Part shown: positions 1 through 64,000 of the stretch, in pieces
How positions within the stretch are numbered: position 1 is the stretch's first letter
How the letters are laid out: the number at the start of each line of letters is the position of its first letter
NCBI GenBank assembly: GCA_964019425.1
Contig: OZ025806.1
Location: 496,001-560,000, forward strand
DNA: 64,000 bases
Source: Flectonema sp. DT1601
Lineage: Eukaryota
Reading direction: 5' to 3'
Notes under the pieces: generated by a model
Databases searched by the model: none
What the model was told of the DNA's origin: nothing
What the model saw: the letters and a program-made list of their open reading frames with translations, nothing else
Position numbers and translations under genes: made by a program

Positions 1-1871
1 GAAACAACACCTAACAACGTTGTAAATATTGAAAAATGAAGCATTCCTTTGATGGTAGGAATTGACGTATTAGTTTGCTGAGGTGGAGTTTTCACAATGA
101 AATTCGAACTATCGAACAAAATAATTAAAGAAACGATACCACCCGTGGCGATAGTCACCCATCTAGTTATCGAATTATACCACATAAACATTATTGAGAC
201 TACAATCAGTTGAACGGTGATGACAAGGGAAGTAGAGTCGCTTGCCGTTATGCGAGATAACGCTATACCGTAAGATGTAAAAACAACATGAATTGGAAGT
301 AATAATTTAAAAAAAAAAGTCCAACTATAAAACAAGGCACTAACCACTGCTACGACGATGAAGAAACCCAAATTTCTGTTGTCACTTACTTGCAGTATCA
401 GTTTGAATAAAAAAAACGAAGCACTCACGGAGAGAATAGGATGACCCTTAATCAAGGAACTAAGAGAAATGTCAAAATTCGGGTTTTCACTTTTATAAAT
501 ACCCGAACACTCCCACATGGTTCCAATTCGCAATGCGATAATCCCAATTTTATTGAATTTTTTTTTAAAACAAGAATAAACCAACACAGAAAGAGCTAAA
601 TAATTATAAAAGTGATGGATTTCCTCTGCATAAGCAGAAGACCATATCGGCAACGACATTGCTATCGAAGTTAAAATTAAACTTTTAGCCGGAGCTAGTG
701 AATAGATGACCGCAATTAATAACAAAAACCCAACCAAAACAACAACTGGATTAGTTGAGATAATAGACACCGTTAGATCATCAGAAAGACTTGATAGTGT
801 CATAAACATCTCGTTCAGATCATTCGTTATATTTACTTCGATAACGGTGTCCAAACACGATCTCAATTGCTCTTGATTACAGCTCATACAATACTGTAGC
901 GACTCAGGTGTGAATACAACAGGCCACAAAACACCATTGTTACATCGCGGGATAGGTAATTTAAGCTGCAATGCAATCGTTGCAGCAATATCAATTTGTT
1001 GAGTGGAAACAGTGTTTCTTGACGGATATGCGGAATACATACTTGTTACGGCTGATTTTTTATGGGAAAGCATCATAGCAACTGCTTCAATTTCAGAGTC
1101 AGAAGCACCGCCATGATTACCTGCTGAAGTCATTCCATGATCAGATAAAACCCAAATAGCAGTTTTTTTTGTATTTAATGACGTCGCTAAGTCGTATATA
1201 ATAGAATCCATTTCTTGTTCTTTTTTTGTCATTTCTTCATTGTCAGATCCAAGATAATGTCCTATGTGATCAATTCCCAAGTAGTGGAGTACTACGATAT
1301 CAGGATGAGACCATTCATCCATTTCTGTCAACTCAGTGATATGTCTGGTTACGTTATTATCAACCTCTGAATAATCAGTTACATTAAAAGAGGAAACAGG
1401 ATCACCTTTGATATTAAATGTTCTGTGCCAAGTATCATCACCATTTACAACTATCGATAAGTTGTGAGAGATTGCTTCCGTGAGTAGGGACGGGGCTGAT
1501 GCAGATTCTCCAAAAAAGTTAAATAAAACATCTGAATAAACTGATGCTCTACCAGAAACAATTGTCTTTATTTTTGGTAACGTCACAGTTGGCGGTTGTG
1601 CTATTGAGACGCTGAGGTGTCCTTTTCCTTCATCCAGTAGTCGACGACATTTTTTAAAATTTCCTCCCTCTTTCAATCTTGAAAATCGAAGACCGTCAAC
1701 CAAAACTATTATAACTTTTTCAGATGGTAATTCGCTGTGGCATTCACTGCAGACATTTTGATCTTTTCCGGTACAACCTTTCCCACCTGTAAGGCCACCG
1801 AACAGTAATCCACACCCTAATAACGTACACAACAATCTGACAAAGTGAAAAATATTTGGTTTTATTTCCAT
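1..1871 (-). CDS. PIGG: GPI ethanolamine phosphate transferase (PIG-G/GPI7-like), 3' end runs off the window
   Basis: Manual translation from ATG at 1871 (absent from the ORF track because truncated) gives KVIIVLVDGLRF, PPTVTLPKIK, GDDTW, VLHYLGIDHIGH, LSDHGMTSAGNHGG and QQIDIAATI, then many TM segments. PTVTLP favours PIG-G over PIG-O. Confidence 0.85.
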   Translation of the reverse strand, partial: MEIKPNIFHFVRLLCTLLGCGLLFGGLTGGKGCTGKDQNVCSECHSELPSEKVIIVLVDGLRFSRLKEGGNFKKCRRLLDEGKGHLSVSIAQPPTVTLPKIKTIVSGRASVYSDVLFNFFGESASAPSLLTEAISHNLSIVVNGDDTWHRTFNIKGDPVSSFNVTDYSEVDNNVTRHITELTEMDEWSHPDIVVLHYLGIDHIGHYLGSDNEEMTKKEQEMDSIIYDLATSLNTKKTAIWVLSDHGMTSAGNHGGASDSEIEAVAMMLSHKKSAVTSMYSAYPSRNTVSTQQIDIAATIALQLKLPIPRCNNGVLWPVVFTPESLQYCMSCNQEQLRSCLDTVIEVNITNDLNEMFMTLSSLSDDLTVSIISTNPVVVLVGFLLLIAVIYSLAPAKSLILTSIAMSLPIWSSAYAEEIHHFYNYLALSVLVYSCFKKKFNKIGIIALRIGTMWECSGIYKSENPNFDISLSSLIKGHPILSVSASFFLFKLILQVSDNRNLGFFIVVAVVSALFYSWTFFFKLLLPIHVVFTSYGIALSRITASDSTSLVITVQLIVVSIMFMWYNSITRWVTIATGGIVSLIILFDSSNFIVKTPPQQTNTSIPTIKGMLHFSIFTTLLGVV

Positions 1872-1876
1872 GTTGC

Positions 1877-1900
1877 CTGAAAAGAATAAGAATTGATTTA
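1877..1900 (-). promoter_or_regulatory. Putative spliced-leader trans-splice acceptor (representative example)
   Basis: TTCTTATTCTTTTCAG|GCAACATG. Similar pyrimidine+CAG sites precede other starts at 4836, 27554, 28586, 33615, 39661, 44990 and 63360. Confidence 0.55.
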
Positions 1901-2671
1901 TAAGAAATACACGAATTTAATTGTTATTATTATTATTATTGTCACTTGAGCTGTCAAACCATCACTTACGAAAAGACTAAAATAAGGGGTCAATTAAAAA
2001 GGCTTAAACAAAACAAAACAAAAGAAATAATCGTAAATAACGGTTTGCTTTGTGGACCACTGACTATGAGGCCAACACAAAGCATAGATGCTAACAAAAG
2101 GTTAATCTGTTAAAGAGGTTTTTAAAACCATTCTCTTCCAAACCTACCAATGCGTAACAGATTTGATTGCATCGAAGACTGAAACCGACAGCATGCGAAG
2201 AATAAAAAAAATAAAAAAAGTAAAAGACCAAAGTAAAGGCAAGAAATAACCGCCGCCACGATGAGTTAACTCAATAGAGTAAACCTTTCAACGAGATTCA
2301 CATGATAGGACCAGAATAAGAATTGAACCTGACGTGTTTGATTGTTTGGAGCAGCGTTTTTTAATTATTTGATACTCTACAAGGTACACGACAGCATGCA
2401 AACTTCTATCCATTTTACACTTTTAAAGACAACCAATTTTTTCTCAGATAGAATTCCAACTTTCTTTTCTTTTGAAGACAAAGGCGAATTAAAAAAGTGT
2501 AAATAAATCGGGATAACATTAAGGTAACTTGTGTAAATGGGAATAATAAAAAAAAGAGATCGAATGGAAATTCGAAAGGTAAAATAAGAAATCAAACGAA
2601 CTATTGGCAACGGTGTAAATTTGAGCGTAAAAGTTTAGCCGAGAAGGGACTTGAAAGTGTTTGTTTAACCC

Positions 2672-4831
2672 TCACTGGATGTCCTCAAGGACGTCTTCTA
2701 GAACTGGATTGTCTTTATGAATGCTGTTGTTGTTTTGTCGTTGCAGTTTCGACCTCGCTGCTCTCGCACGACCATGACGTTTCCAAGATCCTATCTTTCT
2801 AGTAAGATTAAATGCATTTAGTTTATGAGGTGAATTATCACTCGATACGACCGCCTCATCTATCTGAATATTACATTCACCAATGATGACATGTGTACAG
2901 TTACCTTTGGGTGATTCGGTTGACTCACCACAAGAAGATTCAAGTGATTGACAGTAGAGTTGGTTATCAAGTTCTTTCATTCTATTTTCAATCTCTTCCT
3001 GAATAGCTCTGTAAAATTGACTGTTTTCATGTCTTCGTTGAATTGATAAGAAATCTTGTTTTGTTAGGACGAACAATTCGCTTGCAGTTACGGTTTTCGC
3101 AGCTGCTGTCCTCCTAGTGTCTCGCAGTATTGCTATTTCACCAAACCAAGATCCATCATGAAGAAGAGCAACTCGGTGATCAATTCCGTTTTTTCGTACG
3201 AAAATTTCAACAGTTCCGACCGACAAGAAAAACATTTCCCTCCCGGCCTCATCCGTTTCGATTATAGGAACATTCGCTTCCACAACATGCCGAATTAGTT
3301 TAGCCGCGAGTTCCAATAAAATAGGTTTCTCTGCTCCTCTAAACATCGGTACCTGAGAAATCATATTTAACCTCATAGCTAGTGTTATTCGACTTTGTAA
3401 ACTTGGTGGGAATGCTCGTAATATTTCAGTATGTTGCATACATGTATCACCGAATATTAGGGGGTACAATGCATACGCTTCTTTTTTAATCTCTTGAGGG
3501 ATTTCATAGCGATTGAGAAGTTGGAGAACTATGTTTCGAGTTTTCCTTTGTTTCTTACCAAGAACGTCTTTGGCCATGAAATAAACTGAAACATTACCAA
3601 CAAACCAAGCATACGAACCACTGCCTACTAACATTACGATCGTGGTGTAGATTCTGAAACTTGGAGTATCGTTGTAGGTTGAGAGGTCACCAAATCCAAC
3701 ACTCGAAGTAGTTTGAACCGCCCAGTAGATTGCTTCAATATAATAATCACTAGTTGATCCATCAGCTGACCGAAACAACATATAAATCACAGCAATAATA
3801 TGATGACTGATCACTATAAACAAAGCTGCAGACAATATTTCATAACGACGAGGGCTGTCTAACGGATTGGAAGATCTAAACATTGATGGTGATCGAAGAA
3901 TTTTCAACAACCGAAGCACTTGCGCGAGACGATACCCACGTAAAGACACTGTCGCTAATAATATAAAGTCAAATGGGACTATGGTTCCCAAATCGAAAGG
4001 AAACCATCCCCTTAAATATCTCTCTCTAACATAAGTAGTATCATTGTCGTACAATTGAAATCCATTTAGTTGAGCAGTTTTAAACCTCGAAGCGATGAAG
4101 ACAATGGAAAAAACAGTTGCGAGTATCAAAAAAGACAACTCACCCACACTTGGATCGTCATCCCAAACTCCAGTACACATTATACACGAGATTAACATGA
4201 ATTCACCACATATAAGAAGTTGGTATATAACTTCAATACTTGTAATGCACGGATGTTCGGGTAACAACAATTCCTGATGGGCAGTGATGGCTGATGCTTC
4301 AAATGCAGGTCGCGTACTATCGTCTGAGTCAGGACGAGAATGTTGTGTCAACACTTCTAACGGAGATATTGGAGAAGAAACATCATTTTCTAGAGGTAGT
4401 GGTGGGAGTGGTGGTAGAGCTCCACTCTGCTCAGAACATTCCGAATCAGCTCGGAATGAAGTGATAGTTTCCAACGGACTACCTCCAAATGCGCAGACAT
4501 TTGCTTTTGTTTTTGTACGTTTTTTGTTTTTCGTTTTCGATTTCCAAGCATCAGCATTTGGTCCCCACCTCCCCCATGAACCACTCACTGATGATATCGA
4601 GTCATCAATAACTATTTCATCATGTTTTACAATCGAGTTTATTTTCGAATCGATTCCAAATAACACCTTTTCAAATGTTTGCATTCTTTCAACCATAGCC
4701 ATTAATAATAAATTACTATTAGTAGCACTCTGTTGATCATTCCATGATTGCTCTGTTTTATGAGGCTTCACAAATGAAGTGGGTAACTCTCCTAATGACT
4801 CCTCCGATGAACCTTCTGTGTTGACAGACAT
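2672..4831 (-). CDS. Six-TM K+ channel with cyclic-nucleotide-binding domain (KCNH/CNG/HCN superfamily)
   Basis: S4 RGYRLAQVLRLLKILR, pore YWAVQTTSSVGFGD, CNBD GSWFGEIAILRDTRRTA. Likely start MSVNTE at 4831, just after a pyrimidine tract and CAG. The ORF-track extension to 5050 is translated homopolymer. Confidence 0.9.
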   Translation of the reverse strand: MSVNTEGSSEESLGELPTSFVKPHKTEQSWNDQQSATNSNLLLMAMVERMQTFEKVLFGIDSKINSIVKHDEIVIDDSISSVSGSWGRWGPNADAWKSKTKNKKRTKTKANVCAFGGSPLETITSFRADSECSEQSGALPPLPPLPLENDVSSPISPLEVLTQHSRPDSDDSTRPAFEASAITAHQELLLPEHPCITSIEVIYQLLICGEFMLISCIMCTGVWDDDPSVGELSFLILATVFSIVFIASRFKTAQLNGFQLYDNDTTYVRERYLRGWFPFDLGTIVPFDFILLATVSLRGYRLAQVLRLLKILRSPSMFRSSNPLDSPRRYEILSAALFIVISHHIIAVIYMLFRSADGSTSDYYIEAIYWAVQTTSSVGFGDLSTYNDTPSFRIYTTIVMLVGSGSYAWFVGNVSVYFMAKDVLGKKQRKTRNIVLQLLNRYEIPQEIKKEAYALYPLIFGDTCMQHTEILRAFPPSLQSRITLAMRLNMISQVPMFRGAEKPILLELAAKLIRHVVEANVPIIETDEAGREMFFLSVGTVEIFVRKNGIDHRVALLHDGSWFGEIAILRDTRRTAAAKTVTASELFVLTKQDFLSIQRRHENSQFYRAIQEEIENRMKELDNQLYCQSLESSCGESTESPKGNCTHVIIGECNIQIDEAVVSSDNSPHKLNAFNLTRKIGSWKRHGRARAARSKLQRQNNNSIHKDNPVLEDVLEDIQ

Positions 4832-4914
4832 GTCTGAGTGAGAAAAGAAAAAAAATATATAAAATGAAAAATAAGAATATTGAAGAAGAACATGATAGCA
4901 GTGAACATTTCTTC

Positions 4915-4945
<31 letters not shown>

Positions 4946-5261
4946 TGCAGAAATGAAATGTGTGCTCAAAAAAAAAAAAGAAAAGAAAAAAGAAAAAAAG
5001 GGGGCTTTAAAACCAATTATTATGTGAATGCAATAAAAAAGGGCAAACACCCGTTAGTTGAATGTTTTCCATTATTTTTTTATTTTTTTTTCCCCTTTTC
5101 CTTTCTTTCAAAACAAAACAAACCAAAAAATAATAAAGCGTAACTAATCTCTAGAACACACAACAACATTTACAGCCTCGCGTTGATTCTGCTTTTCTGC
5201 GCAAACACCGAAACGTAACCTAGTAATAAATTAAAGAGTTCCTGCAATGTCGGAGAGCCGG

Positions 5262-5648
5262 TCAGTAATTAAAATATCTTGCTGTGAACGCAGCGAGTGC
5301 TGGGATGTGAGTCTTTGCGATTCCTAATACAATAAGTCCCGAGACTAAACCAATTAGTACAAAACAGGTTAGCTTTGGGAAGAATGCATTTCTATTATAG
5401 CATTCAGCCATTAGAAAAGTATTATCACTAATAACGCACTGTCCTAATTCGTTCGGGAACGTTCTCTTCCATTCGTCTGTCGTGCAGTCACCACAACTAG
5501 CTATAGGATATGTTCCTTTCATTGGTTTACAGTCCCAGGGACTGCAACATCGACAGGCACACACCAACGCTGAGGACCCCTCACCTGCTGTACTGCTCAA
5601 AACTGATAACAATAATATCGTGGTAAATAATATTTTAGTGGTGTTCAT
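5262..5648 (-). CDS. Small Cys-rich membrane protein (signal peptide, C-terminal TM helix), function unknown
   Basis: 128 aa. Hydrophobic N-terminus, CACRCC...C...CGDC...C...C pattern, C-terminal hydrophobic helix. Confidence 0.75.
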   Translation of the reverse strand: MNTTKILFTTILLLSVLSSTAGEGSSALVCACRCCSPWDCKPMKGTYPIASCGDCTTDEWKRTFPNELGQCVISDNTFLMAECYNRNAFFPKLTCFVLIGLVSGLIVLGIAKTHIPALAAFTARYFNY

Positions 5649-6804
5649 TTTATTTTTTTTATTTTTTTTTATTTTTTTAAAAATTCCTTTTTTAAAAATA
5701 AAAAAAAATAAAAAAAAGATTAAAAACAGATAAAAAAAGAGGGGAAAATAAAACAGAATCTACTGCTCATGGTTTTGTGTACCTGTACATGTGATAAAAG
5801 TGAGAAGGAAAAAAAAGATTTAACACAATGCAACAAGATGAATTTAAAAAATTTATAAAAAAAAAAGCGAGTACAAAAAAATTCTAGTAACGTGTAGCCG
5901 GGTAGAATATTATTTCACCGACTTGTTTTATTTCATTGAATGAAATTGGAGAAGAGGCTATTTATAAAGAGAAAAAGAAGGGGGGGAAAAAAAGGGGGGG
6001 GGAAATCCTAATTCCCGCAAAAAACAAAGCAAATCAGTCGTTAACAAGTCGACATATTTATGTTTTATTAAAAATAAAATAAAGGGAAGGTACTTGAGAT
6101 ACAATTATTATTATTATTATTATTATTTTTTTTAAAAAACCCATTAAAACACTTTAATAAAAATAAGTGTGAAGAATGAACTACTACCGCCTCGTGAATC
6201 TAATTAGGGGGTGGGAGGGAAGGGACACTGAAAGAGCATCTACTGTGACCTTACAGTTTTCGATTTAACAAAAAAAAAAAAAGTTTTACAACCAGCGCTT
6301 CACAAGATAACCACGGGGGGGACAGGGGGGGGGTGTGCGCGTTTAGGAAAGATTCTTTGTTGTTGTTTTTTTTTAAAATAAAAAAATAAATAATGCTACT
6401 GCTACTACTACCTGGATTACAACATAAAACAATCATCCACAGCGTCACACTGAGGAGATAGTATTAGCTAAACGACAGCAGGTATTTCCTAATAATACAT
6501 TTTCCTTCTCTCCAACTCTCTACAAAAATATTAATATTGTTGAGGACGGTGGTTTCTTCTATTTTCTTTTTTTTTTTAAATTTAGCAATGAGGTTTCTCA
6601 CAAACCCTATCTTACCAAGAGTTTGACGAAGGGGGAAAGGGAAAGAGAAAGAAAGAAAAAAAATATCCCTCTTATAATACAACACAGTCATTGCTTCACA
6701 AACAAAATCTTTTTTTTTGTGTTTAGTCCGTTCCTGCGGAAAGCCTCGGCTGGTAATGTGACTACAGTTTGAAGGAATCATCTGTTCTGCTTAGATGTTC
6801 AGGG

Positions 6805-6841
<37 letters not shown>

Positions 6842-6926
6842 CAGGGTTGATTTGTTTGATTTATAAAATACAAACTGTAATTGTATCTCAACATAAAAAA
6901 ACGATAATTTTAACGAGTTGCTAAAG

Positions 6927-7043
6927 ACAGTGGACTATAGTGAATATTAAACTCACTCATTCTTTTTTTTTTTTTTTTTTTTAATTAAACCGGTTTCGAG
7001 AGAGTGAATCAATCTTTCTCTATGCTCTCATCAGTATGGTGTA
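6927..7043 (-). repeat. Dispersed repeat copy 1 with hammerhead-like core
   Basis: Aligns by eye with 40025-40130. Minus strand reads CCATA-CTGATGA-GAG…CTC-GAAAC-CGGTT. Confidence 0.6.
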
Positions 7044-7161
7044 TTTGTTTTTGTTTTTTGTTTGTGTGTGCACTTTCTTTTTTACTTCTAAATAAAAAAT
7101 ATAAAAAAAAAAAAAGGAAAGAACCAGAAAGCTAATAAGTTTATCATAATAAATTTACTTT

Positions 7162-8766
7162 CTATGGAAACGGTACTCCGCTAAGACCAGGTGTTTTTGC
7201 GTAGCCTTGACTGCGTTTAGAAGAGCGTTTTAATGCAGTTTCAGGAATGAAAACGGTTATTCCCCGAGTTCCATTCACAGATGACCAACCTTCCTCAGTA
7301 TCCGGCATCAGTATAGGCTGTGAAGTGTCAATATCGAATATATTACTAGCAGGATGCTGAACAGATTGTAACCCTTGCATAGAAGTGTTACTGTGTTGAT
7401 GCATTGGAGGAAGTGGAGAACGACGACTTCTCTGAGGAGTAATCGAATTGCTTTGTTGAAATTGCTGTTGTTGTTGGCGCTCAAATATATCAGAGCCCAG
7501 AGTGACATCACCAAGTAATGGTCTGATAGGACTCTCTGCTGGTCTTTGGTATCCTTGTTGTTGATGCTGCTGTTGATGTTGCTGCAGTAATTGTCGTTGT
7601 TGCTGCTGCAACTGCTGCGGCTGTTGTTGCTGTTGCTGCAACTGCTGATGCTGCTGCGGCTGTTGTTGCTGTTGCTGCAACTGTTGCGGCTGTTGTTGTT
7701 GTAATTGCTGCAACTGCTGATGCTGCTGCGGCTGTTGCTGCTGCTGCAACTGCGGAGATGAATCAGCTATTTGATGGCTTTGAGGAATATAAGGACTTGG
7801 AACTCCAGTACTTCTTTGTGGGCTCATAAGTCGCTGTTGCTGTTGTTGTTGTTGTTGTTGTTGTTGTTGTGCCGGTTGCTGCTGACCACTCGCCTGTGAG
7901 TCTGGAGGACGAACAACACGAATCTCATCTTTGTTGTTTGGATCAAATAGTCTTCTGTAAATCTGAGACACTTTATAAGTGCTAAACATTTCTTCTGATC
8001 CCAAAGCAGTAAAGAGAGCCACAGCAATATTCTGTTGACGCTGAGTGTCGCGAGCCCTAATAGCGTAGTCACACTTAACAGACCATTCTGCATCCACAAG
8101 TTTAGGATCATTTATAATTGGGTAGGCATCATCTCCTCGTTCATCATTTACTTCTATTTTATTGTAATGCAGAACAACAGCTTTAATTGCCCCAGGGAAT
8201 ATCTGTAATAAGATATCTTCTCTTCTTACTCCATTACCAACTTCACTAATAATGTCATCTCTCAAAGCGTCTAAGAAAGGAACAACATGTTTTGCTCGGT
8301 GTTTATGAGCTTCATATTTAGCATAGTTGACACCCTCCATGTGTAAGCTACCCCTGACTACCGGTTCGTATGGTCCAAAGAATGCAGAGACTGGATCCAT
8401 CTGACGATCTGACTGAGGGTTGACCCGATCTTCAGGAGCTCTATCAAAAGTATCGAATCCTTTGGATAATAAATTAGCTACGGAATTTGGAACACCTGAA
8501 GCAAAAGGAACAGTTGCTGCCTTAGGTTGTAAGTCAGCATTAGGATGTGATGGGTGTGACGGAGGTAACTTTACATGATCTCTGTCTTCTCTGTTGTAGT
8601 CATAACGACCTGATGCTGATCCCCGACGAGATCTCGACCGTCTTCGAGAACTTGGGCGATATTCTGATGGAATTCTAACTTCAGAAGGTATGCGAGCATC
8701 TGAGGGAATGCGAGCATCTGAGGGTATGTGAGCATCTGAAGGCAAATTGTGAATCCTGGACGTCAT
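7162..8766 (-). CDS. Hypothetical protein with IPSDAR repeats, central globular region and Gln-rich region
   Basis: Long ORF on the coding strand. First ATG at 8766 follows an acceptor-like CAG. Confidence 0.75.
   Translation of the reverse strand: MTSRIHNLPSDAHIPSDARIPSDARIPSEVRIPSEYRPSSRRRSRSRRGSASGRYDYNREDRDHVKLPPSHPSHPNADLQPKAATVPFASGVPNSVANLLSKGFDTFDRAPEDRVNPQSDRQMDPVSAFFGPYEPVVRGSLHMEGVNYAKYEAHKHRAKHVVPFLDALRDDIISEVGNGVRREDILLQIFPGAIKAVVLHYNKIEVNDERGDDAYPIINDPKLVDAEWSVKCDYAIRARDTQRQQNIAVALFTALGSEEMFSTYKVSQIYRRLFDPNNKDEIRVVRPPDSQASGQQQPAQQQQQQQQQQQQRLMSPQRSTGVPSPYIPQSHQIADSSPQLQQQQQPQQHQQLQQLQQQQPQQLQQQQQQPQQHQQLQQQQQQPQQLQQQQRQLLQQHQQQHQQQGYQRPAESPIRPLLGDVTLGSDIFERQQQQQFQQSNSITPQRSRRSPLPPMHQHSNTSMQGLQSVQHPASNIFDIDTSQPILMPDTEEGWSSVNGTRGITVFIPETALKRSSKRSQGYAKTPGLSGVPFP
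8666..8745 (-). repeat. 18-nt coding tandem repeat, about 4 copies (LPSDAH/IPSDAR/IPSDAR/IPSEVR)
   Basis: Visible in both the DNA and the translation. Confidence 0.8.
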
Positions 8767-9021
8767 ACTAGTGATAAACCCTGCTGTGAGAAATGATGTA
8801 ATAATTATCAAAGGTATTTTAATATAAATTAAAAAAAAAAATCATATAATTTTTCGGCAAGAATACAAAAAAGAAATCTACAAAAAAAGGGGAAAAAAAA
8901 AGAAGAAAATAACGATAAACAGTAATAAAATAATAACTAATTACTACAAAAAGTTTGTTGAAGAAAAAAGCCTAGCATAATATTAATAACAAAAAAAAAA
9001 AAAAAGTCGGATTAAAATCTA

Positions 9022-10770
9022 TTATATTCCCGGAGGTCGAGTGCCTACACTCGAAGTGTAGGAATAAGAATGTTGCATACTGGGAGCGTGATGGGATGCT
9101 GTTGAATAATTTGATACTGATCGCGCAGGACCCCCAGGTGAACCCGGAGTGTTACCACCAGTAACAAGACTACGAATATCAGACACTTGTTGAAGCATTT
9201 GTTGTTTTGTGAAAACCGTTCCAGAACCATCTTTTTCGAGAGTTTTCAAATCCTTCGCAAGTGTTGCCAATTTATCATGGACTGACAGACGTGTTTCTAA
9301 GTCTCTTGAAACGGACATCTGTTCATCAGCTGCAGATGCTGCTGCCTGAAGAGTCTCTTCAATACAAGGAGTTACAAGAGATCTGTCAACTTCTTCTCCA
9401 AGGTATTCCTTGCCTGTTAATTTAGCGACTATAGCACCAAGAGTATCATCAGCAGAAATAGACACATGTGGAGTTCCAGGAGACAAAACAGCTGAGGGAA
9501 ACACTGCTGAACGAGTTGGCAGTTGTTTTGCTACAGAATTGCGAAATCTTCTCATCGGTGACTCTCTTTCTTTATCTCTCGCTTGTTTTTCATACATACT
9601 TACCATAGGAGGGGGTAGTACCGGTAGTGGTGGAGGTACGATGGAAGGTATTTCTATAACGCTGGTCTTTGCCTCATCCGTAAGCTCCTTCTGAAGTTTT
9701 AATATTTCTTGTTCAAGTCTTTTTTCACGATCACCAGATGCTTTGAGAAGTTTTGACAGTCGTGTGGACTCCTTTTTCGCTTCTTTTCCGCTCGCAATAT
9801 CGTCTTTCATCAATTTGATGTCTTCTTGTAGTCGATCGCATTGAGTTTCCGATCGTTCCAGTCGTGAGCGGAGATCTTCATTTTCTCTTTGCAGCATTGC
9901 ATTCTCAACTGTCTGTATGTCTTTTGTTTGTGAAACTGTTTTTGTTTCGGTATGTGCTCGAGATAAAGCCTCTTGTAGTTCCTTACACTCATTACGAAGT
10001 AGTTCAGCCGCCATTCCCTGACGCTGGGGTTCGACTGTTTGAGACTTTGGAGGTTGGAGTGGTGGCGGTGGTGGTGGTGGTGGAGGTGGAGGTGGTGGCG
10101 GTGGAGCATTTTGCTGTGCCATGTTCCTCAATTCATCCTCAATAGGTGGTGGTAATCCAACAGGTGATGAGGGTTCTATTTTAGGTGAAGGTGGGAGTTG
10201 TCCACCTCCTCCTCTCATCGCAGTTTTAAAATTATCAATTCTAGAAGTTGTCTGACCTAATTGATGATGTTGATTAGCATATTGAGTTGGTGCTGCTTGA
10301 GGTCGGTACCAGTCCATCATACGAAGTTCCCTTTCTGTTTCTTCGTGGATGGCACGCTCTAGTCTGTCGACTTCATATTTTCTTGTGACTTGAAATAGTT
10401 TCTCATCGACGTACATTCCTTTGGGATAGTCAGCTGGTTTTTCAGACATTTTCAATCTCAGAGATCCTGTTGCCAACGCTTGTTGTACATCAGGATGAGA
10501 GACTACATCACACAACCCGTGAAGGTATCCAGCCTTGCATTCTAATCCTCCAATTACATCCAATCGAAACTGTGGAGCGTCTAAGTCTACTTGCATTTCA
10601 TCTTTCAAAGCAGCACAGCAATACGCAATAACACTTGCTGCGGTATTTCCTGATACCATAGTTACCTTTAGCTCTGCAGCACCGTGTTCTTCATCTTCAT
10701 AAATCACTTGTGCAATGACATCGTGATTAACAGGCATTGGGGAGTCACCCCGAATGCTGCTCGTAGGCAT
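9022..10770 (-). CDS. Hypothetical protein with poly-proline tract and coiled coil
   Basis: 582-aa ORF with a poly-P run and a heptad-rich E/K/L segment. Confidence 0.8.
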   Translation of the reverse strand: MPTSSIRGDSPMPVNHDVIAQVIYEDEEHGAAELKVTMVSGNTAASVIAYCCAALKDEMQVDLDAPQFRLDVIGGLECKAGYLHGLCDVVSHPDVQQALATGSLRLKMSEKPADYPKGMYVDEKLFQVTRKYEVDRLERAIHEETERELRMMDWYRPQAAPTQYANQHHQLGQTTSRIDNFKTAMRGGGGQLPPSPKIEPSSPVGLPPPIEDELRNMAQQNAPPPPPPPPPPPPPPPLQPPKSQTVEPQRQGMAAELLRNECKELQEALSRAHTETKTVSQTKDIQTVENAMLQRENEDLRSRLERSETQCDRLQEDIKLMKDDIASGKEAKKESTRLSKLLKASGDREKRLEQEILKLQKELTDEAKTSVIEIPSIVPPPLPVLPPPMVSMYEKQARDKERESPMRRFRNSVAKQLPTRSAVFPSAVLSPGTPHVSISADDTLGAIVAKLTGKEYLGEEVDRSLVTPCIEETLQAAASAADEQMSVSRDLETRLSVHDKLATLAKDLKTLEKDGSGTVFTKQQMLQQVSDIRSLVTGGNTPGSPGGPARSVSNYSTASHHAPSMQHSYSYTSSVGTRPPGI

Positions 10771-12507
10771 CAGGGATGTATATCTGTGAAGGGTGTGTGA
10801 GAGTTTTTGTTATTTTATTTTATTGATCTACTGCGCTTGTTTAATTAATACTTGGTGTACCTTATGAAGAGAATAATATAAACCACTGATGGATGCTTTT
10901 CAATAATAACAACATAATGTGGTGGGCGAAACCCCTCTATTGAAATAACTGGAAAAAAAAAATTAAAAAAAAAAAAAAAAAAAAAAGGGGGAAAGTAATC
11001 AGAAAATTCTTTTTATCTCTTGTCGCATTCTGCGATTAAGACAAATTGCCACCGGCTGGTTAACAAAGGGCATGGGACTACGGGTGAAGATGTGTGGAAA
11101 GTGGGAATACCAAAAAAAAAAAAAAAAAAAAAGGAAGACAGAGTTAACACAAAGAATAAAATAAAAATAAACAAAAAAAAAAAAAAAAAAAAAAAAAGAC
11201 TGAAAGCATTTTCATTTTATTTAAGAAAAATATAAATTACCAAACAAACTCATAAGTGAGTGACCAAGGGGTGGGTTCTAAGAAGGGATAAAAAAAGGAT
11301 AAATTGAAAAATCAATTTTGCGTCAGGAAAATCGAAGCGGCCTTCCCCATACAAAATCGACAAGATGAGAAAAAAAGAAGAAAATTGGAGGAGGATGGGG
11401 AGGGCTGGTCACTTTCGATACTCGTAGCTCCCCACGAAATCTATTGTTAATTTTTTTGTAGATTCTTAAAATATTAAGTAGTCATCTCTCAGACTTGGTA
11501 TCGTTGCTTTTGAGGTTTTCAAATTACTCAATTTGACTGGTCTTGGCTGGGGGAGATCGCCAGACTTCAACGCTTCCAGTCTTTTTAAAAAGAAAAAAAA
11601 AAAAAGGAACGAAAGAATTTTCACATCATAATATACAGACAAATTACACAAAAAGTGTGCAAAAATAAGGATGTAGATCGAAGGACGGATCATTTTTTAG
11701 TTGTTTTTTTTTTTTTTTTTTTTTTCTATTTTGCATTGCCTGTTGCTTTGCATTTGTCAAGATTTCTTTTTTTTTTTTTTTTGGAGGGGCGGGGGGAAAA
11801 TATGACAACTTACATAGTGGGTGTCGATATGTCATTCAGGTCTTCGAATGACCACCTCATTCATCCAAGAGCTACATATGACGAAGTTACTCTCAGTTGT
11901 TGCGGTATATTAATGATGTGAGGAAACGTTGCCTTTAAATTTGAAAAAGCGAACTAATCAGTGATTGGAGGTCACTTTCCTTCCTCCACGAACCACAGAT
12001 TGAGTGGGGGAAAGTACAAAAAACCTAATAACAAAATGGGGATGGGAAGAAGTTGGAAAGAAAGAAAAAAAAAAAAAAAGAAAAACTACTTCACATTATT
12101 TTGTTAACATAAACAGAGTCAGGCGGTTTGAGGAGAAGCTGCTGCTCCCCTTTCGATTTGATAATTTTCTTAACAAAAAAAAGAGAAAAAAAAAAAAAAA
12201 GGGGAAAAAAAAACATAATACAGAGTCCATAAGACCCACATCACAACCATCTAATTTATATACAGCTTTGGTTTAACCAGGAAGGTAATTACAGCAAGCA
12301 GCAACAGCTTTTCCTTTTTTCTCTAATAACAGTCGGCGTAAAATGTTTTCCCATGGCAATCGTTTGTAATGGAGTACAGGAGGCCAGCAGGAGAAGGCGG
12401 AGCGACAATCTAAGACTATATGTGGCTTCCGTGTGTGATTGCCATTAATACTTACATATGTTGTGGCATAACTTAAATTAACACGTGCTTATCAACACAA
12501 TGGTTGA

Positions 12508-18241
<5,734 letters not shown>

Positions 18242-18799
18242 TTTATTGCTGGATGTGCTTTAGGAAACAGTGAGTAATAACGTACTTCATGGTTAGGCAA
18301 GTCAGTACATAGTAGAAGCCGCAGATCGATACTTTACTCCTCCACTCCCGGTGTCTTTTTATAATCTTAGTTGACAAGCAAACAAACACGGAAGGAACTC
18401 ACGGAAGGTGAGTTCCTTCATAATTTTTTTTTTTCTTCAAAAAGTTTAACTGAACATCAGTCATGTTGGAAATACAAACAAAAAAAAGAAAAAAAAAAAA
18501 AAAAAATGTCTCCAACAACTTCTATTCCTTTATTAGACTACCGTACGTGTGTTTCAATTAACAATACAATAATTAGTGTTAAAGGTCGGTTTGGATGAAG
18601 TAGTACTTCATTTCGTCTTATTACAGTTTTCACATATCAGCCGTGAGGAAGCCAAGGATTCACATCAAATAAAAATTATACATCCTCTTCTGTAACTCAA
18701 TTCACTGCAACAGAGTGCTATCCGAGTGGAGAAAAAAAAAATGAGATTAGAAGAAATAAAATTTATTTCATTTCTGATTGAAAATTTTATTTTTTCCGT

Positions 18800-18885
18800 T
18801 CCCGATCTGTTTTCCTGACAAGACTCATCTCGCAGTGTTTCTCCCGATCTGTTTTCCTGACAAGACTCATCTCGCAGTGTTTCTC
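18800..18885. repeat. Perfect 42-bp tandem duplication
   Basis: tcccgatctgttttcctgacaagactcatctcgcagtgtttc occurs twice in tandem. Confidence 0.95.
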
Positions 18886-19857
18886 ATTGGTGTCTGCTCT
18901 TCGAAAAAAAAAAAAAAAAAGCATTTCTATTTTCCTTTTCCACGATTTAATTTAAAAAGAAACAGAAAGAAGAAAGAACAAAAAAAAAACAAAAGGATAG
19001 ACTGAAAACACAAAAAAGAATGCTCTGTGATGAAACAGACAGGTTGAATTTTCAATAAATAAAAAAACAAATCTAACATTAATGCTAACTACGGCTTATC
19101 AACGCAAGGAAGGTTGCAAGGTTCAAATTATCTCAATCAAGATTCTCCATTGGTGAACATTGCTACTCCTCACATTGATGGGGAAAACGATGAATCAATA
19201 GCTCAGTAGTACGGCTTGCATTCAGGTAATAAATACATACTACATTCGACGATTAAAAAAAAAAAAAAAAAAAAACACTATAACTGCTACCGGATAATAT
19301 TATTATTTTTTTTTTTTTTTTTCTGTTTCCAAGTAAAGTTATTTTTTTTTTTTTTTTTTTTTTTTTTTTCTTCATCCAACATAAGCCCCCCAACAAGGGG
19401 AAACACGCCCCAATAGATAACCAGCAACATAAAAAGGACATCGGATATATCAATAATATAGAAAGATAAATACAAGGATATATATGAAACTACTAAGAAA
19501 GAGCTATTCTGTTTGAGTGACTACACAAATATATGTGCTGGTTGATAAAAAACGATGGCAAGAATTTCCCAAAAGGGGAAAAATAAAACAAATTTAAAAA
19601 AAAAAAAAGATATCTACTTTACTAAAGGTACAACTAAACCGGAACGTTATATTTCTATTGGGGAAGAAAGGATTTGGGCGAGAACTAATATTTGTGAACT
19701 ACTATTTTCTATTTTTTTTTTTATTTTTTTTTTCCCCTCCAAAAAAAAAAAGAACTAAATCCCTACAATAAGGAATATCATCTTACATTTGTCTATTTGA
19801 CGAGTCTGCAACGGCTGTGATGGTAGGGTCTATATCGGTATGCAAACTGCTAAAAAT

Positions 19858-22743
19858 TTAGTCAGTCAGATCACACTCAAATCCGGCAACCCCAGGTTCG
19901 AATCCCGTGAATGATCTTCCTCTAGTATCACCACAGCCTTTGAGAATTTCACAAAGAGTGTTTTTATAGTTTTGACATTTCACATTACTCATCGACGATC
20001 CACAGTTTATCTTTTGAGTGAAACCAACATGCGAATCAATGGAAGGAAGAAAAGCGTTATCAGGGATGATAGAAACACTACTTGAAATAAGGGAAGCAGA
20101 CGTGTACTTTTCGTGTGTCAGACGGCTTCCTGGAGAACCGAACGACACCACAGAATATTCCTTAGTACCTTCCAGTTGACTTCCTATAATTGAAGCCCAT
20201 GCTCCGTGCATTCCAGAGCCAGCTAGGAAGACCTTTCCTGTCGATGTTTTTATTTGGTCCAGGGCAAATTGGTGTTCTGAAGTTCCCTTCATCGGTTTCT
20301 TTATAAAATTAGTAAAGGAAACGAATCCCTTTCTTTGTGACACACTCCACAGAGAGAAAAATGGATTCACGTAGCTCAGAAGGTCGAAGAATGCGGCGTC
20401 GCTGAACAGATCTACATCTCGCATCCAAGAACGACCGAATTCGGGATCACGAAACACGTAAATATCTGAGCTGTCAGAGACAAGTGTGTACTTATCATAT
20501 AATAAAGGAGACCCTGCTGGGTTGACTGACAGACCAAGTCGGGTGCGAGCAGCTTCAGAAGTCTCAGTTAGTACGATGCCACCACTAAACCATTGCGTGA
20601 GATCCCTCCCGATTGTTGCTTCACGAGATTCTGCACCACCTTGTTTTTGATGACTTGCCATTACAAGTAAAGCGAAATCTTGAATTGTAACTGATCTATC
20701 AGTTCCCCAACGGAGATCACACACAAGATAAGGAGTACTTCCAGTATAAGATGCTCCTGTTGCAGCAATTGGTTCTGATAGTCCGAAAGTTGACCAGTCA
20801 CCAAATCCATAAGTCATACCAACAAACACAATAAATAACACCAAATACCATGTCATTATCATTGCGTCAGCAGTAAGGACTCTATCTCTTCTGTTGTAGT
20901 ATGATTCTCTAGGAGGTTTATTCGATGGTGGAATTGTGGAGTTTACGACAGCTGTTGCCTCTCCTTCGATCTCGAAACCAAGACTTTCGATAGGTCGCAT
21001 GACTGTGTCATGAGAAGAAGTGATATCATGAACACTGTTGTCAAAATCTAAAGGAAGCTGACGAGGTTCCGCACAACGAAGTCGAGAACAACATCCCTGC
21101 CATACATTACTACAAGGAAGCAATGGTATGCATCGTGATGGCTTTCCTAACCTTTCTCTTCTTCTTTCTTCTTTCAATTCATAAACATCTGATAAAGGTA
21201 AAACCATCACAGTCGCTTCATGTTCTTCTCTTACATGATGATCATGTCTTCGTAAAGTTAGTGCTTGAGTTAGTAATAAGATGATACTTAATTCTAAAGC
21301 TAAGGTTCCCTTCTCAGTTGCCGCAGCCCCACCGATACTTGTAACAATAAATAATCCCCAAACAATGAACATTACCATGGTGACAACTCGTTGCCTTTTA
21401 GCAATTTTTTTAGCACTCTTGTGGCGGAAACCTTGCCAGATTAGGAGACCTCCTCCAACGAAGATAACAACGGTTATAACAAACCACAGATAGTCGATAG
21501 TACCAAGAACTGGATGAGCTGTTACAAATACCCAAGCGATTCCTATTAAGACATGGATAACATAGGCTTGGATGCTGAGTAAGTCAACACCGAATTCAGC
21601 CATTACTAAAGGGTTTGTGATCTTTTTGCGATGCCATGCAGTTGCTTTACTTTCTCTTCGCCTGTTGTTGATGTTGTTGTTGTTGTTGTTGTTTCTGAGA
21701 AGGATAGACTAACTGATGGACCAAAATAAACAATGATGGGCATACCCTTCGTCACCACTTCCTTCTCCGTCATACTCAGTTCTGCGTTCATTTTCATTGT
21801 ATCTGTTGGGAATTGTTGTTGTTGTTATTTTTTTCATTAAACACATCATTACTGATGCTGAAGCAACAATTACATACCTCGCTGCGTCGAGTGCCTTTGC
21901 TGCTTTTTTTAATTTGGAGCCCATTCGAAGGGCACGAGCTTTCTGACGAAATGAAACCCACCAAAAATATATAAATATGAGCATCACCAGACTTTCAAAA
22001 ACTACGAACCCAGCAAAAGTAAAATTACCAACAATGGAGAAGAAAGGCTCTTCATTTGAAATAGTGGTGGCGATACTGAAGGCTAAGGGACCGAAAAAGA
22101 CAGCAATAGTAAAAAAGAAAAGCTGATAATCTCTGTAGCGAATGGTACTCTCCTCAGAAGAACCATAACTTGGAAGCAATAATAAATTAACTGAAGTACG
22201 AGTAAATCCTATCCAGTGCATAATAAGCTTCACAGACATAAATATCAAAGCAGCGAGTAAAGTGAGGGTACTCCAGAACATACAAAGCATTGCAAGAGGT
22301 GAGAAGAACGTTGTTCCTTTATCAGTGGTTGGAATTACAGTTCTATATCCAGCAGCTAAGAGAACATTTGTTCCGAGGACAATGATGAATGTCAGATTGC
22401 AAAATAAAAGATAAAAAACATAACACCGAAACCAAAGTGAGAATCCAATCTCTTGAGATAGACTTGACACGTATCCCCCAACAGTGCATCCCGTGAAATT
22501 CCAGCTACTACTTCCTTTGGGACTCGTGTTTTCAATCACGATGCTTTCAACAGGTGCTTGTGGTTTGTTTCGATTTTCTCTATTATTTCTACTCCTGCTT
22601 TGATCCGCATTAGTGTATTGGTATTGACTGTACACATCCTGATCTGTGTACGGAATAGCTGCTTGTTCACTTTGAAGGTATTGTTGGCTGAGATCAACGC
22701 CAGCCGTTTCATCGACGATCTGCATCTCCTCTACCGAACCCAT
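19858..22743 (-). CDS. Multi-pass membrane protein with degenerate class-3 lipase-like domain, paralog B (3 exons, about 908 aa)
   Basis: Exons 22743-21878, 21802-21746, 21661-19858. Shares LTLRRHDHHVR, YYNxRDRVLTADAM, TIQDFA and CEILKxCGD with paralog A. Nucleophile region reads VFLAGSGMHGA. Confidence 0.85.
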
Positions 22744-23170
22744 TTTCGTGTTTCAGATGAAACTGTAATTAATAATACATATTAGATAAGTCTATTTGAC
22801 GATACAAATAATCATAAAGTCGATTAGTAGTAATTCGGATCTACATGATGTAGCATTTTCGTTGTTTTCAATTTTCTTGAAAAAATAAAAATAATTAATA
22901 AAAAAAAACATAAAACACTCTCAGCTACCACATTAGTTAAGATTTCAAGTGCCATGTCGTTAAATATTTTTTTTTATTTTGAATTATTATTTTTTTTTTT
23001 TTTTTTAAAAAAGGATTAACTTAATCATTAAGAGAATGAATGAAGAAGAAGAGGATTAAAAATCACCGGTACTTGAAGGGAAAAAAAAGGGCGAGCAAGC
23101 AGGTTTTTTTTTTTTTTTTTTTTTTTTGCCTTTTTTTAATCAAAAAAAGGCAAGTGTATTATAAAAACAT

Positions 23171-24406
23171 TTAAACTTTTGCCTCTGCTAACATTTTTGT
23201 TAAGTCTGTTGTGGATAACCCTTCCCCATCATCGTCACCAAAAGCACCGATGATTTGATCCAACATAGCGGACATTTCCTTAGAGCTTTCCATTACCCTC
23301 TTGGGATCAGTTAGTAATTTTCGATGTTCTTCAGCAAGTTCTTTCCAGTTAGTTCCGTGACAAATACTATTAATTAGTCTTGGAACAGGCTCGATGACGA
23401 GTGAAGATCTGAATTTCTCTTCTGTTGAATGCGGTGGTTCCAAAAATGACAGTTCATCCAGGGCTCTTTGAACTTCCTCGAGGGGTGGAATCTGGTCTAC
23501 TAAAATTTCATTTAAAAATTTTCTGATTTTTAAAATCTGTTCCTTCCTCCACATGTTGTAGTTATATTTTTCACGACAGACAGGGGATGTTAGTAACATA
23601 TGCATTATGAACCAAGTGTGAGCTTCGTATTCACAGACGACATAAATATCAGTTTTTTCAACAGTTTTCCATTCCTTTGTTTTAAATTTCGACATCCCAT
23701 TTGCGTCTCTTCGCAGCCAAACTCTATTGTCCAGCAGCGTTGCTAGTCCTACGGGCATGTCATTCTTTTTTAAGATGCTGTTGACAGCAGACATAGGTAG
23801 GATTTTTATTTTATCAATGATATACCAAAGAACTGATATTGAAGTCATGCATATAGTGAATTCTTGTCGTCTTTCAGATTGTAGCCGATGGTCTATTTTA
23901 TTTGCTTCTTCGACATCTGTTGGTAATACAGGCCAATAGTCATCATCTGCGTGAGAGTTTAGTGTAATGATATTACGCCATAAGTAATCGAGGACTTCAA
24001 GTAGGTCCTCATCTGCGCGACAAACTCCTTCTTCAGTCCAAAAAATTAACTCCAACAGATTAACCAGAATCCCTTCATAGTATAATAGCGAATACATTGC
24101 TGCCGGGTTCTTTGTTGCGACATCGTCTCTTATGATTGGGTAAATCTTTTTTCTCCATTGTTCAATGACTAGTAGTTCGTGAATCAACACGGATACTTTA
24201 TCGTGATTTAAGATACCCTCAACAACATAATCACTAACTTGACTAGCAGTATTGTGATGTGCTTGACAGTTTAATTTCTCTACTTGAGATCTCTGAGCCT
24301 GCCATCCTTTTTCTCCAACTTCTGAAATTGTAAATGGCTGCAATCCTTTTATTATAGCCTCTGTTTCTGGTTGCATTAATATTTGAGAACCTGTAAATCC
24401 TTCCAT
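23171..24406 (-). CDS. ZMYND10: ZMYND10/BLU-like axonemal dynein assembly factor, no MYND finger visible
   Basis: W..Q...VEKLN.QAH, KV..LIHELLVIE.WR, LYYEG.LVNLLE, LNE.LVDQIPPL..VQR.L..L match the conserved N-terminal/central region of ZMYND10. Start at MEGFTG (24406). Confidence 0.8.
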   Translation of the reverse strand: MEGFTGSQILMQPETEAIIKGLQPFTISEVGEKGWQAQRSQVEKLNCQAHHNTASQVSDYVVEGILNHDKVSVLIHELLVIEQWRKKIYPIIRDDVATKNPAAMYSLLYYEGILVNLLELIFWTEEGVCRADEDLLEVLDYLWRNIITLNSHADDDYWPVLPTDVEEANKIDHRLQSERRQEFTICMTSISVLWYIIDKIKILPMSAVNSILKKNDMPVGLATLLDNRVWLRRDANGMSKFKTKEWKTVEKTDIYVVCEYEAHTWFIMHMLLTSPVCREKYNYNMWRKEQILKIRKFLNEILVDQIPPLEEVQRALDELSFLEPPHSTEEKFRSSLVIEPVPRLINSICHGTNWKELAEEHRKLLTDPKRVMESSKEMSAMLDQIIGAFGDDDGEGLSTTDLTKMLAEAKV

Positions 24407-24727
24407 TGTTGTTTTTTTTTTTTTTTTTTTTTTCTCTTTTTTTAAGGTAGGATACCTCTGAAACAATAAAAATAGGGACACGTGACGATTATACGAAATT
24501 AAAAAAACACCCTAAATGGAGATAGATCAAAATATTATTTTTTTATATAAGGGAATCACCCTCTATTTTATGAGGCTATTCTCTCTCTCACATACAACAC
24601 ACTGCATATAATAAAAAGGCCTCTAAAAAAAAAAAAAAAAAAAAAAAATGAATATCAATTCTAAATATTTTTTTTAAAAAAAAAAAAAAAAAAATAGGGA
24701 TAGATAATTAATAAAGAGAGAGTAGTC

Positions 24728-25292
24728 TTACAAAACAAGCTCTTCGAGATCGTCTTCTTCTTCGGTTGGTTTATTTTTTTCATCCAGATCAGGGTATTCT
24801 TCCTCATCTTCAAGCAGGTGCATAGTACATTTCTGTGGAGGTTGGACTATTGGATCAATTTTATCAACGAGACCTGAGTAGCCTCTCGATATCAGTTCTT
24901 TTTCCATTTCGGATATGTCGTTTTCCATTCTTTTCATTACAACCTCATTCTCTCTTATGGCCAAGCTATATTCAACTTCTTCAGGATCCTTGCTTAGTTC
25001 TGCTTGGAGTTCTCTGTTTTGTTGGTTGTTGGTTGGTTGGTTGTCGTTTTTTTCATCAAATCAAAAATAAAAATAAAACAAACAAGACATACTCGTTAGT
25101 TTTTACAAGTAATTGAATACTCTCACGTAGCTTCTTTATCTGATCCGGATAAAGTCTATAATCGCTTCCATACATGATTAGCGTATCTTCAGGGTTTGGT
25201 GTTTTCTTTTTTCGGTTTAAAATATAAATTCCTTCTGCTAATTTTTCTCCCCAATCTGCATCAACTTCATCACTGCTTTCTTTTAAAGGCAT
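24728..25292 (-). CDS. Small coiled-coil protein, possible Tma17/Adc17-like (2 exons, about 161 aa)
   Basis: Exons 25292-25093 and 25013-24728 (intron GTATG…AACAG). The spliced IKKLRESIQLLVKTNEEL…YSLAIRENEVVM resembles the Tma17 pattern NSIxHLxRSN…YxxSVRENEIVL (recalled, not searched). Confidence 0.6.
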
Positions 25293-25942
25293 ATTTTTTT
25301 TTTTTTTTTTTTTATTCGTTGCTGATTGAAAGAAGATAATAAATTTAAAAAATTTTAAAAAAAAAAATTCATATTTTTGATTTAGACGTTTAGTTTAATT
25401 GCTTAATGAATAAGGCATCTTTAATTAGCAGTTTATTCTTTACATCGAAAGAGAAAAAAAAACTAAAAAAAAAGTGATCCTAAGACTGACAGTTAAACTG
25501 GCAGCGGGCAGTGTAGTACACGATAGCAAAAAAAAGAAAAGAGTTCAAAGAAAAAAAAAAAAAGGGTTAGGTTGGTAAAAAATATGAAGAATGAGATAAC
25601 AATATTCCCTTGGGTCGGCGTTGTGAGAATAAATTCTGCTTTTTTTTTTTTTTTTTTTTTTTGCATTTAGCAAGTATTGTAAGAACGAAAAAGAATGTTG
25701 GGCAGCACACGTAAACCTCCTTTAGCTTTATCAGTTTAAGTCGGTTCACGGGTTTCGTGACACAAACAAAGTTCACTCACGATATTGAATTCAACGTTAA
25801 GAAGTTCATCGACAGGTAGACGAACGACTTTCAGTAATATTGTTACGAAACAGTTTTTAAAAAAAAATAAAACGCAAAAAAATCAAAATCAAACACACAG
25901 AAATACTCTCTCAAGGTATTTAGAGAGTACTTCTGGTTTTGT

Positions 25943-26353
25943 TTATCGATTATAACCCCACAGAGCTAAAAGTAAAATTATATCATCGAGATACCCTATG
26001 ATTGGTATAAAATCCGGGATCACGTCAATAGGACTTATGCAATACAGTACTACTAACATAATAAAAATATATAATTTGAGATCTGATTGTTGCTGTGGAG
26101 GTGACTGCGGTGGAAACAATCCTTTTAATGTCTCATCAGTTTCACGATGGGCGGCATTATCACCGACGAGCTGTCGTATGGTGTATCCAGGGTTTTGTGA
26201 TTTTATTAAAGACCTGCAAATAGGACATTTTAGTTCACTTCTTCCTGATCTTGCCATTTGAATTAAACACTGTCCACACAAAGTGTGACCACATCCGATC
26301 TCCACCGCTCCTGTTAGTGTTTCCATGCAAATTGGACATTCGCTATTCGACAT
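25943..26353 (-). CDS. RNF170: RING-HC E3 ligase with C-terminal DUF1232 membrane region (RNF170-like)
   Basis: CPIC…CGHTLCGQC…CPICR, followed by YCISPIDVIPDFIPIIGYLDD. Confidence 0.8.
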   Translation of the reverse strand: MSNSECPICMETLTGAVEIGCGHTLCGQCLIQMARSGRSELKCPICRSLIKSQNPGYTIRQLVGDNAAHRETDETLKGLFPPQSPPQQQSDLKLYIFIMLVVLYCISPIDVIPDFIPIIGYLDDIILLLALWGYNR

Positions 26354-26691
26354 TTTTTATTGTGAATTTCCCTCCCCCCTGTTGATAAAAATACATAAAT
26401 TATATAGGGGGGGAAAAAAAAAAATTTGTTTTTTTTTTTTAATTGAAGTAAAGAGTGATTCCTCCCTTCCTTTCGGTTAGATAATTTGTGAACTCTTTTT
26501 GTTCGAAATAAAGGCGACGTGACGATTTACCTGCAAAGAAACATCCAATGAAGTTTCTTGATAGCATTGAAAGACAAAGCAGCCTGACATGCTGAACAAT
26601 ATTTACTCTTACGTGACACAGTAGTCATAGGAAAATAGCAGGTATAAGACAAACAGAATGTGATGGCAATTTAAAAAAAAAAAAAAAAAAA

Positions 26692-27549
26692 CTATTTAAA
26701 ATTAACATCAGCAGCATCATAAACTGGTCTATAGCGTTGACGTTTCTCAGACAACCCCTTAATATTATCTTGGAGGGTGATAAGTTTAAATACTTTAGTG
26801 TCGTTAGGTTCTTTTTCATAAAGTCTGTCGAGTTTATTTTGTCTATGAATTTTTCTGGTAGCAGGTCTGTCGGCATTTGATAGGGTGCAATCAATAACGT
26901 CAACTGTTCTTACCAAGTGTTTATTCTCTTTCAAAGCATGAAATACTCCTCCTCGACCACGATAACGACCATTAACTTTAACACAAAGAGGTATCCTTTC
27001 ACGGGGTTGAACAAGTTTTAAATCTAAACACTTTTGATACAAATGATACAGAGCTTCATTAGTCATTATTTGGGCTGATGCATAACCACCTGCAGCATCT
27101 GCGTGATACCCAGCATCCTTTGGTGTATATGTTAGTATTATTCTGTCGTCTTTACGGCGTACAGTTTCCCATTGTTTTGGTATGAACGAAATAATAGTAT
27201 TCCCCCATGTGCTTCGCACGTACATTATAATAGTGTCGTCCGGTACTGATGTTGTTAGGGCTATCGGGTCGATTTGTGTTTGGTTTTTTTCCCTGCGAAT
27301 CATTTTTGTTACTTGTTGTTCACTTTTTGCACCTCCCATTCTGATTTTCATATTTTCTCTCGTGGTTTCCACAGGAACGTCCTCCTTAATCAATGGGTAC
27401 TTAACGGTAGATGATAGAAGCTGTCGGTCTTTCCATTCATCGTCTCGTCGAAGCATCTCCTCGACATGCTCTTCACCCATAACATGATATAGCTTATCAA
27501 TTGTGTTATTTCCTTTCCATCGAAAGTTTCTTATTGTTCGGCGAAACAT
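26692..27549 (-). CDS. Probable mitochondrial ribosomal protein uS11m
   Basis: MFRR-type presequence. YVRSTWGNTIISF, GY…ASAQ, VKVNGRYRGR..V..AL and IDCT…RP match the uS11 motifs in order. Confidence 0.6.
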   Translation of the reverse strand: MFRRTIRNFRWKGNNTIDKLYHVMGEEHVEEMLRRDDEWKDRQLLSSTVKYPLIKEDVPVETTRENMKIRMGGAKSEQQVTKMIRREKNQTQIDPIALTTSVPDDTIIMYVRSTWGNTIISFIPKQWETVRRKDDRIILTYTPKDAGYHADAAGGYASAQIMTNEALYHLYQKCLDLKLVQPRERIPLCVKVNGRYRGRGGVFHALKENKHLVRTVDVIDCTLSNADRPATRKIHRQNKLDRLYEKEPNDTKVFKLITLQDNIKGLSEKRQRYRPVYDAADVNFK

Positions 27550-27799
27550 TCCTGATAAGAGAGTATTTTAATATTCTTTAACAAACGATAGAACGAATCA
27601 AGTTAGTTACCTCTTCTACTCAGTCATTTAGAAAAACATTCTTGAAAATGTACCTGAAAGACTGCATTAAAAAAAGTAATTAAAAAGCAGCGTATGAAAT
27701 AATTATATTCCGACTTAGTTTGAAAGGAAATACAAAATCTATTTTTTCTATTAAAAAAAGAGAGAAAAAAAAAAAAGAAGAAAAAAAAGGAGACCCCGA

Positions 27800-28573
27800 C
27801 TATGTTAGTTCTTTTGTTTGTGTTAACCGGCTGATAATTTTATCTTTTGCACAAATATCTGATTGGAGGAGTTGTAGTTGATACTTTAATGAACCATCAT
27901 CAGTCTGTGATGACTGAATGTCGAATATTTCAGTCCAATCGGTAATACAAACCCAACCACCAGAATCTAATAATAACCATGAAGCAGTACGAGCAGACAC
28001 AGTCTCAATATCACCATCACTTCTGGTAGAGATGACTGGTGAAGAATGAGATGGAGAAGTATGAACTTTACAATCATCATTTGGACTAACAAGAACATAT
28101 CTCCTCGAGGTGCATGAGTTTAATGAACTATACTGAGATACAGAACGATGTTCTGTTGATAAACCTTTACTAGCTGCTGGACTCTGTGATCTACTAACAA
28201 CTACAGCAGTCGTACCAATCTGTGATATAACTGGTTGTTGTGAAGGTACAGAAGTACTTCGTGTGGATGAACTCTTTACAGGAAGTCTCATGGGTGACAT
28301 TAGACTACATCCACCTTTAACTCTCTGAGCTAATTCTAATTTCTGTTGAGCTAATGCTAATCTCTTTATTAATTTATCTTGTAATGATCCATCAGGTGAT
28401 CCAATCGGAGGTGATAACGATAGGCTTTTCAAAGCTAATCCACTTCTCAAAGGACTCACACACTCTAATTGATCAGACGTATTCTGCGGACTACTCGCAG
28501 CAGTTAAATTTAACTTCGCAGATGCGAGATCCTTCCAACAGGATAAGGCTTCATTAGTCCAAGTGGATACCAT
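27800..28573 (-). CDS. Ser-rich hypothetical protein
   Basis: About 257-aa ORF on the coding strand, acceptor-like CAG at 28586-28584. Confidence 0.65.
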   Translation of the reverse strand: MVSTWTNEALSCWKDLASAKLNLTAASSPQNTSDQLECVSPLRSGLALKSLSLSPPIGSPDGSLQDKLIKRLALAQQKLELAQRVKGGCSLMSPMRLPVKSSSTRSTSVPSQQPVISQIGTTAVVVSRSQSPAASKGLSTEHRSVSQYSSLNSCTSRRYVLVSPNDDCKVHTSPSHSSPVISTRSDGDIETVSARTASWLLLDSGGWVCITDWTEIFDIQSSQTDDGSLKYQLQLLQSDICAKDKIISRLTQTKELT

Positions 28574-28846
28574 CACTTATATCCTGTTGAATGAGAGAGT
28601 TAAAAATATATAAAATCAGACTTTAAACCAACACCCCACTTCATTCACATTGAGGTAGTCCTGTCTCTAGTAAGGTAACGATAATATCGCAATGTTAAGT
28701 CAAAATTATTAATCTTTTTTTTCTTATTAAAATTAGACATCACAATGACAACACAGTATCCATAACAGAGATATCTGAGTCGACACCGGTCGTTGGGTAA
28801 ATGTTGTTATTATGAATTGAGTTAAAGATACGAAACGTCGTTCAGG

Positions 28847-41342: not shown

Positions 41343-41936
41343 AGAAATCTTTTTCAGAGATGGAAGAAAGGGATCTTTAAAAAAAAAAGCTATAAAAAAT
41401 AATAAGAATTAGTAATAAAAAGAAATTTTACTGTTTCATAAAATCCAAACTAAGTCTACTACTAAAAAGAAAACGAACTCAGATAAGCCTTATATTTCGC
41501 TGAACGCAGCGTTTTAAAAAAAAAAGGGAATCTGACAGAATTAGTTCATGTCAAACGACAGTGCATTTAAAAGGGGGAGGAAGGACAGCACAATGTATGA
41601 GCCCAACACACAAAGACAATTAAATCGGTAGGAGGAGGGTGGAGCCCTCCTCCTTTATCAATTCACTTGTTCAGAGAGCTTATAGAAAGAAGAAGAAAAA
41701 ACTAATCAGAATACAACGTAAAGAAAAAAGAAAAATGATAAAAATAAAAAGTATAATCTAAAGCAAAGTGCAAAGGATAAGAACCCAAAACAAGTAACGC
41801 TACCTTCACTTGCTTGGCATTCGTTTTCCTTGAAGGACGAGGTGAGGTGAGGGAGAGTTTGAATTCAACATACTACTCGAAGATATCAACAGAAATATTG
41901 ATTGAGCGTCGAATAAACTTCCAATCAGAAATGGTA

Positions 41937-42872
41937 TTAAAGATTACGGACAGGCATTCTCTCACGAGTTCTACCCGGACTGACATTCCAGTGACCAGGT
42001 GGCTCTTGACGAGGATGACACTGAACTGGAAGACCATACCGCTGTTGCTGTTGTTGGTGTTGTTGTGTCATTAAAGGTGGTGAATGTACCTGTTGAGGAC
42101 TACAAGCAGACGGTTGTGAAAGAACTGCTAAGTTTCTATTACGTACTAAATTACTTCCTATCGGAGGTGTGTTCTCATCATCTGGTGAAATGATTGGCTG
42201 TCTCTGTTGATGATGAACATTACCAACAGGTTGAGAGACAGGTTGAGGGACGCTATAGTTCCAACCACCAAATTCCTGCATCCCTGGAGAACGAATACCA
42301 TTCTGAGGTTCCTCTTGTTGAATTGTTATCTGTTGAAGTGGTGCTCTGGAAATTGGAGCAGGCTCTGAACACACAAAGTGTCTGGATGTCTGCTTTAGTT
42401 TCTCAGGATCAATAGTAACTGTGTGATGACCTCCACCAGGACTTCTTACAGAGAATTCGAGCGCTCCATCATCAGAGAAGTCTGACTCTGATTCCGCCGG
42501 AGGGATATTTTCGGCTGACTGAGCTCCGAATATTGAAGAGAGTTGTTGAACTGATTGTTGCACTAATTGGATACCTCGCTGCTCAAATGGTGGACACGGT
42601 CTGCTGTTCTGCCTCGATGGCGGCTGCAGCTGTGGAGAAGTCATCTGCTGATTCCAATTCTGTTCAGCAGCTGGTTGTTTGTAAGGACCAAGTTGGACAG
42701 AATCTTGATTCCTATCAACATTCTGTTGCGGCCGAGTGGGAGACTGGAGCGGCTGCTGTTGATGTTGCAACTGGAGTGGCGGCTGCTGAAGCGACTGCTG
42801 CGAAGTTGCCTGCATGTGATGCTGCGGAGCAGTAGAAACTAAAGGAACTCCATGTTGCGGTTGTTGTTGTTC

Positions 42873-42964
<92 letters not shown>

Positions 42965-44957
42965 GGTGTTTTTGTTGCTGCTGTACCTGCTGTAAGTCCA
43001 TGTTCTCACCAAGAGTTGCAGGATTTCTATACTGACTTTGGTTGGCAGTTCGCGGTGGTGACATCATCTGCTGGCGGTTATTCTTCGTCGGTGGATGTAA
43101 CTGTTGGGAGGTTTAAATAATACGACAGACTTACTTCATCAAACCTCAAACAGCAATCAGAGTTTGTTTGATAAACACAACACGTTATTTGTGATAATTG
43201 AAATAAAAGAAAAACATAAAATAAAATAAATAAATAAAAAAACACACCTCCTCCTCACTATCGGCTTCCCAAACAGGTGCAGTAGGGCTGTGATTTGAAG
43301 TAGGCCTGTAACTAATTAGTTGTGTTGAGTTTGGATTAATAAGTTGCGATCCAATACTCGATGATCTGAGTGCTGATGGTGTTCCCAAAGCTGATCCTCT
43401 CCTAGACTGTGGAGTAGTAATATTAAGTGAACTCGGGATTGAAGAAAGTGTATTTGGATGTACTGGCGGCAACATCGTAAACGCTGAGGGTGTTATCGGC
43501 GCGGCAGGAATCGCCGCCCTCTCTGAAAAATCAGACGTGTGATTTGATAACGGAGGCATTGGTGTTACTCTACTTGACCTGGCAGAAGCTAAGGTCGCTT
43601 CAACACGAAGTTCTTCTTTAATTTTATGACGAAGTTCGCGTTCTACTTCCATCCTCCAACGCTCCATTTCCTCGTGTTTCATTGTGTCTAAAGGAGAAAT
43701 ACTTTGTTCACCTCCACTTAGTAAAGCACTTTGTTTTAATGAAGATATCTCTTCTGATAATCTGATCTTCTCTTTGAGAAGTTGTTGCTCTCGACGATTA
43801 TTCTCTTCGTCGTGTCTCTCTAAAGATGCAACTCTGCTTCGAAGTGAAACTAAATTACCATTCTCTCTCTCTTTCTGAGATAGCTTTGCTTTTAGTGATT
43901 CTGTTTCCTTCTTAGCTGCGATGATTTCTTGTTGTAGTTGCAGGTTAGCTTGAGTTTTTGATTCTGAACGACGAGTATTTGTTGTAGACCTAGCAGGTAA
44001 TAGATTAGATGACTCACTTCTTAAAGAACTCAACTCATCACGATGACCATTCACATGATGAGATAGAAGACTTGGACTTGGAATAGATACTTGTTGTGTA
44101 TTGTCAACTTTATCTGATTCTACGTACGGAGGTACTTTACCGACTGGGGTGATGCTGGACATTCGAGACACCTCATATTGAGAATCGTCGTGATTCGATT
44201 TCTTATCGAGTTGAGTATTCCTAGAACTCTGTTGGTATGAATGAGCACTGTGTTCACTTCCAGCAACTGTTGATTTCCGATTCGATCTTCGTGACTCTCC
44301 GTCATAGTCTTGTTGAGAGACTTGATTCGTATGGCGAGATGAGGCTGCCACACTCCCAACATTATTATGAACAATACTTCCTCCCTTTCCCGTAATTTCA
44401 GAATGACGATCCAGTTCGGTTCCGGCTGGGACAGTAGCATGACTTGCAGAAGCAGTATTACCATAACCCTGAGAACTTGCATTGCTGCTTGCGCGAGTTG
44501 AATGAGTTCTGTTTGAGTTGGCGGTTTTCTCTGTAAACATATTCGAGTTGGAAGCCAATGAAGCTGAAGGAGGTCTGCTAGTTCCAGCTTCAGATCTTCC
44601 TTCTTGTAATAATATGGTTATGACTTTTACAAAATCAGGAAAATAGCATCTCCCATCCTGACGAGGTGACAATTGAGGCCACAATTTCATTGCAACTCTC
44701 TGGTCAGATGCGGTCATGGAATCTGGGTTCGAAAAGACTCCTAAATATCCCAAACAATTAGTAACTTGATGATAAAGTAATCGACAGTCTTCGTTCTTCA
44801 TTAGATCTTCAGATTCAACTCTTTCTGGTGCGAGATTTCCAAAAGACTTACTTGGACAAGGTCCATAGTCACTACTACCAATAAACTTCTGAAATACCTC
44901 GGCTAAATATTGTGAATTTCGACCGATCGTTGTCACGGATTGCCCCCCGTCACTCAT
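41937..44957 (-). CDS. Ser-rich, coiled-coil, poly-Gln hypothetical protein, 2 exons, about 957 aa
   Basis: Exons 44957-43248 and 43100-41937, joined by a 147-nt GTGTG…AACAG intron in phase 0. A weak EF-hand-like segment (DGRCYFPDFVKV) lies near the N-terminus. Confidence 0.75.
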
Positions 44958-45422
44958 GTTGATGAAGAACCTTCTTAGGGACCGTTACTGAAAATAATAA
45001 AAAGTAAAACAGGCAGCGCGCTATGATTGTTCACAAAATACGTAAAGTCAAATCTCGACTCTCAGGTTTCTCTCAATCTGAAACTATCACTCGATGTTTG
45101 TTGGGCGACACCTGCAAAAAAGAGAAAATTAATCAATTTCTCAAAAAACACAGAAGCGTTCTTTTTTTTTATAATAAAAATTAGTATTTGTTTCACATCT
45201 ACCCAGGCTGGCCACAAGAAAAAAAAAAAAAAAAAAGAAAGAAAGAAAAAAAAATCTTCCAGAGAAACAGCTACGCAAGTCCGTAGCTGTAATCATTAAT
45301 TAAAGAGAGAAGTTGGATTAGAAAAAAATAAAAAATAAAAACACGTTGGAGAAACTTAACGCCTGCTATCACCACGTGATTGCTTTTACAAGTCTGTCAC
45401 GGCGGGCTACGAACCCACTGTC

Positions 45423-45453
<31 letters not shown>

Positions 45454-45501
45454 CATTCAGCTAATTGAGCAAAGCAGGTTCAATATAATATATCATAAAA
45501 G

Positions 45502-48500
45502 TCAATACTTCCTTCCTAAAACCCTCAGAGACTGGTAATAACTTACATAAGTTGATATAAGTACTTTATCAATACGAGGAACCGGAATTGGTTTTCCTAT
45601 TTTCAAAAGATCAGTTTGAGCCTGTGAAGCCACAACGGAAGAACTATTCTCAAACACATCATCAGAAATATTAAAAAGAGGAGACACCACTCTTTGAAGT
45701 GCCTGAGAAGTTGAATCAGAACAGAAATGATCGTGAAGACGAGACTTCCACGTCGATAACTCAATGCGATGCATGAGTAAGTGATGTTTTGAATGCATGT
45801 GTGAAATCACTGAGTTCCACTGCATACTTCCTCCAGATAAATGATACACTTTACCACTTGAGACTGCCTCACTTGACAATCCAACGATTATCTTTGAACA
45901 ATAATCAACAGGAAGTAAACTGCACGGTGTTTGTAAATCAGGTGCAGATTTCATAAGCAAAAAAGCCAACAAGAGTCTTTCACTGATGTTGTTTACGTTA
46001 GTCACACCTGTTAAAGCTGATCCGGTGACGTTGTTGAGACGGAATATAGTCACATCGATTCCGAGTGAGTTCATCTTTTTAAGAAGATTCTCACAAACGA
46101 AATCTGACATTGCTCCACCAGTCGTAATACCGCTCGGAAGTGATGACCCGTTGCAATTTGAATTGATTATTACTTCTGGATGTGATGATGGAATTACACC
46201 ACCAGCAAGATGAGTCGCAAATACTATTTTCTTCTTCCGCAGTTGAACAACCAGAGATAAAATAGTTTTCATTCCTTCAATACTTAACAATCTCAGTAGT
46301 GAATAAGATAGAGAGCTGTAATTGAAGGTATTACCCACCAAGTGATAGACAATAGAAACGTCAGAGCATAATTGATCCCAATGGCACCGTGAGATTCCCA
46401 AATGAGGATGTTCTGCGTTACCTAACAATATGACGATAGTACCAACATTGATTAATTTATTTAACAGGTGGCTGTCCAGTTGGTATTTTGAAAATGATTT
46501 TCGAATTCGATCAACTCCGTCTGAGACACTCCTCGCTCTGACAAGACAATAAATTATAACGTCTCTCTGAGTTGAATCTTTTCTTTTCATTTCCACCATC
46601 AAATCATTCAGGACAAAGGAAGCAATAAAACCAGTAGCTCCAGTTAATAAAACATCACTGCGTCTCTCGCTGTTTAATTCATCTGAGTAGTTCTCAACAA
46701 ACGAGTCAATATTCAGATCGTTTTTCATCATTTCGATCTCTTTCAGAGAAGGCTTGCTTCCTTCTTCTTTATTGGTTTGTTTTGAAAATCTCTCTACGTA
46801 CGATGCCAGTCTTTTCGGTGTTGGATTTTCTAATAAATTAATAAGCTGTAAAGGAACACTGAGTGACAGCATTGAATTTATCATTTTAATGACCCTGGTC
46901 GCCGTTGTCATGTCACCTCCGCAATAGAATAAAGTGTCACCGCAACTCACGGATATTGACACATCGTTTCCAAGTGATTCAGCAAACGCAAGGCAAATAA
47001 TGTGTTCAACATAGGAACGTGGTGGGATGAATTTGATTCTAAAATTCGAAGGGTTGCTTTGAGAAGTGATCAGTCGCAAGGATCTCCTCACATCTGATAT
47101 TGGTAAATGCTCCAAAACTACAATCCTATCAATCTGTATGTGAGGTGATATAACTCCGACTTGACTTAACCAAATTTCATTTATGATGTCTTTGTTAACC
47201 AACGAGTTTAATGATTTTTGAACATAGCAAATTAAGCGTCTCTCACCAACTGAATCATCCTTTGTTATGACGATAGCTTTTGAGATTATGTCCTTATTGA
47301 GATGTAATATAATTCTTTGAAGATGAGCGCAGTCGATATGATGACCTCTTCTCTTAGCAGTTAGAGCCTCTTGTGATCCAATCTGGATAATTTTATTATT
47401 TATTATCTGTGCGAGGATTCCTGTTCTGTATACTCTACCGTTCGACCATTCAGAAAATTTACTCCGAGTTGAACTTTTTTGTTTTTTGTGTATTGAATTC
47501 CATTTAAAGTGTTTTGACTTTATTAGAAGCTCACCTGGAACAGAAAAATCAGTTTGCTGTTTGAATTTATTAATTGTCAGAAGTGAGTACAGTGGTGTTG
47601 CCTCACCTAGTATGAATTTAACACCGTCACGATCCTCAATTTGATTTGAATTTTCTTTTTTATTAATTCCAATGTTAGCAGCGACCACACCAAAACACTC
47701 CGGTAAAACAAACAAAGACGATACAACAGTTTTTTTTAACTTTTCAATACTCAAATTAGGTGCCGTTGAAACCAACAAATGACGAACCCCCAACTCATCC
47801 GCAATATCTACCAATCCAGAAGAATACCGTCCGGCTATGACAGTGATGTTAGAAGTAGATATAATAAAGTTATACGATTCTTGTAATGTTTTTTGAGTAT
47901 TTGATGATAATAGTCGAGCATCGGAACAGCAAATTGATCCGCCAATTAATAAAAACGGAAGTACATTAGAAACAAACAGAATTAGAGAATTTGAATGACC
48001 CACTGCGACCTCAGACAAAAACTGATTGATGAATCCAAGACAGTCAGTTTGTTCAATTTGAAAAGTACTGCTGAACCACTCACAATGTTCTCTGATCACA
48101 TCTTCGGTGTGATAAATTGAAGTCCCGTCATAACAATTAATTGAGAAGACATTATTTGATGAAAATTCATTTTTATCAAAATTATTTTTTAAATGTTCTT
48201 CAACACCAATAATCATATCCCGATTAATTAAAAGATGATCATCTGACTTAGTAGTCCAATGCTTGTGAGATTCAGTGCCTGACTGAACTACGAATGTCTT
48301 TCCTGATAAGATTGCTGCTATGACGCATAATAAATGGGAAACGTCAAACCTTGCGGCAGATGAATTTTCTATACACACTGATGTCTTGTCAGAATTCTGT
48401 ATTATTGACGCTAACGATATGGCTTCATCAAAAAACGATTTAAACGTCACTGTTGTGAAATTTCCTGTTCGATGATCAATTTCTTTACAGATAATTCGAT

Positions 48501-51500
48501 CAGAGAACTTTTCTGCTGAAGATAGAAGTAGATGACGGAGTTGAATATTGTTGTTTAATTCGTGTGAGGGTGAGACTGGTTTATTGGGTTCTGAGTTACC
48601 AACAACACGAACGTCAGCGATAATTTGACTTCTTATTACAGACAGATCTCTCAACCAAAAACAAACATGTTGTAGAAGAATTATTGAATTTTGATTACTC
48701 ACTTTCGATGAATCGTATCTTAGTTTCATGACTGACTTTGAGTTATGTCGTTCCAACGTGAATGAGAAATTTTGTAACGATCCGACTGGCATGTTGGTAT
48801 CAACAATATTGTGATCATCATATAAATCTCTGTAGCTGACTACAATGTCATAGAGAGGATTGGAGAGCAGAGTTCTATGTCGATGAACTGTTTTTATAAT
48901 TTCACTCTCTGGAACAAAATTATAACCAACAGACTCAGAGTACTGCCGCGACAGAGTTGACAACAACCCTGCGAGACTGTCTTTACCTTGAAATGGAAAT
49001 TTTATTCTCATTGGAAGAATTTTGGTATAATTCCCCAGAGTATTGAAATCGTTATACGACTCTCTTAAATTATCCCACAACCCAACCATCACATCACACT
49101 GTGATGTATATAAGTGAAATATCGATGACACCACAGCAGTTAAAACAACTGACGGAATAGTACTGAACTCAGATGATATTTTTATCAAATTCTCAACTAC
49201 GCAATCATTTACAACAATCGATTCAGTGTTGTAATTTCTGATTTGTTGATCTTCACGTATCCAGTCCCATGGAAAAGATAGATGGCTCGATGACCCAAAC
49301 AGCAATCCCGTCCAATAGCTGATCGCATTATCACCAATAGGACTTTCTAAAATAGATTTTTGACTAAACGTGAAATTAGTATATTTACAAACACTCTCAC
49401 TGATGCTGTCATTCGATTTCAGTAACGAGATTATCGAACTCAGAACAGTTCTGAGACCCTCATCATCAGAGAAGACAGGGTGACATGCTAATATTAAATA
49501 TTTCTTATCCAAAACAGATGAAGTAATTAAGTCTGTCCCATGCAACACAGTATCACTGTAGAACTTTAAAGTTGTGATGTATTCCTTAACTGAGGTCTGG
49601 ATATCCTCATCGGTGGTGGTGGCTGAGGTAACAACTATTTCTCTTTTCAGATTCACATCATCGCTTACTTGTAAAAACCCATCACAAAATTCAACTTGAA
49701 GAAGTTCCTGTGTTGATATGATGTCGTTCATTACCGATTGCACTTTTAAGACGTCCAGTTCGAATCCGACATCAGAACAGATGTAAACTACGCGACTCTC
49801 AAATTTGGATGTGAATTCAGAAGATAAATACTCCATTTGAATGTGAGAAAGTGGATTTCGATCAGAAAATGACGAGACAGGTATTTCGACCAACGGTGAA
49901 GTTTTTCTAATCAAATCAACGTGAGATGCTATTTTACGAAGAGTCGAAGCGGAAAGTAAATCCCTCGGAGAGAACTTGACTTTAAAAAAAGAAGCAACGT
50001 GACAAGCAATCCTCCTCAAGGATACAGAATCACATCCAATCCCCAACACAGGACTTTGTATACTACTGAGATTACTTGACCAGAATCTACTCAGAAGTAA
50101 TAATTTAATTTCAGTGAGACTCTCTGGCTGAAACCTAACCACCAACAGCGGATTCAAGATCGATTGTGAAGAAACTATGTCACTTGAATATTGAAAAGTT
50201 TCTTCTTCTGATTTAAACTTTTTAAAAAACATATCAACATCAGATGGTTGACATATCTCATCATCGTCGTGAACTGGAATATGCGGAAGTATATTACACA
50301 CAGCATTGGTTAAGGTTGGTTTCCTTGATGATTTCGTTAAAATAAAAAAATCAGGAACAACACAACCCACATGATGATCTTTAGAAAACTCTCGCAGTTC
50401 AATTCCCGTTGCGGATTCCGTTAGTGAAACGATTGCAACCAGATACTCAAATGATTTTCCGTTATTAACATGCGAGTGTTTCGTTACAGATGCAAAAATA
50501 ATTTTTGGATTTTGTTTCAAATTCCTTACAATGTCGCAAAGGTTAACCACAACACCTCTGTAGGTAATCATTTGTTTATTATTATCAGTTTGAGTGTGGT
50601 TAAAAATATATCCTTTTTGATTCCATGAACACGTCATATCACAACAGAATGATAGCAGATGATCATCTGTTGAATTTAAATAACAAAAATTTTGAGATTC
50701 AACATCAGAAACAGTTACGACACCCCCACCTGATAAAAACAATTGACCGGATGCGTACAAGGGAATCATCTCACCTGATGGCCCAACAATAGTGGCGGTA
50801 ATGCCTTCAGATGGTTTGCCTAAAGGGAGATTGTCAGTAGTCTTATTTTCAATCTCATTTAAGTACCGATGAACATCACATTGAAGGGCTGGTATTCCTG
50901 AACATTCGTATCCACTACAACTTGTTATTCTTTTGAAACAAATATTTTGATTTTTTGAAACCAGTTCACATATTTTACTACTCTCGTTCTGATCACAACT
51001 AAACCAAATTACAGAAACTGATTTCGGAATTGCGTCATTCTGATACAGATGGATCAGGTACCATGATGGAATAATAATATCAGTCGGACTGATGTCTTTA
51101 AAAATATCTATTTCCAAATTCCGATGATCATTTATACCGTTTTTGTATAACACTGAATCACATAGATAGAACCCACCTCCACTGGTGATACATCCGAAAA
51201 GCTCAAATGGTGTAATTGTCTGACCGATCAAAGCTAATTTAGTGCAGTTGTTCCAATTTAGTTCATCAACAGATATTTTTGTACAGTAATGGTGAAGGTC
51301 AGTGTTTGTGAATTTCTGATGAATAGAACCCGTAGATGGATTGATAGTAAAGAAAACTACGTCGGTGGCATCTCCTGTATCCTCTATGTGATCGACATTG
51401 TCAGTTATTTTTATTTTTTCAATATTTACAATACTTGTAACTGAATTGTTGTCATTTTCATCGAAGTCCTCGTCATCGACTAGGAGATAATTTATTTCTA

Positions 51501-54500
51501 GTTTTTCACAAATTTTAATTACTTCTTTGCGATCAAACAAATCCGTCCTCACTATTGAAAAGGAAATCCTCGACAAGAGGCAAGCGAATACCGTTTTCAC
51601 TATATCAACGGCACTGGTCATGTATATCACAGATTTCTTTCCAGGATTTTGGATTGTCGATAAGTAAGAAGAAATAGATGAGCTGCTGTCCATCAAACCA
51701 GAAATAGTAATTGGCTGAACAGACTTCACTCCTCGTGGGTAAATTACAACTGAGTCAGAATCTGTCACCAATCTTTGTATTAAAGCATTAGTAACAGTCC
51801 AATTGGTATTGGATGAAACATGTACTTGAGACCAATCCCTCAGTTTTAAAGTACTATTTTCATCAAGCAAAGATTCAGATCGCTGTAATATAAATCCAAC
51901 AGACGAATCGAATGAGAATTCTCTACTCTGAGAGGTAAATGAAATGAGTTGGGTGTACGAATCTAACAATGAAGAAACCTCTTCTACGGAGTACTTTTCA
52001 TTATCAAATGTGATTTGAATATTTAATTCTCCGTTGGTGCCTTCTGTCATACTGGTTGATAATGTGTATCCGTGTCGTGATCTGGAATGATAATTTTGTG
52101 TGATGTCGAGAGAGTTTAATTCAACATTCTTCATTCGTAAAGTTGAGTTTGGAAAATTCAAAAGATTTCTGGATAATTTTTGAGGTGTTTGGGTCAAGTC
52201 AACAAAACACTTTTCACAATCGGTTTCATCTTCTCTGAAATGTTGATCATAAAGTCCCTGCGATAAAGAATCAAACGTACTATTACAAAGTGCTCGAAAA
52301 CTAAGCGATCGAGAAGGTGTCACAACCACTGAGTGAGTACTTGAAAAACAACCAACCGTAGACCCAAACTCAACACGACATCTATTCGAAAATGGAAATG
52401 CCATTTTGACTTCGTCACTACTTTCAAAGACAGATATCACAATAATATAAAGTGTTAAAAACACACTTGTTCTTGTCACGGCACATTCTTTTGCTATTCC
52501 CTGAATCGACTTTACAGAATCAGAAGATATAATTTTATTTATTGATCGCATCGTTGATCTACTCAAAGATTTTTTACCAATCACACCAACTCCACTATTG
52601 AGTTTTGCGTGATCACCCGCCAAAAGCAACAGTCTTTTTTCATACTGTGTGTAACTCACATAAGGTAAAGCGTGTTGTGCTGAGGTTGATTTTGGACTGG
52701 TCAAAAGTGATGATTCAGCTTGAGTTGTATAACAACACTTTAAATCTCTCATAATGATGGCGACAGAGTAATCATCAGCACAGATTGGATGAGTTACGAG
52801 CTGGAATATCGTTGAGTTTTTGAAATGAAAAAGACGAATCCTTACAAGACAATCCTCACTAAGCTCAAATGGTATTGATGCTTCAGAAACTAACAGAGAC
52901 GATGCCTCTTCACTCTGACTGCAGATATCTTCACACTGCAATTCACTTATATTTAAACAAACAGAATCAGGTGTCGTGACTTTCTGATAAATCGATTGAT
53001 CTTTTCTCAAATGATACGTTGTTCTTAGCATTCCATGATTGCTAACAATTCTGTAAAGGCAATCAGCAAGTCTCTTTAAATCCACAACACCAAGTTGAAT
53101 AACCGCATGAATAAACTTATTTAAGTCACCAGGATGTCTCATGCTGCAGTGCCTATTGTATAACTCTGCTTGTGAGAGTGAGACAGCTGAAGGTTCACTT
53201 GCATATGGAGAAATTGGTATTGGTCTTTTCCCCTTTAGTTGAGCTATATTTACTAAAAGTGATATGCCGCTAACAGACGCATGTTCGAGTACTTCTGAAA
53301 TGGAAATAACACAATTCAACTTTGAGCATATCCTTCCAACTATCGTCACCGCTGTTAAAAAGCTACCTCCGTAATAAAAAATAGATTTTTCAACATCAAT
53401 TACCGTCAAGTTCAATTCCGTTAAACAGATACTTTTAACGCTGTCGAGTACCATTGGCGGGGGCGGTTGAATTCTTTCAATCATAACATCTCGTGACTTT
53501 CCAGTTGGAGAGCTACTTGGCGAAGATGAAGCGCTTGAGGCATTTTCAATGTTCTGCAACAGAAACCTACTCCGATCCGAGCTTATAATTTTTATTTTTT
53601 CTACTTCTCCAGCAATATAGGACGCAACCTTTTTCCTATCGACATCACCTGTTGGTGTTGTAGGTATTTTTTTTATTGTGAACAAGAAGCTGGGGATTAA
53701 TTCTGAAGTCACTAACTTTGTTATTTCATCTCTGATAAACTCCACTGAAACTGTTGTGTGTCGTCTAGTCTTGAGAACAACCGCCAAGTGATGCTCGTGT
53801 TGGATCGCCACGCAGTCTTCAACAGCAGAAATACTTCTCAGCAACACTTCAAAAGCATGAAACGAAATCCGACTTGAAAATGAAAATATTTGCATCTGAG
53901 AAGGATTCTTTCGTAAGTATTGAATATGGTTTTCATCATTAATGGTAACGACATCTTCACATGATGTGATGTGTTCACTACTCTGATTATGACAAAGGCA
54001 TAATGGAGAATGTTGTCGACTACCCGATTTCGGATCTTTATTTCCATCTTTGAAAGCTGACTTAACACCAGTCCAGTCAGGTAGCAATGCATCAACGTCA
54101 TGCAATGAAAAGTTTGGTACAATTTGGGCAATCGGTGCTGCAGTTTCACTACACAAACAACTACCCGCGCAGTGTAGTGTACCCTCAACTCCCTTTGGAA
54201 CTTGTTGCATGTCAGTATCAAGTATTTTGCAGTAGTTTCCTGATATAGGTTGGCCGAGGGAAGCAATATCGCTCTCTCTCCATGTTTCACAGGCTCCTAA
54301 TAATTTAATACTGGAAACAATAGTTTGTTGACCTCCGTAGTAGTCTACGTACACTGAACTAAAAGGAGCATTTTGTAAAAACAAAACTATCGCTGGTGAC
54401 ATTCTCAATCCCTCTCCACAGATGATGATATCCCTGAGACTAGATGGTCTGCAGTTTAGTATTCTACTCACAGATGATAAGTCGCTCAGATAAGACGGCG

Positions 54501-57105
54501 ATACAAATATTCGTTCAATCCCAAAGTGAGAGATATAACTACCAAGAACAGCCGCATGAGACTCTACCTCCGTATCAACAACACATAAAGTACCTCCACT
54601 ATTAATGCACGACCATAACAGAAGTGGATAAACAGGAGATGTGATCTTTGCGTTGAATAATATCCGAACACCCGCAGCGATAGGTCTGTTTTCACACGAC
54701 CACAGCACTTCGTTTATTATACTACTGTGAGATACTATAGTTGCGTGATTGTAAATATTTTGACCACCTCCGAGATCGCTGTTTTGTAGAAATGAAGGAA
54801 ACGACATCAATGCTGCATGATCATCATCATCATCATCATCATCGCCATTATTATTTGAAAGGTTACAACCATCGTACGATGTGAGGAGATCACATATAAC
54901 TTCCTGGACTAAAACTTTAGTTTGATGATTATCACTACTATTCCACGATAGTAATTCATCAACGTGTGGATATCTTTTTGATGTGATAATTGAATGAAGT
55001 CTGCAGTTATTAATCACACTCTCAACACAAGAAAAAGGTGAATTCGAATCCAAAGGAATACACACGCCTCCCGCTTTTAATATTGCCACCAACGTCAGTG
55101 TACAGAAATAACCGTGTGGAATCAACACGGCTATCCTTTTTCCGGTTAAACTACCAACACCACTACCCGACAGCATTGATTGTGTGAATCGAGCGTATTG
55201 ATTTGCTTGTGAGTTTAATTTTTGAAAACTAACTGCGATTGACCCTTCAAGCAACGCAGTCACTTCAGGAAAATCTTCTGCAGCCTGTTCCAATAGTTGA
55301 GTTATTTTTGTGTAAGTGTTTTTGACGGGTATTTGATTGACTGATGACAATACTTTTTGTATAGATGCTGCCTGAGCAGTTGACACAACTTCCAGATTGT
55401 TTATTTCATTATTTTGTAAAACTTTAACGAGAGTGTGAATGTAGTTCTCGCACATGTCTTGTACCCTAACTGGATCGTAAGCCTCACAATAGACAAGTGA
55501 ACCTTGAAGTGTTCCGTTTTTTGTATAACAGACGAGCTGCATGTCGAATAAAGACTGAACGTAGTCATCAGCTAGCAGCTGACATGGTTTTGCACCGAAG
55601 CTTAGAGTGTTGTCAGAACTAGGTGTACTTAAAGTGAATGGCAACACTCGATACCCAATTTCACTATTTTCAAAAAATTGAAATCCAATTCTGCAAAAAC
55701 CACTTCCATCACCACCACCACCACAATTTGCAGATTCCTCTATCGATGTTATCTTTTGAAGTATTCTGTAGAATGGAGTGTGGTCATCAGTGGTCTTAAT
55801 GGAGCTCAAGATCGATTCCGCCGAAGAGCAAATTTCATCAAAAGTATCCCCAGAAGGAGAGATCGGAATGATATTATCAAACATTCCTAAACCTGGTCTT
55901 GTGTCAGGTGATTGCTGAAAACCAATAGAAACATCCCTTCGATTACAATACTTTCGCAACAACACTATCCAAGTTGCTAATAAAACTGTTTCTTGAGAAA
56001 TTTTATTTTCACCCGAAAACGAAGCAATCGTATCAACCAATTTTGATGAGAACACTATTGGAGAAGACTTACACTTGCTACCTCTTTTTGAAGGGTACGT
56101 TCCACTTGAATTCCGTTTACCAGGAAGTTTTAAAGAAGTAATATTGGTAAACACCGTAGACTTTGAAGGGTTTTTATTTTCAGCTGATAAAAATTTTTTC
56201 CAGTAAATTATATCCGAACAATGCGATGAGACGGTTTCCATATTTTGATGAGTTTTTGGACCAGCAATCCTAACACCGGTCCCGGTGTAGTCACCTTGAC
56301 AGAATACATCTCCAAACAGGTAGTCGTCTGGGGGGGAAGTGGTTTCTTGAGCTTCACATGTGCGGAGGGTTTCTTCGCATGAGTTTGATGTTTTCTTTTT
56401 TATGTTTAGGTTGAAATTTGTCGTATATCCATGACACAGATCTTTAATAAAGATGTCAACAGATTTCAAATCACATAAAACCGCGTGAAAGGTTATTATA
56501 ATCGAATCCGAATCATGGCCTCTAAAAATACCAACTCTGAATAGTGATTTTGATAAATCAGAAAATGGTATTGTCATCTGTTGAACAAGAGCATTCCAGG
56601 ATGACTTTTGATCATCAGAGATTGTAATATCGAAGTTAAAAGACCCAACAGAGTGTTCCACGAGCATCATATTATCGACGTCAATACCAAGTCTAAGTAT
56701 TGGATGGTGATGTGATAAGCTTATCACAATCTGTTTAAGTCTAGGAATATCAATTCTACTTCCTAAAGCAGCTTTCCAACACAAAACTTGAGATGAAGCT
56801 GCCAGCTGTTCAACCACAAACTGCTGCATGCTACTGAGTAATAATTTATTTTCATTTTCCTTGTCATTATTTCCAATTGTTATTTCCGAAGCATTCGATT
56901 TCTTTCTCAGTGGAGCGACAGATATTTGTACAGAGCAATCAACACAAGTATTATCTGGATGCCTCTTTGCGATTATTTTCATATCACTGGAACTACACCC
57001 TCGACAAATCGTACGAAGGCAGCTTCTACACCAATGCCGCCTGGTGATCAAACTGAAGTCTTTCTGACATATACAACATTTTTGTTGACGACGATCGACA
57101 GGCAT
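45502..57105 (-). CDS. FYVE-finger-fused trimodular NRPS-like protein, FYVE-(C-A-T)3-R, catalytically degenerate
   Basis: 3867-aa intronless ORF. N-terminal C..C…FSLITRRHWCRSC…IC..C…C..C. C-domain relics FHAVLCD, THPICAD, CHPVFSD. A-domain relics KAGGVCIPLD, GQPISG, GELLI, YRTG. Carrier motifs GGSFL, GCDSV, GGDMT. Terminal SDR VLLTGATGFIA…YCLVRA. Confidence 0.9.
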   Translation of the reverse strand: MPVDRRQQKCCICQKDFSLITRRHWCRSCLRTICRGCSSSDMKIIAKRHPDNTCVDCSVQISVAPLRKKSNASEITIGNNDKENENKLLLSSMQQFVVEQLAASSQVLCWKAALGSRIDIPRLKQIVISLSHHHPILRLGIDVDNMMLVEHSVGSFNFDITISDDQKSSWNALVQQMTIPFSDLSKSLFRVGIFRGHDSDSIIITFHAVLCDLKSVDIFIKDLCHGYTTNFNLNIKKKTSNSCEETLRTCEAQETTSPPDDYLFGDVFCQGDYTGTGVRIAGPKTHQNMETVSSHCSDIIYWKKFLSAENKNPSKSTVFTNITSLKLPGKRNSSGTYPSKRGSKCKSSPIVFSSKLVDTIASFSGENKISQETVLLATWIVLLRKYCNRRDVSIGFQQSPDTRPGLGMFDNIIPISPSGDTFDEICSSAESILSSIKTTDDHTPFYRILQKITSIEESANCGGGGDGSGFCRIGFQFFENSEIGYRVLPFTLSTPSSDNTLSFGAKPCQLLADDYVQSLFDMQLVCYTKNGTLQGSLVYCEAYDPVRVQDMCENYIHTLVKVLQNNEINNLEVVSTAQAASIQKVLSSVNQIPVKNTYTKITQLLEQAAEDFPEVTALLEGSIAVSFQKLNSQANQYARFTQSMLSGSGVGSLTGKRIAVLIPHGYFCTLTLVAILKAGGVCIPLDSNSPFSCVESVINNCRLHSIITSKRYPHVDELLSWNSSDNHQTKVLVQEVICDLLTSYDGCNLSNNNGDDDDDDDDHAALMSFPSFLQNSDLGGGQNIYNHATIVSHSSIINEVLWSCENRPIAAGVRILFNAKITSPVYPLLLWSCINSGGTLCVVDTEVESHAAVLGSYISHFGIERIFVSPSYLSDLSSVSRILNCRPSSLRDIIICGEGLRMSPAIVLFLQNAPFSSVYVDYYGGQQTIVSSIKLLGACETWRESDIASLGQPISGNYCKILDTDMQQVPKGVEGTLHCAGSCLCSETAAPIAQIVPNFSLHDVDALLPDWTGVKSAFKDGNKDPKSGSRQHSPLCLCHNQSSEHITSCEDVVTINDENHIQYLRKNPSQMQIFSFSSRISFHAFEVLLRSISAVEDCVAIQHEHHLAVVLKTRRHTTVSVEFIRDEITKLVTSELIPSFLFTIKKIPTTPTGDVDRKKVASYIAGEVEKIKIISSDRSRFLLQNIENASSASSSPSSSPTGKSRDVMIERIQPPPPMVLDSVKSICLTELNLTVIDVEKSIFYYGGSFLTAVTIVGRICSKLNCVISISEVLEHASVSGISLLVNIAQLKGKRPIPISPYASEPSAVSLSQAELYNRHCSMRHPGDLNKFIHAVIQLGVVDLKRLADCLYRIVSNHGMLRTTYHLRKDQSIYQKVTTPDSVCLNISELQCEDICSQSEEASSLLVSEASIPFELSEDCLVRIRLFHFKNSTIFQLVTHPICADDYSVAIIMRDLKCCYTTQAESSLLTSPKSTSAQHALPYVSYTQYEKRLLLLAGDHAKLNSGVGVIGKKSLSRSTMRSINKIISSDSVKSIQGIAKECAVTRTSVFLTLYIIVISVFESSDEVKMAFPFSNRCRVEFGSTVGCFSSTHSVVVTPSRSLSFRALCNSTFDSLSQGLYDQHFREDETDCEKCFVDLTQTPQKLSRNLLNFPNSTLRMKNVELNSLDITQNYHSRSRHGYTLSTSMTEGTNGELNIQITFDNEKYSVEEVSSLLDSYTQLISFTSQSREFSFDSSVGFILQRSESLLDENSTLKLRDWSQVHVSSNTNWTVTNALIQRLVTDSDSVVIYPRGVKSVQPITISGLMDSSSSISSYLSTIQNPGKKSVIYMTSAVDIVKTVFACLLSRISFSIVRTDLFDRKEVIKICEKLEINYLLVDDEDFDENDNNSVTSIVNIEKIKITDNVDHIEDTGDATDVVFFTINPSTGSIHQKFTNTDLHHYCTKISVDELNWNNCTKLALIGQTITPFELFGCITSGGGFYLCDSVLYKNGINDHRNLEIDIFKDISPTDIIIPSWYLIHLYQNDAIPKSVSVIWFSCDQNESSKICELVSKNQNICFKRITSCSGYECSGIPALQCDVHRYLNEIENKTTDNLPLGKPSEGITATIVGPSGEMIPLYASGQLFLSGGGVVTVSDVESQNFCYLNSTDDHLLSFCCDMTCSWNQKGYIFNHTQTDNNKQMITYRGVVVNLCDIVRNLKQNPKIIFASVTKHSHVNNGKSFEYLVAIVSLTESATGIELREFSKDHHVGCVVPDFFILTKSSRKPTLTNAVCNILPHIPVHDDDEICQPSDVDMFFKKFKSEEETFQYSSDIVSSQSILNPLLVVRFQPESLTEIKLLLLSRFWSSNLSSIQSPVLGIGCDSVSLRRIACHVASFFKVKFSPRDLLSASTLRKIASHVDLIRKTSPLVEIPVSSFSDRNPLSHIQMEYLSSEFTSKFESRVVYICSDVGFELDVLKVQSVMNDIISTQELLQVEFCDGFLQVSDDVNLKREIVVTSATTTDEDIQTSVKEYITTLKFYSDTVLHGTDLITSSVLDKKYLILACHPVFSDDEGLRTVLSSIISLLKSNDSISESVCKYTNFTFSQKSILESPIGDNAISYWTGLLFGSSSHLSFPWDWIREDQQIRNYNTESIVVNDCVVENLIKISSEFSTIPSVVLTAVVSSIFHLYTSQCDVMVGLWDNLRESYNDFNTLGNYTKILPMRIKFPFQGKDSLAGLLSTLSRQYSESVGYNFVPESEIIKTVHRHRTLLSNPLYDIVVSYRDLYDDHNIVDTNMPVGSLQNFSFTLERHNSKSVMKLRYDSSKVSNQNSIILLQHVCFWLRDLSVIRSQIIADVRVVGNSEPNKPVSPSHELNNNIQLRHLLLSSAEKFSDRIICKEIDHRTGNFTTVTFKSFFDEAISLASIIQNSDKTSVCIENSSAARFDVSHLLCVIAAILSGKTFVVQSGTESHKHWTTKSDDHLLINRDMIIGVEEHLKNNFDKNEFSSNNVFSINCYDGTSIYHTEDVIREHCEWFSSTFQIEQTDCLGFINQFLSEVAVGHSNSLILFVSNVLPFLLIGGSICCSDARLLSSNTQKTLQESYNFIISTSNITVIAGRYSSGLVDIADELGVRHLLVSTAPNLSIEKLKKTVVSSLFVLPECFGVVAANIGINKKENSNQIEDRDGVKFILGEATPLYSLLTINKFKQQTDFSVPGELLIKSKHFKWNSIHKKQKSSTRSKFSEWSNGRVYRTGILAQIINNKIIQIGSQEALTAKRRGHHIDCAHLQRIILHLNKDIISKAIVITKDDSVGERRLICYVQKSLNSLVNKDIINEIWLSQVGVISPHIQIDRIVVLEHLPISDVRRSLRLITSQSNPSNFRIKFIPPRSYVEHIICLAFAESLGNDVSISVSCGDTLFYCGGDMTTATRVIKMINSMLSLSVPLQLINLLENPTPKRLASYVERFSKQTNKEEGSKPSLKEIEMMKNDLNIDSFVENYSDELNSERRSDVLLTGATGFIASFVLNDLMVEMKRKDSTQRDVIIYCLVRARSVSDGVDRIRKSFSKYQLDSHLLNKLINVGTIVILLGNAEHPHLGISRCHWDQLCSDVSIVYHLVGNTFNYSSLSYSLLRLLSIEGMKTILSLVVQLRKKKIVFATHLAGGVIPSSHPEVIINSNCNGSSLPSGITTGGAMSDFVCENLLKKMNSLGIDVTIFRLNNVTGSALTGVTNVNNISERLLLAFLLMKSAPDLQTPCSLLPVDYCSKIIVGLSSEAVSSGKVYHLSGGSMQWNSVISHMHSKHHLLMHRIELSTWKSRLHDHFCSDSTSQALQRVVSPLFNISDDVFENSSSVVASQAQTDLLKIGKPIPVPRIDKVLISTYVSYYQSLRVLGRKY

Positions 57106-57622
57106 TTCTAGTGAAGCAAATTAGTTAAGGATTAGAGGGATGACAATTCTGAAAGGTTAATAAGTTTCTACAGTTTGTTCTGACTGATGTATTGTAATAA
57201 AATAGTGTAGCCGACTGAGGAGGGGGTGATGATGATTTTAATGTGAATAAATAAAATGAAGAAAGAAAAGAAAACAAATGACAGATTACGAAAAGAAATA
57301 ATATTTTCTTCTTCTGATAACTGAAGCAGGTGAATCAGAGAGAGAGAAAAGACTTTGTGATGTAACGATGGTATAAAATATAAGTTTGTTTGTTTTTTTT
57401 GATATTTTTTTTTTCCTCAGCAGCTGAATAGAATCTCCATCAGAGTTTTCCTCAGCCTCGTCTTTCGGATCCCAACAAGTTTACTTTGCTTCAAATCCTT
57501 TTCAAATAAATCGGATTTGTTATGAGAAGGATGACATGCGATGTGAATCTTACATCAGGTAAATGCTTTGAAGAATTTACTAATTTTGTTTTCTTATAAC
57601 CATTAACCTAATTCATTCATGA

Positions 57623-60220
57623 CTAACCAAATGAAGGACTAGCGCTCATCGTCATTCTTCCAGATCCTCTCTTTCCAGCAAGAGGATTTAAATCCAACGG
57701 CATTGGACGACCATAGTTACCTAACTTACGACGTAAGTGTTTCTTCTCTTGTGGTTTCATGGGTTTGTAAAGCATAGAAGAACGAACACCATTTCCAATA
57801 TACTTTCTGTTAGCACCCATCGTACTCTTAAGTAACCTTGCTGGTGATGACTGACGCCTATTAAATTTACCCGTACCACCAGTACTTGCTTGGTGAGCGA
57901 AGGAGTACTGAAACTGTAAGCGATTCAGAATTCTTTTGGGGATCTGGGCGTGTTTTGATCTGCCCATGATGCCGCTGTTTTTTTTTTTTTTTTTGTAATG
58001 ATTAATGAAAACAGAAAACAATAACAAAAAAAAAACAAGTTAAAATTAATTCATACTTAGGATCTGGTCTCTTTTGAAGCGATCTCGTAGCAGTAACTCT
58101 TTGTAACTTTAGAAGTTCTTTTTTCGATGCAAATCCTCTCCATTGAGCAACGTGCCATTTTCTGTCTAAAGTTTCTTGCCTCTGCTTCCACCATTTTTCT
58201 AACGTAGGTTTTTGAAGCTCCGCATCCTGACCGATATTTTCCAACTCTTTTCTCTTCGCAAGACGACTTTCTAAGAGTCTGCAAAACTGTCTCTCTATGG
58301 AATTGCTTTTCTGTTTTTTTTTTTTTTTTTTTGAATTATTATTTGCTATTTTAGTTTGACGACGGATACAAATTATAAAAAAACAAGAAAACACACCACA
58401 ACTAAACTCTGCACCATTCCACGTCGACCCATTCTCCCAGTACGACCTGCACGTAGAAGGTACTCAGCAGGGTATTTTGGAAGATCAAAATTGATAACCT
58501 GATCGACAGGGAAATCTAAACCTCTAGAGGCTATGTCTGTTGTGATTAGAATGTTGCATTCTCCGCTTGCCCATTTTTCAAATTCAGAAGTACGAGCATT
58601 ATGAGAATTAGAACCAATAGTATTATGCATCATTGACACTCTGTAACCATCACGAGTCAATTGCCTAGCTACACCGATACTTTGGGCTTTACTTTGGAAG
58701 AATATAATAACACGAGACCCTCGTAATGGACTTCTCTGTGGACATAATGGAGGAAGACCTGTGAAAGGACCAGCCGTAGCTTGTAAATGTCCCCAAGTCA
58801 TGACTGGTGGTTGTGGTAATACGGGAACCATACAATCATTCGTTTGATTCACAATCGGAACTATTGATTGCTCGCCATCATAGTCATCCTCAACTCCTGG
58901 GAGGATAAGTGAAGGTGGAGCTGGTAACGCTTTCGGAGCAGCAACATCTTCTGAATAATCTTGTTTATAAAATTGTCTTCCTTCAGTGTTCAGAAGTCTT
59001 CTATAAAGGGGTTCCCCGACCTCTTCACTTCCACCCCGCCATTCTTTTGATGCGACGAAGGACCCTTTTTGCAATGGTCCATATTTACCAGATTCAAAGG
59101 TTATCGCATCTGGAAACCAGAAATTCATTTTATTATGCAAATCTTCCTTCTGGAATTTTGGATCCGGACGATTACCATACGTCCCTAACAGACCTATTAG
59201 GGTTGAGTATTTATCTTTATTTGGTATTATGAGGAAATTGTGTGAAGTGTTCAGAGGTGATACATGAAATCCATTCGGATCAACAATAGTGTTAACGTGA
59301 GGGATTAAATTATTTACACGCGACTCGTAACTCTGAGTCACAGCTGCGGATGCTAATAAAAATTGAACTTTATGCCTACCAAGGTACGAGTCTCTCTCAA
59401 ATTGTTTTTCAAGAAGAGGTATTAAATTAGAGTATAAGGATTCTGAATCGGTTTCTTTGGCTTTACTGTAGTGAGCACCTCCGAGGAGGAGGTCAGCCTC
59501 GTCGATCGCAAAATATTTAACATCAATGGGAATAACGTATCCCCTCTCACAAGCAAGTCTGTATGATGATGGAGTGCCTATAATGACGTCGAACTCACCT
59601 TTTTGAACGTAGTAACGATTTCCGTACAACTCTCGGACTTCGAATCCGGTTTCTCGACCAAATTTCGAAGCGACGCTCCAAAGTTGGTGAACAAGTTCAT
59701 TAGTTGGAGCCAACACAACAAACCTTGGTCGATTCTTTCTGAGTGTTACTCCTGCAGCTCTGTCTTTCATCATCATATTAAAGACTGGGGTCATCATTGC
59801 TATTGTTTTACCTGTACCAGTTGCAGCACAAAGTCTTGTTGATTTACCTTCCAAAGCAACAGGTATTGATAGTTGTTGAATTGCAGATGGGGTTTCAACT
59901 TCCATTTCTTTTAACGCGACCATTACTTGAGGATGTAGTCCCATTCTCTCGAAAGACCTTACAGCATCTGGTTTAATACGTCCAGTCCTCGCTCTAACCG
60001 GCATTGAATGCTGCATTTCCATACTCCTCACAAGATGTCGTTTTCTCTCACTTCCATTATTTCTAAATATTTCCGGTTCTGGAACTTTTCCAAAATGCGA
60101 AAACGGTGTTGGAACTTTCGCAAAAGCATCTTTTATATTCCTAAGTTTTTCTTGTTGTTTCTCTTTAACAGCGAGAGTTGAAATCCATCTCTTTGTCACT
60201 CGAGCTTGTATGGATATCAT
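57623..60220 (-). CDS. DEAD-box RNA helicase, probably mitochondrial, 3 exons, about 809 aa
   Basis: Exons 60220-58397, 58310-58057, 57974-57623. Motifs: Q motif PSAIQ, ATGTGKT, PTNEL, DEAD, SAA, SRGLD, RAGRTGR. Presequence-like N-terminus. Confidence 0.9.
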
Positions 60221-60533
60221 GTCGAGTGTACTGAAGGAGAAGATGTGTTTTTAGAAATCAAAATTATTTCACAAAAAAAAAAAAAAAATACACTCAAAGC
60301 TTCCTCACAACAACAGGTAAAAAAAAAATTACAATTTTTTTTTTTTTTTTTTTTTCCCCAATGTAGAAAAAAATGCGCAAGCAGAAAATCTAAACAGATC
60401 GAAAGAAAGTTAGAAAGTTTAGAATGATAATGGTGGTGATTAACAAACAATAAGCCTGTTAAAACACCAACAAGAAGCCTCCTTAGCCTATCAATTTTCT
60501 TACAACTAGCGATAACAATCGCGGTTCAGCATA

Positions 60534-61445
60534 TTATTTTTTCGTTTTCTTCTCGGCCGTTTTTTTCTTCTTAATGACCGGAACTTCTTCGGAAACTGTA
60601 TCCTCGTCGGATGATGAAGATGCCGCGCGTTTCGCTTTACTCCTCGATGCTTTCTTTGCAGGTTTGTCTTTGTTTTCTTTTACAACCTTTCCTCCTTTGC
60701 GACCAGCGGAAAGGTAGAAAACCTTACCTTGGCCTTCAATGTGTTGAGCCTCAAGAGACTTGCATCGGGGGATGAACTTAGGAACTGAGGTTTTTGAATC
60801 AACGAGATCGACGATAATGTTTTCCAGAACTTCTAAAGTATTTGTGTCTTGCGCTCCCTCAAAGTCCTCAACGATGATAGCGTTCTTTGGGTTCAAACGA
60901 ACACATTCAGGAGTATTCTCAATAATGAGTACTTTATCTAAGGAACGACCTAACTGTCTCAGGTCCTTGGTATAGTCTTCTTCATCAAACCAATTCTTGT
61001 TTCTCGTTATTAAATGTTTGATGATTCCCGCAGGTGATTTTCCCCAAATTTCTTTTTCAATCTCAGCGAGGACGGCTTTCCCGTAGTCTCTGACACCCGC
61101 TGTCCAAAGAGCGACCTCCGTGAGTTTACCAACGGTACGGAGGAGTCGTTTTGCATGTGGTCGTAAAAATAGAGGTCCGTCTCTTGCGTATACGATTGTC
61201 TCATCCAAGTCAAACACAACTAATAAAGGTTCCTCAGTCCCTTCTTCTGGTCGTGGTATTAATGTACTGGTCCCTCTCTTTAACATCGTTGGGAGTCTTT
61301 TCATTAATGCGGTATCCTTTCCTCTTCCGTAATCTTTTACGAAACTTTTACCTCGGAGTTCCTTTCCCTTTAAATTCTCATTGGATTCATCGGAAGAGTC
61401 TGAAGAACCTTGAGTTGATACTGGTGATTGAAGTTTCTTTGGCAT
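60534..61445 (-). CDS. NLI-interacting factor / SCP-FCP1-type HAD phosphatase
   Basis: VFDLDETIV (DxDxT), LRPH, WTAG…Y, KDLRQLGRSLDKVLIIEN. Confidence 0.88.
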   Translation of the reverse strand: MPKKLQSPVSTQGSSDSSDESNENLKGKELRGKSFVKDYGRGKDTALMKRLPTMLKRGTSTLIPRPEEGTEEPLLVVFDLDETIVYARDGPLFLRPHAKRLLRTVGKLTEVALWTAGVRDYGKAVLAEIEKEIWGKSPAGIIKHLITRNKNWFDEEDYTKDLRQLGRSLDKVLIIENTPECVRLNPKNAIIVEDFEGAQDTNTLEVLENIIVDLVDSKTSVPKFIPRCKSLEAQHIEGQGKVFYLSAGRKGGKVVKENKDKPAKKASRSKAKRAASSSSDEDTVSEEVPVIKKKKTAEKKTKK

Positions 61446-62097
61446 CCTTGTATTGTATTTTCTAAGTTGTTATTAAGAAATTATTAGAAATCAATAAAAT
61501 GACCTGAACACCGATCAAGAGTTGACCACCATCATAGTTGAGTTGTTTTTTCTGATTTGAATAAAGAAAAGACAGCGAAAGAGAGAGAAAGGGGGAAGAT
61601 ATCCATTGCAACAGCTATTAGACGGGAATCATGTTTTTTTTTGTTTTTTTTTGTTTGTTTTTTTTCATTCTCTTTTTTTTTTTTTTTCCAGAATTCGGTT
61701 TTCCTTTTACAAAACACCTTTTTTTTCGACATCGGAGAATGATGAACCACCTTCTCCCTTTTAAAGATAGCGAACAGGATTGAGCGAAGCAGCTATCAAC
61801 ACAGTCAGACTGAAGGTTAACAGGGTGCGAGTCATGAGGCTCATAGTTCCCTGCTGCACAACTCTTTTTTTTTTTTTTTTTTTTTTTTTTCAAAAAAAAA
61901 AAAAGAAGAGAAAACAGAGATCGAAACACGCGTACCACCTTCCTCACACACATCAAAAGAATCATCGAAAAAAAAGAACGAAAAAAAAAAAAAATAACAA
62001 ATTGTTATTACACTCGAGAAACTACACAGACAAATAAAAAACCAATACAGGAATTATGTGTCTTTTGGTAAGAATGTCACAATTGGATTTTTACTTC

Positions 62098-62383
62098 CTA
62101 GTTCGAAGTAACGCTTCTCTCAGGGGTGATTAGAGGATTCATCTGTGCCATGTAAACAGTGGCCCAACTCAACCAACAACAGAACGCTGCAGTAGCCATA
62201 AGTACTCTTACCAACGCTGTTTTTTTTTTTTTTTTTTTTTTTTGAAGAGGGTATTTTTTTTTTTACATTCAACATTAAAAAAAACATACCGGTGTGCTTA
62301 CCTGCCCACAAACCAGAGGTACTAGTGCCAATAAACCCAAGCACTAAATAGATTATCGTACCAATTAACAGCGTTTGAGACAT
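62098..62383 (-). CDS. ATP6V0E: V-type ATPase V0 subunit e (Vma9/ATP6V0E), 2 exons, 70 aa
   Basis: Exons 62383-62290 and 62216-62098. The spliced product ends [25 protein letters not shown], the subunit e signature. Confidence 0.88.
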
Positions 62384-62625
62384 TTTATTAAATTAGTTAA
62401 AAGACTTCAACGGAAACGCTGTTATGATGTAAATAAGAAAAAGTAAACACAAATCAGGGTCATTAGAGATTTACGTACATTCTTGCAGACTGTGTAAGAA
62501 GTAATTACCGAAATATTATAACAAATAGCGACAATGTCAAAACATAAGGCGGTGCTCATATATGTAATTTGTGAAGTAGTTAGCTCGCTACTTGTGTACT
62601 CAAATTCGCCCGCCCCGACTGCAAT

Positions 62626-63351
62626 TTACTTTTTCTTTCCCCCGTCAGTCTGTGCTCGAACTTGGTTCTGCCACTCTTGTTCTTGTCTAGCACGATTCCA
62701 ATCATCTTCTTCTTGCTGAAGTTTTTTTTGGACTTCCTTTTGCTCTTCGAGTTTTGCTTCTAACGTTCGCTCCATTCGTTTTAAGGCCGAGCGACAAGTA
62801 CCAGATGATTTCTCAGCCTCTAAGTGTTCCTTGAGCGGGACAAGTTGAGAACGGAAGGTGTCGAGTTGATCCTCAGCAACAAGACGCTGATGACGAATTG
62901 AAATCGCTTTTGAGAACATTTCCGAACAGATACCTGGAGGGCATTGAAGGTCAGTGGAGTCGTCATCGAAACCACCTTTTTCAAGGAGGTCTGATTCTTG
63001 TTTTGTTTTCGGTGATTTTATTATTTCTAACAACACTCTAATAATTGTTTCTGCTGCTTCCACATGCAGCTCTCTCAGTGCCTTTGAACAACCCTGAGAA
63101 TCTTCAGAATCACCTGTCACGGCTCTTCTTAACTTGATTGGTCCTTTTCTTTTTATCTCTTCCAGTGGAGACATATGTTCTTCAAGTTTTTTAGCTTCTT
63201 GAGTCTTCTTCATGTTGTCCTCAAGCCGTTCGGTGTATTGAATAATCTTTTCTCTGGAGTCAATTATCTCTGCTTTTAGTGACTGGGCATCAATGTCAGT
63301 CTGCGTCTTTGGTCTTTCTTCAGTATCATTGGCTTTCTTCTTGGGAGGCAT
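62626..63351 (-). CDS. Coiled-coil protein with a segment resembling the CFAP44 C-terminal region
   Basis: 241-aa ORF containing FDDD…CPPG…MFSKAISIRHQRLVAEDQL. The CFAP44 resemblance is from memory and tentative. Confidence 0.65.
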   Translation of the reverse strand: MPPKKKANDTEERPKTQTDIDAQSLKAEIIDSREKIIQYTERLEDNMKKTQEAKKLEEHMSPLEEIKRKGPIKLRRAVTGDSEDSQGCSKALRELHVEAAETIIRVLLEIIKSPKTKQESDLLEKGGFDDDSTDLQCPPGICSEMFSKAISIRHQRLVAEDQLDTFRSQLVPLKEHLEAEKSSGTCRSALKRMERTLEAKLEEQKEVQKKLQQEEDDWNRARQEQEWQNQVRAQTDGGKKK

Positions 63352-63608
63352 TACAACCTGTCGGAAGTATAAATAAATTATTGAACATCACTGACGTACC
63401 AAATCCAGAAGTCAGTTGAAAGACGGTCAACAAGAACCACAGCTCTTCAAGGAATCCCAATACGTGTGGAGGTTTTCCAATTCCTGTTAAGAAGAACAAA
63501 GAAAAAGGTGATGACAAGATTTTTTTATGTTTTATTTTTCTTTTTTGCAAAAAAAGAAAAAAAGAAGAAGAAGAAAAAAAACACATCAACTGAAGTTAGT
63601 GTAAATTG

Positions 63609-64000
63609 CTACGTAATAACAAATAGGAAGGGTCGTAAAAAAAAAAAAAAAAAAAAAATACGTAAAATGAAATAACAAGAGGCGGGAAGCTGTAAAACTT
63701 CGAGAACTGCGGAAAAAACTGTTCGCAACCGAAAACAAGCCAATTAGACTAAGAGTGTTGATGCTACGCTGACACAATTTTTCTTTCGCTCGTAAACATG
63801 TCTTTGAGATGAAAAGAAAAGGAAAAAAGAAAATAGATATATCGCCATTGCATATTGTATCAGTCACACAATGGTAAGACGTAACTGGCCTTTTTTTTTT
63901 TTTTTTTTTTTTTTTCGTTACTAAGTATAACAAATAGGAAGGGCCCGTAAAAAAAAAGTTCCGAGAGAAACCGTAAAAATGAAATAACAAGAGGCGGAAA
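63609..64000. repeat. Degenerate direct repeat, about 310-bp spacing
   Basis: taacaaataggaaggg…cgtaaaaaa and cgtaaaatgaaataacaagaggcgg occur at about 63617-63685 and again at about 63928-63997. Confidence 0.8.

Follow-up and report, generated by a model that had tools for sequence, protein, structure and literature searches.

A FYVE finger fused in frame to a degenerate three-module NRPS line in Flectonema sp. DT1601, best read as a conserved pseudo-NRPS

The window, a 64,000-nucleotide stretch of Flectonema sp. DT1601, carries on its minus strand a single-exon open reading frame of 11.6 kb whose 3,867-residue translation (P0001) has no stop other than the terminal one, and the remaining five frames across it hold 192-382 stops apiece. 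Pfam together with custom NRPS profiles gives the domain order FYVE-(C-A-T)x3-R, with condensation (C), adenylation (A), carrier (T) and terminal reductase (R) domains. The features, all on the minus strand, are as follows.

45502..57105, minus: FYVE-(C-A-T)x3-R gene for P0001, 3,867 aa, best read as a pseudo-NRPS (single-exon ORF, Pfam, profiles)
56923..57096, minus: variant FYVE zinc finger, aa 4-61; eight Cys and RRHWCR, but neither the WxxD Trp nor the RVC Arg
55396..56838, minus: C1, aa ~90-570; HAVLCDL, catalytic second His gone, likewise in the intact homologue
53611..55308, minus: A1, aa ~600-1165; retains the A7 Asp (Asp1051) but not the P-loop, A5 Glu or A10 Lys
53236..53463, minus: T1, aa ~1215-1290; Phe1249 at the attachment Ser position
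51901..53178, minus: C2, aa ~1310-1735; HPICADD, catalytic His gone, first His and Asp kept
50296..51798, minus: A2, aa ~1770-2270; strongly degenerate
49906..50133, minus: T2, aa ~2325-2400; Ser2360 kept, absent from the Flectonema neradi copy
48616..49878, minus: C3, aa ~2410-2830; HPVFSDD, catalytic His gone
47071..48543, minus: A3, aa ~2855-3345; strongly degenerate
46786..47034, minus: T3, aa ~3358-3440; Met3399 at the attachment Ser position
45505..46659, minus: terminal reductase R, aa ~3483-3867; no Thr/Tyr/Lys triad, but a largely preserved glycine-rich loop and Arg3523
57108..57134, minus: candidate splice-leader acceptor; pyrimidine-rich tract and AG just 5' of the FYVE start codon

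Condensation, AMP-binding, PP-binding (three stretches) and NAD_binding_4 all pass their Pfam cut-offs in P0001. The custom profiles, built from NRPS matches (A, C and T from 150 sampled domains apiece, R from three sequences), recover three C, three A, three T and one R domain in the expected order, with T2 marginal (E 0.42); as the R profile draws on only three sequences, conclusions about R are taken from an alignment with MxaA and from comparison with the homologue P0144 (see below). With C, A and T in modular order and a release domain, P0001 is an NRPS by descent, and the in-frame fusion of a FYVE finger to C-A-T-C-A-T-C-A-T-R described in the first-pass annotation is genuine in this protist. 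The protein is 12.8% Ser and 3.6% Ala. GC content is flat along the gene and codon use follows that of 19 neighbouring ORFs (RSCU r = 0.95), an amelioration in keeping with the proposed domestication into the host. An assembly chimera is excluded by the uniform GC, the host-like codon use and the presence of collinear homologues in two species.

The finger (aa 4-61) scores 33.1 bits against the Pfam FYVE profile (cut-off 27.8, E 6e-8), and the PDB entries closest to it in sequence are FYVE domains, those of EEA1, RUFY1 and Vps27 (E 2e-6 to 1e-5). Its eight cysteines (10, 13, 26, 29, 34, 37, 54, 57) are invariant with Sulcionema P0144, and these zinc ligands together with the profile score place it among FYVE domains. 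The excerpted text of PMC3017826 defines the classic PI3P-binding FYVE by three motifs, WxxD, R(R/K)HHCR and R(V/I)C; it connects PI3P specificity with the Asp of WxxD and the second His, and headgroup binding with the RVC Arg. P0001 falls outside that definition, with MPVD, RRHWCR and NTC at the corresponding places; it has no WxxD Trp, second His or RVC Arg, and the variant nature of the motif had been correctly recognized from the outset. Parts of all three motifs are missing from both finger-bearing copies, P0001 and P0144, which have RRHWCR, LRTIC and HP-N-C in common, and of all domains the finger has been kept best between them (43% identity versus 20-34% elsewhere). These replacements suggest that its lipid preference may differ from that of classic FYVE domains, or that binding may be weak. 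The classic proteins EEA1 (1hyi/1joc), Vps27 (1vfy) and trypanosome TbFRP have the eight zinc-ligand Cys and the basic RRH-x-CR patch in common with P0001, but none of them is fused to an NRPS, and TbFRP keeps WxxD, R(R/K)HHCR and RVC, all three altered in P0001 (PMC3593210, in the portion available). A FYVE-only profile search over proteins of 120-2,000 aa scored none of its six candidates.

Pyrimidine tracts precede start codons in the window. Among 32 AG sites scanned near the P0001 start, four have a pyrimidine fraction of at least 0.68, and all four lie 5' of the FYVE ATG with no other ATG in between; AG sites inside the ORF reach at most 0.60. Since the best sites are upstream of the finger, the mRNA probably includes it. 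Trans-splicing that drops the finger was rejected on the same, indirect, ground (4/4 best sites 5' of the FYVE ATG).

A HMMER search with aa 1-1200 of P0001 was run against 1.84 billion cluster representatives. Two proteins stand apart among the best 150 matches, which were the ones examined: P0140 and P0144, both derived from diplonemid transcriptomes, so that transcription is evident for both. Representatives merge proteins more than 50% identical, so further family members may be hidden and a family of three is a lower bound. P0140, from Flectonema neradi, is collinear with P0001 and 38% identical over 3,568 columns; it is N-terminally truncated, beginning at P0001 residue 339, downstream of the FYVE position. 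P0144 (Sulcionema specki EukProt EP00755_P010126, unannotated) is about 22-25% identical to P0001 overall and carries the complete FYVE-(C-A-T)x3-R architecture on a single transcript of 12,062 nt, which joins finger and NRPS parts. It has in common with P0001 the architecture, the variant finger, the collinear domains and membership of the C1, A1 and R clades, and the best P0144 match of each domain of the P0001/P0140 pair is the same-numbered domain (7/7, weak for A2). In the available portions of PMC8061765 and PMC7049700, Flectonema and Sulcionema are placed among the diplonemids, Sulcionema near the base in an uncertain position. Word-based searches with the whole protein as query returned 224 matches from 6,853 candidates, the best 120 listed being canonical NRPS-type proteins at 18-26% identity, and 10 matches from 7,997 candidates among shorter proteins, again canonical NRPS-type only; they missed both P0140 and P0144, and such searches are thus insensitive here. 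Two JGI metagenome scans confirmed 0/100 and 0/600 pattern matches.

We scored 24 positions in each protein (the second His of C; A3 Lys, A5 Glu, A7 Asp, A8 Arg and A10 Lys of A; the carrier Ser; and Thr/Tyr/Lys of R), which we take, from established NRPS knowledge, to be the catalytic and attachment sites. P0144 keeps 23/24, the exception being the His of C1, a domain with no upstream donor, and its C2 and C3 read HHxxxDL. P0001, in contrast, keeps only two, Asp1051 of A1 and Ser2360 of T2, and P0140 keeps 2 of the 23 covered; the A1 Asp is the sole one common to both, with no carrier Ser shared. This degeneracy extends through all ten enzyme and carrier domains of P0001 and was overlooked in the first reading, and we are confident that P0001 is dead as a canonical NRPS. 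Rescue of catalysis by RNA editing is excluded, because the P0140 sequence comes from RNA and is dead nonetheless. With a matching dead copy in one diplonemid and an intact-looking version in another, P0001 has likely been repurposed, and the best reading is that it is a conserved pseudo-NRPS, a pseudoenzyme comprising a whole assembly line, derived from an intact-looking diplonemid FYVE-NRPS.

Trees were built in quick IQ-TREE runs (LG+G4, SH-aLRT only) with the six nearest reference domains per query module (48/1,173 A, 51/1,053 C, plus 11 R). C1 (SH-aLRT 99), A1 (98) and R (99) of the three proteins each group in a clade, and on this evidence these domains are of common descent. The dead A2/A3 and C2/C3 cluster together on long branches apart from their Sulcionema counterparts, and the trees thus do not resolve these modules; an odd residue make-up was flagged in the runs. 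Stems to the dead pair are long (C1 0.98, A1 2.08, R 1.19) relative to the terminal branches (0.39-0.69), and at 791 of 3,037 ungapped columns P0001 and P0140 agree with one another and differ from P0144, among them the replaced motifs of C3 and the R site. These shared changes and the long stem indicate that most of the catalytic loss predates the split of P0001 and P0140.

Each A domain of P0144 shares 37-42% identity with its best reference, and the three belong to separate groups of the unrooted tree. Recent internal duplication is excluded as the origin of the modules, as these live A domains are 30-33% identical among themselves and lie in separate groups. Their named neighbours are from Nostoc, Chloroflexota and Streptomyces, in a reference set not deliberately including fungal or other eukaryotic NRPSs, which agrees with a bacterial-type ancestry; the pattern fits acquisition of a ready-made bacterial line. 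In the history that we envisage, a bacterial-type three-module reductase NRPS would have entered the diplonemids and then gained the FYVE finger, and one copy lineage would have diverged fast, lost its chemistry and later been held by new constraints.

The same long stem followed by shorter branches would also fit divergence after a duplication, and P0001 could then be an inactive paralogue coexisting in one cell with a live FYVE-NRPS and pairing with it on the membrane, where it would position or regulate peptide-aldehyde output. The finger and domain order are those of intact Sulcionema P0144, and the 50% clustering of the library would mask any live copy at least 50% identical to P0144. Diplonemid transcriptomes have several NRPS-annotated proteins each: table S1B of PMC10161547, in the portion available, lists three NRPS orthogroups, OG0012259, OG0024071 and OG0026566, as diplonemid gains, giving no architecture and not identifying P0144, with counts per orthogroup of 2, 1 and 1 for Sulcionema (four in all), 1, 0 and 1 for Rhynchopus humris, 2, 1 and 0 for Hemistasia, 1, 0 and 0 in the column PhM-4, and 0 throughout for D. 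papillatum. Among the best 150 HMMER matches, however, there is no dead Sulcionema copy, no live Flectonema copy and no species with both forms, and we regard such pairing as unlikely, though it is the strongest competitor of the conserved pseudo-NRPS reading.

Loss in the C domains is selective: in the HHxxxDG motif of the five dead C domains (three in P0001, two in P0140) the second His is gone (0/3 in P0001, with Ala208, Pro1440 and Pro2543 in its place), and the first His and the Asp are kept. The A domains of P0001 retain 1/15 scored positions (P-loop A3, A5, A7, A8, A10), namely Asp1051, with Lys1066 where A1 would have the A8 Arg and, in A2, an Asp displaced by one column from A7; at 64 near-invariant columns (≥90% in references), A1, A2 and A3 keep 27, 22 and 19, against a reference median of 98% and minimum of 45%. 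The carrier Ser of GGxS is present in one of three T domains (Ser2360, within GCDSV). The R domain has 0/3 triad residues, its Tyr and Lys being replaced in the MxaA alignment, and Ala3495 stands for the third Gly of GxxGxxG. Partial or non-canonical chemistry, such as loading of a carrier in trans or an A1 or R site adapted to another reaction, could be imagined from Ser2360, Asp1051, most of the R nucleotide loop and an A1 pocket identical at 5/9 positions between the dead copies (F-I-C-Y-I in common, the pocket Asp lost). We consider this improbable, as the retained Ser lies in T2 of P0001 but in T1 of the Flectonema neradi protein, and neither protein has any A10 Lys, P-loop or R triad residue left.

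In neutral simulations on P0001 the first stop arrived after a median of 17 substitutions (2,000 runs), and with 10% of residues changed about 22 stops had accumulated (30 runs); about 60% of residues differ between P0001 and P0140, and neither frame is interrupted. Their identity is uneven beyond all 1,000 column shuffles, reaching 51% in the A1 core and 61% in the R C-terminal subdomain but 33% in the A3 core, and is highest at Gly/Pro (62%) and aromatics (50%). We therefore hold it very probable that P0001 is kept by selection. Fast divergence, the skewed Ser and Ala content, the odd residue make-up in the trees and the zero counts of D. papillatum in the part of S1B available would suit a functionless relic decaying under relaxed selection; yet an 11.6-kb frame has stayed open although its identity to a transcribed copy has fallen to 38%, dozens of stops would be expected under neutral change, and the conservation is structured by the A1 core, the R C-subdomain, Gly/Pro and aromatics, so that decay is a poor and rather remote explanation. 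An active endomembrane tripeptide synthetase with reductive release, the working enzyme of the first-pass annotation, would suit the full domain order and predicted folds, and indeed Sulcionema P0144, but for P0001 it is scarcely credible with 22/24 catalytic positions gone and NCBIfam scores below cut-off (adenylation 99.9 bits versus 317, thioester-reductase 148.7 versus 213). The conserved pseudoenzyme reading follows from loss before the split combined with retention of frame, fold and finger, since drift would soon stop the ORF. By the marks of a pseudoenzyme, the fold is kept, the residues are lost and the protein is conserved, with expression taken from the P0140 transcript and inactivity from sequence.

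AlphaFold models of P0001 have mean pLDDT 82 for T3-R and 66 for C1-A1 and match solved NRPS R and C-A structures; active NRPSs served as alignment rows, so the models lean to the NRPS fold. The FYVE region of the N-terminal model, at pLDDT <50 over residues 19-85, is evidence neither way. The A1 pocket code of P0144 is DVQFYCDTV, and most of its nearest references have DVQFIAHVV, which we take to be proline-type. The hydrophobic A1 pocket of the dead copies could still hold a ligand. Inactive NADP-sensing SDRs keep the nucleotide loop, as R of P0001 largely does.

On balance we favor P0001 as a non-enzymatic, membrane-tethered scaffold or regulator. The finger would bind an anionic lipid, not necessarily PI3P, and tether the protein to the endosome or food-vacuole membrane, where its body of ~430 kDa would supply binding surfaces. 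The A1 core and the R C-terminal subdomain would be the likeliest working sites, where binding without turnover may involve NADP(H), a small hydrophobic ligand or partner proteins; no peptide would be made. Intact P0144, in contrast, is expected from its domain content to release a tripeptide aldehyde or alcohol. Tripeptide aldehydes are a class that includes protease inhibitors. More tentatively, and with somewhat less than even confidence, the diplonemid FYVE-NRPS family may comprise an active food-vacuole tripeptide-aldehyde line together with P0001 as a membrane scaffold and ligand or redox sensor. P0144, with its variant of a proline-like A1 code, is a natural-product target in itself.

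Bacterial reductase-terminated and related NRPSs (MxaA R, 4u7w/4w4t; MxcG; AusA; TycB C-A-T, 9bfd) have the C-A-T...R order of P0001, with 19-26% identity and matching predicted folds; P0001 differs from them in its N-terminal FYVE, its degenerate motifs throughout and the lack of a biosynthetic cluster among the scanned neighbours. MxcG, AusA and TycB are the myxochelin, aureusimine and tyrocidine NRPSs, respectively. Inactive single NRPS domains include the X domain of glycopeptide NRPSs and the degenerate A domains of fungal siderophore NRPSs, and NmrA-type SDRs are likewise inactive, keeping the fold for a binding or recruiting role. All resemble P0001 in keeping a fold and losing catalytic residues; however, these are single domains in or beside an active system, whereas in P0001 the whole ten-domain line is degenerate.

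In the full-text literature, at a coverage without most subscription journals, we found no description of a FYVE-fused NRPS, the match obtained being on fungal LaeA, in agreement with the novelty initially proposed for the architecture, no relevant paper on a diplonemid NRPS or peptide secondary metabolite, and no description of a whole inactive or pseudoenzyme NRPS; searches on horizontal transfer of NRPSs in Euglenozoa matched algae, dinoflagellates and NAT genes only. Neither NRPS nor FYVE terms occur in the main text of the paper on the D. papillatum genome (PMC10161547), and term look-ups found no mention in the main text of PMC13615690, PMC12699882 or PMC2837644. If the reading is true, a ten-domain line that two organisms have kept although it is dead would stand out for its size among pseudoenzymes; as a megasynthetase recycled whole, it would show directly how a biosynthetic gene of foreign type can become cell machinery. 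The intact-looking Sulcionema protein points to natural-product synthesis on a compartment in abundant marine protists, and serves both as a matched control for P0001 and as a target for product discovery.

The surroundings of the gene are those of an ordinary eukaryotic locus. Twenty window ORFs were scanned with Pfam, of which nine are without a match; the others, all on the minus strand, are ordinary eukaryotic genes, the neighbours of P0001 including a SAR1-like GTPase, a DEAD-box helicase, a NIF phosphatase, a cNMP-gated channel, a RING protein and a carotenoid oxygenase. This gene order on one strand, the pyrimidine tracts before start codons and the nearest homologue would all fit a diplonemid. 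No peptide-cluster tailoring enzyme is present among the 20, and no tRNA gene in the 64-kb window. Directly upstream of the NRPS lies a small basic ORF of 114 aa (57626-57967, minus) without a Pfam match. The carotenoid oxygenase (RPE65 family; 30811-32245) occupies two overlapping frames and is probably intron-interrupted. A 411-aa ORF without a Pfam match (23171-24406, minus) resembles, as we judge it, the cilia protein ZMYND10 minus its C-terminal finger. Two pairs of look-alike membrane-protein ORFs, 12508-14394/19858-21603 (with a weak Lipase_3 match in the first) and 17135-18241/21709-22743, suggest tandem duplication of an intron-split gene. Directly after ORF 17135-18241, a perfect trinucleotide repeat of ~2.5 kb with extreme skew (14524-17154) is open on the minus strand as poly-Asn, and may be either a real microsatellite or assembly inflation.

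Follow-up and report, generated by a model that had tools for sequence, protein, structure and literature searches.

An unbroken FYVE-NRPS reading frame, probably from a diplonemid, with the features of a conserved pseudoenzyme

A single ORF in the 64-kb window (the whole stretch of DNA analysed, 64,000 nucleotides) encodes a three-module NRPS that, judged by its residues, appears to be a pseudoenzyme: catalytic residues have been selectively lost from a homologue of an enzyme family, and the frame shows the signs of being kept by purifying selection. We hold this core with high confidence, and it is common to the two readings of the protein as a scaffold and as a regulator of the prozyme type. 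We lean, if only slightly, towards a non-catalytic binding scaffold, with possible ligand pockets in the first adenylation domain (A1) and in the R domain, and placed in the cell by a variant FYVE domain.

The frame is open throughout its 3867 codons, as the initial annotation had reported, and the five alternative frames of the same interval contain 192-382 stops. Pfam recognized FYVE, Condensation, AMP-binding, PP-binding and NAD_binding_4 domains in the ORF, and three C-A-T modules were placed on it by a profile from 120 fetched modules; Pfam and profile alignment, together with models and fold searches, show the C-A-T module order, the release domain and the NRPS folds (Table 1). All nine motifs quoted in the initial annotation were found, at most ~20 nt from where it had put them; the N-terminal FYVE domain lies outside the span it gave and had been overlooked, as had the diplonemid context and a motif-intact relative from Sulcionema. 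Among 23 ORFs scanned, the Pfam-supported genes are all on the minus strand and of eukaryotic kinds, with Sar1, a DEAD helicase, an NIF phosphatase, RPE65 and a cNMP-gated channel as neighbours. These minus-strand eukaryotic genes, the one-direction gene arrays described for Diplonema papillatum in the part of PMC10161547 consulted, and the two diplonemid relatives of the ORF make a diplonemid (a marine flagellate) the likely host. No tailoring or transferase genes occur among the Pfam-annotated neighbours, and Rfam gave 0 matches in the 64-kb window. Introns are evident in the window. Hidden introns that restore the motifs were considered and rejected, as no poly-A/CAG intron-acceptor signal lies inside the ORF and an mRNA-derived orthologue is equally dead. 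An altered genetic code was rejected by argument: the replacements span many residue types and the neighbours match Pfam normally.

Table 1. Positions of the pseudo-NRPS ORF and its domains in the 64-kb window.
Feature	Residues (aa)	Position	Strand	Remarks
Pseudo-NRPS ORF (P0001)	1-3867	45502..57105	-	3867 aa, uninterrupted; FYVE-C-A-T-C-A-T-C-A-T-R
FYVE-type zinc finger	1-61	56923..57105	-	PF01363, E 6e-8; PDB FYVE matches
C1	85-565	55411..56853	-	FHAVLCDL; His2 -> A208
A1	595-1165	53611..55323	-	Best conserved of all domains; 54% core identity to orthologue
His/Cys-rich insertion in A1 (HSPLCLCH...H)		53971..54012	-	Directly before A7 Asp
T1	1216-1292	53230..53460	-	GGSFL; carrier Ser -> F1249
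C2	1305-1725	51931..53193	-	THPICADD; His2 -> P1440
A2	1765-2275	50281..51813	-	Heavily eroded; 33% identical to orthologue
T2	2322-2405	49891..50142	-	GCDSV; S2360 kept
C3	2410-2830	48616..49878	-	CHPVFSDD; His2 -> P2543
A3	2850-3345	47071..48558	-	Heavily eroded; core low pLDDT
T3	3358-3445	46771..47034	-	GGDMT; Ser -> M3399
R	3480-3867	45505..46668	-	51% identical to orthologue; last 40 aa 78%
His-rich patch in R C-terminal subdomain (ISHMHSKHHLLMHRI)		45763..45807	-	Near-identical in orthologue; absent from Sulcionema

Residue losses were measured against domains from 505 fetched proteins, profile-aligned and not picked by motif, with inclusion at >75% profile coverage (929/999 C, 956/1126 A, 1021/1032 T and 290/292 R domains). 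In these relatives' domains the second His of the C domain (His2) is present in 874/929, the Lys of the A3 motif in 943/956, the carrier Ser in 1020/1021, and the R-domain Tyr and Lys in 290/290 each. Thirty-six catalytic or phosphate-binding positions were fixed beforehand, with motifs as given in the sections of PMC10510592 available to us and the A5 pair added to them, and the remaining columns conserved at at least 90% were taken as other invariant positions. The ORF keeps 4/36 catalytic positions, a count that scores as losses all alignment gaps in the A2 and A3 domains, which align poorly, compared with 110/233 of the other near-invariant positions (Fisher P = 1.7e-5); without the A2 and A3 domains, the figures are 3/18 and 87/139 (P = 2.4e-4). 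Its kept catalytic residues are S771, D1051, D2156 and S2360, with D2156 dependent on the alignment. An orthologue from Flectonema neradi keeps 2/35 catalytic and 97/226 other invariant positions, and the A7 Asp of A1 is the sole catalytic residue common to it and the ORF. The Sulcionema specki protein, in contrast, keeps 34/36 and 211/233. Alignment to canonical domains of all four types, a check suggested at the outset, bears out the losses, and the pseudoenzyme status proposed by the initial annotation gains support from the disparity in the counts and from a dead state common to the orthologue.

That orthologue was found with the R domain, searched by HMMER against 1.84 billion representatives. 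Among the best 150 of 5776 matches, the top one (360 bits; next 159) was P0246, an F. neradi protein of 3457 aa from a Trinity transcriptome, which is colinear with the ORF and 38% identical to it over 3568 columns. It is the one orthologue found, and the RNA evidence is for the F. neradi gene. Outside A1 and R, identity is 45% in T1, 43% in C1, 42% in C2, 39% in C3, 38% in T3, 37% in T2 and 33% in both A2 and A3. P0246 is labelled a complete ORF and starts inside C1, without a FYVE domain, which may have been lost in F. neradi or may be missing from a shortened transcript. In a neutral simulation (500 runs), it took a median of 13 substitutions, and at most 133, for the first stop to appear. 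Once amino-acid identity to the ancestor has fallen to 58-64%, which is about the level implied for two lineages that are 38% identical to each other, 95-120 stops are expected; dN/dS would probably be saturated between the two. Both frames are open despite ~100 expected stops, so the dead state would be old and maintained and not that of a recent pseudogene. The earlier argument that an intact frame implies selection is upheld by this simulation and by the dead orthologue at 38%.

A1 has lost the P-loop, the A5 Thr/Glu, the amino-binding Asp and the A10 Lys, the last replaced by Asp (D1154), as the initial annotation had read and alignment confirms; it keeps G897, Y923-G924 and D1051 (the A7 Asp) in both orthologues, with the A8 Arg changed to Lys, and the A10 loop is deleted from A1 of F. 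neradi. A domains also contact the adenine, beyond the positions of the A3, A7, A8 and A10 motifs. The A10 Lys is retained in 0/3 A domains, being unalignable in the A2 domain and falling in a deleted loop in the A3 domain, where both this deletion and an A7 Asp-to-Ile change are found in the ORF and F. neradi alike. No recognizable A3-motif loop had been seen in any A domain, and indeed the motif is intact in 0/3, but the A2 domain carries a P-loop vestige (FTINPSTGSIHQ); by hand alignment, the A5 Glu of this domain may also be retained in both orthologues. R keeps TGATGF, CLVR and R3523 and has lost its triad in both species, with Thr, Tyr and Lys replaced by H3632, G3664 and D3668 in the ORF and by R, G and D in F. 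neradi. The initial annotation was right that TGATGF is kept and that the triad Tyr and Lys are gone; the final (third) Gly of the Rossmann motif is A3495 here and Gly in the orthologue. In the portions of PMC10510592 that describe them, the A10 Lys is required, a Thr/Ser-Tyr-Lys triad is seen in all R domains, and the A3 and A7 motifs contact phosphate and ribose, respectively. In A1 and R alike, the alignments show the nucleoside side of the site still conserved and the residues needed for chemistry gone. The kept pocket residues are Gly, Tyr and Asp, and may be retained for the fold alone.

New conservation has also appeared in these two domains. In windows of 40 residues, conservation is highest at the C-terminal end of R (78%), in two windows of the A1 core (75% and 68%) and in the His-rich patch of R (68%). 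The His/Cys-rich insertion of A1 has a similar pattern in F. neradi and is absent from Sulcionema; speculatively, it could be a new metal site.

AlphaFold2 models were built from alignments of active enzymes, and these inputs push them towards the canonical fold. The C1-A1-T1 model has a mean pLDDT of 69 and a pTM of 0.67, and the A3-T3-R model a mean pLDDT of 69 and a pTM of 0.54, with a poor A3 core. The models match NRPS modules (E 9e-58); C1-A1-T1 compares with the Txo1 C-A structure 6oyf at a TM of 0.84, normalized by target, and R with MxaA R at Z 43.5 and an rmsd of 2.6 A over 385 residues. Structure prediction, also suggested at the outset, thus returns models that keep NRPS folds, and we read these as indicating fold compatibility and nothing on activity.

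The FYVE domain has all 8 zinc-binding Cys (C10, 13, 26, 29, 34, 37, 54 and 57). WxxD is a motif of PI3P binders among FYVE domains. Here it is missing, the basic motif is a variant, RRHWCR, without the second His, and NTC stands in place of RVC, whereas alignments of EEA1, RUFY1 and Vps27 read R[RK]HHCR and RVC. PI3P binding by this variant is uncertain because the second His, WxxD and RVC are all lacking.

As a scaffold, the protein would neither adenylate, carry, condense nor reductively release a peptide. Its C-A-T chain, long and rigid, would serve both as a spacer and for docking, the variant FYVE domain would position it on a membrane or a partner, and A1 (adenine nucleotide) and R (NADP(H)) would bind without turnover, or would bind partner proteins, through their newly conserved surfaces. 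The scaffold or nucleotide-sensor idea, already raised by the initial annotation, fits the pattern of conservation seen in the alignments. Survival as a scaffold is likely, given that the dead gene is kept in a second species and a motif-intact version occurs in a third.

The foremost alternative, although unlikely, is a prozyme-type regulator, in which the ORF would have arisen by duplication of an active FYVE-NRPS that its genome still carries, and its product would bind that enzyme to activate, inhibit or localize it. Retention of the entire domain chain is what a same-shape partner would favour, and a motif-intact protein of identical architecture is known in a diplonemid. The PMC10161547 supplement lists three diplonemid NRPS orthogroups, with no comment on activity; S. 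specki has 4 of these proteins, R. humris has 2, H. phaeocysticola has 3 and D. papillatum has none, so some species carry several copies. In trypanosomatids, the sister group, dead paralogues activate AdoMetDC and deoxyhypusine synthase, according to the excerpt of PMC5201418 used here. Against this reading, the 64-kb window showed no active copy, and none was seen in Flectonema among the fetched proteins, in searches that considered the best 150 of 5776 matches to a 50% library in which relatives are collapsed. The best matches to the Sulcionema R domain among the fetched proteins are ~40% identical, and none is an identified diplonemid, most rows having no taxon. NRPSs are mostly monomeric, which also counts against a prozyme. 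A more specific version, in which the dead ~430-kDa copy would dock on an active copy at the membrane and be switched by adenylate and NADP(H) in A1 and R, is quite improbable.

The ORF might instead be a divergent active enzyme in which A1, R or a C domain performs some non-canonical chemistry by means of residues that lie elsewhere than in the familiar motifs, a reading that we consider doubtful. It would account for A1 and R being the most conserved domains and having gained conserved His/Cys patterns. The C domains bear on it too. The initial annotation had found HHxxxDG missing from them, and the second His is retained in 0/3; at C2 it is Gln in F. neradi, at C3 it is Pro in both species, and at C1 it is already missing from the motif-intact Sulcionema protein (FHPLVMDY). 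Loss of His2 is not decisive alone, several C domains being active without it in the text of PMC10510592 available to us, and C2 keeps 8/8 of its other invariant residues in both orthologues. However, at the former catalytic positions the ORF and F. neradi are identical at 14/35, compared with 449/1168 variable columns and 100/226 other invariant positions; agreement is about that of ordinary variable columns and no higher than that of the other invariant ones, so these positions point to no shared replacement catalytic set. The A10 loop deleted from A1 of the orthologue, the lack of a shared carrier Ser and the change of the R-domain Tyr and Lys to Gly and Asp in both species weigh against an enzyme as well.

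The carrier domains speak to a further idea of the initial annotation, a single-carrier tether in which T2 would be loaded in trans and the remainder would be scaffold. Its reading of the carrier Ser as gone from T1 and T3 and kept only in T2 is correct for this ORF, S2360 is at the canonical position, and loading between modules past a dead A domain is described for the fungal SidD and Nps6 in the passages of PMC10192304 consulted. Yet T2 of F. neradi reads GADLL, with Leu replacing Ser, and of the remaining invariant positions in T2 each species keeps only 1/6. The single carrier Ser of the orthologue is in T1 (GASSL), where the ORF has Phe, and T3 lacks the Ser in both, which leaves the two proteins without a carrier Ser in common. 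The T2 tether thus fails on a Flectonema protein without the T2 Ser, and we regard it as very improbable. That the gene has recently become a pseudogene, or is a neutral relic or an artefact of the sequence, is barely credible: the contig does come from one metagenome assembly, but the independently sequenced orthologue is dead in the same way, neither frame has a stop and conservation follows the domain structure.

Among known systems, the scaffold favoured here resembles MxaA-type reductase-ended NRPSs (myxalamid R, PDB 4u7w; cyanobacterial C-A-T-R) in domain order and folds. The nearest named relatives are 19-35% identical to the ORF, which differs from reductase-ended NRPSs in being dead in all four domain types, in having a FYVE domain and in its eukaryotic host. 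Atypical SDR redox sensors of the NmrA/HSCARG kind keep the Rossmann fold and have lost the catalytic Tyr and Lys; R, unlike these, sits at the end of an NRPS chain of 3867 aa and is a putative dinucleotide binder. Dead NRPS domains are also kept in Tcp12 (X-domain) and in SidD and Nps6 (truncated dA domains). In the relevant portions of PMC10510592 and PMC10192304, the glycopeptide X-domain is a docking platform and the dA domains of SidD and Nps6 are dead. Each of these is one dead domain in a working line, whereas the line encoded here is dead in its entirety. Trypanosomatid prozymes of AdoMetDC, deoxyhypusine synthase and PRMT1 (as described in parts of PMC5201418, PMC3663545 and bioRxiv 10.1101/776112) are, like the ORF, euglenozoan pseudoenzymes from an active relative, but they are small paralogues with demonstrated binding to, and activation of, a partner, whereas a partner of the ORF product in its own genome would be hypothetical. 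The literature consulted, with subscription papers excluded, yielded no description of a FYVE-NRPS fusion, of a wholly dead multimodular NRPS or of this protein, and no relevant paper on diplonemid natural products (NRPS or polyketide). The precedents are single dead domains and small prozymes.

Other searches returned mostly distant homologues. A whole-length word search gave 224 matches, only to distant NRPSs, and missed both diplonemid relatives, which are within its length range, so its negatives carry little weight; an R-domain word search (778-2220 aa) gave 379 matches, again only to distant NRPSs. The A1 word search (1359-3880 aa) returned only P0246, the Sulcionema protein (3957 aa) being beyond its range. 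Two metagenome scans found nothing, and an Atlas search with aa 1-1702 gave generic NRPS clusters.

The origin of the putative scaffold can be approached through the Sulcionema protein (P0335; EP00755_Sulcionema_specki_P010126 in EukProt), the best match among the fetched proteins for C1 (138 bits; next 51) and also for A1. It has the 11-domain architecture of the ORF, FYVE included (47% identical, with the RRHWCR variant common to both), and it shares the dead C1; it differs in its catalytic residues, in which the exceptions to intact motifs are C1 His2 to Pro and one Thr-to-Ser change. From its sequence, this FYVE-NRPS is predicted to produce a short, reduced peptide. Sulcionema is an early branch, placed among or beside Diplonemidae, in the parts of PMC7049700 and PMC8061765 (taxonomy) consulted. 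In domain trees with ~60 other domains each, the dead pair and Sulcionema group together for C1 (FastTree 1.0) and A1 (FastTree 0.98), and R of the dead pair groups with the Sulcionema R (SH-aLRT 90, in a quick tree, not starred). Modules 2 and 3 showed no grouping with Sulcionema modules 2 and 3; they lie on long branches and cluster with one another. The motif-intact Sulcionema protein and the shared ancestry of C1, A1 and R argue that in this lineage a synthetase with intact motifs became a conserved pseudoenzyme. In this history, diplonemids would once have held an active FYVE-NRPS like that of Sulcionema, and in the ancestor that this organism shares with Flectonema its catalytic domains would have changed fast, lost their chemistry and regained constraint.

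The ORF and the protein of Sulcionema, a cultured relative, may thus be a before-and-after pair for the co-option of a megasynthetase to a non-enzymatic job, and one in which, compared with the single dead domains known from working lines, all four catalytic domain types are affected. They also show a FYVE-NRPS fusion in an abundant marine protist group. Genome-mining tools would score the ORF as a peptide synthetase, most likely wrongly. Branch lengths are in keeping with the proposed sequence of events: the stem that leads to the dead pair is long for the formerly active A1 (1.87) and R (2.2) and measures 0.76 for C1 (of which Flectonema has half a domain), and the tips after the split are 0.41-0.66 for A1 and R, the shortest or near-shortest, and 0.9-1.1 for A2 and A3. 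We read this as fast change upon loss of catalysis followed by renewed constraint, 'fast' being relative to other domains and carrying no dates. The short stem is that of C1, the domain already dead in Sulcionema.

The synthetase of Sulcionema specki, P0335 (EukProt P010126), has the domain order FYVE-C*-A-T-C-A-T-C-A-T-R, where C* is a first condensation domain without the second His of HHxxxDG, and retains 34 of 36 catalytic residues intact. From its sequence, the predicted product would be a short reduced peptide made at a membrane. No description of P0335 was found in the literature searched. Two patches are common to both proteins that have lost most catalytic residues, namely the synthetase of the window (P0001) and its Flectonema neradi orthologue (P0246), and are absent from the motif-intact P0335: a His-rich patch in the terminal reductase domain (R) and a His/Cys insertion in the first adenylation domain (A1). 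Both are candidates for new metal or pH-sensitive sites.

Matches to the R domain also included P0233 from the amoebozoan Rhizamoeba saxonica. Its domain order is A-(T)-R and its motifs look intact; it did not group with the diplonemid proteins. Proteins P0247-P0252 and P0258, one of them named Desulfobacteraceae, are bacterial PKS-NRPS proteins with two reductase domains each; one of the two lies within the chain, and half a condensation domain comes after it.

In a Pfam scan of 23 ORFs of the window, every Pfam-supported ORF lay on the minus strand, resembling the one-direction gene arrays of euglenozoans, and no transferase or tailoring gene was found flanking the NRPS. The (TGT) repeat opens four spurious ORFs of 860-900 aa, and a tract this pure points either to an error of assembly or to an expansion that is very recent. 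The imperfect triplet repeats probably encode Gln-rich tracts. At the six likely intron 3' ends, 16-25 A lie immediately 5' of CAG in place of a pyrimidine tract.

Repeats, His/Cys patches and likely intron 3' ends in the window
Feature	Position	Strand	Detail
Perfect (TGT) repeat	14631-17127		832 copies, 100% matches
Imperfect triplet repeats	7556-7747, 38158-38571, 42853-42984		within minus-strand ORFs
His-rich patch	45763-45807	minus	R
His/Cys insertion	53971-54012	minus	A1
Likely intron 3' ends	63885, 62217, 58311, 57975, 37571, 25636	minus	A-run + CAG
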